Source of the DNA: Bacteroidales bacterium
GTDB lineage: Bacteria; Bacteroidota; Bacteroidia; Bacteroidales; JAEINX01
NCBI GenBank assembly: GCA_016342645.1
Contig: JAEINX010000004.1
Coordinates: 4,363-68,362 of the forward strand
Reading direction: 5' to 3'
Length of the DNA: 64,000 bases
Shown: positions 1 to 64,000 of the stretch, piece after piece
Numbering within the stretch: the first letter of the stretch is position 1
Layout of the letters: every line of letters starts with the position of its first letter
Notes under the pieces: generated by a model
The model's input: the letters and a program-made list of their open reading frames with translations, nothing else
Told to the model about the DNA's origin: nothing
Databases searched by the model: none
Made by a program: the position numbers and the translations under genes

Positions 1-171
1 ACTTTTTGGAACACTTATCAATAATCTTGCGGATGGATAGGTTTCGGATTTTGAATAAGTCCAAACGACTTTAAAAGGATAAACAAAAAACTTTGAACCT
101 TCTGAGAATAAATTATTTATTACTTTTTTCTCACCCAGGCGTTCTTTCTTATTTAAAGTTTGTTTTCGCAT
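1..171 (-). CDS. rnpA: Ribonuclease P protein component, N-terminal part (gene runs off the left edge)
   Basis: Not in the ORF track because it is open at the edge. My translation of the minus strand from the ATG at 171-169 gives MRKQTLNKKERLGEKKVINNLFSEGSKFFVYPFKVVWTYSKSETYPSARLLISVPKS. The basic N-terminus and the LF-x-x-G-x-x-F-x-YPF core are typical of bacterial RnpA. Confidence 0.65.
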   Translation of the reverse strand, partial: MRKQTLNKKERLGEKKVINNLFSEGSKFFVYPFKVVWTYSKSETYPSARLLISVPKS

Positions 172-302
172 TATCCAATAATAAAATTGCTATTTGCTTT
201 AATTGTTACATTGTTGAAAGGTAACAATGTAATAATTTTGCTAAAACTTTTAAGGTATCTTACAAATCTTATATGAACAATGTATATTTTTGAGTTTTGA
301 AT

Positions 303-1061
303 CTATTTTTTCTTTTTATTACATTTTTTCATATATTGTTCAATAGCCATTGTCATTGATGGGGCATTTTTTGTCGGAGCATTAATATTTAATTTTAGCC
401 CTGCATCTTTAACTGCTTTTGAAGTTGTTGGCCCAAATGCAGCAATCAAGGTACTGTTTTGCGTATATTCGGGAAAATTCTTGAACAATGATTTAACTCC
501 CGATGGGCTGAAGAAAATCAAAATATCATATTTCTTAATATCAACTTTCGACAGATTGCTTGCAAAAGTTTTATAAATTACAGCTCTTCGATATTTTATT
601 TTATTAGCATCTAAAAGCTTAGCAATGCTAACTTTTTGAATATCAGAGCAAGGAAGAAGGAAGTTTTCGTCTTTATATTTCTTAAGTATGATATCCATCA
701 GATCAACAAAGGTCTGTTTGCCGTGAAATATTTTTCTTTTTCTGTACGGGACATATTTTTGAAGATAAAAAGCTGTAGCTTCAGAAATACAAAAATATTT
801 CATTGAATCAGAAATTTCAACTCTCATTTCTTTGGAAATCCTAAAAAAATGATCTACTGCATTACGGCTTGTAAAGATAATTGCTGAATAATCAGCTATA
901 TAAACCTTATCTTTCCGAAATTCGCTGGCAGTTACACCTTCAATTTTAATGAATTTATGAAAATCAACACAAATATTGTTTTTTCTGGCTAATTCGTAAT
1001 AAGGTGATTTTTCTAACTCTGCCGGTTTTGGTTGAGATACAAGTATGTTTTTAATTTTCAA
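303..1061 (-). CDS. hemD: Uroporphyrinogen-III synthase
   Basis: 252 aa. The N-terminus KILVSQPKP...SPY..L, then IKIEGV...FR and IIFTSRNAVDHFF, fit the Bacteroidota HemD (HEM4) pattern. It sits next to a DUF4271-type membrane gene, as is usual in this phylum. Confidence 0.8.
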   Translation of the reverse strand: MKIKNILVSQPKPAELEKSPYYELARKNNICVDFHKFIKIEGVTASEFRKDKVYIADYSAIIFTSRNAVDHFFRISKEMRVEISDSMKYFCISEATAFYLQKYVPYRKRKIFHGKQTFVDLMDIILKKYKDENFLLPCSDIQKVSIAKLLDANKIKYRRAVIYKTFASNLSKVDIKKYDILIFFSPSGVKSLFKNFPEYTQNSTLIAAFGPTTSKAVKDAGLKLNINAPTKNAPSMTMAIEQYMKKCNKKKK

Positions 1062-1114
1062 TTTAATAATATTTAATAATAAATAAACTTTCCTTTTTTA
1101 TTTTTATATATAGA

Positions 1115-2011
1115 TCAAATTAAATACATTTTTACCAATTTTACTATTACAATCGCAGGTAAAATTTCAAGGCTACAAAAGTACAAAAAAATATAAAACA
1201 CAGGAAATTTCTTTAAACTAATTGCAATTTGCATACTCCTAAAGAATCGAAAAAAAATCAATAATCCAATTATGAAAAATGTAGAATAGAAAAAAATGTT
1301 CGCTTTTAAATATACTATTAATATAAGAAGGGGTAATAGGAAAATTCCTGTAATTATATTAAATACAAGTATATTGGTTCTGTATTCAGTCGAAATTTGA
1401 TATTCATTAAAAAGTTTAGCAATAAATTTGATTGCGATAATTTTTAATGCCCAAAGAATTATTATTGAAGTAAAAATAAAGGAAAATAAAACGAAAGAAT
1501 TTAGCAATTCATCCTGATTTTTATAAAAAATCAAAATTGTTTGATAAATAAGCAATGATGTTAAAAGTGAATAAATAAAAAATAATGCTACTGATATTCT
1601 CTCTTTCAAAAGATTTCCATCTCGATTTAATTGATGAAAAAATTGTTGTCCAAAAGTTGAAAAGAAAATCTGCTTAATACGCTTTTTCGCCACTAATTTT
1701 ATGAGTATGAAGATAGAAACGCATAATAGAATTATTGCTGAAACCCACCAATCGTTAGTGTTTTGCTTATGCGGTTTGGGGGCTATTAATTGTGTTTTGA
1801 GCTGATGTTCTGCAAAAAAAGTAGTAGATGGTTTTTGTAAAGAATCAAACTTTATTGAGTCCTTGTTAATTCTTGAATATCTATTATTAAGAAATAAATT
1901 CGAAGAAAAATTATTATTAATTGAGAAAAGAGTATCATTACCTGTACTTAAATTACTGTCCATAAACATATTAACGATAAATACATGGTTTGATAAGGAA
2001 TCGGTTTTCAT
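1115..2011 (-). CDS. Multi-pass membrane protein, DUF4271-like
   Basis: 298 aa. A soluble N-terminal third is followed by about 6 hydrophobic helices. Family recalled from the conserved hemD neighbourhood, not from a search. Confidence 0.55.
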   Translation of the reverse strand: MKTDSLSNHVFIVNMFMDSNLSTGNDTLFSINNNFSSNLFLNNRYSRINKDSIKFDSLQKPSTTFFAEHQLKTQLIAPKPHKQNTNDWWVSAIILLCVSIFILIKLVAKKRIKQIFFSTFGQQFFHQLNRDGNLLKERISVALFFIYSLLTSLLIYQTILIFYKNQDELLNSFVLFSFIFTSIIILWALKIIAIKFIAKLFNEYQISTEYRTNILVFNIITGIFLLPLLILIVYLKANIFFYSTFFIIGLLIFFRFFRSMQIAISLKKFPVFYIFLYFCSLEILPAIVIVKLVKMYLI

Positions 2012-2033
2012 TCTTTTTTTCTCTATGCAAAAA

Positions 2034-2064
2034 TAAAAAAACCTGCCTTAAAAGGCAGGTTTTA
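2034..2064 (-). terminator. Rho-independent terminator downstream of the MFS transporter gene
   Basis: ACCTGCC-TTAAAA-GGCAGGT hairpin at 2041-2060. An A-run on the plus strand becomes a U-run on the minus-strand transcript. Confidence 0.55.
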
Positions 2065-2136
2065 TCAGAAAATGTTTTTAAAAATTGTTTTCTCGTATAA
2101 TTGCTTAACAAATTAACAATTTTGTTTCAAACTATC

Positions 2137-3384
2137 TTATTTTTTTGCCGGTTTCACAAGAATAGTAAGTACGGTTCCAATCAAAACAGCTACTCCTAAG
2201 ATTGTGAATGCCATTGCAAAATTGCCTGCATCACCCATTTTCCCACCAAGGATTGGTCCGAATATTCCACCAACTCCATAAGCAAGGAATACCCACGGAT
2301 AATTTAGTCCTACATTTTTGGCGCCAAAAGTATCGGCTGTAATTGTTGGGAAAAGTGCAAAGTTTCCACCGAAGTTAAATCCGATTAAGGTTGCTCCAAT
2401 ATATAATAAAATCTCATTACCGGCCATGTATGTAAAAAGAATCACTACTACTCCCTGAATGGCAGTCATTAGAATGATTGATAATTTCCGGCCAAGTATA
2501 TCACTTAAAGTTCCCCAAAGTATTCTACCAATTCCATTGGCTAAACTAAAGAAAATTGCCATAGCAGATCCGGCAATTGCGCTTGCTTCAATCTCTGTAT
2601 ATCCATTGGCCATCAATGCTTCCATGGGATAGAGTTTCATCAGACCTATTGACATTAGCCCTGCACCTGCTGAAAAAACAAAAGTGAAGAAAATGAGATA
2701 GAATTGTACTTTTTTAAGCATTTCGCTGCTTGAAAATTCTTTTTCGCTCACAGTACCTGCTGCATTTGCCTGTTTAGACTTAAAACCTGCAGGTAGCCAG
2801 CCGGCCGGTGGAAATTTCATCCAAAGCCCGCCAATGATAACCATGGCTGCAAAAGCGATTCCATAAACTGTAAATGTAGTTGATAAACCAAGACTTTCAA
2901 TCAAATGGCCCCATGACCCCGCAAGTTTAACCCAAAGCAAAGCACCAAAACCAAATCCGGCAACAGCCAAACCTGTGATCATACCTTTTTTGTCGGGGAA
3001 CCAACGCATACCTACCGCAATAGGAACTACATAAGCAAAGCCAATACCTGCTCCTCCGATCAATCCGATAAAGATCAGTAAAGCCCAGAAACTAAATCCA
3101 CCAATGATACCTGCAAGAATATATCCTATTCCAAGCACTAAACCACCAAGCCATGCTAATTTTTGCGGGCCCCATGTAGCGAGTTTCTTCCCGGCAAAAA
3201 CCATAAAAACAGCAAAAGAAGCCAGACCGATTGCAAAAACCCATTGTGTATCAGCTTTTGACCAGCCTTCCATTGTTAATGATGGTGTAAACACCGACCA
3301 TGCATAAATGGCACCAAGAGCTAATTGTATTAAAATAGCTCCTACAACTACCAATCCTCTGTTCATTACTTTTTGATTTTCCAT
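2137..3384 (-). CDS. MFS transporter, oxalate/formate antiporter (OFA)-like family
   Basis: 415 aa with about 12 TM helices. The N-terminus GLVVVGAILIQLALGAIYAWSVF is characteristic of OFA-type MFS proteins. Confidence 0.8.
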   Translation of the reverse strand: MENQKVMNRGLVVVGAILIQLALGAIYAWSVFTPSLTMEGWSKADTQWVFAIGLASFAVFMVFAGKKLATWGPQKLAWLGGLVLGIGYILAGIIGGFSFWALLIFIGLIGGAGIGFAYVVPIAVGMRWFPDKKGMITGLAVAGFGFGALLWVKLAGSWGHLIESLGLSTTFTVYGIAFAAMVIIGGLWMKFPPAGWLPAGFKSKQANAAGTVSEKEFSSSEMLKKVQFYLIFFTFVFSAGAGLMSIGLMKLYPMEALMANGYTEIEASAIAGSAMAIFFSLANGIGRILWGTLSDILGRKLSIILMTAIQGVVVILFTYMAGNEILLYIGATLIGFNFGGNFALFPTITADTFGAKNVGLNYPWVFLAYGVGGIFGPILGGKMGDAGNFAMAFTILGVAVLIGTVLTILVKPAKK

Positions 3385-3427
3385 TTCTTTTTATTTTTAA
3401 TTAACTATAATTTTATTTTCCTAAATG

Positions 3428-3470
3428 AAAAAAGACATTTCAGCCAAGAAGGCTTAAAATGTCTTTTTAT
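3428..3470 (-). terminator. Rho-independent terminator downstream of acs
   Basis: AAAGACATTT...AAAATGTCTTT inverted repeat (3432-3441 / 3457-3467) with an inner AGCC/GGCT pair. An A-run on the plus strand becomes a U-tract on the minus strand. Confidence 0.45.
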
Positions 3471-3485
3471 ATGATTTATGTCGAA

Positions 3486-5399
3486 TTATCGTTTTACTTC
3501 AACTTTTGCTCCGTCTATGATTTCCTCAACAACGCCCGGATCAAGTAAAGTAGATGTATCACCTAAATTAGAAGCATCACCTTCACCGATTTTTCTTAAA
3601 ATCCTTCTCATGATTTTTCCTGATCGGGTTTTTGGCAATCCGCTTACAACCTGAATGACATCGGGTTTGGCAATCGGCCCAATTACTTTTGTTACAGTGT
3701 CTCTGATACTTTTTTCAATGTTAGCCATTTCCGAATCGCTAAGTTCTTCACAAGTAACATAAGCATAGATACCCTGTCCTTTAATTGGGTGAGGATAACC
3801 GACTACTGCTGACTCATTTACTTTCGGATGTTGGTTAATAGCATCTTCAACTTCGGCTGTTCCGATTCGGTGACCTGAAACGTTAATAACATCATCAACA
3901 CGGCCCATAATTCTGTAATAACCTTCTTCGTCTCGTTTTGCACCATCACCTGTAAAGTATAAACCTTTATAGGTTGAGAAATATGTTTGACGACATCTTT
4001 CATGATCACCATAAGTTGATCTTATCATTCCGGGCCAAGGAAATTTAATACATAAGTTTCCTTCCACACCGTTTCCGGTTAATTCTTTGCCTTCATTATC
4101 AACAAGAATCGGCTGAACTCCCGGTAATGGTAATGTTGCAAATGAGGGTTTGGTAGGTGTAATTCCGGCAAGCGGAGTAATCATAATTCCACCTGTTTCG
4201 GTTTGCCACCATGTATCAACAATAGGGCATTTACCACCACCTACAATATCATGATACCAACGCCATGCTTCTTCGTTGATTGGTTCTCCGACAGTACCGA
4301 GAACTTTTAATGAGCTTAGATCGTGTTTTGTTACAAATTCATTGCCATGTGGCACCAATGCACGGATAGCGGTTGGTGCTGTATAGAATTGATTAACCTT
4401 GTGTTTTTCAACGATTTCCCAGAAACGTCCAGCGTCTGGCCAAGTTGGAACACCTTCGAACATAATTGAAGTAGCTCCAGCCAATAATGGTCCATAAACA
4501 ATATAGGAATGGCCTGTTACCCAACCGATATCGGCAGTACACCACCAAATATCTCCATCATTATATTGGAATACATTTTTGAAAGTATATTCTGCAAATG
4601 CCATATAACCGGCAATAGTATGCTGCACACCTTTAGGTTTACCTGTTGAACCAGAAGTATAAAGTATGAAAAGTGTATCTTCTGAATCCATAACTTCAGC
4701 TTTATTTTCAACACTTATCCCATCAATTGCATCATGCCACCAAATGTCGCGGCCTTCTTGCATATTGATTTTTTCACCTGTACGTTTAAGAACGATAGTT
4801 TTTTCAACTGTAGGACAGGTTTTTAGGGCTTCATCAACAATTGCTTTTATTGGAATACTTTTTGTTCCACGATAAGCTCCGTCAGAAGTTACTACAATAT
4901 TTGATGTTCCGTCTATAATACGATCGGCTAATGCATTTGCCGAGAAACCGGCAAAAACAATTGAATGAATTGCTCCAATTCTTGCACAAGCAAGCATTGC
5001 AATTGCCAATTCGGGTACCATTGGTAAATAAATTGTTACACGGTCACCTTTTTTGATGCCTTGGTCTTTAAGAACATTTGCAAATTGACATACTTTTTCA
5101 AATAGTTCACCGTAAGTTAATTTTACTGTATCTTCTTTGGGGTCGTTTGGTTCCCAAAGGATTGCAATTTGATCTTTTCTGAAAGGTATATTTCTCTCGA
5201 AAATATTTTCAGTAATATTTAATTTGCCATTTTTGAACCATTTAACATTTGGTCCGATAAAGTCCCATTCTAAAACTTCATCCCATTTTTTATGCCATAA
5301 ATAGTCTTCGGCAATTTTCGCCCAAAATGCCTCTGGATTCGCAACACTTTCCTGATACTTTTGAAAATATTCAGCAAAGCTGGTAATTTTGTTTGTCAT
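3486..5399 (-). CDS. acs: Acetyl-CoA synthetase (acetate--CoA ligase)
   Basis: 637 aa. AMP-binding signature YTSGSTGKPKG, WWQTETGG, and the C-terminal PKTRSGKIMRR motif that carries the regulatory lysine. Confidence 0.95.
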   Translation of the reverse strand: MTNKITSFAEYFQKYQESVANPEAFWAKIAEDYLWHKKWDEVLEWDFIGPNVKWFKNGKLNITENIFERNIPFRKDQIAILWEPNDPKEDTVKLTYGELFEKVCQFANVLKDQGIKKGDRVTIYLPMVPELAIAMLACARIGAIHSIVFAGFSANALADRIIDGTSNIVVTSDGAYRGTKSIPIKAIVDEALKTCPTVEKTIVLKRTGEKINMQEGRDIWWHDAIDGISVENKAEVMDSEDTLFILYTSGSTGKPKGVQHTIAGYMAFAEYTFKNVFQYNDGDIWWCTADIGWVTGHSYIVYGPLLAGATSIMFEGVPTWPDAGRFWEIVEKHKVNQFYTAPTAIRALVPHGNEFVTKHDLSSLKVLGTVGEPINEEAWRWYHDIVGGGKCPIVDTWWQTETGGIMITPLAGITPTKPSFATLPLPGVQPILVDNEGKELTGNGVEGNLCIKFPWPGMIRSTYGDHERCRQTYFSTYKGLYFTGDGAKRDEEGYYRIMGRVDDVINVSGHRIGTAEVEDAINQHPKVNESAVVGYPHPIKGQGIYAYVTCEELSDSEMANIEKSIRDTVTKVIGPIAKPDVIQVVSGLPKTRSGKIMRRILRKIGEGDASNLGDTSTLLDPGVVEEIIDGAKVEVKR

Positions 5400-5458
5400 A
5401 ATGTGTTTTGTTTGATTTATTAATATTAATTTAAATTATTATTTAATTATATTTTGTT

Positions 5459-6028
5459 TTAGTGATTATCAATTTCATAAGTGATATTTCTGAAAATGTC
5501 ATCGATGCTACCGATTCCATGAATTTTTAACAGTTTTTTTTGTTTAGAATAATAATCAATCAAGGGTTTTGTTTGACTGTTATATACAACGAGTCTTTGT
5601 TTGATGACTTCTTCAGTGTCGTCGCTACGATTGGTTTCTTTTGCTCTTAAAAGCAAACGTGAAATCAATTCATCATCATGAACATCAAGTGAAATAACAT
5701 AAGAAATCTTCATATTCATTTCTTCCATCAATTGGTCAAGATGTCCGGCTTGCACAAGTGTACGAGGATATCCATCAAAAATAAAGCCTTTAATATCTTT
5801 GTGCTTTTTTAATTCATATTGCAGAATTTCAAGCAATAATTCGTCAGTTACTAATTCGCCTGATTCAATTATATTCTTGACTTTAAGTCCTATTGTTGTT
5901 TTATTTCTTATTTCATTTCTGAAAATCTCACCTGTAGAAATATGTTCTAAGCCATATTTTTCAGCTATTTTCATTGATTGTGTCCCTTTTCCTGAGCCGG
6001 GAGGGCCAAAAAGTATTAAATTAAACAT
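5459..6028 (-). CDS. adk: Adenylate kinase (short form, no zinc lid)
   Basis: 189 aa. P-loop GPPGSGKGTQ, then ISTGEIFR and GFIFDGYPRT. Confidence 0.9.
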   Translation of the reverse strand: MFNLILFGPPGSGKGTQSMKIAEKYGLEHISTGEIFRNEIRNKTTIGLKVKNIIESGELVTDELLLEILQYELKKHKDIKGFIFDGYPRTLVQAGHLDQLMEEMNMKISYVISLDVHDDELISRLLLRAKETNRSDDTEEVIKQRLVVYNSQTKPLIDYYSKQKKLLKIHGIGSIDDIFRNITYEIDNH

Positions 6029-6458
6029 ATTAAATTTTATAGCTTTTGTTAATTATTATATGTAGAAAACTTAAAAAAATATAAACATTACAAAATTAAT
6101 CTTAAAATAAACATATTTCCTTTTTCTGATTTTATTTATTAATTATAACTATTTTCACTCTATCAGCTTGATTAACTATGCAATAAACGTACATTTGAAA
6201 GATTTTCCGCTTTCGGGTGCAAAAATATTTAAAATTTTCTCTTTTTCAAAACCTTAAACCAAAATTTTCATTTTTTTTTAGCATTATTGTTTTTCTTTAT
6301 TGAATTTAATTGAATTTCATATAAATACAATTTTTTTGTTTCACATTTTAATTGTTTTCATGTTTTACTTATGAATAAATAAAGTTATATGCTTTCGATT
6401 TCTTATTTCATTTTTATAAAAACAAGGCAAAAATATGACTTTTTTATAAAAAAATTTT

Positions 6459-6466
6459 TAATTTTG
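6459..6466 (+). promoter_or_regulatory. Candidate Bacteroidota -7 promoter box (TAnnTTTG)
   Basis: TAATTTTG lies about 12 nt upstream of the first conserved riboswitch nucleotides. No clear -33 TTTG partner was seen. Confidence 0.3.
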
Positions 6467-6477
6467 CTCTGATAATT

Positions 6478-6560
6478 CGAATAGGGGTGCCCTAAATTAA
6501 CGGGCTGAGATTATACTCATTGAACCTGATCCGGGTAATTCCGGCGAAGGGAAATAGCAT
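6478..6560 (+). promoter_or_regulatory. TPP (THI-box) riboswitch
   Basis: AGGGGTGC...GGGCTGAGA...TTGAACCTGATCCGGGTAATTCCGGCGAAGGGAA matches the conserved TPP aptamer core (GGGGUGC, CUGAGA, ACCUGAUCyGGrUAAUrCCrGCGnAGGGA). It lies about 60 nt upstream of the receptor gene. Confidence 0.85.
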
Positions 6561-6618
6561 AATAAAAGATTTTTTCCTCTATTGATGATAAAAAGTTTAA
6601 CTTTTAAAAATCAATGTA

Positions 6619-9000
6619 ATGAAAAAAATTATTTGGACAATGGCCTTGTTTCTAAGCCTTCAGAACCTTACTTTCTCACAATTCACAATTAAAGGGAAGG
6701 TTTTTGATAAAGAAACAAATGAAAAATTAATAGGTGCACACATTATTGTCGAAGGCACTTATAATTTAACAACAAGTGATCAAAAAGGCAATTTCATTGT
6801 CAAAAATCTTAAAAAAGGGAAATATGTTTTTCGTGTTTCTTATGTCGGTTATAAAGACTGTGAAAAGGATATTGAGGTAAAAAAAAACTTAGATATTAAT
6901 TTCGGGCTTGAGTCGAAGGCAATTTTAGAAGATGAGGTAATAGTTTCAGCAATAAGAGCTTCGGACAAAGAACCTTTGACTTATAAAAATATATCAAAGA
7001 AGGAAATAAAAGAGGTAAACCTTGGGAAAGATTTACCTTTTATAATTGAATCTACGCCATCAACAGTTGTAAGTTCTGATGCCGGGGCAGGAATCGGATA
7101 CACAGGTATTCGTATTCGAGGAACAGATATAACACGAATAAATGTTACCGTTAATGGTATCCCGATTAATGATCCGGAATCTCACGGTGTATTCTGGGTT
7201 AATATGCCTGATTTTGCCTCAACAGTCGATAATATTCAAATTCAGCGAGGTGTGGGAACTTCAACAAACGGAGCAGCCGCATTTGGAGCAAGTATAAATA
7301 TTCAGACTTTAAAATTAAACCGTAAGGCTTATGCTGAAATAAATTCCTCTGCCGGATCATTTAATACTTTTAAAAATAGTTTGACATTCGGGACAGGCTT
7401 ACTTGATGGAAAATGGACTCTTGATGGGCGATTATCAAAAATTTCTTCGGATGGATACATCGATAGAGCAACTTCCGACCTGAAATCATTTTTTGTATCA
7501 GCCGGATATTACGGGAAAAAGAGTATTTTAAGATTAAATGTTTTTTCGGGAAAAGAAAAAACCTATCAGGCATGGGAAGGTGTTCCGAAAGATTCGCTAA
7601 AAACAAATCGCACATTCAATCCTTATTCTTATGAAAATGAAACCGATAATTATTGGCAAGATCATTATCAAGCACTTTATTCTAACCAACTCAACAAAAA
7701 AATAAACTTTAATTTTGCCTTGCATTATACAAAAGGAAAAGGATATTACGAACAATATAAAACCAAAAGGAAGTTCAAAGACTATCGTTTGGAAAATGTA
7801 ATTATCGGACAGGATACAATTACAAAAACAAACCTTATCCAACAAAAATGGCTTGATAACGATTTTTATGGTTTTACATATTCATTAAATTATGAAAAGA
7901 AAAAATTAAGTGCTGTTTTAGGTGGTGCATGGAATAAATTTGATGGTGATCATTATGGTGAAGTAATTTGGGCACAATATGCCAGCAACGGGAAAAAAGG
8001 ACATCGTTGGTATGAAAATAAGGGTGTTAAAAAGGACTTCAACGTTTTCGGGAAATTAAATTATCAACTAAACGAAAAAATTAATTTGTATGGCGACCTA
8101 CAATTTCGCAAGATTAATTATTCAATAAAAGGAAATCATGATGATTTACGTAACCTTACACAAAAACATGATTTTGATTTTGTTAATCCTAAATTCGGGA
8201 TTTTATATCAATTAGCTTCTAACCAAAAGGTATATTTTTCATTTGCAATTTCAAACCGTGAACCAAATCGCAGCAATTATCGTGATGCCGATCCCGGACA
8301 TTTACCGAAAAGCGAAAAGTTGAATGATTTTGAACTGGGATATGATTTTCATATAAATAGCCTTGCCATAGAAGCAAATATTTTTTATATGGATTATTTA
8401 AACCAGTTGGTTCTTACGGGAGAGATAAATGACGTTGGTGCTGCTATAATGACTAATGTGCCGGAAAGTTACCGTGCCGGAATTGAGATTAGCTCAGGGA
8501 TAAAAATTCTTGATAATCTTACTTGGGATATAAATGCAACATTCAGCACAAATAAAATTAAAGATTTCACCGAATATGTTGACAAATTTGATGAAAACTG
8601 GAACCCCGAACGTCAGTTTTCAAAATATCTTGGTAAAACCGACCTGTCTTTTTCACCTGATATTATTGCCGGAAGCATATTTAATTACGAAATTATTGAT
8701 GATTTATTTATTAGTTTTATTTCAAAATATGTAAGCAGGCAATATATTGATAATACGTCTAATAAAGACAGAAGCTTAGACCCTTATTTTGTTAATAATC
8801 TTATTTTTAACTATAGTTTTAAAACAAAACCTTTCAAAGAAATTGGATTTCATTTCATGCTTAACAATATTTTTAGTGAAAAATATGAAACCAATGCATG
8901 GGTTTACAGAAGTTTTGTTGGAGAGAAATTAATGATATATGACGGTTATTTTCCACAGGCGGAATTTAACTTTCTTGCCGGAATTAGCTTGAGGTTTTGA
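6619..9000 (+). CDS. TonB-dependent receptor with N-terminal carboxypeptidase-regulatory-like domain (probable thiamine or thiamine-precursor uptake)
   Basis: 793 aa. Signal peptide, CarbopepD_reg-like start (FTIKGKVFDKETNEKLIGAHIIVEG), plug region, long beta-barrel and a terminal aromatic residue (...ISLRF). The function is inferred from the upstream TPP riboswitch. Confidence 0.88.
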   Translation: MKKIIWTMALFLSLQNLTFSQFTIKGKVFDKETNEKLIGAHIIVEGTYNLTTSDQKGNFIVKNLKKGKYVFRVSYVGYKDCEKDIEVKKNLDINFGLESKAILEDEVIVSAIRASDKEPLTYKNISKKEIKEVNLGKDLPFIIESTPSTVVSSDAGAGIGYTGIRIRGTDITRINVTVNGIPINDPESHGVFWVNMPDFASTVDNIQIQRGVGTSTNGAAAFGASINIQTLKLNRKAYAEINSSAGSFNTFKNSLTFGTGLLDGKWTLDGRLSKISSDGYIDRATSDLKSFFVSAGYYGKKSILRLNVFSGKEKTYQAWEGVPKDSLKTNRTFNPYSYENETDNYWQDHYQALYSNQLNKKINFNFALHYTKGKGYYEQYKTKRKFKDYRLENVIIGQDTITKTNLIQQKWLDNDFYGFTYSLNYEKKKLSAVLGGAWNKFDGDHYGEVIWAQYASNGKKGHRWYENKGVKKDFNVFGKLNYQLNEKINLYGDLQFRKINYSIKGNHDDLRNLTQKHDFDFVNPKFGILYQLASNQKVYFSFAISNREPNRSNYRDADPGHLPKSEKLNDFELGYDFHINSLAIEANIFYMDYLNQLVLTGEINDVGAAIMTNVPESYRAGIEISSGIKILDNLTWDINATFSTNKIKDFTEYVDKFDENWNPERQFSKYLGKTDLSFSPDIIAGSIFNYEIIDDLFISFISKYVSRQYIDNTSNKDRSLDPYFVNNLIFNYSFKTKPFKEIGFHFMLNNIFSEKYETNAWVYRSFVGEKLMIYDGYFPQAEFNFLAGISLRF

Positions 9001-9100
9001 TTATAAGGCCATTAATTATTGAGATTTATTCTATTAAAAAACATCTCAAAAATATTTGTAATTTTGCATAGAGTCATTTTATTAAAGAAATTAAAAAGAG

Positions 9101-9532
9101 ATGAATAAAACAGCATATGCAGCTCCTTGCGGCCTTGATTGTTTTCACTGTGAATATTTTGAAAAGAATATTTCAGAAGAAACCATAAAAATGCTTATTA
9201 AGCATTTGGGAATGAAACGGTCGGAAGCTCCTTGTAAAGGTTGCCGCTTTGAAAAGGGATGCAAATATTTTGATAATAAATGTGAAACTCAAGATTGTGT
9301 TAGATCCAAAAAACTTCAATTTTGTTTTGAATGTAATGAGTTTCCTTGTCGTTTTCTCCAACCCTGCGCCGATGGTGCCGAAAAATATTCGCATAACATG
9401 AAGATATATAATTTATGTAGAATGAAAGCAGTTGGAGTAAATAAATGGGCTGAAGAAGAAGCCTTACTGATTAGGAAACGCTATTTTAAAGGAAAATTTG
9501 TTAGCGGATCAGGAGTGAAACTTCCGGAGTAA
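9101..9532 (+). CDS. Cysteine-rich protein, DUF3795-like
   Basis: 143 aa. CGLDCFHCEYF, CKGCR, CETQDC and CFECNEFPC motifs. Family assigned from memory of the N-terminal APCGxxCxxC pattern. Confidence 0.55.
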   Translation: MNKTAYAAPCGLDCFHCEYFEKNISEETIKMLIKHLGMKRSEAPCKGCRFEKGCKYFDNKCETQDCVRSKKLQFCFECNEFPCRFLQPCADGAEKYSHNMKIYNLCRMKAVGVNKWAEEEALLIRKRYFKGKFVSGSGVKLPE

Positions 9533-10102
9533 ATTAAACTTATTGTTTCCCAATAACCATGCATTCATTAGGGTGGAATATATTTCCCTTTAAGCAAAAT
9601 ACTCTCTTTTAGTCACATTAGCTAAAGTTCTTTAGGATTTAAACAATCAAGATTATAATAAGCGGTGTTCTATTCTGCAGAATTTATTATCAGTTCTGTT
9701 GGCTTTAACAATTGGATTTTTCTCCACATTTTTTCTCAGAAATGATTTTTTAAGAAAAATTCTAATCTGCTTTAATAATAACATACATCGAAATACGTAA
9801 ATTCCACGCAGGTTTTGAGGTGGAAAACACCCTAAAAAAAATAATTTTTAAAAAAATAATAAAAAAATAATTTTTTCTACCGTCTAAAAACCACTGTTAA
9901 TTAATTAACAATAGAAAAAACAATTTTTTTTCTGAAGAAAAACAGTATCGTTTTTCATAAAAGAATTTTTCTAATAAACAAATATAGTGATTAATACAGT
10001 TTTTAATTAGGTGTTTCTACCTAATAATATAATTGTGTTTTTCACTCTTGCACAGCCTTGGTTTCTGAAATAATTTTGCTGTTGAAATTAATAATAAAGA
10101 AA

Positions 10103-10540
10103 GTGAAAGCAAAAAAAATAATATTAGTTGACAATAACAAGTTCTTCAGAAAAGCTCTCCGAGAAATTATAATGAGCATTGGAGGAGCAGAAATTGTTGC
10201 TGAAGCTGCAAGTGGAAAGGAGTTTCTTGATATTATTGAACTAAAGCATGTTGATATTACTTTTATAAATATCAAATTACATGGTATTGATGGTGTTGAG
10301 GCTACAAAAATTGCTCATCTTTCTAAACCCGAAATGATTATTATTGGTTTTTCGTCATTTGAAAATCAAAGATATATTAGCCAGATGTTAGCTGCCGGTG
10401 CAAAAGGCTATCTATCAAAAAATCGTGATAATTACGACTTATTAAAGTCAATTATCGAAAATCCTTATCAAGGATTGTTTTTATCAAAAGAAATTGAGCA
10501 AAATATTAATATGAATCAAATTAATTTTAAGGTAGTTTGA
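10103..10540 (+). CDS. NarL-type pseudo-receiver lacking both the phospho-acceptor Asp and an output domain
   Basis: The track ORF starts at a TTG (10058). There is no ATG before the domain, so I prefer the GTG at 10103 (VKAKKIILVDNN...). Aligned to the receiver consensus, the phospho-acceptor position is Asn (DITFINIKLHGIDG versus PDvvlmDirMPgmdG) and the acidic pair is DN. The conserved Ser and Lys (GYLSK) are retained. No LuxR helix-turn-helix follows. Confidence 0.55.
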   Translation: MKAKKIILVDNNKFFRKALREIIMSIGGAEIVAEAASGKEFLDIIELKHVDITFINIKLHGIDGVEATKIAHLSKPEMIIIGFSSFENQRYISQMLAAGAKGYLSKNRDNYDLLKSIIENPYQGLFLSKEIEQNINMNQINFKVV

Positions 10541-10580
10541 TCAAAAAAATCATTTATTAACAATCAAAAAAAATTGAGCC

Positions 10581-11081
10581 ATGAAAACTAAAAAGATTTT
10601 AATCGTTGACGATGACATAGATGTTATCAATGTTATTCAAACAATTTTGGAACATGAAGGTTATGAAGTTTTTTCAGCAAACAACAAAGTAGAAGGCCTT
10701 GAAAAAGCAAGAGAAATAAAACCTGATCTTGCAATTCTTGATGTTATGATGACAACACATTACGAAGGCTTTGAATTAGCAAAAGAATTGACAAGTAATC
10801 CTGCTTTCAATAAAATGCCGGTCGTAATGCAAACATCAATCGAAGCTTTAACAACCACAAATCCGAGTGTTCAGGAAATGGCAAGAGAATTTAGGTTAGA
10901 TCCAAAATACAAAGAATTGCAAGTCATTTTAATTAAAGATGTTACAACAGGTAACGCCGGAGTTGATTATCTGTCAGAAGAGGGGAAATCAGTATTTATC
11001 CATATTGACGGTTTTTTGAGAAAACCTGTGGATTCAAGCAAGCTTTTACCCGAACTCAAAAGACTGCTCGGTAAAAACTAA
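10581..11081 (+). CDS. Stand-alone response-regulator receiver with an internal insertion
   Basis: 166 aa. ILIVDDD, the phospho-acceptor context DLAILDVMM, VVMQTS, and Lys in FLRKPV. About 45 extra residues lie between beta4 and beta5. No output domain. Confidence 0.8.
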   Translation: MKTKKILIVDDDIDVINVIQTILEHEGYEVFSANNKVEGLEKAREIKPDLAILDVMMTTHYEGFELAKELTSNPAFNKMPVVMQTSIEALTTTNPSVQEMAREFRLDPKYKELQVILIKDVTTGNAGVDYLSEEGKSVFIHIDGFLRKPVDSSKLLPELKRLLGKN

Positions 11082-11092
11082 AAAAAGAAATT

Positions 11093-11123
11093 AGGTTAAG
11101 TGATTAAAAGCATCACTTAACCT
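11093..11123 (+). other. Perfect 12-bp stem-loop between the receiver gene and hydC
   Basis: AGGTTAAGTGAT-TAAAAGC-ATCACTTAACCT. It is not followed by a clean U-tract (TTAAATTCC). Confidence 0.4.
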
Positions 11124-11167
11124 TAAATTCCGGATATGAATGTGGATAAAATATAACATTTAATTGA

Positions 11168-11635
11168 ATGAAAACAAGTTTTGAAGCAATTGTAAAAAAT
11201 TATCCTAATGCGAAAAATGATAGTTTAATACCTATTTTGCAAAAAATTCAGGATGATGAAGGATATATTTCAGAGAATTCTGTAATAAAGGTCGGTGAAT
11301 ATTTAAAAATTCCGACAAGCAAAATTTATGGTGTTGCAACTTTTTATAATCAGTTTAGATTTGAACCTACCGGCAAATATCATATTCAGGTTTGTAGGGG
11401 TACTGCATGTCATGTTTTAGGATCGGCAAGTGTTTTACAAGAATTAGAAAAACACTTAAAAATCAAAGCAGGACAAACTTCAAGAGATGGTTTGTTTAGT
11501 ATCGAAGTAGTTGCATGTATTGGTGCATGTGGATTAGCTCCTGTTATTTGTGTTAACGGTGAATTTTTTGCAAAAGTTACCAAAGAATCAATTAAAGAAA
11601 TTATTGATAATTATAGAAATAAAGAGAGCAAGTGA
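11168..11635 (+). CDS. hydC: [FeFe]-hydrogenase gamma subunit, NuoE-like thioredoxin-fold [2Fe-2S] protein
   Basis: 155 aa. CRGTACHVLG and CIGACGLAPV cysteine motifs typical of NuoE/HydC. Translationally coupled to the next gene (TGATG). Confidence 0.85.
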   Translation: MKTSFEAIVKNYPNAKNDSLIPILQKIQDDEGYISENSVIKVGEYLKIPTSKIYGVATFYNQFRFEPTGKYHIQVCRGTACHVLGSASVLQELEKHLKIKAGQTSRDGLFSIEVVACIGACGLAPVICVNGEFFAKVTKESIKEIIDNYRNKESK

Positions 11636-13584
11636 TGAACAGCCAAATTTCAAATAACAAAAATTTTCTTATCAATAATATTTTAAACAAGTTTTCATCA
11701 GATGACTATGATAAAAAAGTTATCGAAAAACTTGATGAAATTAAAAGAGAAAAAAGTAGTAAAACAACAATTTATGTTGGTGCAGGAACTTGTGGATTAG
11801 GCGCAGGGGCAAATAAAACTATTGAAGCTGCGAAAACATATATTAAAAATAACAAGATTGAGGCCGATCTTATCGAAGTAGGCTGCATAGGACTTTGTTC
11901 TTCCGAGCCATTGCTTGATGTTAAAATTCCCGGAAAAAATAGGCTGTCATTTGAACATATTACAGGCGATAAAGTTGAGAAAACTCTTGATAGTGTTTTC
12001 AAAAATAGTATTAATAAGGACAATATCTTTGGGCAGTTCAAATCAGAAAAAGCCGAAATGTGGGAAAATATTCCTTATATTGAGGATCATCCGTTTTTTG
12101 CTCCTCAAACACGCTTGGTTTTAAAAAACTGTGGAATCATTGATCCAGTAAACATTGAAGAGTATATTGCTTATGGCGGTTACAAAAGTTTTCTTAAAAC
12201 CATAAATAACTATACCCTATCCGAAGTTTGCGATTTTGTTGAAAAAAGTGGATTGCGAGGCCGAGGTGGCGGAGGTTTTTCAACCGGAAAAAAATGGAAA
12301 TTTGCTATGAACACAACTGCCGATCAAAAATATTTGATTTGCAATGCCGACGAGGGTGACCCCGGAGCATTTATGGATAGAGCAGTTATTGAAGGCGATC
12401 CACATCGTCTGATCGAAGGTATGGCTATTTCGGCCTATGGAATTGGTGCTTCAAAAGCTTATGTTTACATTCGTGCTGAATATCCTCTCGCAATCAAACG
12501 CCTGAAAGTTGCTTTAGAAGATGCAAGAAATTACGGATTATTAGGGGAAAATATATTCAACACAGGTTTTGATTTTGATATTATTATTAAAATGGGAGCA
12601 GGAGCTTTTGTTTGTGGTGAAGAAACTGCATTGATTAATTCCATTGAAGGTAAACGAGGAATGCCAAAACCAAGGCCTCCATTTCCGGCAGTTTGCGGAT
12701 TGTTCGGAAAACCCACAATTATTAATAATGTTGAAACTTTATCGAATATTGCAGGCATTTTTGAAAGAGGCCACGAATGGTTTAGCGAAATTGGTACCGA
12801 TACCAGCAAGGGAACTAAAGTTTTTGCTTTGTCGGGAAAAGTTGCATTGACAGGTTTGGTTGAAATTCCGATGGGAACAACAATTCGTGATATAGTTTTC
12901 AAAATTGCTGGCGGAGTAAAAAACAATAAGAAATTCAAGGCGGTTCAGATTGGAGGGCCTTCGGGGGGTTGCATAACCGACGAAAATCTCGACATTCAAA
13001 TCGATTATGAATCATTGATTAAAGTTGGCGCTATGATGGGTTCGGGAGGACTCGTTGTAATGGACGAAGATACCTGCATGGTTGATGTTGCAAAATTCTT
13101 TATGGATTTTATTCAACGTGAAAGCTGTGGGAAATGTATTCCTTGTCGCGAAGGAACAAAACGTATGCTCGAAATTTTAGAAAGCATAACTCATCGCCCC
13201 AAAAATGAAAGCAGCAACGAGGCTCTTCTTAGATTTAAAGGTATTCTTCAATTGGAAAAACTCGGCAAAGTTATCAAAGATACATCTTTATGTGGCTTAG
13301 GACAAACAGCTCCAAATCCGGTTTTAAGTACTTTAAAATGGTTTCGTGATGAATACGAAGCCCATATTTTTGAAAGAAAATGTCCGGCCGGAGTTTGCAC
13401 CGATTTAAGAACCTTTATAATTGATGTTGATAAATGCACAGGTTGTACAGCTTGTGTACGAAAATGTCCAACCGGAGCTATCATCGGTTCAAAAAAATCT
13501 CCTCATTTTATTGTTGAGGAAAAATGTATCGGTTGTGGTACTTGTGAAGAAATCTGTAAGTTTAATGCAATATCTATAGTTTAA
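11635..13584 (+). CDS. hydB: [FeFe]-hydrogenase beta subunit, NuoF-like NAD(P)H/FMN/Fe-S protein
   Basis: The ATG at 11635 overlaps the hydC stop by 1 nt (the track ORF begins at the GTG at 11632). N-terminal extra [2Fe-2S]-like domain (GTCGLGAG...CIGLCSSEP), FMN/NADH site GRGGGGFSTGKKW, NuoF cluster ESCGKCIPCREG...CGLGQ, and two C-terminal ferredoxin motifs (CTGCTACVRKCP, CIGCGTCEEIC). Confidence 0.9.
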   Translation: MNSQISNNKNFLINNILNKFSSDDYDKKVIEKLDEIKREKSSKTTIYVGAGTCGLGAGANKTIEAAKTYIKNNKIEADLIEVGCIGLCSSEPLLDVKIPGKNRLSFEHITGDKVEKTLDSVFKNSINKDNIFGQFKSEKAEMWENIPYIEDHPFFAPQTRLVLKNCGIIDPVNIEEYIAYGGYKSFLKTINNYTLSEVCDFVEKSGLRGRGGGGFSTGKKWKFAMNTTADQKYLICNADEGDPGAFMDRAVIEGDPHRLIEGMAISAYGIGASKAYVYIRAEYPLAIKRLKVALEDARNYGLLGENIFNTGFDFDIIIKMGAGAFVCGEETALINSIEGKRGMPKPRPPFPAVCGLFGKPTIINNVETLSNIAGIFERGHEWFSEIGTDTSKGTKVFALSGKVALTGLVEIPMGTTIRDIVFKIAGGVKNNKKFKAVQIGGPSGGCITDENLDIQIDYESLIKVGAMMGSGGLVVMDEDTCMVDVAKFFMDFIQRESCGKCIPCREGTKRMLEILESITHRPKNESSNEALLRFKGILQLEKLGKVIKDTSLCGLGQTAPNPVLSTLKWFRDEYEAHIFERKCPAGVCTDLRTFIIDVDKCTGCTACVRKCPTGAIIGSKKSPHFIVEEKCIGCGTCEEICKFNAISIV

Positions 13585-13605
13585 CCTTTTATATGTTTTA
13601 AGAAA

Positions 13606-15330
13606 ATGAGTTTTCAGATAGAAGTAAATAATAGAAATTTAGAAGCCAATAAAGGTGAAACCATTTTGGATGTGCTTAACAGGAACGGAATAAAAGTCCC
13701 TACTTTGTGCCACATGAAAGATTTTTTCCCAAGCGGATCATGTCGGATGTGTGTTGTCGAAAATCTTAGAACAGGAAAACTGATTACAGCTTGTTCCTAT
13801 CCGGTTGAAGAGAGAATGAAAATTAAAACTCATTCACCAAAAGTCATAGAATCAAGGAAAACAATAGTGGAATTGCTTTTATCCAATCATCCCGATGATT
13901 GCTTGTTTTGTGTAAGAACCGGAAACTGTGATTTGCAAAAATTGGCTAAAGAGCATAACATAACCGAACGAAGAATAACGGGAGTAAAGAATAATCATAA
14001 TCTTGATTTGTCAAGCTCAAGCATAGTTCGTGATCCGGCAAAATGTATTCTTTGCGGAAGATGTGTTCAGGTTTGTGAGCAGGTAATGGGAGTTTCTGCA
14101 ATTGATTTTTTGAACAGAGGAAGCAATTCCTATATTGGAACAGCTTTTGATAAAGGTTTAAATGTTTCAAGTTGTGTTAATTGCGGACAATGTATTTTAG
14201 TTTGCCCAACAGCAGCATTAACTGAGAAAAATCATTTCCCGGGAATTCAGGAAGCATTGCGTAATCCAGAAAAAACAGTTGTTGTTCAATATGCTCCGGC
14301 GATTACTGTTTCATTAGCCGAAGAATTAGGATTCAAACCGGGGAAAGATATTAATGGAATAATTAATGCAGCATTAAGATTAATTGGTTTCAACAAAGTT
14401 TTTGACACCTCGTTTACTGCCGACCTTACAATTATGGAAGAATCGGCCGAGCTGATTGACAGAATTCAAAATAATGGTGTTTTGCCAATGATAACATCTT
14501 GCTGTCCGGCATGGGTGAAATATGCCGAGGAATTTGTTACGGATTTCATTCCGAATATTTCGTCATGCAAATCACCACAACAGATGATGGGTGCTGTTAT
14601 AAAAAGCTATTTTGCCGAAAAAAGCAATATAAAACCGGAAGACATTTATTCTGTTTCAATAATGCCATGCACTGCAAAGAAATTTGAAGCACAACGAGAA
14701 GAAATGACTCATAACGGAATTTCGGATGTTGATGCGGTTATTACAACACGAGAATTAGCACAATTTATTAGACTTTACGGAATAGATATTCATAATATTG
14801 AACCAGAAATTGCTGACTCCCCTCTTGGAGTAAGGAGTTCGGCAGGGAAATTATTTGGAGCAACAGGCGGTGTTATGGAAGCTGCTGTTCGCACAACTTA
14901 TTATAAACTTACAGGAGAAGAGCTAATTAATTTTAGAATTCCTGAAGCAAGAGGTTTGAAAAAACGAAAAGAAATAAAACTAAAAATTGGTGATCTTGAA
15001 ATCGGCCTTGCCGTTGTTAATGGTTTGGCTAATGCCAAAATACTATTAGACGAAATAAAGGCGGGCAGAAAAGATATACATTTTATTGAAATTATGGCTT
15101 GTCCGGGAGGTTGTATCGGTGGCGGTGGCCAACCTATTGAATTTGATGAAAATAATGTCATTGCAAGAATGAATTCATTATATGATATTGACGATAGGGC
15201 AACAATAAAAGTTTCTCATAAAAATCCCGATATTATTGAACTATATAATCAATTTCTCGGCAAACCTCTTGGAAGTAAGAGTCATAAATTATTGCATACA
15301 AAATATTGTAAACGAGATGTTTTACTTTAA
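13606..15330 (+). CDS. hydA: [FeFe]-hydrogenase catalytic subunit (M3-type; bifurcating-type by synteny)
   Basis: 574 aa. N-terminal plant-type [2Fe-2S], His-ligated cluster motif HPDDCLFCVRTGNC, and two ferredoxin motifs. All three canonical H-cluster signatures are intact: TSCCPAW, MPCTAKKFE, MACPGGCIGGGGQP. Confidence 0.93.
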   Translation: MSFQIEVNNRNLEANKGETILDVLNRNGIKVPTLCHMKDFFPSGSCRMCVVENLRTGKLITACSYPVEERMKIKTHSPKVIESRKTIVELLLSNHPDDCLFCVRTGNCDLQKLAKEHNITERRITGVKNNHNLDLSSSSIVRDPAKCILCGRCVQVCEQVMGVSAIDFLNRGSNSYIGTAFDKGLNVSSCVNCGQCILVCPTAALTEKNHFPGIQEALRNPEKTVVVQYAPAITVSLAEELGFKPGKDINGIINAALRLIGFNKVFDTSFTADLTIMEESAELIDRIQNNGVLPMITSCCPAWVKYAEEFVTDFIPNISSCKSPQQMMGAVIKSYFAEKSNIKPEDIYSVSIMPCTAKKFEAQREEMTHNGISDVDAVITTRELAQFIRLYGIDIHNIEPEIADSPLGVRSSAGKLFGATGGVMEAAVRTTYYKLTGEELINFRIPEARGLKKRKEIKLKIGDLEIGLAVVNGLANAKILLDEIKAGRKDIHFIEIMACPGGCIGGGGQPIEFDENNVIARMNSLYDIDDRATIKVSHKNPDIIELYNQFLGKPLGSKSHKLLHTKYCKRDVLL

Positions 15331-15369
15331 AAATAAAACTTTTAATAATACAATAAAATAAATAGAATA

Positions 15370-17352
15370 ATGGGCCGGACAAATAGAAATCAACTTGTTT
15401 TTACTGAACCCGACAAATGTCGAGTTTGCTATACATGTGTGAGAGAATGTCCTGTTAAAGCTATTAAAATTATTAATGGCCAGGCTCAGGTAATAAGTGA
15501 GCGTTGTATCGGTTGTGGAAATTGTGTCAAGGTTTGTAGCCAGGGAGCAAAAGTTTTTTTAGATTTGAAAACGGAAGTATATTCACTTCTCAAATCAAAT
15601 GAAAAAGTAGTTGCTTGTATTGCTCCGAGTTTTCCTGCTGAATTTACCGAAATAAAAGATTATTCTATTTTAGTTGGAATGATAAGAAAGCTTGGTTTCG
15701 ATTACGTTGTTGAAGTGTCGTTTGGAGCAGATATCATCGCAGGTGAATATCGTAAAGAGTTGGAGAACGAAAACGCTAAACCTTGCATTTCATCCGATTG
15801 TCCGGCTATAGTTTATTTTATTGAACATTATCATCCAAATTTGATTCCTTCTTTGGCAAAAATCGCTTCGCCCATGGTAGCTATTTCTCGGATTGTAAAA
15901 AAGAAGTATGGTGAAAATGTAAAGGTTGTTTTTATTGGTCCTTGCATTGCAAAAAAAGCTGAATCAGAAGAAATCAACGAGGTTATAACTTTCAAGGAAC
16001 TGAGAGAGATGTTTGTGTTAAGTGGTATTGACTCTGCGAAAGTTATGCCTTGTGATTTCGACCCTCCAAAATCCGGAAAAGGAGCAATTTTTCCGGTTAG
16101 CAGAGGGCTTCTGCAAACTGTCGATAAAAGCGATGACATTTGTGAAGGAAATATTGTTGTTGCCGAAGGCCGAATTAACTTCCGTGATGCAATCAAAGAA
16201 TTTGAAAAAGGATTGATAAAATCTCAAAACCTTGAGCTGCTTTGTTGTGAAGGCTGCATTATGGGACCGGGGATGTCGTCGGGTGGAAAAAGATATTCAC
16301 GCCGAACACGAATTAGTGATTATGTAAAAGAAAAAATTAAAAACCTCGATCAATCTCAATGGGAAAAGGACATGCAAGAATATTCAAAACTTGATATGAG
16401 CCAGACATTCGAATCTTCCGACAGACGAATAAAACTCCCTTCACGTGAGGAAATTGATAAAGTTCTTGTTTCTATTGGAAAAATCACTCCAAAAGATCAT
16501 TTAAATTGTGGTGCTTGCGGATACGATACTTGCGAAGAACATGCAATTGCGATTGTTGAAGGCTTAGCCGAAAACGAAATGTGCTTGCCTTATACTATTG
16601 AAAAGCTTCATAAATCAATTAACGACCTCAATTTCTCTAACGAAAAACTTGCTTCTACTCGTCAAGCTTTAAAACAAAGCGAAAAACTTGCAAATATGGG
16701 TCAACTTTCTGCTGGAATTGCTCATGAATTAAATAATCCTTTGGGTGTGATAACAATGTATAGTAATATTCTTTTGGAAGAAGCAAACGAAAATGATTCT
16801 ATGAAAAAGGACCTTGAATTGATTGTTGAACAATCAAGCAGATGTAAAAATATTGTTGGTGGTTTATTGAACTTTGCACGAAAAAACCAAGTTAATTTAA
16901 CTGAAACTAACATGATTAGTTTTACAAAAAATAGTATCAAGTCAATTATTAAACCCGAAACTATCAATGTAGTTTTTAATTCAAAACTAAATGATCCGAT
17001 TGCAATGATTGATACCGATCAAATGATGCAAGTATTAACCAATTTAGAAAAAAATGCCATTGAAGCCATGAATGAAGGTGGTACACTAAAAATCGAATTA
17101 AACGGAAACAATAACGAAATAGAATTTAAAATATCTGATAGCGGAGTTGGTATTTCAAAAGAAAATATGGATAAAATTTTTACTCCGTTTTTTACAACAA
17201 AAGAACTTGGTAAAGGCACAGGTTTAGGATTACCCTTAATTTATGGAATTGTGAAAATGCACAAGGGGCAAATTTCGGTAAACTCAAATGCAAATCCTGA
17301 TAACGGGCCAACAGGAACTTCTTTTAAAATTGTTATACCAAGAAATATGTAA
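15370..17352 (+). CDS. Sensory [FeFe]-hydrogenase-like (HydS-type) domain fused to a histidine kinase
   Basis: 660 aa. Two N-terminal CxxCxxCxxxCP ferredoxin motifs. The H-cluster domain has altered signatures (SSDCPAI, GPCIAKKAE, LCCEGCIMGPGM). Then CGACGYDTC-x16-C, a coiled coil, the H-box AHELNNPL, and N/G1/G2 boxes (NLEKNAIEAM, DSGVGI, GKGTGLGL). Confidence 0.85.
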   Translation: MGRTNRNQLVFTEPDKCRVCYTCVRECPVKAIKIINGQAQVISERCIGCGNCVKVCSQGAKVFLDLKTEVYSLLKSNEKVVACIAPSFPAEFTEIKDYSILVGMIRKLGFDYVVEVSFGADIIAGEYRKELENENAKPCISSDCPAIVYFIEHYHPNLIPSLAKIASPMVAISRIVKKKYGENVKVVFIGPCIAKKAESEEINEVITFKELREMFVLSGIDSAKVMPCDFDPPKSGKGAIFPVSRGLLQTVDKSDDICEGNIVVAEGRINFRDAIKEFEKGLIKSQNLELLCCEGCIMGPGMSSGGKRYSRRTRISDYVKEKIKNLDQSQWEKDMQEYSKLDMSQTFESSDRRIKLPSREEIDKVLVSIGKITPKDHLNCGACGYDTCEEHAIAIVEGLAENEMCLPYTIEKLHKSINDLNFSNEKLASTRQALKQSEKLANMGQLSAGIAHELNNPLGVITMYSNILLEEANENDSMKKDLELIVEQSSRCKNIVGGLLNFARKNQVNLTETNMISFTKNSIKSIIKPETINVVFNSKLNDPIAMIDTDQMMQVLTNLEKNAIEAMNEGGTLKIELNGNNNEIEFKISDSGVGISKENMDKIFTPFFTTKELGKGTGLGLPLIYGIVKMHKGQISVNSNANPDNGPTGTSFKIVIPRNM

Positions 17353-17379
17353 TAGTTCAAATATTAAAAAACTTGAATA

Positions 17380-17775
17380 ATGAATAGAGATAAAAAAATT
17401 ATATTAGTAATTGATGATGACATTGATTATCTCGAACAAATGAAAATACAAATCACATCATTTGGATTTCTGCCAATACTTGCCGAAAGCCAAAAAGAGG
17501 GTGAAGAAAAAATAAATGAAATTAAACCCGATCTTGTTATTGTTGACTTGATGATGGAAAATCAGGATAGCGGGTTTATTTTTTGTTATAAAATAAAAAA
17601 GAAATTTCCCGAAGTTCCCGTAATTATTGCTTCGGCAGTAACGGCTGAAACAGGAATGATTTTCGGGCTGAATTCTGAAGAAGATCGAAATTGGATTAAA
17701 GCCGACCAATATCTTGAAAAAGGAATAAGACCCGATCAGCTTCAGCGAGAAATTAATAAATTGCTAAAACTGTAA
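17380..17775 (+). CDS. Stand-alone response-regulator receiver
   Basis: 131 aa. ILVIDDD, DLVIVDLMM, and Lys in YLEKG. No output domain. Starts 27 nt downstream of the hydrogenase-kinase gene. Confidence 0.85.
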   Translation: MNRDKKIILVIDDDIDYLEQMKIQITSFGFLPILAESQKEGEEKINEIKPDLVIVDLMMENQDSGFIFCYKIKKKFPEVPVIIASAVTAETGMIFGLNSEEDRNWIKADQYLEKGIRPDQLQREINKLLKL

Positions 17776-17904
17776 TGCATACAAAATTAAACTCTTAAAA
17801 AAATGAATAATAATATAAATAAGCTTACAAAGGCATTAAAGAAATTAGTCGGTGGTGACCGGTTAATAAATAGTAAATTTTTTCATAAGTAGTTTTTTAA
17901 GTGT

Positions 17905-17985
17905 AGCGGGGAAAGGGTTGCTCAAAATGATGATTTTTTTTGGTTGGTTAATATTTGTTTTTTCACCCCGACCCCGCTTTTTTTT
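17905..17985 (+). terminator. Possible terminator or structured element closing the hydCBA-sensor-receiver unit
   Basis: The AGCGGGG (17905-17911) and CCCCGCT (17972-17978) arms are the only G/C-rich strings in an AT-rich 240-bp spacer. The right arm runs into T8. The loop is unusually long (about 60 nt), so this is uncertain. Confidence 0.3.
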
Positions 17986-18016
17986 AATTTAAAACATTGT
18001 AATTAAAATAAATAAA

Positions 18017-19159
18017 ATGGAAAAATTAAAAGTATTAGTAGTTGATGATGAGCCGGGAATTCGCTCAGGAATTGAAAGAATTTTAAGGAATTATACTGTC
18101 GGATATCCGTTTATGGACGAAGATTTCCATTTTGAAATGATTGAAGCAGAAACAGGCGAAAAAGCAATCGAAATTATTGATAACGATCAAGTCGATATTA
18201 TTTTGCTTGACAATAAATTACCCGGAATTCACGGCATCGAAGTACTCGAATATATCAATAAAAAGCAATACGATGCTCAGGTTATGATGATAACTTCTTA
18301 TGCTTCGCTCGATCTTGCTGTGAAGGCAACAAATAACGGAGCATTCAATTTTGTGCCTAAACCTTTCACTCCACAGGAATTAAAAGCTGCGATGGAGAGC
18401 ATTACAAAGCATCTTTTTCTTGAAAGGATGACTCGAAAAATGAACCAAGAAGGCAAACAAATCAGATTTCAATTTTTGTCTGTCTTGTCGCATGAACTTA
18501 AATCACCTATCAACGCCATCGAAGGATATTTGCGAATCATGCAGGAAAAACAGGTTGGCGAAAATATTAATGATTACCAAAGAATGATAGCCAGATCAAT
18601 GGAACGCCTCAACGGTATGCGAGGATTAATAATGGATCTTTTGGATCTTACAAAATTAGAACCCGGAAAAAAAAGGAACTTGAAAAATATCGATATTTCT
18701 GAAATTGCTAAAATTTGTGTTAATACAATGGAACCTTTGGCTATTCAAAAAAACATCAAAATATTTGTTGATATCGATCATGAGATTTACTTTCCGGTCG
18801 ATAATACCGAAATGGAAATAATTTTTAATAATCTTATTTCTAATGCAGTAAAATATAATAAAGATAATGGCGAAGTTCATGTTAGTCTAAAAAATAATAT
18901 TAATTCAATCAAAATATTGGTTGAAGATACAGGTATCGGAATGTCGGATGATGAAATTTCCAAACTTTTCCATGAATTTGTTAGAATAAAAAATGTTAAA
19001 ACGAAAAATATTACCGGAAGCGGACTTGGATTATCAATAGTGAAAAAACTTGTAGATGTTTATGATGGAAAGGTTATGGTTTCGAGTGTTCCCGATAAGG
19101 GTAGTAAGTTCGAAATAGAATTACCAATACATAGAATTACCAATACAATGAATGAATGA
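18017..19159 (+). CDS. Receiver-histidine kinase fusion (REC-HisKA-HATPase)
   Basis: 380 aa. VLVVDDEPGIRSG, DIILLDNKLPG and FVPKPF in the receiver. H-box LSHELKSPINAIEGY. N box NLISNAVKYN, then DTGIGM and GSGLGLSIV. Confidence 0.85.
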   Translation: MEKLKVLVVDDEPGIRSGIERILRNYTVGYPFMDEDFHFEMIEAETGEKAIEIIDNDQVDIILLDNKLPGIHGIEVLEYINKKQYDAQVMMITSYASLDLAVKATNNGAFNFVPKPFTPQELKAAMESITKHLFLERMTRKMNQEGKQIRFQFLSVLSHELKSPINAIEGYLRIMQEKQVGENINDYQRMIARSMERLNGMRGLIMDLLDLTKLEPGKKRNLKNIDISEIAKICVNTMEPLAIQKNIKIFVDIDHEIYFPVDNTEMEIIFNNLISNAVKYNKDNGEVHVSLKNNINSIKILVEDTGIGMSDDEISKLFHEFVRIKNVKTKNITGSGLGLSIVKKLVDVYDGKVMVSSVPDKGSKFEIELPIHRITNTMNE

Positions 19160-19239
19160 GTGAATGAGTGAATGAATGAGAGAATGATTGAATAAAAGAA
19201 TAAAAAATACACTAACCTTAAATTATAAATAAAAAAGAA

Positions 19240-20667
19240 ATGGAATTTAAACCGGAAAAATATTCAATAGAAGATGAATCAATGAAACCCTTTATTGATG
19301 CCGGTGAAATTTGTGATTATATCAATAATGCCAATCCGACAAAAGAAAGTGTTAGAAAGATCATTGAAAAATCATTAAACAAAAATCGGTTAAACCTTCA
19401 GGAAGTAGCCGTGCTTGTTAACACCAACGATCCCGAACTTGTTGAAGAAATCAAAGCCGGTGCAAAGAAACTTAAAGAAAATGTTTATGGAAACCGGATA
19501 GTTTTGTTTGCGCCTTTATATGTTGGGAATTTGTGTTTGAACGATTGCAAATATTGCGGATTTAAATCATCAAACAAAAACGCTGTTCGTAAAACTTTAA
19601 GCAAAAACGAATTAATAGAAAACGTTAAAGCTCTTGAAGAACAAGGACAAAAAAGATTGATACTTGTTTATGGTGAACATAAAAAATATTCTCCTGAGTA
19701 CATTGCCGAAACCGTTCGCACGGTTTATGACGTTAAAATTGGGAATGGCGAAATTCGTCGAATAAATATAAATGCTGCACCTCTTGATATTGATGGGTTT
19801 AAAATTGTTAAAGAAGCTGGAATTGGAACTTATCAGGTTTTTCAGGAAACTTATCATCCCGAAGCATTTAAAATTTATCATCAAAAGGGAGCCAAAGCCA
19901 ATTACCCAAATCGGCTGACTGCTCTTGATCGAGCTCAAGTAGCTGGAATCGACGATGTTGGAATTGGAGTTTTGTTCGGACTTTACGATTGGAAGTTTGA
20001 AATTCTTTCATTGATCCGACACACAAATCATCTTGAAGCTTGCTATAATGTTGGCCCACACACAATTTCATTCCCTCGCTTGCAAGATGCCTCCGAAAAT
20101 GATATTGATGAAAAGTATAAAGTTTCGGACGAGGATTTTACAAAAATTGTTGCCATTCTGAGGCTTGCTGTTCCTTACACAGGTTTGATTTTAACTGCTC
20201 GCGAACCCGAAAATATTCGAAAAGAAGTCTTGCAATATGGTTGTTCACAAATTGATGCCGGCACAAAACTCGAAATTGGAGCTTATGCCGAAAGCCCTGA
20301 AATTGACCAAAATCTAAACAAAGAACAATTTTTAATCAACGATTCAAGAACTTTAAATGAAGTTATTGATGAACTGGTTAATGATGGGTATCTTCCTTCT
20401 TTTTGTACGGCTTGTTACAGGCTGGGAAGAACAGGTGAACATTTTATGGAATTTTCGGTTCCCGGTTTTATTAAACGATATTGTACACCAAATGCTATAT
20501 TAACATTAACTGAATATCTTATCGATTATGCAAAACCCGAAACAGCTAAAAAAGGATGGAAAATCATTGATGAGAATATTAATAAAATGAGTGATAGTAA
20601 AAGAAAAGCTGAAGTCATAAAAAGGATAGAAAAAATTAAAGCGGGAGAACGTGATTTGTATTTTTAA
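19240..20667 (+). CDS. hydG: [FeFe]-hydrogenase maturase HydG (radical SAM tyrosine lyase)
   Basis: 475 aa. Radical-SAM motif CLNDCKYCGF, ThiH-like core, and a C-terminal cluster region with SFCTACYR. Confidence 0.9.
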   Translation: MEFKPEKYSIEDESMKPFIDAGEICDYINNANPTKESVRKIIEKSLNKNRLNLQEVAVLVNTNDPELVEEIKAGAKKLKENVYGNRIVLFAPLYVGNLCLNDCKYCGFKSSNKNAVRKTLSKNELIENVKALEEQGQKRLILVYGEHKKYSPEYIAETVRTVYDVKIGNGEIRRININAAPLDIDGFKIVKEAGIGTYQVFQETYHPEAFKIYHQKGAKANYPNRLTALDRAQVAGIDDVGIGVLFGLYDWKFEILSLIRHTNHLEACYNVGPHTISFPRLQDASENDIDEKYKVSDEDFTKIVAILRLAVPYTGLILTAREPENIRKEVLQYGCSQIDAGTKLEIGAYAESPEIDQNLNKEQFLINDSRTLNEVIDELVNDGYLPSFCTACYRLGRTGEHFMEFSVPGFIKRYCTPNAILTLTEYLIDYAKPETAKKGWKIIDENINKMSDSKRKAEVIKRIEKIKAGERDLYF

Positions 20668-20716
20668 TTAATAATAAAGATAGTGCCATGTGATATGGTA
20701 GTTTTGTTTGTCAATA

Positions 20717-20766
20717 AAAGCCATTCGGTTTTCATTATCTAAAATTGATTGCCGATGGCTTTTTTA
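20717..20766 (+). terminator. Possible terminator between hydG and hydF
   Basis: AAAGCCATTCGG ... CCGATGGCTTT arms (one bulged T) followed by TTTTT. The loop is about 23 nt. Confidence 0.35.
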
Positions 20767-20799
20767 AAATGTTAAACTAATTTGCTAAAAAATACTTCA

Positions 20800-22011
20800 A
20801 TGACAAAAGGAAAGGATTCAAAGCCGCATATCGGAATTTTTGGAAGAAGAAACAGCGGTAAAAGCTCTTTCATAAACTCAATTGTAGGACAGGATGTTGC
20901 AATAGTTTCTGAAAACGCCGGAACAACAACAGATCCGGTTAAAAAATCATTGGAAATTTTTGGTATTGGCCCTGCAATTATCATTGATACTGCCGGAATA
21001 GACGATGAAGGCAAGCTTGGAAAAATGCGTGTTGATAAAAGCCTGGAAGCAATAAAAACAGTCGATGCAGCAATTCTTATGATTTCGGAAAACTCATTCG
21101 ATGTTTATGAAATCGGTTTAATAAAAAGATTCAACAATCTTGACGTTCCTTTTCTAATTATTCACAACAAATCTGATTTTGAAGAAATTTCAAACAAAAC
21201 AATCGAAAAAATTGAAAACTACACCCAGTCTCCAATAATTAATTTTAGCGTTAAGCATCCCGATAAATCAGAAGAAGTTATAAATTTAATTAAAAAAATA
21301 ATTCCTGAAACTGCTTATCAATCAGTTTCACTTCTTGGAGATTTACTTTCAAAAGATGATATCGTACTTTTAATTACACCTATTGACTCGGAAGCTCCCG
21401 AAGGAAGAATGATATTGCCGCAAGTAATGGCAATCAGAGATATTCTTGATAACGAATGTGTTTCTATTGTTGTTACAGAAAAAGCAGTAAAACATTTTCT
21501 CGAAAAAACTAAAATTAAACCTAAATTAGCTGTTACCGACAGCCAGGCTTTTGAACTTGTCAAAAAACTCATCCCCGAAAATATTCCTTTAACAAGTTTC
21601 AGCATTGTTTTTGCAAGGATGAAAGGCAATTTTAAACAATATATTAAAGGCACAAAATTTATTCCCGAATTAAAAAACGGCGACCGAATTCTTATTCTCG
21701 AATCCTGTTCCCACAGAATTAGTTGTGAAGATATTGGAAGATATAAAATTCCAAAATGGCTAAGAAATTTTACAGGAAAATCATTAGAATTTGATGTTGT
21801 TTCCGGTTTGAATAAACTTGATCGCAATATCAATAAATATTCTATGGTTATTCAATGTGGTGGTTGTGTTGCCACACGAAAACAACTACAAAACAGATTG
21901 AAACCTGCGATTGATGCCGGAATTCCGGTTTCAAACTACGGAATGACAATTGCTTTTATTAATGGAATTTTTGAGCGTGCAATTATGCCATTTAAAAACA
22001 CAACATTTTAG
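20800..22011 (+). CDS. hydF: [FeFe]-hydrogenase maturase HydF (GTPase scaffold)
   Basis: The track ORF starts at a TTG (20782); I prefer the ATG at 20800 (MTKGKDSKPHIGIFGRRNSGKSS). G1 is GRRNSGKSS, G3 is DTAG, G4 is NKSD. The C-terminal cluster motif is CSHRISCEDIGR...QCGGC. Confidence 0.9.
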   Translation: MTKGKDSKPHIGIFGRRNSGKSSFINSIVGQDVAIVSENAGTTTDPVKKSLEIFGIGPAIIIDTAGIDDEGKLGKMRVDKSLEAIKTVDAAILMISENSFDVYEIGLIKRFNNLDVPFLIIHNKSDFEEISNKTIEKIENYTQSPIINFSVKHPDKSEEVINLIKKIIPETAYQSVSLLGDLLSKDDIVLLITPIDSEAPEGRMILPQVMAIRDILDNECVSIVVTEKAVKHFLEKTKIKPKLAVTDSQAFELVKKLIPENIPLTSFSIVFARMKGNFKQYIKGTKFIPELKNGDRILILESCSHRISCEDIGRYKIPKWLRNFTGKSLEFDVVSGLNKLDRNINKYSMVIQCGGCVATRKQLQNRLKPAIDAGIPVSNYGMTIAFINGIFERAIMPFKNTTF

Positions 22012-22096
22012 ATTGATGATTTATAAACCAAATCGAATACTTATGAATTTTCACACAAAATTAGACCAATCTAAAATAAAATATAAGCACCTAACA

Positions 22097-23218
22097 ATGA
22101 AACCTCGTTTGCATAAAATATTATCAAAAAAAAAGTTTGAAAAAAATGATATTGTTGAACTTTTATCAGAAACCGATTCTGTTGAAAAAAATAAGATTAG
22201 GCAAAAAGCTTACTCAATAAAACGTAAAAAGCTTTCCAATGCAGTTTATTTTAGAGGTTTAATAGAATATTCTAATATTTGTTCCCGCAATTGTTTTTAT
22301 TGTGGTGTAAGAGCCGGAAATACTCATGTTAATCGTTATCAGTTATCTGATAAAGAAGTTTTAGAAGCTGTTGATTATGCTTGGAAAAACAAGTTTGCCT
22401 CAATCGTAATTCAATCCGGTGAGCGCAAAGACAATGATTTTGTCAGGAAGATTGATAATCTTTTAAAAAAAATAAAACAAAACACAAACAACGAAATCGG
22501 GATAACATTATCTTGTGGCGAGCAAAGCGAAGAAACTTACAAAAAGTGGTTTGAAAGTGGTGCTCATCGTTATCTTTTAAGAATAGAAACCACTAACGAA
22601 AAATTGTTTAATAAAATTCATCCGGTTAATGAAGAAGTCAATTTCGCAAGCCGATTGAAGGCTCTTGAATTAATAAAAAAAACCGGTTACCAAACCGGTA
22701 CGGGAGTAATGATAGGTTTACCCTTTCAATTAATTGATGACCTTGCCAATGATTTGATGTTTTTTAAAGATTTCGATATTGATATGGTTGGGATGGGCCC
22801 GTATATTGAATGTAATAACACTCCTCTAAGCATTCATAACAATATTTTACAACCACTAAACGAAAGGTTTGAACTAAGTTTGTTAATGATTTCGGTTCTG
22901 AGAATTATGATGAAAGATATAAATATAGCAAGCTCTACAGCCTTGCAAGCAATTCATCCAATGGGCCGCGAAAAGGGATTACTCGCAGGTGCAAATGTTA
23001 TTATGCCAAATATTACACCTTTAAAACATCGAGTTGATTATTTATTATATAAATATAAACCCGGCACTAACGAAAAATGCGATACTGTAAAAAGTCGGCT
23101 CGAAAACAATATTAAATTACTCGACGAAGAAATTGCTTACGGCAAATGGGGCGATTCAAAACATTTTTTTGCAAAAAGAAAAAATAAATTTAATTCAGCA
23201 ACTCAAAGTGAAAATTAG
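22097..23218 (+). CDS. hydE: [FeFe]-hydrogenase maturase HydE (radical SAM)
   Basis: The track ORF (21950) overlaps hydF. The ATG at 22097 gives MKPRLHKILSKKKFEKNDIVELL..., colinear with known HydE N-termini. Radical-SAM motif CSRNCFYCGVRAGN, BioB-like core. Confidence 0.87.
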   Translation: MKPRLHKILSKKKFEKNDIVELLSETDSVEKNKIRQKAYSIKRKKLSNAVYFRGLIEYSNICSRNCFYCGVRAGNTHVNRYQLSDKEVLEAVDYAWKNKFASIVIQSGERKDNDFVRKIDNLLKKIKQNTNNEIGITLSCGEQSEETYKKWFESGAHRYLLRIETTNEKLFNKIHPVNEEVNFASRLKALELIKKTGYQTGTGVMIGLPFQLIDDLANDLMFFKDFDIDMVGMGPYIECNNTPLSIHNNILQPLNERFELSLLMISVLRIMMKDINIASSTALQAIHPMGREKGLLAGANVIMPNITPLKHRVDYLLYKYKPGTNEKCDTVKSRLENNIKLLDEEIAYGKWGDSKHFFAKRKNKFNSATQSEN

Positions 23219-23374
23219 CCCATATTTTTCATAATTTTTATAGTACACTGATTGGACTGATAAGACTGATTTGGAATTAAAAAATCTTAATCAATCATAG
23301 GAATCTAACGAAGCGAAGCAAGTCCGTATGGATAATCAGTGTACTATTTTGACTTTTGTTTTACAGAAAAACTA

Positions 23375-24484
23375 TTACGCCTTCTTGATAACTTCAATGA
23401 TTTTATCCTGTTCGCCTTTTCCTAAATATGGATACATAGGTAGGCTAAAAATCTGTTCCGCAACGCTCATGCTAACAGGGAAATCATTAGGTTTATGACC
23501 TAAATCAATAAAAGACTCCTGGATATGAATTGGTTTCGGATAATAAATTGCAACCGGAATACCTGCTTCATTAAGTTTTTTAATAATTTTTTCTCTATCG
23601 GGATGGAGAACAGAATATTGAGCCCATGCTGAAATATTATAATCGTGAATATAAGGAACTTTAACAACATCTTTCAATCCTTTGCTATAATAATTGGCAA
23701 CCTCTTGTCGTAGTTCAATTTCCTCGTCAAATATTTCCATTTTTGCCAATAAAACAGCACATTGCATTGAGTCAATTCTTCCGTTTATTCCAATTCTTAT
23801 ATTATCATATTTGTCGGTTCCTTGCCCGTGAACTCGAATCGAAAGAAGTTTTTCATAAAGATCATTATTGTTCAAAAATATCATTCCGCCATCGCCATAA
23901 CATCCCAAAGGTTTTGCCGGGAAAAAACTTGTTGCTGCAACATCGGCAAGTGAACAATTTTTTCGGTTTTTATATGAACCTCCAAAACTTTGTGCTGCAT
24001 CTTCTAAAACAAAAAGGCCGTATTTTTTAGCAATTTTGTTAATTTCATCATAATCGGCAGCCTGTCCAAATAAATCGACCGGAATAATTCCTTTTAGATT
24101 TAGTTTGCCCTCTTTCTTAACGCGAATAATTTCTTCTTCGAGTTTGGCAGGGTCAATATTAAAAGTATCAGAGTCAATATCAACAAAAACAGTAGTTGCA
24201 CCTGTTAGCTTTATAACCTCGGCAGTTGCAAAAAAAGTGAAGGGAACCGTAAAAACAGCGTCTCCAGGACCTACATCATAAGCCATTAAGGGCATTAGCA
24301 AGGCATCTGTTCCGCTTGCTACACCAATTGCTTGTCTAACTCCGACATAATCTGCGAGTTGGGTTTCTAATTGAGTAACTTCCGGGCCGAGAATATATTT
24401 TCCATGATCCAGAACTTTTGAAATATTTTTTTCGATTTTATCTCTAATTCTTCTTTGTTGTGCGTGTAAATCAATAAATTGCAT
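23375..24484 (-). CDS. DegT/DnrJ/EryC1/StrS-family sugar aminotransferase (PLP-dependent)
   Basis: I prefer the start at 24484 (MQFIDLHAQQRRIRDKIEKNI...), which removes the overlap with the upstream gene. Typical GPEV..LE, SGTDAL and FFPAKPLG motifs. Confidence 0.85.
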   Translation of the reverse strand: MQFIDLHAQQRRIRDKIEKNISKVLDHGKYILGPEVTQLETQLADYVGVRQAIGVASGTDALLMPLMAYDVGPGDAVFTVPFTFFATAEVIKLTGATTVFVDIDSDTFNIDPAKLEEEIIRVKKEGKLNLKGIIPVDLFGQAADYDEINKIAKKYGLFVLEDAAQSFGGSYKNRKNCSLADVAATSFFPAKPLGCYGDGGMIFLNNNDLYEKLLSIRVHGQGTDKYDNIRIGINGRIDSMQCAVLLAKMEIFDEEIELRQEVANYYSKGLKDVVKVPYIHDYNISAWAQYSVLHPDREKIIKKLNEAGIPVAIYYPKPIHIQESFIDLGHKPNDFPVSMSVAEQIFSLPMYPYLGKGEQDKIIEVIKKA

Positions 24485-24495
24485 ATATTTTAGTT

Positions 24496-25089
24496 TTATA
24501 TTTGTTTTACAATAATTCCTTTTTTTGTATAATTTCTTCCACATCTCGGGCAGCTTGAGGTTTCATTTGTTTTTGGCTCAATTGAAAGTGAGAGTTTTTC
24601 ACCACAGGCGCACATCCACCCGACTAATCTGGCAGGTAATCCTACTACCATACCATAATCAGGAATGCTTTTAGTAACTACCGAGCCGGCTCCCACAAAA
24701 GAATATTTTCCTAAAGTGTTTCCACAAACAATAGTAGCATTTGCACCAATTGAAGAGCTTTTTTTAACTAAAGTTTTATGATAAAATTCCGTACCGCTCT
24801 GGGGAAATTCGCATCTTGGGTCAATAATATTAGTGAAAACCATTGAAGGGCCACAAAAAACATAATCCTCCAATTCAACACCTTCGTAAACCGAAACATT
24901 ATTTTGGATTTTTACATTGTCTCCAATAATTACATTATTCCCAATATTTACGTTTTGCCCTAAAACACAATTTTTTCCTAAACATGATCCTTTTTGAACA
25001 TGCGAAAAATGCCAAATTTTTGTACCCTCGCCAATCACAACATTGTCGTCAACATAGGCACTTTCATGTTTAAAATATTTTTTTTCCAT
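24496..25089 (-). CDS. Hexapeptide-repeat sugar N-acetyltransferase (WbpD/WlbB-like)
   Basis: 197 aa. Left-handed beta-helix repeats (IGEGTKIWHFSHV, LGQNVNIGNNVIIGDNVKIQNNVSV) and a C-terminal CxCG...CPRCG tail. Paired with the aminotransferase. Confidence 0.8.
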   Translation of the reverse strand: MEKKYFKHESAYVDDNVVIGEGTKIWHFSHVQKGSCLGKNCVLGQNVNIGNNVIIGDNVKIQNNVSVYEGVELEDYVFCGPSMVFTNIIDPRCEFPQSGTEFYHKTLVKKSSSIGANATIVCGNTLGKYSFVGAGSVVTKSIPDYGMVVGLPARLVGWMCACGEKLSLSIEPKTNETSSCPRCGRNYTKKGIIVKQI

Positions 25090-25203
25090 GTATTTGATAT
25101 ATAATAAGTGTATATCTTTTGTGATGCAAAATTATAAATATTATCTAATTTTTATTTTAAAAATGTTTAATTTTGTCAACTTAATTTTAAAATTTTTTAA
25201 ATA

Positions 25204-25584
25204 ATGAATATTCCTGAAAATTTAAAGTACACAAAAGATCACGAATGGCTTCGTATAGAAGGAGATGAAGGATACATTGGTGTTACAGAATTTGCTCAAA
25301 AAGAGCTTGGTGATATAGTTTTTGTTGAGGTAGAAACACTTGAAGAGACTTTAGAAAAAGAAGAAGTCTTCGGTACAATTGAAGCAGTAAAAACAGTTTC
25401 AGATATGTTTATGCCTGTTTCCGGTGAAGTTGTCGAATTTAATGAAAGCTTAGAATCAAATCCTGAAATAATCAATACCGATCCTTATGGCGAAGGTTGG
25501 ATTATTAAAATAAAAATCACTAAACCTGACGAAATTAAAGAACTGCTTTCATCGGAAAAATATAAAGAAATTATCGAAGAGTAA
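25204..25584 (+). CDS. gcvH: Glycine cleavage system protein H
   Basis: 126 aa. YTKDHEWL and the lipoyl-lysine context EAVKTVSDMFMPVSGEV. Confidence 0.92.
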   Translation: MNIPENLKYTKDHEWLRIEGDEGYIGVTEFAQKELGDIVFVEVETLEETLEKEEVFGTIEAVKTVSDMFMPVSGEVVEFNESLESNPEIINTDPYGEGWIIKIKITKPDEIKELLSSEKYKEIIEE

Positions 25585-25593
25585 TTTTTTATA

Positions 25594-25992
25594 ATGCATC
25601 TGAAGAATTTTTTCCCTGTATTTTTATGGGTTTTAGTAATTCTTGTTCTTACGGGATTGCCCGGTAATTATTTTCCTCATATTACGAGTTTCTGGGATTG
25701 GCTATCACCGGATAAGTTGATTCATTTATTAATGTTTGCGGTTTTGGTTTTCCTGTTTATGATAGCTAACAGTAAACAATATAATTATAGAAATAAGCGT
25801 TATTATTATATAATTGGTTCTTTGTTTATTAGTATTTTTTTAGGAGCATTAACGGAAATTTTGCAAAAATTTGTTTTTATCGGAAGGCATGCAAATATTT
25901 ATGATTTTTATGCAAATACTCTCGGATGCTTTTTAGGAATTATTTTATTTTTTATAGTTCAAAAAAAAATAATAAAAAAAATTAAATCGTAA
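25594..25992 (+). CDS. VanZ-family membrane protein
   Basis: 132 aa with 4 TM helices and a DKLIHLLMF motif. Confidence 0.6.
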   Translation: MHLKNFFPVFLWVLVILVLTGLPGNYFPHITSFWDWLSPDKLIHLLMFAVLVFLFMIANSKQYNYRNKRYYYIIGSLFISIFLGALTEILQKFVFIGRHANIYDFYANTLGCFLGIILFFIVQKKIIKKIKS

Positions 25993-26056
25993 GATTATAA
26001 TTAATAATTTAGCAAATTAAAAAGGAATTTAACTTTTATAATATATACTTGAAATT

Positions 26057-26737
26057 ATGGAAGCAAAAAAATCAAAAAAAGCTGACCTTGAACACAAAAG
26101 GATAATTTTTATCCAAATCGGATTAATAATTAGTTTAGCAATTGTTTTATATGCATTTGAATATAAAACGTATGAAAAAAAGGAAATTGACTTCGGAGAA
26201 AGGATAATGGAGGATGTTACGGAAGAAATTATCCCAATTACCGAACAAAAAGTTGAGGTGCACAAAATCGTAGCTCCTAAAACAATTACCGTTATTAATA
26301 TTGTCGATGATGATGTTGAAATTGAGGATGATATTGATATTGATGTAGAGGCTGATGATAATACAGAAATCGAAGAATATGTTCCTATTGAGGAAGAAGA
26401 AGAGGCTGAAGAGCAAGAAATTTTTCTTGTCGTTGAATCACCTCCATCATTTCCGGGTGGTGAAGCTGCAAGAAAAAGATTTTTAGGCGAAAATCTAAAA
26501 TATCCTCAGATGGCAAAAGAAAGCGGAATTCAAGGAAAAGTATATGTTACATTTGTTGTTGAACCTAACGGTTCGGTTACCGGAATTAAAATTATACGTG
26601 GTATCGGCGGTGGTTGCGACGAAGAAGCTATTAGGGTAACAAAACTAATGCCTACATGGATTGCAGGAAAACAAAGAGGAAAACCTGTTCGGGTTCAGTT
26701 TAATATGCCAATTAAATTTACATTACAGCAACAATAA
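26057..26737 (+). CDS. Energy transducer TonB
   Basis: 226 aa. N-terminal anchor, acidic linker (EEEEAEEQE), and a C-terminal TonB domain (PSFPGGEAA...YPQMAKESGIQGKVYVTFVVEPNGSV). Confidence 0.8.
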   Translation: MEAKKSKKADLEHKRIIFIQIGLIISLAIVLYAFEYKTYEKKEIDFGERIMEDVTEEIIPITEQKVEVHKIVAPKTITVINIVDDDVEIEDDIDIDVEADDNTEIEEYVPIEEEEEAEEQEIFLVVESPPSFPGGEAARKRFLGENLKYPQMAKESGIQGKVYVTFVVEPNGSVTGIKIIRGIGGGCDEEAIRVTKLMPTWIAGKQRGKPVRVQFNMPIKFTLQQQ

Positions 26738-26755
26738 AAAAAATATAGATTTTAA

Positions 26756-26783
26756 AAACCGGTTTAATCACCGGTTTTTTTTT
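26756..26783 (+). terminator. Rho-independent terminator after tonB
   Basis: AAACCGGT-TTAATC-ACCGGTTT followed by a T-run. Confidence 0.65.
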
Positions 26784-26939
26784 GCATAAATTTTTGATCT
26801 GCTTCTAAGCGGAGGTTCAATATTATTTAACTGACATGACGAAATGATTTTTGAAGCAGAAATTCTTTGAAATCATTCAAATACCCTTATTCCCTTTATT
26901 TTCCATATTTCCTTCTCAAGCAAATATTTATTCATCGTT

Positions 26940-28787
26940 TTAATGTTGATTTTTATTAGATTGAAAAAACTTAATCACAATTTGTGCCTTAGATGCTCCA
27001 ATTATTTCTTTCAATTCTTCAAAAGAAGCTTCTTTAATTATTTTTACGGATTTGAAATTCTTTAATAATTTTTGAGTGGTGGAATCCCCAATTCCGACTA
27101 TTTCTGTTAATTCGGATTTTATAGTATGTTTTTCGAGTTTTTTACGAAAATGAGTAATTCCAAAGCGATGTGCTTCATCTCTTAATTGCTGAATAATTTT
27201 TAAAGTTTCCGATTTTTTTTCAATATATAATGGAACCGAATCACCCGGAAAATAAATTTCTTCCAATCGTTTGGCAATACCGATGATTGGAATTTTTCCT
27301 TGCAGATTGAGTTTTGAAAGACTTGATAATGCTGAACTTAATTGCCCTTTGCCTCCGTCAACAATAACTAAATTCGGTAAAGGTTTGTTTTCATCCAAAA
27401 GCCGCTTATATCGACGAAAAACAATCTCTTCCATTGAAGCAAAATCATTGGGGCCGGAAACAGTTTTAACATTATAATGACGATATTCTGCTTTTGAGGA
27501 TTTCGCCTTTCTGAAAATAACCATTGCAGCCACCGGATGGTCGCCTTGCATATTTGAATTGTCGAAACATTCGATATATTCAGGAGGTTCTTTTAGCCTG
27601 AGATCTTTCATCATTTGATTTAAAATTCGCTTCGAATGACGGTCAGGGTCAACAAAATCAAGTCGTTTTTGTTTTTCGATTTTGCAAAATTTTGCATTTT
27701 GTAATGACAAGTCAAGAAGTTTTTTCTTGTCACCGATTTTAGGGACAATGAAATGAATATCAGGGATTTTAAAATCGAAAACAAATGGAACAATTAATTC
27801 AGCAGCCTTACTTTTATGACTTTGACGTAATTCGGTAATCGTATGAATTAATAAATCTTCGTTGCTTTCGTCAAGTTTTTTAATTATTTCAAAAGTTTGG
27901 GCCTGAATAATAGCGCCATTCACTACTTTTAAGAAATTTACAAAGCCTGATTTTTCATCTGAAATAATGGAAAAAACATCAATATTATTAATTTTTGGAT
28001 TTACAACTGTTGATTTACTTTGATATTCTTTTAATAAAAATAATTTCTCCTTTAAAATTTGTGCCTTCTCAAACTCATAATTTTTAGCACATTGGTCCAT
28101 TTGATTTTTCAATGGCAAAACAATTGAAGCAATATTTCCTTTCAATATTTGCCTAATTTCATAAATTGATTTTTCATAATCATTTGCATTTTGGAATCCT
28201 TGGCAAGGGCCTAAACAATTCTCTAAATGATATTCTAAGCAAACTTTGAATTTTTTCTTTTTAATGTTTTCATCGCTAAGATTAAGGCGACAATTTCGCA
28301 GAGGATAAAGTTGTTTAATAAGCCCCAACAAGATGTTTATCATTCTCACCGAAGTATATGGTCCAAAATATTCTGAGCCGTCTTTTTCCGGATTTCTACA
28401 AATAAATACTCTTGGAAATGGCTCGTTTTTTAAACAAATCCATGGATAGGATTTGTCGTCTTTTAACATTACATTATAACGTGGTTGATGTTTTTTTATC
28501 AGATTATTTTCAAGCAAAAGTGCATCAACTTCACTGCCGACTATAATATATTTTATTTCTGAAATTTTTCTTATCAACAAAGCCAATCGTCCTGAAGCAG
28601 TATTTTCTTTATTAAAATAAGATGAAATTCGTTTATTGAGATTTTTGGCCTTTCCAACATAAATAATATTATTTTCTTTATCAAAAAACTGATAAACACC
28701 AGGTTTATTAGGTGTGTTTTTTATCTTCTGCAAAAGATTTTCTTTATTATTTTCTGTTTTTTTAAAATGCATTACATTGCCTTCCAA
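26940..28787 (-). CDS. uvrC: Excinuclease ABC subunit C
   Basis: 615 aa. GIY-YIG start (PGVYQFFDKENNIIYVGKAKNLNKRISSYF), UVR domain, C-terminal RNase H-like and HhH regions. The start could instead be Met6 (28772). Confidence 0.9.
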   Translation of the reverse strand: MEGNVMHFKKTENNKENLLQKIKNTPNKPGVYQFFDKENNIIYVGKAKNLNKRISSYFNKENTASGRLALLIRKISEIKYIIVGSEVDALLLENNLIKKHQPRYNVMLKDDKSYPWICLKNEPFPRVFICRNPEKDGSEYFGPYTSVRMINILLGLIKQLYPLRNCRLNLSDENIKKKKFKVCLEYHLENCLGPCQGFQNANDYEKSIYEIRQILKGNIASIVLPLKNQMDQCAKNYEFEKAQILKEKLFLLKEYQSKSTVVNPKINNIDVFSIISDEKSGFVNFLKVVNGAIIQAQTFEIIKKLDESNEDLLIHTITELRQSHKSKAAELIVPFVFDFKIPDIHFIVPKIGDKKKLLDLSLQNAKFCKIEKQKRLDFVDPDRHSKRILNQMMKDLRLKEPPEYIECFDNSNMQGDHPVAAMVIFRKAKSSKAEYRHYNVKTVSGPNDFASMEEIVFRRYKRLLDENKPLPNLVIVDGGKGQLSSALSSLSKLNLQGKIPIIGIAKRLEEIYFPGDSVPLYIEKKSETLKIIQQLRDEAHRFGITHFRKKLEKHTIKSELTEIVGIGDSTTQKLLKNFKSVKIIKEASFEELKEIIGASKAQIVIKFFQSNKNQH

Positions 28788-29809
28788 CCTTGAGCCTCTA
28801 AAGGAATTACAGTTCCTGATCGGGTAATCAAGTTTTTACTTTCACTACTATCGGTTATGTGTCCGATTATAGAAATATCTTCAATTTCTTTAATTTTTTC
28901 AAAATCATTTTGTGAAATTGTAAAAAGCAATTCATAATCTTCACCGCCACTTAATGCAGCAATTGTTGGATCAATTTTAAAATCTTCGGCAACACTAACA
29001 GTTAAGGAGTCGATTGGTATTTTGTCTTCGTAAACCGAACAGGAAGTTTTTGAGTTTTTGCAGATATGAAAAATCTCGGAAGCCAAGCCATCCGAAATAT
29101 CTATCATTGAAGTAGGTTTGATGTTTTGCTTTCGCAGAATTTCTACAATATCGGTTCTTGCTTCAGGCTTTAATTGCCGTTTTAAAACATAATCGAAACC
29201 GCCTAAGTCGGGTTGCATATTTGGGTCACTTTTAAAAACCTCTTTTTCTCTTTCTAAAAGCAGAAGGCCCATATACGCTCCACCCAAATCACCTGTAACG
29301 CACAATAAATCATTAGTTTTGGCCCCACTACGATATGCAATATTTTTTTCATCTACTTCACCAATTACTGTAATTGAAATAAATAGGCCGGAAGGGCTTG
29401 AAGTTGTGTCGCCACCAACCAAATCGACATTATATTTTTCACAAGCAAGCAACAAACCCGAATAAAACTCATCTAATGCTTCAATCGAAAATCTGTTTGA
29501 AATCGAAATCCCGATTATCAGTTGTTTTGGAATACCATTCATTGCGGCAATATCTGAAAAGTTCACAACTGCCGATTTATATCCAAGATGTTTTAAAGGG
29601 GTGTAAACCATATCAAAATGAACACCTTCGAGAAGCAAATCGTTTGAAACTAATGTTAATAAATTTTTATTTTTTATGACAGCAGCATCATCGCCGATTC
29701 CTTTTATTGTACTTTTATTTCGTATTTTAATATTTTTCGTTAGATGGTCGATCAATCCAAATTCACCTAATTCCGAAATTTCGGTTCTGCTAATTTTATC
29801 TTTTGACAT
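28772..29809 (-). CDS. thiL: Thiamine-monophosphate kinase
   Basis: 345 aa. AIR-synthase-like fold motifs (GIGDDAAV, VSNDLLLEGVHF, GGDT). Confidence 0.85.
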   Translation of the reverse strand: MSKDKISRTEISELGEFGLIDHLTKNIKIRNKSTIKGIGDDAAVIKNKNLLTLVSNDLLLEGVHFDMVYTPLKHLGYKSAVVNFSDIAAMNGIPKQLIIGISISNRFSIEALDEFYSGLLLACEKYNVDLVGGDTTSSPSGLFISITVIGEVDEKNIAYRSGAKTNDLLCVTGDLGGAYMGLLLLEREKEVFKSDPNMQPDLGGFDYVLKRQLKPEARTDIVEILRKQNIKPTSMIDISDGLASEIFHICKNSKTSCSVYEDKIPIDSLTVSVAEDFKIDPTIAALSGGEDYELLFTISQNDFEKIKEIEDISIIGHITDSSESKNLITRSGTVIPLEAQGWKAM

Positions 29810-29982
29810 CTTTTAATTTTTTCGACAAAATTAATGTATCTTTCAATTGCCTCAGTTATACACTCGTTTTTTTTGAAAATTATTAAAAAAGAACAAAGTA
29901 ATTGGAAAAATTGTTCAGCATTTTATTGACAATAATGTTTGAGTGGCTGGATTAAATAATGTTTTGATTTTTGTGAGTTAAA

Positions 29983-32352
29983 TTACTCAAGTGCAAAAAC
30001 ATCCATTCGTAAATTATCAAGAATTAGAGGTTTTTTATCTTTATTCCACAGATATGCTGAAATTTTATCGCCAGCAAAAATATTTGCACGAATAATGACA
30101 TCCAACTTCAATTTATTCCATTGGTTTGTAATGTAATCATTGGTTTGCAATGAATTAGTTTCCCAAAATATTGTTTCTCCGTTTCTGCTTACCGAAAAAA
30201 CAAGTAAAGGATTTGATTTTTCGAGAAGAAAAACATCTGCAGAAATTGAGATGATACAAAATTGAGTGACTGAAACTTCATGGAATTCTGAAATAAATCC
30301 GGGACTGTAAATGTCTTCACCCGACATTTTCAAACTATGTTTTCCTGAAAAAACATTTTTTGAATCAATCTTAGATTTCCAATTTTCTAATTCATTATTG
30401 ATGTTTTCAAAGTTATAATTTTTTGAAATAATTAATTCAGACGGGTGAATATTTTGTTTCGATGATTTTAGAGTATCATTAAAAGTAATTTGTTCCCATA
30501 AAATATTTATTTCATCTTTTATGAGAAATTCTTTGTCGGAAAAACTAAGTCGAATTCTTTTTACTTTTTCTCCAATAAGTTCATTTGAAACACGAATTAA
30601 ATAAGGATTTATCCATAATCCTGTCAATGAATTATCTCTTGAAAATCGATGTTTTATAATTGTTGCATTATCCAATTCATATTCAACATAATATTCTTCC
30701 TCTTTATATAATAGGCTTTTAATTATTCCTGCAAAAGTTTGATGAATTTCAAATTTTGCTTTTAAAATCCCATTTTCAATTTCCGGGATATTAATCCATT
30801 CATTGAATCTGTAATTCTCATTTCCCAAAGATGAAGGTGAATTAAATCGAGGGATTGTTGTTTTTTGAAGCAAAAGAAAATTTTCTTCATCTTCAATTAT
30901 CTTGTAATTATTTAAAAATTCAAATAGAAAATTTCCATCGCTATTAAAAATATAACGAGTATCAATTCCTTCGAGGCTTTTATTTTGATTTAATTCCCAT
31001 ATAAAAAATTCAGCCGATTTATCAGAAGAAATAAATTCGGCATTTATATTATCTATTGGGGGAGGAGCAAAAAGACATCCGTTTTGAAGCATTGGCCTCG
31101 GGCTATAATTCAATTTGTTTGGAATGATGTATGAAATTTCCCACGGAAAAAAATCAAGGGTTTCTTGTCCAATAGTTTTCAAAATTTCCGGTGAGAGTTG
31201 TTTTGTTTTTAAATTATTATCAATAGCGTTTACACTATTTTCTTTTAATTTATTAAAATTGAAAAAGGTAGATGAAAAGTTTTTGGTTCCCGAAAAGAAA
31301 GGTTTTTTGGTTGCTCCGTCAATTTCAATAGAATTTAAATTACCGTAAAAAAATATAATTAATAAGCTTAGTAAAACATAAGTGATAGCTTTTATCATTC
31401 TAATATAAATCAAAAATAAAAAGATAAACATATACAAGACATTAAGAAAAAAATTCAAGTGAAAAATGTCTTCTCTTGCAAAAGCAAATTTAAAAGAAGC
31501 AAAAAGTGCAAGAAAAAGTATTCCATAAAGAAAATTGACATTTTTTTGTTTTGAGATAAAAGGAATAATTGCAAAAATCAAAAACATTAGCGATAAATAC
31601 CACCAATTGTTTTCGGGATTTATCGAAAATGCACTTGAATTGCCCAACCCAAGAACTATGAGATTATAAAAAAACTGAAATATTCCTGAAAAATCATGAT
31701 AAATTATTAACCAAATGATGATAAAAAAAAGAGTGCCACCTACGATTGAGAAAATAATGTTTGTAATTTTCCTTGAAACAATAAAATCGATAATGATAAA
31801 ACTTGCAAAAATCAGGAATCCGATTATTCCGATAGTGATTTTAATATACAGCCCGAGAATTAAAAAAAACAATGAAAGCAGAAAAAATATTTTTTTATTT
31901 GTTTCTTTGTAAATCAGTATTGTTGAAATAATTAATGCAAAAAAAACAGTATCGAAATTGAATAAAGTTGAAGCAAAAAAAGTTAAGATAATTGAAAAAA
32001 GAACGTTTCTTTTCCTGAGAATAATTGATAAATATAAAACCGAAAAAATGAACAAAAGACGAAGAACTGATATGAAAATCACCCCAATCTCAAGATTATT
32101 TCCCATCGGAAGAGGGTACTTTAGAAATCCAAGCGGGCCATAAGTAAAAATCAGGTCTTTAACAATTTGAATGTCGGAACTGAAAAAATGGTTAAATGCT
32201 ATTATGTAAGAGTTGTCAATTCCCGAACCGATTTCAGGATCAATTTCAGGAAATGTTAAGATCAATAAAACAACCGACAAAATCGATAATAATAAAATAT
32301 TATTTTGTCTTGAAATAAAGCTATGGATTATAAAGAGTTTATCTTTTAGCAT
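29983..32352 (-). CDS. Large polytopic membrane protein with a roughly 450-aa extracytoplasmic C-terminal region (possible GT-C-type glycosyltransferase)
   Basis: 789 aa. About 10 TM helices in the first 340 aa or so, then a soluble region. Its start overlaps the GT2 gene stop. No family was recognised by eye. Confidence 0.6.
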   Translation of the reverse strand: MLKDKLFIIHSFISRQNNILLLSILSVVLLILTFPEIDPEIGSGIDNSYIIAFNHFFSSDIQIVKDLIFTYGPLGFLKYPLPMGNNLEIGVIFISVLRLLFIFSVLYLSIILRKRNVLFSIILTFFASTLFNFDTVFFALIISTILIYKETNKKIFFLLSLFFLILGLYIKITIGIIGFLIFASFIIIDFIVSRKITNIIFSIVGGTLFFIIIWLIIYHDFSGIFQFFYNLIVLGLGNSSAFSINPENNWWYLSLMFLIFAIIPFISKQKNVNFLYGILFLALFASFKFAFAREDIFHLNFFLNVLYMFIFLFLIYIRMIKAITYVLLSLLIIFFYGNLNSIEIDGATKKPFFSGTKNFSSTFFNFNKLKENSVNAIDNNLKTKQLSPEILKTIGQETLDFFPWEISYIIPNKLNYSPRPMLQNGCLFAPPPIDNINAEFISSDKSAEFFIWELNQNKSLEGIDTRYIFNSDGNFLFEFLNNYKIIEDEENFLLLQKTTIPRFNSPSSLGNENYRFNEWINIPEIENGILKAKFEIHQTFAGIIKSLLYKEEEYYVEYELDNATIIKHRFSRDNSLTGLWINPYLIRVSNELIGEKVKRIRLSFSDKEFLIKDEINILWEQITFNDTLKSSKQNIHPSELIISKNYNFENINNELENWKSKIDSKNVFSGKHSLKMSGEDIYSPGFISEFHEVSVTQFCIISISADVFLLEKSNPLLVFSVSRNGETIFWETNSLQTNDYITNQWNKLKLDVIIRANIFAGDKISAYLWNKDKKPLILDNLRMDVFALE

Positions 32353-33085
32353 TGATCTTATATTTCACTTTTATTCGCAATAAATCAATGGGAATTTTTA
32401 TCAAACTGAAAAATGAAATTTTAGAATCACCCATTTCAACCCATGTGTTTAGGGGAACTTCAATTAGTTTGCTCTTCACTTTTTCGAGTCCGTAAAATTT
32501 TATTAATCGGGCAAATATTTCAATATCGAACCACCAGCGCGAAAGAAATTTTTCTTCGAAAATCACATGAATCAAATCAGCTTTCAGGATCTTTGCCCCA
32601 CATTGAGTATCATAAACAGGGAGTTTTAAAATTATGCTTGCAAAAGTTGAAAATATTCGACCCGAATAATGCCGGTAAGAATTGCGTTTTATGGTTGAGC
32701 CTAATCTGAGTATTCTTGAGCCGAAAGCTAAAACATATTCAGGATCACTATTTAAATATTTGTCTAATAAAAAAATTTCAGTTAACGGAGTTGAAAGATC
32801 GGCATCAAAAAAGCCAATTTTATCGAATTTTTTTCTGTTAGACAATTCAAGGCTTGCAAGCCTGATTGCCTCCGCTTTTCCCCTGTTTTTTTCAAAGTCA
32901 ATAATAAAAAATTTGTCCTCTTTTCCGGCTTGAAGTTTTTTCAGAATTTCTAAAGTATTATCTGTACTTCCGTCATTTACAAAACATAAACTAATCGAAC
33001 TTGATCCATTGAAATCTTCATACTTTTTTATCGGTAGGCGTTTCTCTTCGTTATAACATGGAATTATTATACAGATTTCTTGCAT
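32339..33085 (-). CDS. Family 2 glycosyltransferase (polyprenyl-phosphate glycosyltransferase-like)
   Basis: 248 aa. IIIPCYNEE, VNDGSTDNT and FFDADLS (DxD) motifs. Confidence 0.8.
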   Translation of the reverse strand: MQEICIIIPCYNEEKRLPIKKYEDFNGSSSISLCFVNDGSTDNTLEILKKLQAGKEDKFFIIDFEKNRGKAEAIRLASLELSNRKKFDKIGFFDADLSTPLTEIFLLDKYLNSDPEYVLAFGSRILRLGSTIKRNSYRHYSGRIFSTFASIILKLPVYDTQCGAKILKADLIHVIFEEKFLSRWWFDIEIFARLIKFYGLEKVKSKLIEVPLNTWVEMGDSKISFFSLIKIPIDLLRIKVKYKINAKR

Positions 33086-33855
33086 ATTATATAATTTGAA
33101 AGGCCGGGAAATTTAAGTCCTGCATTTTTTAGTAGTTTAAACAATCGAAAATCAATAATAAGGAAATTCTTCAAACAATAGTCTAAAAATTTTCTTTCCT
33201 TCCACTTTGCCACACCGTTGAAAGTCTTACCCCGACTACCAAATACTTTGGTTTTATAAGATTGTAAACATCTGATCATAAACAAAGAAAAGAAGAAATA
33301 CCCAAATTCAATCGCACTCAATCCGGCTTTATTAATTGTATTTAATAAAGTTTTATTAGCATAGCGGCGAAAATGATTTAGATATTTATCGTGGGCGCCA
33401 AGCAAATGTTGAAAAGCCGGAACCGTGATAACAAATTTTGTTTTTTGAGTAATAAAACTTTCAGATAACAAGGATGATAGAAATTTAGTGTCATCTTTAA
33501 TGTGTTCTAAAACATCTAATAATAAAACAATATCAGCCTTTTTGTTTATAGCTTTTGCTTGTTGAGTTGATTGAAAAATCGAAATCGCCGGATTATTGAT
33601 TTTTTTTTCGAGTTTTGAAATAATTTCGGAATTGAAAGCATTATCGATGGCAATAATTTTTGATGATTTGATTTTTTTTGTAAGCTGGTCAGCTAAAAAA
33701 ACATCGCCGCAACCTATGTCATAAACAGTGCATTCCTTATCGGATGAGAAATCAAAATATTTTTTTATTAAAGAAATTACTACTTCACTTCTCGCCAACT
33801 CCCATGGATGTCTTCCTGAGAATTCCCCTGAAATATTACTTTCTTTTAAATCCAT
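33067..33855 (-). CDS. Class I SAM-dependent methyltransferase
   Basis: 262 aa. Motif I is VYDIGCGDVF, with the post-I acidic residue in IAID. LLLDVLEHI. Its stop overlaps the GT2 start. Confidence 0.75.
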   Translation of the reverse strand: MDLKESNISGEFSGRHPWELARSEVVISLIKKYFDFSSDKECTVYDIGCGDVFLADQLTKKIKSSKIIAIDNAFNSEIISKLEKKINNPAISIFQSTQQAKAINKKADIVLLLDVLEHIKDDTKFLSSLLSESFITQKTKFVITVPAFQHLLGAHDKYLNHFRRYANKTLLNTINKAGLSAIEFGYFFFSLFMIRCLQSYKTKVFGSRGKTFNGVAKWKERKFLDYCLKNFLIIDFRLFKLLKNAGLKFPGLSNYIICKKSV

Positions 33856-33897
33856 TCAATTAAAGATTTTATTGCAAAAATAGTAATACTTAGAAAA

Positions 33898-34623
33898 TCA
33901 ATTTAACACCGTTTGAAGAACCGCCAATGATTTAATTTCCTTGAAATTTTCGACATGAATTTTATAATAATCAATTAGTTTTTCTAACAGTTGCATTCTT
34001 TGAATTTTACTAATTTTAAGTTCATTAATTTTTTCGAATGAAATATTTAACAAATCATTTAAAATTAAACTTAATTCCGTATTTAAATAATATTGATGAA
34101 TTGGGATGCCTTTAATAAAAATTCCTTCTGTTAAATCAAAATATCTGAATTGCTCTGTTTGTTTTTGATGTGGAAAGAAACCGAGATGTTTTGTTAGCTT
34201 GATAAGAAAAAGCAGGTGAAAATTTGCAAAATCTTTTTGCTGATGATCGAGAAGTTGAATTGAGTTGAAAAGGAAATCAAAAAGGTTTTGGTTTGGCTCT
34301 TCTTCCCTGATAGTTTTATGTAGAATTTCATTAAGAAACATCACAATAGAACTTTTTCGAATATCGAAAGGAATTGTTGTAAATTGATAAGCCAGCCTGA
34401 TTTCAGTCAAAAAATTGATTTTACTTTTTTCTTTTTTTGAAACCACGAGATCAAGCAAGGAAAGATTTTGAAAAACATTAGATTTAATTTTTGATTTTCG
34501 ACTTCTTACCCCTTTAACAATGTATGTTTGTAAACCGAAAATCTCAGTATAAATTTTAACAATAAGGCTTGTTTCTGAATATTTGATTCGTTGAATTACA
34601 ATTCCTTTGGTTTTATAAAACAT
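33898..34623 (-). CDS. recO: DNA repair protein RecO
   Basis: 241 aa. The N-terminal OB-fold pattern TKGIVIQRIKYSETSLIVKIYTEIFGLQTY is typical of RecO. Confidence 0.85.
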   Translation of the reverse strand: MFYKTKGIVIQRIKYSETSLIVKIYTEIFGLQTYIVKGVRSRKSKIKSNVFQNLSLLDLVVSKKEKSKINFLTEIRLAYQFTTIPFDIRKSSIVMFLNEILHKTIREEEPNQNLFDFLFNSIQLLDHQQKDFANFHLLFLIKLTKHLGFFPHQKQTEQFRYFDLTEGIFIKGIPIHQYYLNTELSLILNDLLNISFEKINELKISKIQRMQLLEKLIDYYKIHVENFKEIKSLAVLQTVLN

Positions 34624-34650
34624 TGTCTTTTATCCAAAATGACTATTGAA

Positions 34651-37005
34651 TTAATTTATAAAAAGAATTTTTGTAACTAAAGTTTCAGAGCCATCATCAT
34701 TACTGCTAAAAACCATATATACACCGGTATGTGCTCTTCTTCCATCAAAATTCTTACCATCCCAAATTGCCTGACCACCTTCTGCTTGAGTGGAATAAAT
34801 AAGAGTTCCGCTAATGTCGGTAATTTTTACGTTAGCATTTTTAACAAGCCCGCGAATAGCAATTACTCCCGAAAAATCTTCTCTGACAGGATTTGGATAT
34901 GCATAAACATCATTATTAGTCGGGCCTCCGGGAGTAGCATATCCTTTAAACGAAATAATACCTTTTGTGGTCCCGAAAAAGACTTCGCCATCGCTATTAA
35001 TTGCAATATCAATAATATCATTTGAAAGTAGGGGGCTATTATCTTCGGTGAAATGATGAATTTCTTCGGTTCCGTCTTCCGATAAAAGAAATACGCCGGC
35101 TTTTTGAGTTCCCATCCATTTTTGATTTGCTCCATTTATTGTAATAGCCGTAACAATTTCAGTTTCTAATAAATATTGAACATATCCGTCTTGCTCGACA
35201 AGAATTCTTTGTGCGTTTATCGTGCTTGATTCAAAAATATTTTCAGGCGAATAAAAGACACAAATTCCTTCATCCGTTCCAATCCAAACTTCTCCATCAA
35301 GGTCAACTGCCATGCTATAAACTTTTGAGCCTGGGATATTTCCTCTATTTTCCTGTTTTCCAAGCAATTTTGTTTCATCATCAGAAGTATCAAGAATTGT
35401 ATTATTATCATTAAAAACAACCAAATACTGACTATTTGCATCAGTAACTCTTTTGATTATCCACTTTTGATTATATGAGTCTATTATCATTTTTCCCAAG
35501 TCAAAACTTCTTGCATTTGTTCCGAGATCAAGAGCTTTCCAATCGCCTTCGTAGGTTTTTACGGTTAAAAGTAAATTTGCACCCGAATTTGCTATCCACA
35601 AATTATTATTATTATCAAAACAAACAGCACTTGTCCTATTAAAACTATAACCATCAAGTGGTTGTACTGCACTATTCTGTGGCGTGTAAATTTCATTTAT
35701 TTCCCCGTTAAGTAATTCGATAACACCTGTACCAAAACTATTTGGAGTTCCCCAGCCGCCTGAAAATACTCTTTGAGGATTTCCAGGATAAATTGCAATA
35801 CAAACAAAATCAATAATTGTATCAAAGGCTGTTATATTAGATGAGTTATAGGTTGTCCAATCATCTCCATTAAAATGGAATAACCCATTATTTAAAGACA
35901 TACTAGCCCAAGAATTACTTCTTCCACCGGGAGCAACCCAAATATCTTTTCCTCCCGATGCAAGTTGAAATACATTTACCGAACCCGGCCCATTCAATTC
36001 AATAGACTCAGCCCCGTGTCCTTTATCCCATGTTTTTATTAAGCTTAATCTTTTATCTGCAATCCAAACGTAATTATCTTTATCAATAATTGCATCATAA
36101 GGTATAGGATAGGTTGAATTTACTGAGTTTATTAAATAATTCAAATTAAAATCCAAATCAAAAACTTGCACATTATCGGAACAAGAAATAATCATTTGGT
36201 TATAATTCACTGAAATTTCTCGTTTTGTATATGTCTCTGCAGGATTAAATACTTCCCAATCAGTTCCGTTATAAAACAACAGAATATCTGAATTATAAAT
36301 ATCAGGGTTAGAAATGTTTGCAAAAACTCTACCATTAAAAGCCTGAATTGCATTAAAATTTTTATTCAGAGTTAATACGGAGTTATCTTTTGTCCATGAT
36401 GAAAAATTTGCCAGATTAGGATTAGTTAATGAAGCATAGTAAATTCCACTTTCAGTTGCTGCAAAAAAAGCAGTATCATTAAAAGTTAAATCAAGAATAT
36501 TTATTTTACTTCCTTCGGGGCCAATGTAATAAGTGTCATGAATTTCTTCATTTTCAACATCAAGAACAACTATTCCGAATCCACAAGATAAATATGCATA
36601 TTTATCAATAAAAAGTATTTTGCTAATGGTTTTATTCCCAAGTATGGTTTTTCGTTTTATATCTGGAATATTTATGATGACATTGCCTTTTATTAGGTCA
36701 ATATTTGTGTTTGAATAGGCAATTACTAATGTTTTATGATCTGAACTATAATTAATTGCATTTATTCCAACGTCAGAAAGGCCATTGACTTTTGTTAGTC
36801 GTTGAACAGATTCATCGGTTTTATTATAATAAAACAAACTATAAGGGGTAGCACAATAAATGATTTCGCCGGCCTCAACAACATCAATACTTTTTTTATA
36901 TGGTAATTGATCTCGCCATTGGCCAACCCCAATATTTTGAGCTACTGTGAAAACAGAAAAAAACAATAAAACAGCAAAAGTTAATATACGGTAATAAAGA
37001 TTCAT
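34651..37005 (-). CDS. Double beta-propeller protein with a T9SS C-terminal sorting domain (PorZ-like)
   Basis: 784 aa. Signal peptide, two-component-regulator-propeller type repeats (WIADK, WIANSG, WIGTDEG, WMGTQKAG), and a C-terminal sorting domain (GVYMVFSSNDDGSETLVTKILFIN). Size and architecture match PorZ. Assigned from memory. Confidence 0.6.
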   Translation of the reverse strand: MNLYYRILTFAVLLFFSVFTVAQNIGVGQWRDQLPYKKSIDVVEAGEIIYCATPYSLFYYNKTDESVQRLTKVNGLSDVGINAINYSSDHKTLVIAYSNTNIDLIKGNVIINIPDIKRKTILGNKTISKILFIDKYAYLSCGFGIVVLDVENEEIHDTYYIGPEGSKINILDLTFNDTAFFAATESGIYYASLTNPNLANFSSWTKDNSVLTLNKNFNAIQAFNGRVFANISNPDIYNSDILLFYNGTDWEVFNPAETYTKREISVNYNQMIISCSDNVQVFDLDFNLNYLINSVNSTYPIPYDAIIDKDNYVWIADKRLSLIKTWDKGHGAESIELNGPGSVNVFQLASGGKDIWVAPGGRSNSWASMSLNNGLFHFNGDDWTTYNSSNITAFDTIIDFVCIAIYPGNPQRVFSGGWGTPNSFGTGVIELLNGEINEIYTPQNSAVQPLDGYSFNRTSAVCFDNNNNLWIANSGANLLLTVKTYEGDWKALDLGTNARSFDLGKMIIDSYNQKWIIKRVTDANSQYLVVFNDNNTILDTSDDETKLLGKQENRGNIPGSKVYSMAVDLDGEVWIGTDEGICVFYSPENIFESSTINAQRILVEQDGYVQYLLETEIVTAITINGANQKWMGTQKAGVFLLSEDGTEEIHHFTEDNSPLLSNDIIDIAINSDGEVFFGTTKGIISFKGYATPGGPTNNDVYAYPNPVREDFSGVIAIRGLVKNANVKITDISGTLIYSTQAEGGQAIWDGKNFDGRRAHTGVYMVFSSNDDGSETLVTKILFIN

Positions 37006-37309
37006 TATTTTAAATTTTTAATATACGAAATTTTCACAAAACGTTAAAACACTTTAAATAACGTTAAAACTGTAAAAATTTTCTTAACTTTTCTATTAAC
37101 TGTTTTTTTATTAAATTATTGTTTTTGGTGTTTTTGAAAAATAATGTGAATTTTGTTTTATATTTATTTTTTAAGAAAAGATAATCAATAAATTAGTAAA
37201 ATATTAGGAGAGCACTATTAATATCACGAATAACTCTACTGGATTATTTTACGATATTAACAGTACAAACTTTAAAAACATTAAAAATTATAGAAAAATT
37301 CAATTAAAA

Positions 37310-37535
37310 ATAGTACATTTGGAGTATATATAATAGGAATTAGCATTTAATGAAATATAAAAATAGAAATTTTGAAATTTTCATTCGTTTGCAACATATC
37401 GAAGATTATCAGGGAACTAGGATAGAGTTTGCATCGGTGAACAAAGCCATGAAGCGAATGGGTAGTTCCATTAGAGTTGAAAACGAACCTATTTCCTGTG
37501 CGTCATTTTGTATCAAAATCCCCCTAAAATATTAA
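37310..37535 (+). pseudogene. Decayed 3-prime remnant of a histidine kinase (paralog of 45183..47075)
   Basis: The 61-aa ORF MKYKNRNFEIFIRLQHIEDYQGTRIEFASVNKAMKRMGSSIRVENEP...IKIPLKY aligns with the kinase C-terminus [47 protein letters not shown]...IKLPKNINYE. The G2 box is destroyed (GTRIEF versus GTGIGL). Upstream homology continues only through stop codons. Confidence 0.7.
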
Positions 37536-37537
37536 TT

Positions 37538-37981
37538 ATGAAAAAGAATCACTTAAATAATCCAATTTTTTTGGTTGAAGATAATCCGGTTGATGTAGAT
37601 TTAACAATCAGGGCATTTAAACTTCGAAAACTTAATAATCCAATTGAAATCGCACGCGATGGAGAAGAAGCTTTAGAATGGATAGACAAATGGAATAGTG
37701 GAGCCCCATTGCCTGTTGTTATTCTTCTTGATCTTAAACTACCCAAAGTGCACGGACTGGAAGTTTTAAAAGAAATTAAATCACACGATTTACTAAAAAC
37801 TATTCCAGTAGTTGTTTTAACAACTTCATCTGAAGATATTGATGTAAAAACTGCGTATAATTTGGGAGCTAATTCATACATTATTAAACCGGTTGATTTT
37901 GATAAATTTGTTGAAGTTGCAGCCCAGATCGAATTATATTGGAATGTGTTAAATAAACCATTTTTTTCAAACTCATATTAA
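37538..37981 (+). CDS. Stand-alone response-regulator receiver (Rcp1/phytochrome-associated type)
   Basis: I prefer the ATG at 37538 (MKKNHLNNPIFLVEDNPVDVDLT...). ILLDLKLPKVHG, VVVLTTSS, NSYIIKPVDF. No output domain. Confidence 0.85.
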   Translation: MKKNHLNNPIFLVEDNPVDVDLTIRAFKLRKLNNPIEIARDGEEALEWIDKWNSGAPLPVVILLDLKLPKVHGLEVLKEIKSHDLLKTIPVVVLTTSSEDIDVKTAYNLGANSYIIKPVDFDKFVEVAAQIELYWNVLNKPFFSNSY

Positions 37982-37998
37982 AATTGAAATTAACTATC

Positions 37999-40323
37999 AT
38001 GAAAACAAAAAAACTAACAACTTTATCAGCACTCATCTTTGGTCTTTTGTTTTTTATGGTAACAATTTCTTATTCACAAGAAAACAATGATCGGTTAACT
38101 GCAAATGATCTAACCAAATTAACCTTTGAAGAATTAATGCAGGTACAAATTAAATCTGCAAGCTTGACCGCAATAGAAAGAATTAAAACACCCGGAACCA
38201 TAACTACTATCACAAGAGAAGACATTGAATTAACTCCATACCGGAATTTATTAGACCTATTAGAGGTTTATGTTCCAAGTGGAACCTTTGTTAATCATTG
38301 GTTAGGTCCACGCATTGGTATTAACGGAGTGATTAGCGACCAAAACAACTCCTACCTTCTACTTGTTGATGGAGAGAAAATGAATTTGAATTTTGAGAGT
38401 GGAGCTGTATTTGAAATTCAAAACAAGGATTTATCAGATATTGAAAAAATTGAAATCACAAGCGGACCCGGTTCAGTAATACATGGGCCGGGAGCAATAG
38501 GTGGTGTAATTTCCATAACAACAAAAAATGCCAAAACTTGTGATAAGTCAGGTATTGGTGTTAAACATGATTTTACATACAGGTATTCGATACTTAATGG
38601 CAACTATGTTATTAAAAAGAAAAAATTCTCGGCATATATGTTTGCCAGTTTCGGGAAATCTGATGGAATTAAAGAACCTGAATTTTATTATGTCGATCGT
38701 GCACATGGATATGGATATGGTTATATGTCAGAAACATGGGGAAAAAAAGGTTTGGGTTCAGCGGCACCCAATTTTTATTCCGACTTTGATAACCGACCTG
38801 AGATTAAAGCACAACTGAATATTAATTTTTTCAAAGAATTTACTTTAAGTGCAAGATATACCAACTTTAGTTTCACAAAGCAATCTCAACAGGCAGGTTC
38901 GCAGGAAGGCCCTGCTTTTCCGGGTATTTACGGACAGCAATTTTCCTCTATTTTTAAAAACAATCATAAATTCTCTGAAAAAATTCAATTAGTGAGTTCA
39001 GCCGGCTTTCAGTCGCAAAGCCATGGCGATATTGCACTTTATCAAAGAGATAAAAAACCATTTGATGACATTAGTCAACGAAAATATTCCTTCTCGGAAA
39101 AAAAAATAAGCTTACGTTCAGTTTTATCATTTCAGCCCTACGAAAAACTTAAACTTGCTATTGGTTCGGAATACAACTATTGGTTCTATGGAACTGAGTG
39201 GGGAAAAGAGAAAAATAGTTTAATACTGGATTTTCCTTCTCCAATTCTATTCGCAATAACAGATACAACATCTGGCTTTTACGCAACATACAATCAGAAT
39301 AATATTGTTACTTTAATTGATAAAAGAATTAATGCAAACCAAATCTCAGGTTTTTTTGAAGTCAACTATCAGCCTATTGAAAAAACAACTGTTTTGGTCT
39401 CAGGCAGAATAGACAAACACAATCTTGCCGAAGTTGCTTTCTCACCAAGAGTGGCACTCATACAACAAATTAGCAATAATAATTACCTAAAAGTGATTGG
39501 TCAGCAATCTGTTCGTTTGCCAAATTTTCGTGAATTGTATGCAATCAATTATGCAGGTGGAAATCCTTCTGCTCCTGAAAAACTTAGAGGATTTGAATTG
39601 ATTTTCACACGTGTTCAAAACAAAAATCTTATTTTTAACGTATCAGCCTTTCATCAATCCATTGACCAAATAGCATGGATTGATAGTGATAAATCCGGAG
39701 TAATTGGAACTTTTAATACCGCCGGTTTTGAAATTGATGCCTCTTATAAATTGAACCGTTTTTCTGTGGCATTTAGCTATTCTTATATTCGGCAAATTGA
39801 TTGGAAAGCTAAATATGAAGCTGAGTACTATCTTTCTAAAATTGGCCCTGACAGTATTGATATGCCTCTTATCGGTGCAGGAGAAAACAGAATTAATAAT
39901 TTCCCAAAACACCAACTAAAGTTTAACTCATCTTTTAAAATTAAAAATTCACTATTTATACATCTTGATGGTAGATTTGCAGCAAAACAAGAGCAAATGG
40001 ATATGCTAAATATGTTTAAAGATGTGCATGACAATTACGGGCTTGAACATACAAGGAATGAAATGCAAGCCATTTTTGACGATCTGATAGGCAAAGGATA
40101 TGGAAAAGCTTCCTTCACTTCAAACTTATCAATTCGCTATACACTTCCTTTTAAAAAACTTAATCTGTCATTATCAGCCTATGTTATGAACATATTTTCA
40201 GTAAACCATATCAGGTATGTATATCAATTTTGGGAATATGATGACTGTAGGCAATACCCCAGACAAGTAGGATTTATTAATGAACCGATTTCATTTGCTT
40301 TAAAATTAAACGTAAAGTTGTAA
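37999..40323 (+). CDS. TonB-dependent receptor-like outer-membrane protein
   Basis: The track ORF begins at a TTG (37984); the ATG at 37999 gives MKTKKLTTLSALIFGLLFF (signal peptide). Plug domain (TPGTITTITREDIELTPYRNLLDLLEVYVPSG...IEITSGPGSVIHGPGAIGGVISITTK), then a long beta-rich region. Confidence 0.8.
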   Translation: MKTKKLTTLSALIFGLLFFMVTISYSQENNDRLTANDLTKLTFEELMQVQIKSASLTAIERIKTPGTITTITREDIELTPYRNLLDLLEVYVPSGTFVNHWLGPRIGINGVISDQNNSYLLLVDGEKMNLNFESGAVFEIQNKDLSDIEKIEITSGPGSVIHGPGAIGGVISITTKNAKTCDKSGIGVKHDFTYRYSILNGNYVIKKKKFSAYMFASFGKSDGIKEPEFYYVDRAHGYGYGYMSETWGKKGLGSAAPNFYSDFDNRPEIKAQLNINFFKEFTLSARYTNFSFTKQSQQAGSQEGPAFPGIYGQQFSSIFKNNHKFSEKIQLVSSAGFQSQSHGDIALYQRDKKPFDDISQRKYSFSEKKISLRSVLSFQPYEKLKLAIGSEYNYWFYGTEWGKEKNSLILDFPSPILFAITDTTSGFYATYNQNNIVTLIDKRINANQISGFFEVNYQPIEKTTVLVSGRIDKHNLAEVAFSPRVALIQQISNNNYLKVIGQQSVRLPNFRELYAINYAGGNPSAPEKLRGFELIFTRVQNKNLIFNVSAFHQSIDQIAWIDSDKSGVIGTFNTAGFEIDASYKLNRFSVAFSYSYIRQIDWKAKYEAEYYLSKIGPDSIDMPLIGAGENRINNFPKHQLKFNSSFKIKNSLFIHLDGRFAAKQEQMDMLNMFKDVHDNYGLEHTRNEMQAIFDDLIGKGYGKASFTSNLSIRYTLPFKKLNLSLSAYVMNIFSVNHIRYVYQFWEYDDCRQYPRQVGFINEPISFALKLNVKL

Positions 40324-40329
40324 TTACTT

Positions 40330-40857
40330 ATGAGGAAAGTTGTAAAATATATTTTTCTGTTAATTTTATGTATTGTGAACCATTTTGCTTATTCGCAAAC
40401 AACAGAAACAGAATTAAAAGTAGCTTACATAGAGCGTTTTACTCGATTCATAGAATGGCCCGAAAAATTTGAAAACAATACATGTAGAATAGCAGTTATA
40501 GGTAAAAATCCTTTTGACATGTCACTTGATGAGCTATTTGCTAATGTAAAAATTAAAAATCAAAACACGGAATTAATCTATACAGATAGACTAAGCGATT
40601 TAACGAATGCAAACCTTGTTTTTATTTCGGGTTCCGAAAAGAAAAGAATTAAAGAAATTCTTACGTTAATTGGTGAAAAACCAATACTTATTATTAGTGA
40701 CACAAAAGGATTTTGTGATATGGGCACTCATATTAATATGTTTTTAGATGGTAAACATATAAGATTCGAAATAAATGAAGAGGCAATTGAAAAATCAGGA
40801 CTGAAAATTAGCAGCCTACTGCTGGCTTCAGCTAAAATTGTAAAAACAAATGATTAA
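40330..40857 (+). CDS. YfiR-like periplasmic protein (DUF4154)
   Basis: 175 aa. Signal peptide, then LKVAYIERFTRFIEWPE...RIAVIG...LVFISGSEKK...PILIISDTKGFCDMGTHINMF...IRFEINEEAIEKSGLKISSLLLASAKIV. This follows the DUF4154/YfiR pattern as I remember it. Confidence 0.7.
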   Translation: MRKVVKYIFLLILCIVNHFAYSQTTETELKVAYIERFTRFIEWPEKFENNTCRIAVIGKNPFDMSLDELFANVKIKNQNTELIYTDRLSDLTNANLVFISGSEKKRIKEILTLIGEKPILIISDTKGFCDMGTHINMFLDGKHIRFEINEEAIEKSGLKISSLLLASAKIVKTND

Positions 40858-42148
40858 AATAAAGTTCATACAAAATCTTTCAATAAAGAATAAAATAGTT
40901 GCCATTATTTTATTGGTTACATATTTAAGCCTTGGCATAGGATTTGCATTTGTTGCTATGTGGGATATTAGCAGGTTAAAATCTGAAATTCAATCAAATT
41001 TAGTATTAAACGCCAAACTTATAGGTGATTATTGTGTCGTGCCTCTAACATTTGATGATAATCAGCAGGCAACAAAAGTATTATCACGCCTACGATATAT
41101 CAAATTTATTGAAACAGCTTGTATTTTTGACAAGGAAGGAAAACTTTTTGTAACCTATTCGGATACTGTAGATAAAAGTATATTTTTACCTCTTAATGAA
41201 CAACCAAACAGTATGTTTAAAAATGGGTATTTCTATGTTCAGGTACCTATTCAGTACCAAAATGAAATGTATGGGACTATTTGTTTAAAGGCAAATTCAC
41301 AACCACTTACTGATGTAAAGAGGACTTTACTTATAACACTTTCCCTATTAACCCTGGTGCTGGTTTTTTTATCATTTATTATGGCAGGCTGGATGCAAAG
41401 ATTTTTGTCCGTACCAATAATTAAATTAAAAGATCACTTTGATAAAATATCCAAATCTCAGGACTTTTCAGTGCACATACAAAAAATGAGCGATGATGAA
41501 ACAGGAAGTCTTTACGATGGATTTAACAAACTTATAAATCAAATAAACCTCAATCAAAAAGAACGTGATAAAGCAGTAGAATCGCTTCGTGAGAGTGAAG
41601 AAAAATATAGGAAAGTATCAGATAATTCACCTGCGGTTCTCTACAGGTTCAGAATGTCCTCTGATGGAGATTTTTCTTTTTCCTATGTTAGTAATAAGGT
41701 ATTAAGCGTTATGGGTATAAACTCTGAAGCCATTTTAAAAGATCCATCAAAACTTCTTGACATGGTACATCCTGATGACCGTGAATACTTTTATCAGGAA
41801 GTAATGAAATCAGCAAAATATCTCAAAGCCTTTCCTGTAGTATTCAGGTGTATAAAAGAAGGAGAAATAATATGGATAGAGGCACATGGAACACCAACAC
41901 CAATGAATGATGGAGGTATGCTCTGGGATGGTTTCCTTCTTGATATTACTGAACGCAAACTAGCTGAAATGGAAATCAAAAAATTGAATGAAGAACTTGA
42001 AGAACGCGTTAATGAACGAACAAAGGAACTAAAATTAAAATATTCAGAACTTGAGAAAATGAATCAAATTTTTATTGGTCGTGAGCTAAAAATGATAGAG
42101 CTAAAAAGTGTTATAACTAAACTTGAACAAAAAACAAACGATAAGTAA
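40850..42148 (+). CDS. Membrane sensor: TM - periplasmic CHASE8-like domain - TM - HAMP - PAS - coiled coil, with no output domain
   Basis: 432 aa. The start overlaps the YfiR-like stop (ATGATTAA). Periplasmic segment LVLNAKLIGDYCVVPLTFDDNQQATKVLSRLRYIKFIETACIFDKEGKLFVTY, HAMP (VPIIKLKDHFDKI...ETGSLYDGFNKLINQIN), and one PAS (ESEEKYRKVSDNSPAVLYRF...LLDITERK). Ends right after ...NQIFIGRELKMIELKSVITKLEQKTNDK. Confidence 0.75.
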   Translation: MIKIKFIQNLSIKNKIVAIILLVTYLSLGIGFAFVAMWDISRLKSEIQSNLVLNAKLIGDYCVVPLTFDDNQQATKVLSRLRYIKFIETACIFDKEGKLFVTYSDTVDKSIFLPLNEQPNSMFKNGYFYVQVPIQYQNEMYGTICLKANSQPLTDVKRTLLITLSLLTLVLVFLSFIMAGWMQRFLSVPIIKLKDHFDKISKSQDFSVHIQKMSDDETGSLYDGFNKLINQINLNQKERDKAVESLRESEEKYRKVSDNSPAVLYRFRMSSDGDFSFSYVSNKVLSVMGINSEAILKDPSKLLDMVHPDDREYFYQEVMKSAKYLKAFPVVFRCIKEGEIIWIEAHGTPTPMNDGGMLWDGFLLDITERKLAEMEIKKLNEELEERVNERTKELKLKYSELEKMNQIFIGRELKMIELKSVITKLEQKTNDK

Positions 42149-42161
42149 AAAATGAACAAGA

Positions 42162-45100
42162 ATGAAAGATAATATACTTGATTTAATAGATTTTGAGAAA
42201 GTAAATTTACTATTGGAAGGTTTTAATAAATCAACCGGATTTGTTACTGCAATATTAGACCTTGAAGGAAATATTTTATCGAAATCAGGTTGGAGACAGA
42301 TTTGTACTGAATTTCATAGGGTTCATACCGAAACGGCAAAAAAATGCAAAATAAGTGATACAGTATTGGCAGGGAAATTAGGCAAAGGCGAAAAATATCA
42401 TTCCTATAAATGTTTAAATGGATTGGTTGATGTTGCAGTTCCAATAATTATTAATGACGAACATATTGCAAACCTTTTTTCAGGACAATTTTTCTTCGAA
42501 AAACCTAATCGTGACTTTTTTATTAAACAAGCCGAAAAATATAATTTCAAAAAAAAGGATTATCTCGAAGCACTCGACAAAGTTCCTGTTGTATCAGAAG
42601 AAAAAGTTAAAACAGCAATGGATTTTTTACTTGAGATGACACTTCTAATTACTGAAATGTCTCAACAGAGAATTGATCAAATAGAATTGAATAAAACCTT
42701 AAAAGAAAGCGAAGAAAGATTTCGTATATTATACAATAATTCTCCCGACATGTATGTTTCGGTTTCTCCGGTTGATGCAAGCATTCTTCAGTGTAACGAA
42801 ACACTTTTAAAAAATTTGGATTATGCACGAGAGGAAATAATTGGAGCCCATGTATATAAGGTCTACCATAAAAGCTGTATAGCTGAAGTGAAAAATGCAT
42901 TTCGCCAGTTTGTGGAAACAGGTGAAGTTTCAGGAAAAGAGCTAATTCTAAAAAGAAAAGATGGAAGTTCTATTGATGTTAGTTTGAATGTTAATTCTGT
43001 AAAAGATGAGAATGGGAAGATACTCTATTCCATTTCTTCATGGCGCGATATTTCAGCACAAAAAAAAGCAATTGAAGAATTAAAAAAAGAAAAACAATTT
43101 TTAGAAGCTGTTTTCGATAGTATTTCGGAGGGAATAGTTTCCTGCGATGCTAATGGTATTCTTAATCGCTTTAATAACGCCACCAAAGAGTTTCATGGAT
43201 TGCCTGATATGCCCATTGCTGCTGACAAATGGGCAGAGCATTACAATATCTTTTTCCCTGATGGTAAAACTCCGATGCAAAAAAAAGATATCCCTCTGTT
43301 TAGAGCATTTACTGAGGGAGTTGCAAAAGATGTTGAGATGATGATAATTCCTAAAGATGGGAGTAAACGCTTGCTCGTTTCCAATGGAAAGGTATTAAAA
43401 GATTCCGATGGAAAAACACTCGGTGCTGTGGTGGCAATGCATGATATTACTGAACGCAAGCAGGCTGAAGAAAAACTGAAAGAAAGCGAGGAGAAATTTC
43501 GTACATTTGTAAATACTGCATCCGACTTGATGTGTATCACAAACAAAGACGGACAATTAACAGATGTAAATAGTGCCATGGTCGATATTTTAGACTATTC
43601 AATAGAAGAACTAAAGGAGATGCATATTTCCAACCTTTTAACGAAAGAAGCCCTGAAAAACGATTTCGAGCCGAATTGGAAAAAATTCGTAGAAGACGGA
43701 AAAATAAAGATTGAAACTACCTTTAAGACAAAAAGCGGGAATGAAATCCCCGGAGAATTGAAAGCAATTGCCATTTACAATAGTTCAGACAAGATTATTG
43801 GAACAAGAGCGGTTTTTTCTGACTTCACCGAGCGAAAGCAAGCAGAAGCTGCCTTACTGGAAAGTGAAGAAAAATTCAGATTGGCATTTAAAACCAGTCC
43901 TGATTCTGTTAATATTAATCGGCTGGAAGATGGCTTATACGTGGATATTAATGATAGTTTTACTCAGATTACAGGATACACCCGTGAAGAAACGATTGGA
44001 AAGACTTCAAACGAAATTAATATATGGACTAATTTTGAAGACCGGACTCGTTTGGTGAAGAGATTAAAAAAATCTGGGAAAGTTGAGAATTTGGAAGCAA
44101 AATTTAAACTTAAAGATAACCGAATTATTGTTGGTCTAATGTCAGCAGTTGTAATATCCATTAATAATGTCCCGCATATCTTGTCAATTACAAGAGATAT
44201 TTCGAATCTTAAGCATACCGAAATTGAGTTAAAGAAACAAAAAGAAATGTTTGAGTTGGTTATCAATTCGGTTCCTACACGAATTTTTTGGAAAGATTTA
44301 AATTCTGTCTATTTAGGATGTAATAGTTCTTTTGTTAAAGCCGTAAGACAGAATAAAGTCAATGATGTTATAGGAAAAACTGATTTTGATTTGATTTGGA
44401 GTAATGAAGCTGAAAAATATATTAATGATGATAAACAAGTTATTAAATCAGGAGTTCCAAAATTAAGGTATGATGAGTATTATTTATTACCCGATGGTAA
44501 AAAAGTGTGGTGGCATTCCAGTAAAATGCCATTAAAAGATAGTGACGGAAAAATCTTTGGAATATTAGCAACATCAGAAGATGTTACAGAACGGAAAGAA
44601 TTTTTAAAAACGCTACAAGAAAGAAATACATATATAGAATCAATATTAGGAAATATGCCTATTGGATTTGCTTTAAACACTATTAGTGATGGCGATGTAA
44701 AATATATGAATAACAATTTCGAAGAAATTTATGGATGGTCAAGAGACGTTCTTACAAATACTAGCATATTTTTCGAAAAAGTTTTCCCTAACCCGGAATA
44801 TCGCAAAAAAATGAAAGCTAAAATAATTGCCGATATGGAAAGTGGTGATCCGGAAAGAATGAATTGGAAAGATATAAAAATTGTTACCCGTTCTGGGGAA
44901 GAACGATATGTGCATGCCTACAATATTCCACTAATTGAACAAAACCTTATGATTTCAACTGTCCAAGACACAACAAAACGTAGATTAGCCGAAGATGAGG
45001 TGATAAAACATCGCAATCATTTAGAAGAATTGGTTAAAGCAAGGACTGCAGAACTGGAAGAAAAAAACAAGGAACTTGAAAATTTCAACAAGGTTTTTGT

Positions 45101-45182
45101 AGGGAGAGAATTACGTATGATAGAATTAAAGAATAAAATTAAAGAGTTGGAAAACAAGAACAATAAAAGCAAATCGAATTAA
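42162..45182 (+). CDS. Cytoplasmic multi-sensor protein: PocR domain + about six PAS domains + coiled coil, with no output domain
   Basis: 1006 aa. N-terminal PocR-like region (FNKSTGFVTAILDLEGNILSKSGWRQICTEFHR...YKCLNGLVDVAVPIII...ANLFSGQFFF). PAS starts at ESEERFRILYNN, EKQFLEAVFDS, ESEEKFRTFVNT, ESEEKFRLAFKT, KQKEMFELVINS and QERNTYIESILG. Ends with ...ELENFNKVFVGRELRMIELKNKIKELENKNNKSKSN. Confidence 0.8.
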   Translation: MKDNILDLIDFEKVNLLLEGFNKSTGFVTAILDLEGNILSKSGWRQICTEFHRVHTETAKKCKISDTVLAGKLGKGEKYHSYKCLNGLVDVAVPIIINDEHIANLFSGQFFFEKPNRDFFIKQAEKYNFKKKDYLEALDKVPVVSEEKVKTAMDFLLEMTLLITEMSQQRIDQIELNKTLKESEERFRILYNNSPDMYVSVSPVDASILQCNETLLKNLDYAREEIIGAHVYKVYHKSCIAEVKNAFRQFVETGEVSGKELILKRKDGSSIDVSLNVNSVKDENGKILYSISSWRDISAQKKAIEELKKEKQFLEAVFDSISEGIVSCDANGILNRFNNATKEFHGLPDMPIAADKWAEHYNIFFPDGKTPMQKKDIPLFRAFTEGVAKDVEMMIIPKDGSKRLLVSNGKVLKDSDGKTLGAVVAMHDITERKQAEEKLKESEEKFRTFVNTASDLMCITNKDGQLTDVNSAMVDILDYSIEELKEMHISNLLTKEALKNDFEPNWKKFVEDGKIKIETTFKTKSGNEIPGELKAIAIYNSSDKIIGTRAVFSDFTERKQAEAALLESEEKFRLAFKTSPDSVNINRLEDGLYVDINDSFTQITGYTREETIGKTSNEINIWTNFEDRTRLVKRLKKSGKVENLEAKFKLKDNRIIVGLMSAVVISINNVPHILSITRDISNLKHTEIELKKQKEMFELVINSVPTRIFWKDLNSVYLGCNSSFVKAVRQNKVNDVIGKTDFDLIWSNEAEKYINDDKQVIKSGVPKLRYDEYYLLPDGKKVWWHSSKMPLKDSDGKIFGILATSEDVTERKEFLKTLQERNTYIESILGNMPIGFALNTISDGDVKYMNNNFEEIYGWSRDVLTNTSIFFEKVFPNPEYRKKMKAKIIADMESGDPERMNWKDIKIVTRSGEERYVHAYNIPLIEQNLMISTVQDTTKRRLAEDEVIKHRNHLEELVKARTAELEEKNKELENFNKVFVGRELRMIELKNKIKELENKNNKSKSN

Positions 45183-47075
45183 ATGAAGTTGTTTAATGTA
45201 TATATAAATAAGCAGGATTCCGTTCAGCAGATTAGAAAACGATTACTTTATATAATTTTATTTTTACTTACGGCATTAGGAACACCGGTCCTGATTATTG
45301 CGGGAGTTGAGGCATATATGTTAAAACAGTTTTCCACCATCCTGATTTATGTATTATTTTTTATTCCTGTTTTATTGGTAACTATTTTTCGCAAACAATT
45401 AAAATACAAATATATCGTATATGTTGTATTGTTTTTTTGTGAGTTTATCGCTGTTAATAATATTGTGATTTACGGTTTTGGCGGTGCAGGAATTCCAATA
45501 TTTTTTAGCTTGTTTGTTTTAACAACAATTTTTCTTGACCAAAAGTCGGCTCTGATTATGATTCTTATATCAGCTTTATCAATGTGTATAATAGGATTTC
45601 TTTATGTAAAACAACATATTGTATTGGATGTCTCCCTTGATGAGATTTCAACCAAACCCATTTCATGGATCACAGCTATTTCGGTTGTTGTTTTTTTAGG
45701 TGCATTGATTATTATCAGCAACGGATTAATTCAGTCGAAAATGTTGCATAGTATCAAATTAGCTAAAAAGAAAGCAGATGAACTTAACATAACAAATGAA
45801 AAATTAAGAAAGGATATCCAGGAGCGAATAAAAATAGAGCTTGAATTAAAGGAAAGTGAAGTCCGGTTTAGCTCTATTGTTGAACAATCGGGAGATTCAA
45901 TATATATGTTTGATTTTGAGGGAAATATTTTAGCGGTAAATAAAAAGGCTTGCAAAACACTTGCTTATGAAAGAAACGAACTGATCAAATTAAATATTAC
46001 TGATATTGTTACCAAATTCAATAATAAAAATGATCTGAGAGATATATTGAATAATATACAATCAGGTGAATCATACACCATTGAAACCAACCATAAGAAT
46101 ATCAATGGTATTATATTTCCGGTCGAAGTTACCTTTGGTCTTTACGAATATTCAAATATAAAGTCAATTCTGGGACTTGCCAGAGATATTAGCAAACGAA
46201 AACAAATTGAAAAACAAATTGAAAAATTAAATAAAGAACTTGAACAAAGAGTATTGGAGAGAACAATAGAAGTTGAAAACAAAAGTAAAGAATTGGAAAA
46301 TACTAAATCCGCACTTTTAAATATTGTTGAGGACTTAAATGAAAAGTCGTTTTTGCTGGAAGAAAGTACTAAAAAACTTGAAAAAGCCAATAAAGAACTT
46401 GAGGCATTTACTTATTCGGTCTCGCATGATTTAAAAGCACCGCTTCGTGGAATCGATGGATATAGTAAATTATTACTTGAACTCTACTCTGATAAACTTA
46501 ACCAAGAAGCCCAAACCTTTATCAGTAATATCCGTTCAGGCACCATGCAGATGAACCAATTAATTGAAGATTTATTAGCCTATTCACGTTTGGAAAGATC
46601 AAATATGCAAAATAGAGAAATTGATATTAGAAGAATTTTAGATAATATAATTGCAAATTATTATGAAGAAATAACATCAAGAAACATAAAAATTGTCAAT
46701 GATGTAAAAAAAACTATTATCTTTACAGATTACAATGGACTTGCGATGGTAATAAGAAATCTAATAGGAAATGCTATAAAATTTACAAAAAAAATTCAAG
46801 CACCGGTGATAAATATTAATTTTATTCAAACTAGCTCTTATTGGGAGTTAATTATTCAGGATAACGGTATTGGTTTTAAGATGGCATATCACGATAAGAT
46901 TTTTGAAATTTTTCATCGTTTACATAACGTTGAAGATTATCCGGGAACCGGAATAGGCCTGGCATTAGTTAAGAAAGCCATTAATCGAATGGGAGGGACC
47001 ATAAGGGCAGAAAGCGAAATCAATTCCGGTGCTAAATTTTTCATTAAACTACCAAAAAACATTAACTATGAATAG
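45183..47075 (+). CDS. Multi-TM sensor histidine kinase (about 6-7 TM - PAS - coiled coil - HisKA - HATPase)
   Basis: 630 aa. The ATG directly abuts the preceding stop codon. Hydrophobic N-terminal 190 aa, PAS (ESEVRFSSIVEQSGDSIYMFDFEGN), H-box ELEAFTYSVSHDLKAPLRGIDGY, N box NLIGNAIKFT, then DNGIGF and GTGIGLALV. Confidence 0.85.
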   Translation: MKLFNVYINKQDSVQQIRKRLLYIILFLLTALGTPVLIIAGVEAYMLKQFSTILIYVLFFIPVLLVTIFRKQLKYKYIVYVVLFFCEFIAVNNIVIYGFGGAGIPIFFSLFVLTTIFLDQKSALIMILISALSMCIIGFLYVKQHIVLDVSLDEISTKPISWITAISVVVFLGALIIISNGLIQSKMLHSIKLAKKKADELNITNEKLRKDIQERIKIELELKESEVRFSSIVEQSGDSIYMFDFEGNILAVNKKACKTLAYERNELIKLNITDIVTKFNNKNDLRDILNNIQSGESYTIETNHKNINGIIFPVEVTFGLYEYSNIKSILGLARDISKRKQIEKQIEKLNKELEQRVLERTIEVENKSKELENTKSALLNIVEDLNEKSFLLEESTKKLEKANKELEAFTYSVSHDLKAPLRGIDGYSKLLLELYSDKLNQEAQTFISNIRSGTMQMNQLIEDLLAYSRLERSNMQNREIDIRRILDNIIANYYEEITSRNIKIVNDVKKTIIFTDYNGLAMVIRNLIGNAIKFTKKIQAPVININFIQTSSYWELIIQDNGIGFKMAYHDKIFEIFHRLHNVEDYPGTGIGLALVKKAINRMGGTIRAESEINSGAKFFIKLPKNINYE

Positions 47076-47501
47076 AAATCACCTAAATCATTCAATCTTT
47101 TTGGTTGAAGATAACCCTGTTGATATAGACTTAACCATCAGGGCTTTTAAACTTCGAAAGTTGACAAATCCAATTGAAATTGCTCGTGACGGAGAAGAAG
47201 CTCTGGAATGGATAAACAAATGGAATAATGGAGAGCACCATTGCCTGTTGTAATTCTTCTTGATCTTAAGTTACCAAAAGTTCACGGACTTGAAGTGTTA
47301 AAAGAACTTAAATCACACGATTTATTGAAAACTATTCCGGTTGTAGTTTTAACAACTTCATCAGACGATAGAGACATAAAAACTTCATATAATTTGGGAG
47401 CTAATTCATACATTGTTAAACCTGTTGATTTTGAAAAATTTATTGAGGTTGCAGCTCAAATTGAAATATACTGGAATGTTCTGAATAAGCCATGTTTATA
47501 A
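47068..47501 (+). pseudogene. Frameshifted stand-alone receiver, paralog of 37538..37981
   Basis: The two track ORFs (47029..47253 and 47241..47501) together are colinear with the 37538 receiver. Compared with that copy, GGAGCCCCATTGCC is GGAGAGCACCATTGCC here (net +2 nt near 47232-47238). This runs into a TAA at 47251 before the phospho-acceptor Asp. The ATG at 47068 overlaps the kinase stop. Confidence 0.75.
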
Positions 47502-47521
47502 ACTAATAAAAACCATAAACT

Positions 47522-50206
47522 ATGAAAATTCTTATATTGGAAGACAATAAATTTGATGCTGATTTTACAATACGGCAAATATCAAAAGATTTTAAGGATT
47601 GTCATATTGATATTGCATCATCAATTGCAGAGGCAACAAAACTTATCAATATTAACTACGATATTGCTTTACTTGATCTAAAATTGCCCGACGGCTTTGG
47701 AACCGATTTTCTTATTGAGCTAAGAAAAATTAACAAGGAAATAGCAATAATTATGGTATCAGGCTTAAACGATGAAGAATTTATTGTTAGCGCATTAAAA
47801 TCCGGAGCCGATGATTATATTGTAAAAAAAGAGGGTTATCTTTTTAATTTGTCAGAAATTATTTTGTTTAATTTAACAGAAAAGAGTAAAAGAAATGACC
47901 GATTATTGGAAAATATTAAGGTATTATATATTGAACATCATTCACCAGATATTGATTTGACAATGCGTCATTTTAAAAAAGTTGCACCCCAATTTCAATT
48001 TAAATCTATCCTGTCAGGTGAAGCTGCTCTTAAACTATTTGATAAACCTTCAATTAAATCTGATCCCTATGATGTGCTCCTGATGGATTATAATTTACCG
48101 GGAATTAACGCCATAGAAATAACAAAAATAATACGTCAGAAACTAAAATTGGATATACCAATTGTAATTGTTACAGGTCAAGGCAATGAAAATATTGCGA
48201 TTGAGGCTTTAAAACTCGGTGCAGATGAATATCTTGTTAAAAGAGAAAATTACCTGAAAAAATTGCCTTATCTGTTAACAAATGCTTATCAAAGACAAAA
48301 AATTAAAGCTAAAAAAAAAGAATTAATAGAAAGTGAATCAAAATATCGCTTATTATTTGAGAACAATCCACAGCCAATATGGATTTATGATATTGAAACA
48401 TTAAAATTTTTAGAAGTTAATAAAGCAGCTATTGATCATTATGGATATTCGAAAGATGAATTTCTTTCAATGACTTTAAAAGATATTCATCATATTGTTG
48501 AAATAGATAGATTTCTTACTAATCTGAAGAAAGCAAATGATGTTTTCAATTTTGAAGGAGAAAGTAGGCATCGTAAGAAAAATGGAGAAATTTTCATTGT
48601 TGAAACTACTTCACATGGCGTAAATTTTAATAAAAGAGAAGCAAGGCATGTGCTTGTTAAGGATATAAGTCTAAGAAAAAAAGCAGAAGAGCAAGTGCAA
48701 CTGCTGAGTGCTTCTGTAGAACAAAGTCCTGCAAGTATAATTATTACAAATTTTGATGGTGTTATTGAATATGTAAATCCAAAATTTATTGAAATTTCAG
48801 GATATATCAAAGACGAAATAATAGGAAATAATCCTCGGATTGTTAGTTCCGGATTACAGGATAAAAAATATTACAAAATTCTTTGGGAAACAATTAAATC
48901 TGGTCGAATTTGGCAGGGAGAGTTTGCCAACAAAAAGAAAAATGGAGAAATTTTTTGGGAAAATGCAATTATAGCTCCAATAAAAAATAAAGTTGGAGAA
49001 ATCACACATTTTGTATCTGTAAAAGAAGATATCACCGAAAGAAAAAAAATGATCGATGATTTAATAATTGCAAAAGAAAAAGCAGAAGAAAGCGACCGTT
49101 TGAAGTCGGCATTCCTGGCTAATATGAGCCATGAAATACGAACACCTATGAACGGTATCTTAGGTTTTGCCGATTTATTAACCGAACCCGGCCTTACGGG
49201 TGAAAAGCAAAAAAAATACATTAATATGATTGAGAAATCCGGTGTGCGAATGCTTAATATTATCAACGACATAATCAGTATCTCCAAAATAGAATCAGGT
49301 GAATCGGATATTAATCTTTCCGAAATTAACATACTCCATCAGATTGAATTTGTTTATAACCTCTTAAAAATTGATGCTGAAAAGAAAGGATTGAGTCTAT
49401 CAGTTATTAATACTCTTACTGATAATGAAGCTGTTATTAAAACCGATAAAGATAAATTATTTGCCATTCTAAGCAATCTTGTCAAAAATGCAATTAAGTA
49501 CACCAATGAGGGTGAAATTGTATTTGGATATAATAAAAAAGGAGAATTTCTTGAATTTTTTATAAAAGACTCAGGGATTGGAATTGCAAAAGACCGCCAG
49601 CAAGCTATTTTCGAACGTTTTATTCAAGCTGATATTGAAGACACAATGGCTCGTCAGGGGGCAGGATTGGGTTTATCAATTTCAAAAGCTTATGTGGAAA
49701 TGTTAGGCGGTAAAATCTGGGTAGAAAGTGAAATAGGGAAAGGTTCAATATTTTATTTTACCCTTCCCTATCATACCGTGGCAAAGGAAGAAAAAGATAA
49801 TAAAAGTGAAATTTCGACTTCCATTGAAAATCCGCTGAAAAAAAAGCTTAAAATATTGATTGCCGAAGATGATAAAACAACGGAATTATTTTTGGAAATC
49901 ATTGTCAATAAATTTGCAAAAGAAATATTAAAAACCTGGTCCGGATTAGAAACCGTTGAAATTTGCCGTCTCAATCCCGACATTGACCTGATATTTATGG
50001 ATATTCGCATGCCGGGAATGAGTGGTTATGAATCCACACGCCAAATACGAAAAATTAATAAAGACGTAATCATAATTGCACAAACCGCTTATGCTTTATC
50101 GGGCGATAGGGAAAAGGCCTTGGAAGCTGGTTGCGATGATTATATTGCAAAACCCATTAAAAAAGATGAACTTATTTCATTAATACAAAAGTATTTTAAG
50201 AGTTAA
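47522..50206 (+). CDS. Hybrid histidine kinase: REC-REC-PAS-PAS-HisKA-HATPase-REC
   Basis: 894 aa. REC1 (ILILEDN...IALLDLKLPDG), REC2 (VLYIEHH...VLLMDYNLPG), PAS (ESESKYRLLFENNPQP; SVEQSPASIIITNFDG), H-box MSHEIRTPMNGILGF, HATPase (NLVKNAIKYT, DSGIGI, GAGLGLSI), and REC3 (ILIAEDD...LIFMDIRMPGMSG...YIAKPI). Confidence 0.87.
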   Translation: MKILILEDNKFDADFTIRQISKDFKDCHIDIASSIAEATKLININYDIALLDLKLPDGFGTDFLIELRKINKEIAIIMVSGLNDEEFIVSALKSGADDYIVKKEGYLFNLSEIILFNLTEKSKRNDRLLENIKVLYIEHHSPDIDLTMRHFKKVAPQFQFKSILSGEAALKLFDKPSIKSDPYDVLLMDYNLPGINAIEITKIIRQKLKLDIPIVIVTGQGNENIAIEALKLGADEYLVKRENYLKKLPYLLTNAYQRQKIKAKKKELIESESKYRLLFENNPQPIWIYDIETLKFLEVNKAAIDHYGYSKDEFLSMTLKDIHHIVEIDRFLTNLKKANDVFNFEGESRHRKKNGEIFIVETTSHGVNFNKREARHVLVKDISLRKKAEEQVQLLSASVEQSPASIIITNFDGVIEYVNPKFIEISGYIKDEIIGNNPRIVSSGLQDKKYYKILWETIKSGRIWQGEFANKKKNGEIFWENAIIAPIKNKVGEITHFVSVKEDITERKKMIDDLIIAKEKAEESDRLKSAFLANMSHEIRTPMNGILGFADLLTEPGLTGEKQKKYINMIEKSGVRMLNIINDIISISKIESGESDINLSEINILHQIEFVYNLLKIDAEKKGLSLSVINTLTDNEAVIKTDKDKLFAILSNLVKNAIKYTNEGEIVFGYNKKGEFLEFFIKDSGIGIAKDRQQAIFERFIQADIEDTMARQGAGLGLSISKAYVEMLGGKIWVESEIGKGSIFYFTLPYHTVAKEEKDNKSEISTSIENPLKKKLKILIAEDDKTTELFLEIIVNKFAKEILKTWSGLETVEICRLNPDIDLIFMDIRMPGMSGYESTRQIRKINKDVIIIAQTAYALSGDREKALEAGCDDYIAKPIKKDELISLIQKYFKS

Positions 50207-50320
50207 TATCGAATATAGAACAAGGAATGATGAATGTTGAAAAAAAATAACAAGAGAAAATGAAATTATGAATAATTGCAGATAGTTAAAACTTCATTAT
50301 TCAAAATTCCTTGTTCGATA
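50207..50320. terminator. Long imperfect hairpin between convergent genes (possible bidirectional terminator)
   Basis: TATCGA..ACAAGGAATGATGAATG (50207-50237) pairs with CTTCATTATTCAAAATTCCTTGTTCGATA (50292-50320). Confidence 0.3.
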
Positions 50321-50379
50321 CCCATTATTATAATAAGTAATTATATATATGAAACACATAGGAGAAAGACTATGGATTT

Positions 50380-51109
50380 TTATTCAACATAGATTTTCCC
50401 ACTCACTAAACTCTTATCCGTTATTATCCTAACAACATAATATCCTTTTGTATGATTCAAATCAAGAGTGTTTACTGCTTCAGAATATTGTTTTTCCATC
50501 ACCGGCTGTCCAAGCATATTAAACACTTGGATTGTTACTTTTTGTAATTCTTTATCAATTATATAATGTTTATTATCGTAAACATAGAAGCGGATGTTTT
50601 CGGTTTTGCGTGTTTGATCTTCAATACCTGTTGCCCTGAAAGCTTGCCTTTTCATCCCATAAATAAATACCCGAGTAAATGGGATTTAACACATTAGCAT
50701 TAGAACTCAAAAAATTATTATCATCGGGACTGCTGTTGGCTACAATTGTTGAGTAAAATGGATTTCCTATCAAGTTCCAGCCCGGTGAAGTGCTATTTGA
50801 TGTTTTTGTAATATTAATGCTTTGATTAGATGTGTATGGAATTCCGGTTAAAACCAAAGTTTTGTTGGCGGTTTTGTAAAAAATATCATATCCTTTTCCA
50901 ACAATGAAGCCTTCATTTTCTAATGTCGAATTATTTTCGTTAGGCCCATTTAATATGTCAACCCAATTACCGATAGTTCCATTCCAATCAAGACTTTCTT
51001 CCCATCGATATAACTGATAGTTGTCTGCCCCGTCTGTTAGTCCAATAGTCAAAGCATCGAAATACCCATCAATATTGGTTTGCCCGGATATAATAATGCC
51101 AATTGTCAT
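50380..51109 (-). pseudogene. Truncated and frameshifted T9SS cargo gene (C-terminal sorting domain retained)
   Basis: Two overlapping minus-strand ORFs in different frames (50621..51109 and 50380..50655). The downstream piece ends in a T9SS type-A sorting domain (FNMLGQPV...GYYVVRIITDKSLVSGKIYVE). No signal peptide or plausible N-terminus is present, and the region upstream is an IS remnant. Confidence 0.6.
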
Positions 51110-51253
51110 TTAAAAGACAATAATAATCATTAATTATTGTAAATGGCAAAAGTAAAAATAAAAAGAAGAATCGTTGTTGTCTCATTGATAAACAACTTGG
51201 ACTAATTAACAGAATGTCAGGATGCATAGTCGATGGTAGTTATCAAAGTGTAG

Positions 51254-51361
51254 GAGAATTTATACAACTCTTACCGACCTCATAAATCACATGGAGACCT
51301 GACACCTTATGAAATTTTTAGAGCTAAAATGAACATCTATATTCAAAGTCAACCAAAGTAA
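51254..51361 (+). mobile_element. Transposase remnant (last ~35 codons of a DDE/rve integrase-core gene)
   Basis: My translation is ENLYNSYRPHKSHGDLTPYEIFRAKMNIYIQSQPK-stop. YNxxRPHxSxGxxTPxE is the conserved C-terminal signature of rve-type transposases (IS3/IS481-like). An in-frame TAG lies immediately upstream, so only a fragment remains. Confidence 0.5.
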
Positions 51362-51382
51362 GAAGGATAACATCGTGCATTT

Positions 51383-52096
51383 TTATTCATTTATATAATC
51401 CTTAATTAATCTACACCATTCCATATATCCCGAACCACTCAAATGTAAATTGTCGCCACAATCATAAATGGGATTTAGTATTTGCCCACTCACAAATCTT
51501 GAATACAAATCGATAAACACTATGTTATTCTTAACACAATAATCTTTTAGTTGTTTATTAAAGTCTATTATTTTATTGTTTAATGACTTATTACTTGGAA
51601 GGAGGCTCTGTATATAAATTTTTGTTTTTGGACTTTTAAGTTTAATTGTTACAATGATTTTTACATAATTATTAAAAATTGAATCCATTGAATAATTTTT
51701 TCGAATATCATTTATCCCAATCTCAATAAATATTTTTTTTGGTTTACTTTCAATAACCTCATCTAATCTTTGTAAAATACCTTTTGTTATATCAGCATTA
51801 ATGCCACGATTTTTGATATTCACAGATCTAAATATCTCATGCCATTCAAAGTTATTTGTAAGCGAAGTACCAATCATAATCACCTCGTCTGAATCATTTG
51901 GCAATTTATCAAATACCTCATTCCTACCAATAAAATAAGTTACAGAATCAGGTTGTTTTAATTCTTGCGATTGTTTAAATTTATTTTGTGAATGTTTCAG
52001 AAGAATCTTTTTCATTACATTTCCAAGAAACAATACATTTATACCAATAGAAATAATAAATAATAATCTGATTGTTTTTTTATTAAGTTTTTTCAT
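51383..52096 (-). CDS. SGNH/GDSL-family hydrolase (esterase)
   Basis: 237 aa. N-terminal anchor or signal, block I MIGTSLT, block III GINDI, block V DNLHLS. Confidence 0.75.
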   Translation of the reverse strand: MKKLNKKTIRLLFIISIGINVLFLGNVMKKILLKHSQNKFKQSQELKQPDSVTYFIGRNEVFDKLPNDSDEVIMIGTSLTNNFEWHEIFRSVNIKNRGINADITKGILQRLDEVIESKPKKIFIEIGINDIRKNYSMDSIFNNYVKIIVTIKLKSPKTKIYIQSLLPSNKSLNNKIIDFNKQLKDYCVKNNIVFIDLYSRFVSGQILNPIYDCGDNLHLSGSGYMEWCRLIKDYINE

Positions 52097-52230
52097 CTGG
52101 CACTGTTCTTAATAGCTAAAATTGATTGCGAATTTACGGATTTCTTTTCCCGGTTATCCTGGATTTTCATTTTATACTGATTCATGAGGAATGCTAACTT
52201 GACTAAAATGCGTAAAATATAGATAACTGC

Positions 52231-53718
52231 TTATTGATAAGCCGGATTCTGTACTAATGCCTCATTAAGAAGCAACTCTTCTTCAGGGATTGGGAGAAAT
52301 AGATGATCATCTGTAGTAGAATTTGTAATTTGTTTTGCGTATTCTTTATCCCATCGAACTAAATCAAACCACCTCAAACCATCTTCATAAATCATTTCTC
52401 GTCGTTTCTCGTCACGGATAGCTTTAATCATTTTATCTTTAGTATTTACATCTGCCAAAGTAAGAGCAGGAATACCAGTTGTTCCAACCGGTACTGGCCA
52501 CCAAGGATTTTCAAAAGTCAAATCTTTTGCCCGAGCTCTGATTATATTCAGAAAATCAAGGGCGGCTTTTTTATTTGATTCATAATTTTGCTCAATCAAT
52601 GATTCATATTTATTAAAATGAAGTTCGGTGGCACGGATAAGCACAAAATTCATCTGCTCAATTCCGCCCAAGTCATATCCGCGTGGAGGAACATGTTTGC
52701 GAATAGCCGGATTCCCCGACCAGGGATGATCTCCAAACATGAATTCCCAACGAATATCTTTGCCCTGAGTCACCATCAAAGTATCAGCAGTATCAAACAG
52801 CTCATAATCTTCATCAGCAAACTCAAAATCAAAACCCATAAACCAGCCAAATATTCCTGAACCAAAGAAACCAGGAGAGTAATCATTCTGCTGTTCAAAA
52901 ATTGATTCCGAGGAATTATTAGATTCTTCAAAAATGCTTCTCCATGTTGTTGCCAGTGGATAAATTCCACTATTTATAATCTCGTCTGAAAGTTCCAATG
53001 CAGTAGCCCAATCTTTCTCCATTAATGCAATGCGAGCTAAATAAGCTTTTGCTGCCCATTTACTGGCCCTGCCTTTTCTTTGGTTAGTTACAGGATTATC
53101 ATCATAATTTTCTAATACTGCAGGCAGATCGTTAGCAGCAATTGTTAGTTCCGCTTTTACAAGTTCTATTACTTCTACATAAGGAGATTTAGCAATTTGG
53201 TTGTCTTCCGGACCACCGGTCTCCAATTCCAAAACCAATGGGACATCTCCCCACGCCATGGCTAAATAGTAATAACATACACCCCTGAGAAAATGTCCTT
53301 CTGCTAATAATTCTCTTTTCCTGTCGTTAGTAAATTTCTCATTAGGTATTTCAGGAACTTTTTCAAGAAAGAAGTTAACATTAGTAATTGTTGTGTACAA
53401 TCTTGCCCACGGATCATAATAACCCGGAATAGATGAACTTGGTCCTAATTTTGTGCGGTCTTTTAATTGAAAGAGCCAACCAGATGGTTGCTTAATATCA
53501 TCCGTTGATACCTGAAAATAACAAATTAGTTGTGAGTAGGAACTCTCATTGAAAAATCTATTATAACAACCAGTGATACCCATTTCAGCTGCACTTTGTG
53601 AATCGTAAAATACATCCATCTCGACGCCGGAATATACATCTTGATCCAGCACTTTTTCACATTGACAAAAAAGTGTAAAAACAAGGATGAACAATAAATA
53701 TTTATATATTTTTTTCAT
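52231..53718 (-). CDS. SusD/RagB-family nutrient-binding outer-membrane lipoprotein
   Basis: 495 aa. Lipoprotein signal (LFCQC), TPR-like helical core (RGVCYYYLAMAWGDVPL, AKAYLARIAL), and a C-terminal LFLPIPEEELLLN. Lies immediately downstream of the SusC-like gene. Confidence 0.9.
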   Translation of the reverse strand: MKKIYKYLLFILVFTLFCQCEKVLDQDVYSGVEMDVFYDSQSAAEMGITGCYNRFFNESSYSQLICYFQVSTDDIKQPSGWLFQLKDRTKLGPSSSIPGYYDPWARLYTTITNVNFFLEKVPEIPNEKFTNDRKRELLAEGHFLRGVCYYYLAMAWGDVPLVLELETGGPEDNQIAKSPYVEVIELVKAELTIAANDLPAVLENYDDNPVTNQRKGRASKWAAKAYLARIALMEKDWATALELSDEIINSGIYPLATTWRSIFEESNNSSESIFEQQNDYSPGFFGSGIFGWFMGFDFEFADEDYELFDTADTLMVTQGKDIRWEFMFGDHPWSGNPAIRKHVPPRGYDLGGIEQMNFVLIRATELHFNKYESLIEQNYESNKKAALDFLNIIRARAKDLTFENPWWPVPVGTTGIPALTLADVNTKDKMIKAIRDEKRREMIYEDGLRWFDLVRWDKEYAKQITNSTTDDHLFLPIPEEELLLNEALVQNPAYQ

Positions 53719-53736
53719 ACTAACTTTTTTATGAAT

Positions 53737-56700
53737 TTAAAATGATATTTTAATTCCAATTATGTATGACCTGGACTGAGGATATGAGCCATAATCATAA
53801 CCTCTCAGCAGGCCACTGTTGGGCCCACCATTAACTCCTGTAAAGTGATCAACCTCAGGATCGTATCCTGAATAATTAGTGAATGTCAATAAGTTGACTG
53901 CAGTAATGTATATCCTTGCAGATTTTAACCTCAGTTTAGATATAACATTTGGAGCGAAATTGTACCCCAGAGTCAAAGTTTTTAATCTTAAATAAGAACC
54001 ATCTTCTAACCATCCTGTGTTAGGTAATGTATACTGATTATCTCTACCGTCGTAATTTACAACAGGATACTTTGTTATATCACCTGGTTCTTGCCATCTG
54101 TTATCAAAAGCAGCTTGTGTTGTATTTGTGCCAATAATTGTACGGTCGTTAAGTTTCAATGTCTCAATCCAGCTTCTTGTTGCATTGTATATTTTGTTTC
54201 CGTATGAATACTGAAAGAATATTGATAAATCAAAGTTTTTATAAGACATGGTATTGGTAAAACCTCCATAGAAATCAGGGAACGGACTTCCAGCTATAAT
54301 ACGGTCTCCTTCGTTTGGCAAATCTCCACTTCCATCCTGATCAATAATAACAACAGTTCCATCTTCAGGATTAACAAATTCTTCACGTTCATATAAATAA
54401 AAGCTAATTGGCTCACCAACTCTGGCGATACTACTACCACCGGCACCACTCACGATAACATCTTGGTCTTTCATCAATTCAAGAACTTTATTTGCATTCC
54501 TTGAGATGATAAAATCGGCATTCCAGTTAAATTTATTTTTTGCAATAATGGTACCATTCACACTAAACTCAATACCACGGTTCTCCATTTTACCTATATT
54601 TTCCCATTTATGGCTCATACCCATTGTACTAGGTATTGGAACGAGAAATATTAAATCATTTGTGGTTTTAATATAGTAGTCAACAGTAAAATTTACCCGA
54701 CTTTTAAATAAACTCACATCAGTACCTACGTTAAATTGCGTAGTTTCCTCCCATTTCAGATTCGGGCTGGGTAAGCTTGAGATAACCGCTCCAGTTTCAT
54801 CAGTATAATTACCACCGATATTTGTACCTGTTCCAATACTCATGATACCGCGAGATGCATAATTTGATATCTCCTGATTACCAGTAATACCATAACTAAC
54901 ACGTAATTTCCAATTAGTTAAAAAATTGGCTGGTTCAAGGAAAGGTTCGTCTGATATTCTCCAACCAACTGAAGCTGATGGGAAAAATCCGTAGCGATGT
55001 TTTTTACCAAATCTTGATGAACCATCATAACGGGCATTCAACAAAAGAAGGTATTTGCCTTTATAGTTGTAATCAATTCTTCCAAAATAAGAATTAATAC
55101 CATAAGCTTGTTTATCAGATATAGCTACATCAATATCGGTTCCGGCATTTAAAGTTTGAATCTTATCTGAAACAATACCACTTACCAAAATAAAACTGCT
55201 TTCCCACATGGTTTCTTGCAACGTATTACCAGCAAGGAATGTAAAACTATGATTATTAATACCTAATTTATAGGTAAAATAGTTTTCCAATGTCCATACT
55301 CTTTGATTAAAATTACGTTGAGAAGCCTGGCCTCTCCAATCAGTTCCGTCAAATGCATTTGGATTTGGTGGATTAAACCACTTCTCCAGTTCATTACGGA
55401 TATCACCAGATACTTGTACTCTAAAATTAATTCTTGGCAATAAATCTACTTTCGCATAAGCAGAAGCAATTATACGATTTACATTATTCTTTATATTAAC
55501 GTCTATTGCCTGTCTGACAGGGTTTCCATATTCTATCTGAGCCACATCATTAGAAAAAGTACCATCTGCCAAATAAACAGGAGTTGTAGGAGCTTTTACT
55601 AATGCTGTAGAGAGAACAGGCCCTCCATAAATATGATTGAAATTCGATGCATCAGCATTATCCGGACTACCATCATTTTTAATTCGTCTCTGATCGATAA
55701 CAGATGCATACAAATTTGTACCCAGAGAAAATCTTTCTCCTAACTTTTGGTCGACATTTGCGCGAATGTTAAAGCGATTAAAATCTGAACCAATTATGAT
55801 ACCTTTTTGATTATAGAAACCGGAACTAATCATATATTTAGTTGTTTCTGTTCCACCAACAAAAGAAACGTTAACTTCTTCTACTTTTCCTATTCTGAAG
55901 ATTTCATCCTGCCAATTCGTATTAACTGTTGGATTATTTATAAAACTTTGTGAAAAGTATGGATAATATTCTGGTTCAATATTGGCCAACTGAGCCCGGC
56001 CTTCATTTACCAAGATTGCATAATCAGAAGCTCCCAACAAATCGTAACGGTTGGCTAATTCCGACATACCTAAATACAAATCTACTGTAAGTTCTCCTTT
56101 TCCTATTTTTCCTCTTTTAGTTTTAACCAGTATTACACCATTTGCGCCACGAGCTCCAAATATTGATGTGGCGGCAGCATCTTTCAAAATTTCGATAGAT
56201 TCAATATCGAAAGGATTAATTTGAGACATTCCATTAATCCTGCTTTCACCAACATTGCGGTTACTTGTTTGTGTATTTACTAAAGGAACACCATCAATAA
56301 CATACAAGGGGTCGTTACCTGAACTAATAGAAGTTGTGCCACGAATACGAATGGTAACACCACCTCCTGGTTCACCAGTATTATTTGTAACTAATACACC
56401 AGCTGCTTTGCCCTGAATTGACTTATCAATACCTGTAGCTGCCATGCTTTTGATATCATCGGTAGTTAAAGTTGTTATTGCACCGGTTACATCTTTCCGG
56501 CTTTGTGAACCATAACCTATAACTACAACTTCATCAAGTCCAATTGCATCTGCAATCATTATAATATTTATGGTTGTTTGGTTCCCTACCAAAACCTCTT
56601 GTGTCCTCATACCCACAAATGAAAATTGCAATGTGGTGCTATCTGAAATATTTGAAATGGAATAATGCCCATCTTTATTTGTAGTCGTTCCATTGAATGT

Positions 56701-57132
56701 GCCTTTTATTAACACAGTTACTCCTGGCAGAAATTCACCACTCTTATTGGTTATTATACCTGATACTGAGTCTTGCTGTTGCCCATCTGATAAAAATTTA
56801 GGAGACAGAATATTCTCGCTGTCAGTTATTGTGCATCCCATATTAGTCTCAGAAAAAAGTGTATTTGAGATTTCATCTATCTTCTTATTATCACGCGACA
56901 AGGTAATTTTACTATCTGTATTAATAAGTTTTTCATTGTAAAAGAACTCTGAAATATCTTCAATCTCATCAAACACATCTGCCGACTTATTTTGGGAACA
57001 GTCAAATGAAATCCTATTTATTTGGGAATAAGCATCGCTTGTGAATATCTGAAGAATGAAGGCGAGCATTATGAATACTGTAATACGCATAATTTTGAAT
57101 GTTTTTATTTTTTTAAAAAACCATTTATTCAT
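53737..57132 (-). CDS. SusC/RagA-family TonB-linked outer-membrane protein with an N-terminal STN-like signalling extension
   Basis: 1131 aa. The start may be Met15 at 57090. STN-like segment (ISFDCSQNKSADVFDEIEDISEFFYNEKLI...ITLSRDNKKIDEISNTLF...GCTIT), CarbopepD_reg (VSGIITNKSGEFLPGVTVLIKGT), plug (IESIEILKDAAATSIFGARGANGVILVKTKRG), a large barrel, and a terminal F. Confidence 0.92.
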   Translation of the reverse strand: MNKWFFKKIKTFKIMRITVFIMLAFILQIFTSDAYSQINRISFDCSQNKSADVFDEIEDISEFFYNEKLINTDSKITLSRDNKKIDEISNTLFSETNMGCTITDSENILSPKFLSDGQQQDSVSGIITNKSGEFLPGVTVLIKGTFNGTTTNKDGHYSISNISDSTTLQFSFVGMRTQEVLVGNQTTINIIMIADAIGLDEVVVIGYGSQSRKDVTGAITTLTTDDIKSMAATGIDKSIQGKAAGVLVTNNTGEPGGGVTIRIRGTTSISSGNDPLYVIDGVPLVNTQTSNRNVGESRINGMSQINPFDIESIEILKDAAATSIFGARGANGVILVKTKRGKIGKGELTVDLYLGMSELANRYDLLGASDYAILVNEGRAQLANIEPEYYPYFSQSFINNPTVNTNWQDEIFRIGKVEEVNVSFVGGTETTKYMISSGFYNQKGIIIGSDFNRFNIRANVDQKLGERFSLGTNLYASVIDQRRIKNDGSPDNADASNFNHIYGGPVLSTALVKAPTTPVYLADGTFSNDVAQIEYGNPVRQAIDVNIKNNVNRIIASAYAKVDLLPRINFRVQVSGDIRNELEKWFNPPNPNAFDGTDWRGQASQRNFNQRVWTLENYFTYKLGINNHSFTFLAGNTLQETMWESSFILVSGIVSDKIQTLNAGTDIDVAISDKQAYGINSYFGRIDYNYKGKYLLLLNARYDGSSRFGKKHRYGFFPSASVGWRISDEPFLEPANFLTNWKLRVSYGITGNQEISNYASRGIMSIGTGTNIGGNYTDETGAVISSLPSPNLKWEETTQFNVGTDVSLFKSRVNFTVDYYIKTTNDLIFLVPIPSTMGMSHKWENIGKMENRGIEFSVNGTIIAKNKFNWNADFIISRNANKVLELMKDQDVIVSGAGGSSIARVGEPISFYLYEREEFVNPEDGTVVIIDQDGSGDLPNEGDRIIAGSPFPDFYGGFTNTMSYKNFDLSIFFQYSYGNKIYNATRSWIETLKLNDRTIIGTNTTQAAFDNRWQEPGDITKYPVVNYDGRDNQYTLPNTGWLEDGSYLRLKTLTLGYNFAPNVISKLRLKSARIYITAVNLLTFTNYSGYDPEVDHFTGVNGGPNSGLLRGYDYGSYPQSRSYIIGIKISF

Positions 57133-57304
57133 ATAGGAAACATTTTTTTTTGTAAATTTACAAAATATATGAAATATATGGAGATTTTAATAAAAATTCT
57201 TTTTCGTAGGTCGCTATTTATGTTCATTCTATTTTAGTAGTTGATTAATTTCGAAATAGACTTTAGAAAATTTATTTGAATATATAAATTTATATCTGAT
57301 AATT

Positions 57305-60300
57305 ATGATTGTGCATTTAAAAATATATAGAAAATCGCATATAACTATGCATTTCAAAGACTTAATTGCTTTTGGGGAAATTATTTTGTTTTTTCTGATA
57401 TCATCATTGAATGTTCAGGCTCAGGAAGGAGTCCAGCAACGATTTTTCACTTCCCAAAATGGATTAAAAATTTCGTGGGTGAATAGCATTACCAAAAACC
57501 CAAATAACGATATTATAATTGTTCACTCGCCAAAGTTTTACTTTGCTATATATGATGGTATTAATTTTGATTATACAATCGACCCATCAGGGATTATTGG
57601 AAAAACATATGAAGACTTCTTAGGAAATTTATGGAGTATTGATGAAGGGAATTTGGATAGTGTTAATTTTTATTCAAATAATAATTGGCAAAATTTGGAA
57701 TTTGAAGTGGGAATTCCATTTATACCAACACCAAAAAAAGGAAACAAACTCCTTTTTATTAGAGACGGTGATCTCAAAGAATTTGATAAAGTGAAACAAC
57801 AGACACGTATTATTAAGCGGGCAGAAGAATCTCAAATTGGGAAGTTAATCGACATGACGACTTTTCAGGATGGAAGCGTTTGGATTACAGGAGAAGATGG
57901 GCTTGCAAAGTATCTGGTTCAGTCTAATGATTCTAAAGAGCAATGGATCGACTTTCAAGTTCCCAAGGATCTCGGATTATACCATTTCAACAAGCCCTTC
58001 GAAGGAGTAGATGGAGAATTAACTTTTATGTCAAAGTCTTCTACGTCAAAGCAAAATGTTCTAGGCGGCTTCGATGGTAAGGAATGGCAAAAAGTATATG
58101 CTTCACTAAAAGATGAAGTTTACTGCGGATGGCGAGGACAGGACAACTCACTTTGGATAATAAAAGGGAGCCTCCCACCATCGAATGGCTCGCTTAGAGA
58201 TTGGGACCTTTTTCATGTTCAGGAAGGTCAGGAAACATGTGTGGAAAAAAACAGAATCTTAAATCGTGTGCTTAACGATGTTGTTGTTGAGCCAAATGGC
58301 ACTTTCTGGCTGGCAACAGGATCTGGGCTTGCCCGTTTTGCTCAAACTTTGTGGAGTAAGCAAAAAGCAGAAGTGGATTTGAATCGGCGTTTTAAGAAAA
58401 TCCATGAAGATTTATCTGGCCTATTGTGGTTTGCCTCAGAGGACGCTTTTTTTCTTTTTTCGAATAACAAATGGGAATCGTTTCAATTTAATCCAGCAGT
58501 ATTCACAGGAGATATTTGTTCTCTTAAAAATGGCTTACTGGTTGTTGGAGCTACCGACTCAGGAGGACTTGCATTATTCAATCCTAAGGATAAAAGCCGT
58601 ACAGTTGCATTCCCTTTTGGAAACGAAAAAATAAGATATTATGACCAGAATAAGAATGGGAATTGTTTCATTATTCTTCAGGATTTGAATGGTAAATCCA
58701 GACTTATTAAATATGATGGCGAAAATGGAGAAGAATTAGCTGAGAATTTGAATATTGATAAATTAGCTCCCGGAGAATGTGAAGTTACAGATATTATTCA
58801 AACCATTAGCGGGGACATTTGGATTGTAACTTATACAGAAATTATCCTTTACAAAAAAGGAATTAGGCAGAGTTTTGACTTAAAAGAAGAGTTTGAATGG
58901 GGTATGTCAACCGCTATTCTTGAATTGGGAAATGGAAACATTTGGATTAGCGGAAACAAAGGAATTTTACAGTTTGATGGGGAAAATTGGTCGCTTGTTC
59001 AAACCCCTGAATTTGAAACAGCCCGGATGATGATAATCGCCAGCGATAGCAGTATCTGGGTTGCATCAGGGACTGGGATTCACAGATTGATTAATGGAAC
59101 ATGGATTTCCAATACAAACGAAGATGGCCTTCCTAATGCAGTAATTTTTGATATTCTTGAAGATAAACAGGGGAAAATATGGGTTGCCACAGAGAACGGA
59201 GTTTATCGTTATCATCCGGAAGCTGATACCTACGCACCGGAAACTGTTGTACCTTCGGATATGAACTTCCACGAAGCCGTACCAAGTGGCGAAATGCAAT
59301 TTGTGTTCAAGGGGCGCGATAAATGGGATAATACACCGGATAACCGATTACTATATTCCTATCGTTTTGATGAAAATTCATGGACACCTTTTGAAAATAA
59401 AACTACAGCAATTGGAACCAGTTTATCGGCAGGCTCTCATGTTTTTGAAGTTCGGGCAATGGATCGAAACGGAAATATTGATCAATCCCCTGCAAGTTGG
59501 CCGTTTACTGTGTTGCTTCCGTGGTATAAAGAAACTCATTTTATTATACTTCTTGTTTTTGCTATCTGTTTAATAGTTTTGTCGTTAGGATATGCTATCA
59601 CCAGGCATTTTCGAGTAGAAAAATTAGTTAAAATTCGCACAGCAGAGTTGGAAATATCAAAAGAAAAAGCGGAAAAAAGCGAACGTGAATTACAACAAAA
59701 GAACGAAGAATACGAAACTATTAACGAGGAACTGAATCAAACCAATGAAAATTTGTATGAAGCGAAAGAAAAAGCAGAAAAAAGCGAACTTGAGCTAAAA
59801 TTAAAGAACGAAGAATACGAAGCTATTAACGAAGAACTGAATCAAACCAATGAAAATTTGTATGAAGCGAAAGAAAAAGCAGAAGAAAGTGACCGTTTAA
59901 AATCAGCATTTCTCACAAATATGAGTCATGAAATACGTACACCTATGAATGGTATTTTGGGATTTACAGATCTACTAAAGGAACCAAATTTAAGTGGCGA
60001 AGAACAACTTAAATTTATTGAAATAATCAGAAAAAGCGGGAATCGTATGCTTAATACTGTTAACGATATCATTGATATTTCGAAAATTGATGCCGGCCAG
60101 GTAGAAATATCAAAAGCTTTTGTTAACATAAATGAAGAAATAGAAACACAATTTGAGTTCTTTAATGGGGAGGCTACTTCCAAAGGTTTAGAATTTAAGC
60201 TTAATAATAGCATGCAAAGGTGGGATGCTTTTATTCTTATGGATAAAGTTAAGCTGAATTCAATTATTTCCAACCTGATTAAAAATGCAATTAAATACAC

Positions 60301-60997
60301 CGACAATGGGAACATAGAGATTCTTTGTAATAAAAAAGGATCGAAGTTTGAGTTTAAGATCACTGATACCGGAATAGGAATTCCCGAAGATAGAATCAAT
60401 TCTATTTTCAATCGATTTGAACAGGCAGATATTAGTGATATACATGCACGACAAGGCTCGGGACTGGGACTTGCTATTTCAAAAGCCTATGTTGAAATGT
60501 TGGATGGTCAAATTGGTGTTGAATCAGAACAGGGAAAAGGCTCAACATTCTATTTCACCCTACCTTGGATCGAAAAACAGGAAAAGCCGAAACTCATAAA
60601 AGAAAAGGAAGTTTTAAGCACAACAGCCATTAATAATCAAATTAACATCTTAATAGCAGAAGATGATGAAACCAGTTTTGAACATCTCGAGATTATTCTT
60701 CATAATTTGGCTAAAAGAATAAACAGGGTTATTAATGGGAAAGAAACCGTTGAATATATGAAAAACAATTCGGATGTTGATTTAGTTTTAATGGACATTA
60801 AAATGCCGGTGATGAGTGGCTATGACGCTACAATGCAAATCCGTAAGTTCAACAAAGATGTTAAAATTATTGCCCAAACAGCTTATGCTCTTGCCGGAGA
60901 CAAAGAAAAAGCACTTGATGCCGGTTGCGATGATTATATTGCAAAACCCATTAAAAAAGATGAACTTATTTCATTAATACAAAAGTATTTTAATTAG
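57305..60997 (+). CDS. HTCS-like hybrid sensor (beta-propellers - Y_Y_Y - TM - coiled coil - HisKA - HATPase - REC) lacking the AraC-type DNA-binding domain
   Basis: 1230 aa. The start may be the ATG at 57347 (MHFKDLIAFGEIILFFLISSLNVQAQ). Propeller repeats (GDIWIVTY, GNIWISGNKG, SSIWVASGTG, GKIWVATENG), Y_Y_Y-like block (LLYSYRFDENSWTPF...GSHVFEVRAMDRNGN), a TM helix, H-box MSHEIRTPMNGILGF, HATPase, and REC (ILIAEDD...LVLMDIKMP...YIAKPI). The protein stops right after the receiver. Confidence 0.87.
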   Translation: MIVHLKIYRKSHITMHFKDLIAFGEIILFFLISSLNVQAQEGVQQRFFTSQNGLKISWVNSITKNPNNDIIIVHSPKFYFAIYDGINFDYTIDPSGIIGKTYEDFLGNLWSIDEGNLDSVNFYSNNNWQNLEFEVGIPFIPTPKKGNKLLFIRDGDLKEFDKVKQQTRIIKRAEESQIGKLIDMTTFQDGSVWITGEDGLAKYLVQSNDSKEQWIDFQVPKDLGLYHFNKPFEGVDGELTFMSKSSTSKQNVLGGFDGKEWQKVYASLKDEVYCGWRGQDNSLWIIKGSLPPSNGSLRDWDLFHVQEGQETCVEKNRILNRVLNDVVVEPNGTFWLATGSGLARFAQTLWSKQKAEVDLNRRFKKIHEDLSGLLWFASEDAFFLFSNNKWESFQFNPAVFTGDICSLKNGLLVVGATDSGGLALFNPKDKSRTVAFPFGNEKIRYYDQNKNGNCFIILQDLNGKSRLIKYDGENGEELAENLNIDKLAPGECEVTDIIQTISGDIWIVTYTEIILYKKGIRQSFDLKEEFEWGMSTAILELGNGNIWISGNKGILQFDGENWSLVQTPEFETARMMIIASDSSIWVASGTGIHRLINGTWISNTNEDGLPNAVIFDILEDKQGKIWVATENGVYRYHPEADTYAPETVVPSDMNFHEAVPSGEMQFVFKGRDKWDNTPDNRLLYSYRFDENSWTPFENKTTAIGTSLSAGSHVFEVRAMDRNGNIDQSPASWPFTVLLPWYKETHFIILLVFAICLIVLSLGYAITRHFRVEKLVKIRTAELEISKEKAEKSERELQQKNEEYETINEELNQTNENLYEAKEKAEKSELELKLKNEEYEAINEELNQTNENLYEAKEKAEESDRLKSAFLTNMSHEIRTPMNGILGFTDLLKEPNLSGEEQLKFIEIIRKSGNRMLNTVNDIIDISKIDAGQVEISKAFVNINEEIETQFEFFNGEATSKGLEFKLNNSMQRWDAFILMDKVKLNSIISNLIKNAIKYTDNGNIEILCNKKGSKFEFKITDTGIGIPEDRINSIFNRFEQADISDIHARQGSGLGLAISKAYVEMLDGQIGVESEQGKGSTFYFTLPWIEKQEKPKLIKEKEVLSTTAINNQINILIAEDDETSFEHLEIILHNLAKRINRVINGKETVEYMKNNSDVDLVLMDIKMPVMSGYDATMQIRKFNKDVKIIAQTAYALAGDKEKALDAGCDDYIAKPIKKDELISLIQKYFN
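59660..59869 (+). repeat. Tandem 2 x 105-nt (35-aa) in-frame duplication inside the coiled-coil linker of the HTCS-like sensor
   Basis: Units at 59660-59764 and 59765-59869 differ at about 9 of 105 nt (KEKAEKSERELQQKNEEYETINEELNQTNENLYEA / KEKAEKSELELKLKNEEYEAINEELNQTNENLYEA). A third, partial unit (KEKAEESDRLKS) starts at 59870 and runs into the H-box. Confidence 0.9.
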
Positions 60998-61014
60998 CAT
61001 ATAAACACAAAATA

Positions 61015-63114
61015 ATGAGCTATCTTCAAATTATTATAATGTTATTATGTTTAATACAGAGTGTATTGGCAAGTGATTTGAAAAAAGATAGTTTAGAACT
61101 GAGATTGGAAAACTTATCCAACCACGAAAAAGTGGATACCGCCCTTTCGCTGGCAAACATGAATATCGACGATTCTCCTGAAAAAGCAATTGAATATTGT
61201 ATCAGGGCTTTAGAATTGGCGACCCGCTTAAACTATAAACATGGGGAAGGCCTTGCCGCTTTTTATCTGGGAAAATGTTATTTGAAGTCAGATAAATTTG
61301 ATGAAGCTTTAAAATATAATAATGTTGCTTTACAAATATTTGAGGAGAGAGATAATGACACTATGATGGCACAAACGGAAATTGAAGCAGGGCTGATTAA
61401 CTTCATGAAACCCAATATAGAACAGGCAGTTGGTCATTTTTCAAGAGCGAAGGATCTTTATTCACAACAAAATGATAGTGTAGGTATATCAGTCGCATTT
61501 TATAATCTTGGAAGATGCTATCGTAAAACGAGTAGATTAGATTTAGCCATGGAAAATTCTTTGAAATCCTTAAGCTTTCATGAACAGAATAATCATAACG
61601 CATTGAATATCATTAGTATTATTTACGCCATTAATAAAGATATGGATAAAGCCTTAGAATACCAGGAAATGGCATTGAAAATACGAGAAAAGCTTGAATT
61701 GAAGGATGAAATTATTGGTTCATTGAATAACTTAGGTTTAATCTCCATTCGTAGCAATAAGCTTGATAAAGGATTAGAGTATTTATTAAGATCGGCTAAA
61801 ATTGCTGAAGATTTAGGAAAAAAATCCCAGCTTAACCGAACATTGAATAATATTGGTTTTTTATATGGAGATTATTTTAATGATCATGAAAATGCCTTGA
61901 AATACTACAAAAAATCGCTCAAGGTTAGTAAAGAGATAAATGATAAGTTTGAATCTTCCAACACATATATTAATATCGGGATACTTCAATCAAAATTAAG
62001 AGTCTATGATTCTGCCTTGTTTAATTTTGAAAAAGGATTAAACTTAGCGAAAGAAATTAAAGCAAATGAATTTATAAAAAACGCTTACATCTCCATTTCT
62101 CAACATTATGAACGGGCCGGAGATTATCGGCTGGCTCTTGATAATTACAAATCCTTTATGGCAATAAAAGACTCTATTTTCAATAAAGAATCAGAAAATA
62201 AAATTACGGAAATGCAAATAAAATATGAATCAGAAAAAAAAGAGAAAGAAAACGAGATTTATAGATTGCAGATTGAGAAACATAATCTTCAAAAAAATCG
62301 CCTTTATTTAGGCTTGATACTGTTTTTTCTAATAGTAATTGTCATTTATTTTCGTTATATAATGAAAAGCAAAAGTAATAAACTATTAATGAAAGAGATA
62401 CAGGAGCGAGAAAAAATAGAAGATGCACTAAGGGCAGCCAATGATGATCTCAATGCTTTTAGCTATTCAGTTTCTCACGATCTACGTGCACCTCTAAGAG
62501 CAATAGACGGTTTTTCCAAAATGATTCTTGAAAGTCATTCGTCTGAAATTGATCCTGAAGTTCAGCGTTTGCTGCATTTAATTCCGGAAAATGTGAAAAA
62601 AATGAATACGCTAATAAGTGATCTTCTTTCATTTTCAAAAATTGGCCGAAAGAATGCCAATCTTACAAAAATTGACATGAGCAACATGGTTAATTCTATT
62701 TGTAACGAACTTGTTCCCGAAGCTGAAAAGGGAAAAATTCAACTCAATGTAATGCAATTGCCCCATTCATACGGTGATCCTTCATTAATTCATCAGGTAT
62801 GGATAAACCTTATAAGCAACGCCATTAAATATTCTTCCGGCAAACCTATCAGTATAATTCATATCGGAATTCAGGAAAATGCTAAAGAACAGATTTACTT
62901 TGTGAGGGATAACGGAGTTGGATTTGATATGAAATATGCCAATCAATTGTTTAAAGTTTTTCAACGTCTCCATAATGAAAAAGAATTCGAAGGCACAGGC
63001 GTAGGCCTGGCAATTGTGCACAAAATCATTCAGAAACACGGAGGTAAAATCTGGGTGGAAGCAGAAAAAAACAAAGGAGCAACTTTTTATTTTACAATCC
63101 CCATAATAAAGTAA
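61015..63114 (+). CDS. TPR-repeat sensor histidine kinase
   Basis: 699 aa. Signal peptide, about 8 TPR-like repeats, one TM (LYLGLILFFLIVIVIYF), H-box LNAFSYSVSHDLRAPLRAIDGF, N box NLISNAIKYS, then DNGVGF and GTGVGLAIV. Confidence 0.87.
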   Translation: MSYLQIIIMLLCLIQSVLASDLKKDSLELRLENLSNHEKVDTALSLANMNIDDSPEKAIEYCIRALELATRLNYKHGEGLAAFYLGKCYLKSDKFDEALKYNNVALQIFEERDNDTMMAQTEIEAGLINFMKPNIEQAVGHFSRAKDLYSQQNDSVGISVAFYNLGRCYRKTSRLDLAMENSLKSLSFHEQNNHNALNIISIIYAINKDMDKALEYQEMALKIREKLELKDEIIGSLNNLGLISIRSNKLDKGLEYLLRSAKIAEDLGKKSQLNRTLNNIGFLYGDYFNDHENALKYYKKSLKVSKEINDKFESSNTYINIGILQSKLRVYDSALFNFEKGLNLAKEIKANEFIKNAYISISQHYERAGDYRLALDNYKSFMAIKDSIFNKESENKITEMQIKYESEKKEKENEIYRLQIEKHNLQKNRLYLGLILFFLIVIVIYFRYIMKSKSNKLLMKEIQEREKIEDALRAANDDLNAFSYSVSHDLRAPLRAIDGFSKMILESHSSEIDPEVQRLLHLIPENVKKMNTLISDLLSFSKIGRKNANLTKIDMSNMVNSICNELVPEAEKGKIQLNVMQLPHSYGDPSLIHQVWINLISNAIKYSSGKPISIIHIGIQENAKEQIYFVRDNGVGFDMKYANQLFKVFQRLHNEKEFEGTGVGLAIVHKIIQKHGGKIWVEAEKNKGATFYFTIPIIK

Positions 63115-63120
63115 TAGTTA

Positions 63121-64000
63121 ATGGAAAATATAGTCAAAATATTAATTGTTGAGGATGTTTATTCAGATCTTGAATTAATTCTTCTTGTGTTGAAAAAAGC
63201 AAAGATCGACTTTAAATACCAGCATGTTGAAAATAAAGAAGGCTTTAGAAAAGCCTTAACTGAATTTAATCCCGACCTTATACTTTCCGATTATATGTTG
63301 CCGCAATTCACAGGGATGGAAGTATTAATGATTGCGAAGAAAATCTCCCCAAACTTGCCTATAATAATTGTTACCGGATCGATAAATGAGGAAACCGCTG
63401 TGGATTGCATGAAGGCCGGAGCAATGGATTATCTTCTTAAAGACAATCTATCCCGACTTGGTTTGTCTGTAAAATCAGTGCTGGAAAGGAAAAAACAGAT
63501 TGATGCCAGAAAAAAAGCGGAAGAGGCACTCATAGAGAGAGAACTTCATTTGAACTCAATTATCCAAAATCCGGTTGGATACATGATATATCGACTGAAA
63601 GTCGGATCCGATCCGATGTCGCCTATTGTTACCCATGTAAGTCCTTCAATAACTGATTTAACAGGTGTAAGTCTGGAAGAAAGCAAAAACTATTTGAAAT
63701 GGTTTGAAAATGTCCACTCCGATGATTTACCACGGCTGATCGAAGCCAATCAAAAAGGAATGAAACCCCCTTTTCTTTTTGAAGAAGAATTTAGGTATAA
63801 TCACCCTACAAAAGGTTTAATTTGGTTACAAGCCAAAACTAATGGAAGACCTTACTCACATGACCCTGAAAATATTGAGTGGGCACATGGCATATTGACA
63901 GATATCACTGAGCGTAAACAAGCGGAGGACGCACTGCGCGAAAGCGAAGATAAATTCCGCCACCTTTTCAACAATGCCGAAGTGGGTATGTTCAGAACAC
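63121..64000 (+). CDS. Receiver-PAS signalling protein, N-terminal part (runs off the right edge)
   Basis: Not in the track because it is open at the edge. My translation from the ATG at 63121 gives MENIVKILIVEDVYSDLELILLVLKKAKIDFKYQHV...DLILSDYMLPQFTGMEV...IIIVTGSINEETAVDCMKAGAMDYLLKDN. A PAS region follows (ERELHLNSIIQNPVGY...ILTDITERKQAEDALRESEDKFRHLFNNAEVGMFRT). Confidence 0.8.
   Translation, partial: MENIVKILIVEDVYSDLELILLVLKKAKIDFKYQHVENKEGFRKALTEFNPDLILSDYMLPQFTGMEVLMIAKKISPNLPIIIVTGSINEETAVDCMKAGAMDYLLKDNLSRLGLSVKSVLERKKQIDARKKAEEALIERELHLNSIIQNPVGYMIYRLKVGSDPMSPIVTHVSPSITDLTGVSLEESKNYLKWFENVHSDDLPRLIEANQKGMKPPFLFEEEFRYNHPTKGLIWLQAKTNGRPYSHDPENIEWAHGILTDITERKQAEDALRESEDKFRHLFNNAEVGMFRT

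Follow-up and report, generated by a model that had tools for sequence, protein, structure and literature searches.

A putative sensory [FeFe]-hydrogenase fused to a histidine kinase in a conserved hydrogenase locus of the Bacteroidales

In fermentative anaerobes, among them the Bacteroidales that abound in gut, rumen and digester communities, H2 production is believed to be set by sensory [FeFe]-hydrogenases. The only two that have been studied, TmHydS of Thermotoga maritima and TamHydS of Thermoanaerobacter mathranii, each contain an H-cluster and combine slow H2 turnover with sensor-like properties (PMC8163306; PMC10055695), and neither offers a measurable signalling output. In TamHydS, an N-terminal iron-sulfur cluster is reduced at 1 atm H2 while the C-terminal cluster stays unreduced, a result that undermines the favored model of signaling by cluster reduction (PMC13104023). 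A kinase-linked form of these proteins has been predicted by genome surveys, as the first-pass annotation of the locus described here noted: HydDB has since 2016 contained a class named "[FeFe] Group C1, histidine kinase-linked (putative)", within a group C defined by sequence clustering and not by the PAS domain (Sondergaard, Pedersen & Greening, 2016; PMC5037454). A HATPase_c domain fused to the hydrogenase has previously been remarked upon only for the Hydrogenedentota (PMC11406978). The same annotation held that no kinase-linked member had been characterized, and our search of the literature likewise found no report of kinase biochemistry, or of any other experiment, on a kinase-fused sensory [FeFe]-hydrogenase.

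The DNA analyzed here, hereafter the window, is a stretch of 64,000 nucleotides from a Bacteroidales genome, and all the features described lie on its forward strand. The gene of interest, hydS-HK (15370..17352), is an open reading frame of 660 codons whose translation, Pfam matches and AF2/Foldseek analysis identify a sensory-type [FeFe]-hydrogenase and a histidine kinase in a single chain, with no membrane segment in the 660-aa translation. Its domains run from two [4Fe-4S] Fer4 motifs through the H-cluster domain, a PF04060 domain with a Cx2Cx4Cx16C motif and a 47-residue coiled-coil linker to HisKA and HATPase_c. The N-terminal ferredoxin-like domain (15400..15549, aa 11-60; Fer4/Fer4_10 matches) contains two CxxCxxCxxxC motifs, at residues 17-27 (Cys 17, 20, 23 and 27) and 46-56 (Cys 46, 49, 52 and 56), and all eight cysteines are at least 90% conserved among 132 family representatives. 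The H-cluster domain (15601..16269, aa 78-300) was delimited by a Fe_hyd_lg_C match (PF02906, 1.4e-49), by column conservation and by profile alignment to CpI and Thermoanaerobacter kivui HydA. The AF2 model of this domain has a pLDDT of about 90, and Foldseek relates the model to [FeFe]-hydrogenases with probability 1.0 (HydA, CbA5H, DdH and CpI) and its C-terminal half to the ZraS kinase; by domain and fold, hydS-HK belongs to the [FeFe]-hydrogenase superfamily. The C-terminal [4Fe-4S] domain (16501..16590, aa 378-407; PF04060, 1e-08) bears the four-cysteine motif that had been noted at first inspection (CGACGYDTCEEHAIAIVEGLAENEMC, residues 380-405), with ligands C380, C383, C388 and C405 kept in 131 of the 132 representatives.

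The kinase half (16696..17343) comprises HisKA (aa 443-506, 1.6e-13), with H452 as the predicted phosphorylation site, and HATPase_c (aa 548-658, 4.2e-22). Every box expected of a HisKA-type sensor histidine kinase can be located: the H-box HELNNPL (452-458), the N-box (558-566), G1 as DSGVG (590-594), the F-box (604-611) and G2 (614-621), with H452, N562, D590xGxG, F604-F608 and G616xGxG as key residues. All of these catalytic boxes, together with H452, are invariant among 46 orthologues, and the best PDB matches of the kinase core are ZraS, KinB and ThkA. The core is thus as complete as had been claimed, and the claim that no PAS domain intervenes also stands: Pfam matches no PAS domain in the protein, and a cryptic one between the iron-sulfur domain and the kinase was rejected, the 47 residues from C405 to H452 being too few to accommodate it.

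When hydS-HK is aligned by profile with the solved hydrogenases CpI and T. kivui HydA, its C144, C192, C293 and C296 fall on the H-cluster ligands C300, C355, C499 and C503 of CpI, and its K195 on K358, with equivalents of S319 and E361 also aligned. The retention of the four cysteines and the lysine, for which a misalignment had been named as a possible objection, is therefore borne out by the alignment, and also by the family: among the 132 representatives, obtained by clustering at 50%, the cysteines are kept in 130-131 and the lysine in 110 (83%), and P145 and P191 are likewise conserved. The third ligand pair, C293/C296, is spaced as Cx2C, one Gly having been deleted relative to the C499-x3-C503 of CpI, and is preceded by an extra cysteine, C292, that is specific to the clade. 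A role for C292 as the ligand in place of C293 was considered and discarded, given that C293 and C296 are present family-wide, in agreement with the profile alignment, and that the C292 column is mostly Phe, Ala or Tyr. Against this background of conserved ligands, all three signature motifs (SSDCPAI, 141-147; GPCIAKKAE, 190-198; LCCEGCIMGPGM, 291-302) differ, as first observed, from those of the neighboring HydA (TSCCPAW, MPCTAKKFE and MACPGGCIGGGGQP). The second-sphere changes that they contain are D143 at the position of the proton-relay Cys299, G190 at that of Met353 and L291 at that of Met497, so that hydS-HK shows the combination used to recognize the putative sensory groups C and D, in which the relay cysteine is absent and both methionines are replaced.

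All 120 close orthologues have Asp at the relay position, where it is rare across the wider family. In group A enzymes, Asp is the only known substitution of the relay cysteine that keeps activity (PMC3485046), and since it can functionally stand in for the cysteine there, the presence of D143 does not mean, on this comparison, that the relay has been lost. An invariant relay Asp could support real catalysis, and the protein might on that account have a metabolic role. The site is predicted to bind an H-cluster; the co-location of the maturase genes hydG, hydF and hydE, together with the maturation of TmHydS and TamHydS in vitro, lends indirect support to the presence of the [2Fe] subcluster.

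On these features, hydS-HK can be described as a putative sensory [FeFe]-hydrogenase of group C in a histidine kinase-fused form. The glycine at the Met353 position is the group C signature, where group D has Ser or Thr (comparison per PMC8163306), and the two [4Fe-4S] clusters plus C-terminal Cx2Cx4Cx16C motif that unify groups C and D are present, as Fer4 and PF04060 matches. The protein is not an M2f enzyme, the PAS-defined form of group C, in the strict sense, because no PAS domain follows its iron-sulfur domain. The kinase association of Group C1 is found twice, with one kinase in the same chain and a second one two genes downstream. A C1 label remains putative, being drawn by proxy from a Bacteroidales protein that lies by a bifurcating hydrogenase and is classed as C1 in HydDB, and C3 is also possible, as some HydDB C3 entries likewise bear a kinase domain (PMC11406978). 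In NCBIfam, no curated family spans the fusion, the best matches being partial and below their cut-offs.

The architecture is not a rare one. Each of the 120 top-ranked relatives in the database is about 660 aa long and has this architecture, and most come from metagenome-assembled genomes of Bacteroidales; judged from these relatives, hydS-HK is a very common Bacteroidota protein of an already named class, one among thousands, and would not surprise specialists who use HydDB. Across the 132 representatives, the sensor module is fused to HisKA/HATPase in 43 cases, to sigma54 AAA+ domains in 16, to PAS domains in at least 22 and to GGDEF domains in two, and this variety of signaling outputs is typical of an input domain and not of a metabolic enzyme. 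What the present sequence comparisons add to the known class is this range of fused outputs, the invariant relay Asp, the conserved gene block around hydS-HK and the quantized length of its linker.

The linker (16585..16725) comprises the 47 residues from C405 to H452, and its hydrophobic periodicity peaks at 3.5 residues, which, together with the helices predicted by AF2 at 406-430 and 443-471, upholds the coiled coil proposed to follow the four-cysteine motif. Every one of the 120 orthologues has a linker of exactly 47 residues. More broadly, 24 of 29 short linkers of the family measure 33, 40, 47, 54 or 68 residues, lengths that are congruent modulo 7. In PAS-containing histidine kinases, heptad-quantized lengths between the input domain and the DHp helix are typical of signal transmission through a coiled coil. 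The AF2 monomer models the junction between linker and DHp poorly (pLDDT 30-46 over residues 420-457), and the continuous coiled coil that we infer from C405 into the DHp is hence based on periodicity and not on the model.

The gene lies in a block, hydC-hydB-hydA-hydS/HK-REC-REC/HK, that is kept in about 30 Bacteroidota loci. Upstream, hydC (11168-11635; 2Fe-2S_thioredx), hydB (11632-13584; Complex1_51K and NADH_4Fe-4S) and hydA (13606-15330; Fe_hyd_lg_C and SSU; NCBIfam FeFe_hydrog_A6, 798.5 bits with the cut-off at 765) correspond in domain content to an NADH-dependent, bifurcating-type trimeric [FeFe]-hydrogenase (11168..15330). These three genes invariably precede hydS-HK directly in the 30 loci, with a gap of 39 bp after hydA, and HydABC is its probable regulatory target. 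Directly downstream of hydS-HK, in 28 of 30 loci, lies a stand-alone receiver (17380..17775; 131 aa; Response_reg, 9e-14) whose D12, D13, D56, T/S85 and K114 are conserved in 29 of 29 sequences. It is the likely first phospho-acceptor, the intact Asp pocket of an adjacent and conserved receiver being consistent with phosphotransfer from hydS-HK, not proof of it. The Pfam-defined REC-HisKA-HATPase hybrid kinase that follows (18017..19159; 380 aa) is syntenic in 29 of 30 loci, shows no variation at D65, T93, K115, H159, N276, D304, F318 or G334 in any of 29 sequences, and is proposed as the second tier of a relay. The maturase genes hydG (19240-20667; 500.7 bits), hydF (20782-22011; 477.7 bits) and hydE (21950-23218; 322.9 bits) come next, each above the cut-off of its NCBIfam equivalog. 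Upstream of hydC, two receiver-only proteins (10058..11081; Pfam and sequences) are confined to the subset of loci of the window's type; the one starting at 10058 has no acceptor Asp and is thus a pseudo-receiver, and the one starting at 10581 has the acceptor Asp and an insertion.

No DNA-binding response regulator was found in the window's cluster or its flanks, and the identity of the regulated target is accordingly a guess. The flanking genes are those of a TonB receptor, a DUF3795 protein, a DegT aminotransferase and the like, and in related loci a Rex NADH/NAD+ sensor has been added to the same cluster. A palindrome upstream of hydC (11093-11123) was evaluated as an operator, for instance a Rex-like one, and rejected: it is missing from 66 of 66 related loci, including that of an 89%-identical relative, and the spacing of its half-sites is not Rex-like. 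Scans of the cluster for sigma70 promoters and intrinsic terminators gave counts at or below shuffle expectation and are uninformative for a Bacteroidota genome.

Taken together, these observations make it rather probable that hydS-HK is a soluble, homodimeric, one-protein H2 sensor kinase that signals through its linker to a relay tuning HydABC. The N-terminal 410 residues would constitute a complete HydS-type module, with two relay [4Fe-4S] clusters, a modified H-cluster site and the four-cysteine domain. Binding and slow turnover of H2 at the H-cluster would alter the redox or conformational state of this module, and the change would pass through the iron-sulfur domain into the rigid helix as a shift in register, a rotation or a piston movement. 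C405, the last cluster ligand, would sit at the start of the heptad-register coil, 47 residues from the DHp helix that bears H452, and displacement of the helix would switch the balance between autokinase and phosphatase in what is probably a homodimer. H2-controlled autophosphorylation is, on the sequence evidence, a well-supported prediction. The phosphoryl group would then go on to one or both of two neighbors, the stand-alone receiver and the receiver domain of the REC-HK hybrid kinase, in a two-tier relay whose likely end result would be the adjustment of HydABC and maturase expression to the H2 level. In this scheme, the occupied H-cluster, the response to H2 and its direction, the partners in phosphotransfer and the genes under control are what we infer. 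The C-terminal cluster of TamHydS stays unreduced under H2, which casts doubt on a simple switch of the kinase by cluster reduction; a conformational signal may be at work instead.

A different reading of the same module, possible but rather unlikely, makes hydS-HK a kinase that senses redox state in general or the ferredoxin pool; the N-terminal clusters would trade electrons with ferredoxin, the H-cluster would equilibrate the pool with H2 and the kinase would report reductant pressure, or a disequilibrium between ferredoxin and H2, rather than H2 itself. The two relay clusters are fully conserved, with no obvious need for them in a pure gas sensor, the relay Asp could permit real turnover, H2 reduces the N-terminal but not the C-terminal cluster of TamHydS (PMC13104023), and the presence of Rex in related clusters implies that redox inputs are integrated there. 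A plain iron-sulfur or PAS sensor would, however, be far cheaper than an H-cluster that requires HydEFG, and the H-cluster ligands and lysine are under strong purifying selection. The redox-sensor and H2-sensor readings overlap, because H2 is sensed via redox chemistry in both. Even less favored is a site that holds only a [4Fe-4S] cluster, as in Nar1/NARF-like proteins without [2Fe], or an H-cluster that acts as a switch labile to O2 or CO and reports oxidative damage or anoxia. O2 destroys H-clusters, and an O2 alarm is something that strict anaerobes require; TamHydS gives a defined product in a rapid reaction with O2 (PMC8163306), and next to ligand C293 there is the extra, clade-specific cysteine C292. 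Nevertheless, the bridging cysteine C296 (C503 in CpI), K195 (K358, which hydrogen-bonds the distal CN), P145 and P191 are all conserved, hydEFG are co-located, and the characterized relatives readily take up the [2Fe] subsite (PMC8163306; PMC10055695). Finally, the notion that hydS-HK serves HydABC in the first place as an accessory or catalytic subunit, with a secondary or structural kinase, comparable to the BfuT of some Hydrogenedentota, draws on its invariable position 39 bp after hydA, on the treatment of group C3 proteins as the T subunit of BfuABC (PMC11406978), on a possible metabolic role raised for a C1 protein of the Cloacimonadota (PMC8542988) and on a relay Asp compatible with activity, but is very improbable given the invariance of H452 and all kinase boxes, the dedicated receiver and second kinase with intact acceptor residues in 28-29 of 30 loci, the swapping of the sensor module among signaling outputs across the family and the replacement of M353 and M497, which tune catalysis, as in slow sensors.

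It is tentatively suggested, with low confidence, that the Bacteroidota clade constitutes a distinct sensory subtype, characterized by a competent Asp relay (with the Ser319 and Glu361 equivalents), a register-locked coil that joins the H-cluster module directly to the kinase, and a receiver-only, two-kinase phosphorelay that lacks a transcription factor as output in the window's cluster. Were this the case, it is H2 flux, or the disequilibrium between H2 and ferredoxin, and not H2 binding that the system would measure, and it might act post-translationally on HydABC. It would also provide, for the first time in an [FeFe] sensor, an output open to direct assay, which would settle if HydS proteins sense H2 and in what way. 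The natural fusion to a canonical kinase provides a direct readout, through autophosphorylation and phosphotransfer, and a length-quantized linker to mutate, and makes these fusions the practical route to testing if [FeFe] sensors detect H2 and by what means.

Among the closest described systems is Group C1 of HydDB. Petrimonas mucosa ING2E5A_0849, also from the Bacteroidales, is likewise putatively sensory, kinase-associated and set beside a group A3/A6 bifurcating hydrogenase, close to hnd/hyd genes; in several published C1 cases, such as those of Vallitalea and the Cloacimonadota, the kinase is a separate neighboring gene, whereas hydS-HK is one polypeptide. TmHydS (M2f, group C) follows the same order of two [4Fe-4S] clusters, H-domain and Cx2Cx4Cx16C; the sharing of this last motif, mentioned in the first-pass annotation, agrees with its description in both TmHydS and TamHydS (PMC8163306). 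TmHydS also has Gly in place of Met353 (G177, against G190), no relay cysteine and a bifurcating HydABC encoded with it. It continues, however, into a PAS domain and has no kinase, whereas the predicted 47-residue helix of hydS-HK passes directly into HisKA/HATPase, and the two differ at the relay position (Ala131 versus Asp143) and at the Met497 equivalent (Ser267 versus Leu291). TamHydS (M2e, group D) resembles hydS-HK in the absence of PAS, in its C-terminal four-cysteine cluster, in the change of Met497 to Leu and in a locus with a bifurcating hydrogenase beside it and a kinase-like ATPase nearby, but has the group D Ser/Thr at the Met353 position where hydS-HK has Gly, and ends after the iron-sulfur domain, with a putative kinase partner that is separate and not fused. 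The same logic, in which a slow sensor hydrogenase acts through a histidine kinase on the expression of an energy-conserving hydrogenase, is seen in the [NiFe] group 2b systems HoxBC/HupUV and HoxJ/HupT, yet their metal site and fold are unrelated, and the [NiFe] sensor, a heterodimer of its own, docks on a kinase with a PAS domain, whereas in hydS-HK sensor and kinase form a single chain without PAS. In its kinase core, finally, hydS-HK is most similar to ZraS and AtoS, among the cytoplasmic kinases of the NtrB/AtoS/ZraS type that couple through an S-helix or coiled coil; these kinases receive PAS, GAF or periplasmic inputs and signal to an NtrC-type partner, whereas hydS-HK combines a metallo-hydrogenase input with receiver-only and REC-HK partners.

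The first-pass annotation had described hydS-HK as a sensory-type [FeFe]-hydrogenase fused to a histidine kinase without an intervening PAS domain, an architecture borne out by the intact open reading frame (15370-17352 (+), 660 residues) and its Pfam domains. Two Fer4 [4Fe-4S] motifs (aa 11-60) are followed by Fe_hyd_lg_C (aa 78-300, E 1.4e-49), a PF04060 "putative Fe-S cluster" domain (aa 378-407), HisKA (aa 443-506) and HATPase_c (aa 548-658); Pfam detects no PAS domain in the protein, and no segment is of transmembrane-grade hydrophobicity (maximum 19-residue Kyte-Doolittle mean, 1.44). In the AlphaFold2 model (46 sequences), the H-domain has a pLDDT of ~90 and the FeS domain of 81-91. In Foldseek, the first 410-460 residues match bifurcating HydA, CbA5H, DdH and CpI (probability 1.0), and the kinase ZraS is the match for the C-terminal half; sensor structures of group C or D were absent from the PDB set searched.

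The motifs quoted previously for hydS-HK are all present, each at its expected place, and the divergence of its H-cluster signatures from those of the adjoining HydA (13606-15330), which carries the canonical TSCCPAW, MPCTAKKFE and MACPGGCIGGGGQP, is confirmed. Pairwise alignments of hydS-HK to HydA and to the reference hydrogenase CpI cover the P1 and P2 signatures and end short of P3, and a sensor-half profile built from 21 orthologues was therefore run against PDB sequences. Misalignment of the ligating cysteines had been named beforehand as grounds for abandoning the assignment; instead, all four fall on CpI C300, C355, C499 and C503. C144 corresponds to C300 ("ssdcP" over "tsDCP", the top-scoring CpI entry being the C299D variant 6glz), S167 to S319, and C192, K195 and E198 of P2 to C355, K358 and E361. 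At P3 ("ELLCCE-GCIMGPG" vs "EVMACPGGCxxGGG"), L291, C293 and C296 correspond to M497, C499 and C503, with one Gly deleted between the two cysteines, while E279 lies within a deletion of the profile-to-PDB alignment. The four ligands and the four cysteines of the C-terminal motif are kept in 130-131 of 132 family representatives (50% identity clustering), among which G190 is kept in 122 and K195 in 110.

The proton-relay position is Asp in every one of the 120 closest orthologues (the best 120 of at least 7923 matches); across the 132 family representatives it is Ala (44), Pro (20), Thr (18), Ser (15), Cys (11) or other residues, with Asp in only ~2. TmHydS, the sensory hydrogenase of Thermotoga maritima, has Ala here (PMC10055695). 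Since saturation mutagenesis of CaHydA identified Asp as the sole replacement for the relay Cys that retains high activity (PMC3485046), the first relay step may still work in the hydS-HK clade. An extra cysteine directly before ligand C293 (C292, nt 16243-16245, 'ELLCC') is kept in ~118 of the same 120 orthologues; in the wider family this position is mostly Phe, Ala or Tyr and the Cys is not conserved.

In the segment joining the FeS domain to the kinase, exactly 47 residues separate the last cluster Cys from the phospho-His in 120/120 close orthologues (again the best 120 of at least 7923 matches). A helical structure is predicted for this linker, whose conservation-weighted hydropathy has a peak period of 3.5 residues. 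In 38 family members the FeS motif is followed by an H-box; the linker is shorter than 70 residues, and thus without a PAS domain, in 29 of them, and in 24 of these 29 it measures 33, 40, 47, 54 or 68 residues, lengths that share one remainder modulo 7. When each distinct length is counted once, this class takes 5 of 10 (binomial P ~0.008). A coiled coil in which register matters would be expected to leave such a pattern, and the FeS domain is therefore probably mechanically coupled to the DHp of hydS-HK.

The gene lies in a co-directional cluster comprising REC10058, REC10581, hydC, hydB, hydA, hydS-HK, REC, REC-HK, hydG, hydF and hydE. HydA falls in NCBIfam group A6, "NADH-dependent" (798.5 bits; cut-off, 765), and hydG, hydF and hydE each exceed their own equivalog cut-off. 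Gaps of 39 and 27 bp separate hydS-HK from hydA and from the stand-alone receiver (17380, 131 aa), which precedes a REC-HisKA-HATPase protein (18017, 380 aa); acceptor and catalytic residues of both are all kept in 29/29 sequences. No DNA-binding domain was found across the hyd cluster or its flanks.

Further upstream, REC10058 (10058-10540 (+)) is a NarL/UvrY-type receiver without HTH. It is probably a pseudo-receiver, judging by its residues, because Asn replaces the phospho-acceptor Asp ('DITFINIKLHG') and 'VDNN' the acidic DD pair; its translation probably begins at the GTG near 10103. REC10581 (10581-11081 (+), 166 aa) lies directly upstream of hydC and is kept only in loci of the window type; its acidic pocket and acceptor Asp are intact, and ~40 residues are inserted before the conserved Lys. 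A perfect palindrome with a 12-bp stem (11093-11123) falls within the 86 bp that separate REC10581 from hydC. It was considered as a conserved operator and rejected, since none of the 66 related loci has it, and it probably represents a local hairpin.

A word-indexed search with hydS-HK returned at least 7923 proteins at E ≤ 1e-10, the best 120 of which are all ~660 aa long with identical Pfam architecture and 65-89% identity, and derive, where the source is named, from Bacteroidales, Bacteroidota or Saprospiraceae MAGs. Scanning one genome per species yielded ~30 full-length orthologues, nearly all in Bacteroidota, and tblastn with the window's proteins recovered the hydC-hydB-hydA-hydS/HK-REC-REC/HK block in essentially every sufficiently long orthologue locus. 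These loci come in two forms. The window type has two receivers upstream and hydGFE downstream. In the other, found in many related Bacteroidales loci, a second sensory hydrogenase of divergent sequence (621 aa, Fer4-Hyd-FeS plus a ~210-aa tail, without kinase) and an adjoining SpoIIE/PP2C phosphatase are encoded on the opposite strand, upstream of hydCBA, and the REC-HK gene is followed by that of a Rex-type repressor (3293-5158 (-), 2091-3275 (-) and 13616-14263 (+) in locus L006; 13535-14185 (+) in L003). The window has neither the second hydrogenase with its phosphatase nor the repressor. Their presence in related loci indicates that one bifurcating hydrogenase operon can be flanked by two different sensory hydrogenases, with an NADH sensor at some loci.

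Beyond these orthologues, the sensor half (aa 1-420), used as query in an exhaustive HMMER search, retrieved 5995 representative clusters at E ≤ 1e-3, 997 of them at E ≤ 1e-30. In 132 of the top representatives, the module is fused to HATPase_c (43, with HisKA in 40), PAS (at least 22), sigma54-activator AAA+ (16, often with HTH_8) or GGDEF (2), the last two among representatives P0121-P0270. Given such varied C-terminal partners, the Fer4-H-domain-FeS unit, judged by domain composition, acts as a portable input module, and the AAA+/HTH_8 and GGDEF fusions are candidates for enhancer-binding proteins and diguanylate cyclases, respectively, that would respond to H2 as one-component systems; neither type surfaced in literature searches directed at other subjects.

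The domain architecture of hydS-HK, its conservation, the linker statistics and the synteny are direct observations, and the earlier interpretation finds support to the extent that sequence can give it: hydS-HK is best read as a soluble dimeric H2 sensor kinase, for which we infer H-cluster occupancy, H2 responsiveness, response sign, partners and target. Rival readings would make hydS-HK a ferredoxin/redox sensor, an FeS switch that is O2-labile or lacks [2Fe], or an accessory subunit of HydABC. A signalling role is favoured because the kinase machinery is invariant, the receivers are dedicated and the sensor unit is reused modularly. As an H2 sensor kinase, hydS-HK would relay H-cluster events to its DHp by way of the FeS domain and a coiled coil locked in register, and phosphotransfer would proceed to the adjoining receiver and/or REC-HK, the likely target being the bifurcating hydrogenase operon.

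Elsewhere in the window, a TPP riboswitch (RF00059, 6473-6569 (+), 68 bits; gathering score, 54.3) directly precedes genes for a TonB-dependent receptor (CarbopepD_reg_2, Plug, barrel; 6619-9000) and a DUF3795 protein (9101-9532), an arrangement that suggests a thiamine-regulated outer-membrane uptake operon. A 1006-aa PocR and multi-PAS protein without output domain (42162-45182 (+)) has a stop codon abutting the ATG of a MASE11-PAS-HisKA-HATPase kinase (45183-47075 (+)), and the two could form a split sensor pair. Other sensor kinases are a protein with three REC stretches (47522-50206), a Reg_prop hybrid (57305-60997) and a TPR-HK (61015-63114), and a PorZ-like type IX secretion component (34651-37005 (-), PorZ_N beta-propeller, 6e-44) fits a Bacteroidota origin.

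The protein belongs to an already known type and would not surprise a hydrogenase specialist. Our literature search found no report of autophosphorylation or other kinase biochemistry for such a protein; with the Asp relay and the heptad-quantised linker as concrete, testable handles, such proteins are more tractable than any other system for testing how [FeFe] sensors signal. A sensory hydrogenase beside the bifurcating hydrogenase of Petrimonas mucosa, also in the Bacteroidales, is annotated as C1 (PMC7768429), the HydDB subgroup catalogued since 2016 as putatively histidine kinase-linked (PMC5037454), and a fused HATPase_c has been noted in C1 proteins of Hydrogenedentota, with a kinase domain in some C3 entries too (PMC11406978). 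In Vallitalea, as in Cloacimonadota (PMC8542988), the C1-linked kinase is a separate gene, whereas in hydS-HK it is fused. The Cx2Cx4Cx16C cluster is carried by both TmHydS, an M2f enzyme with a PAS domain and A131, G177 and S267 (PMC10055695), and TamHydS of Thermoanaerobacter mathranii, a PAS-less M2e enzyme of group D with Ser at M353 and Leu at M497 (PMC8163306). In hydS-HK, which has Asp at the relay position where TmHydS has Ala, the Gly at M353 that marks the group C active site occurs together with a fused kinase and without any PAS domain.
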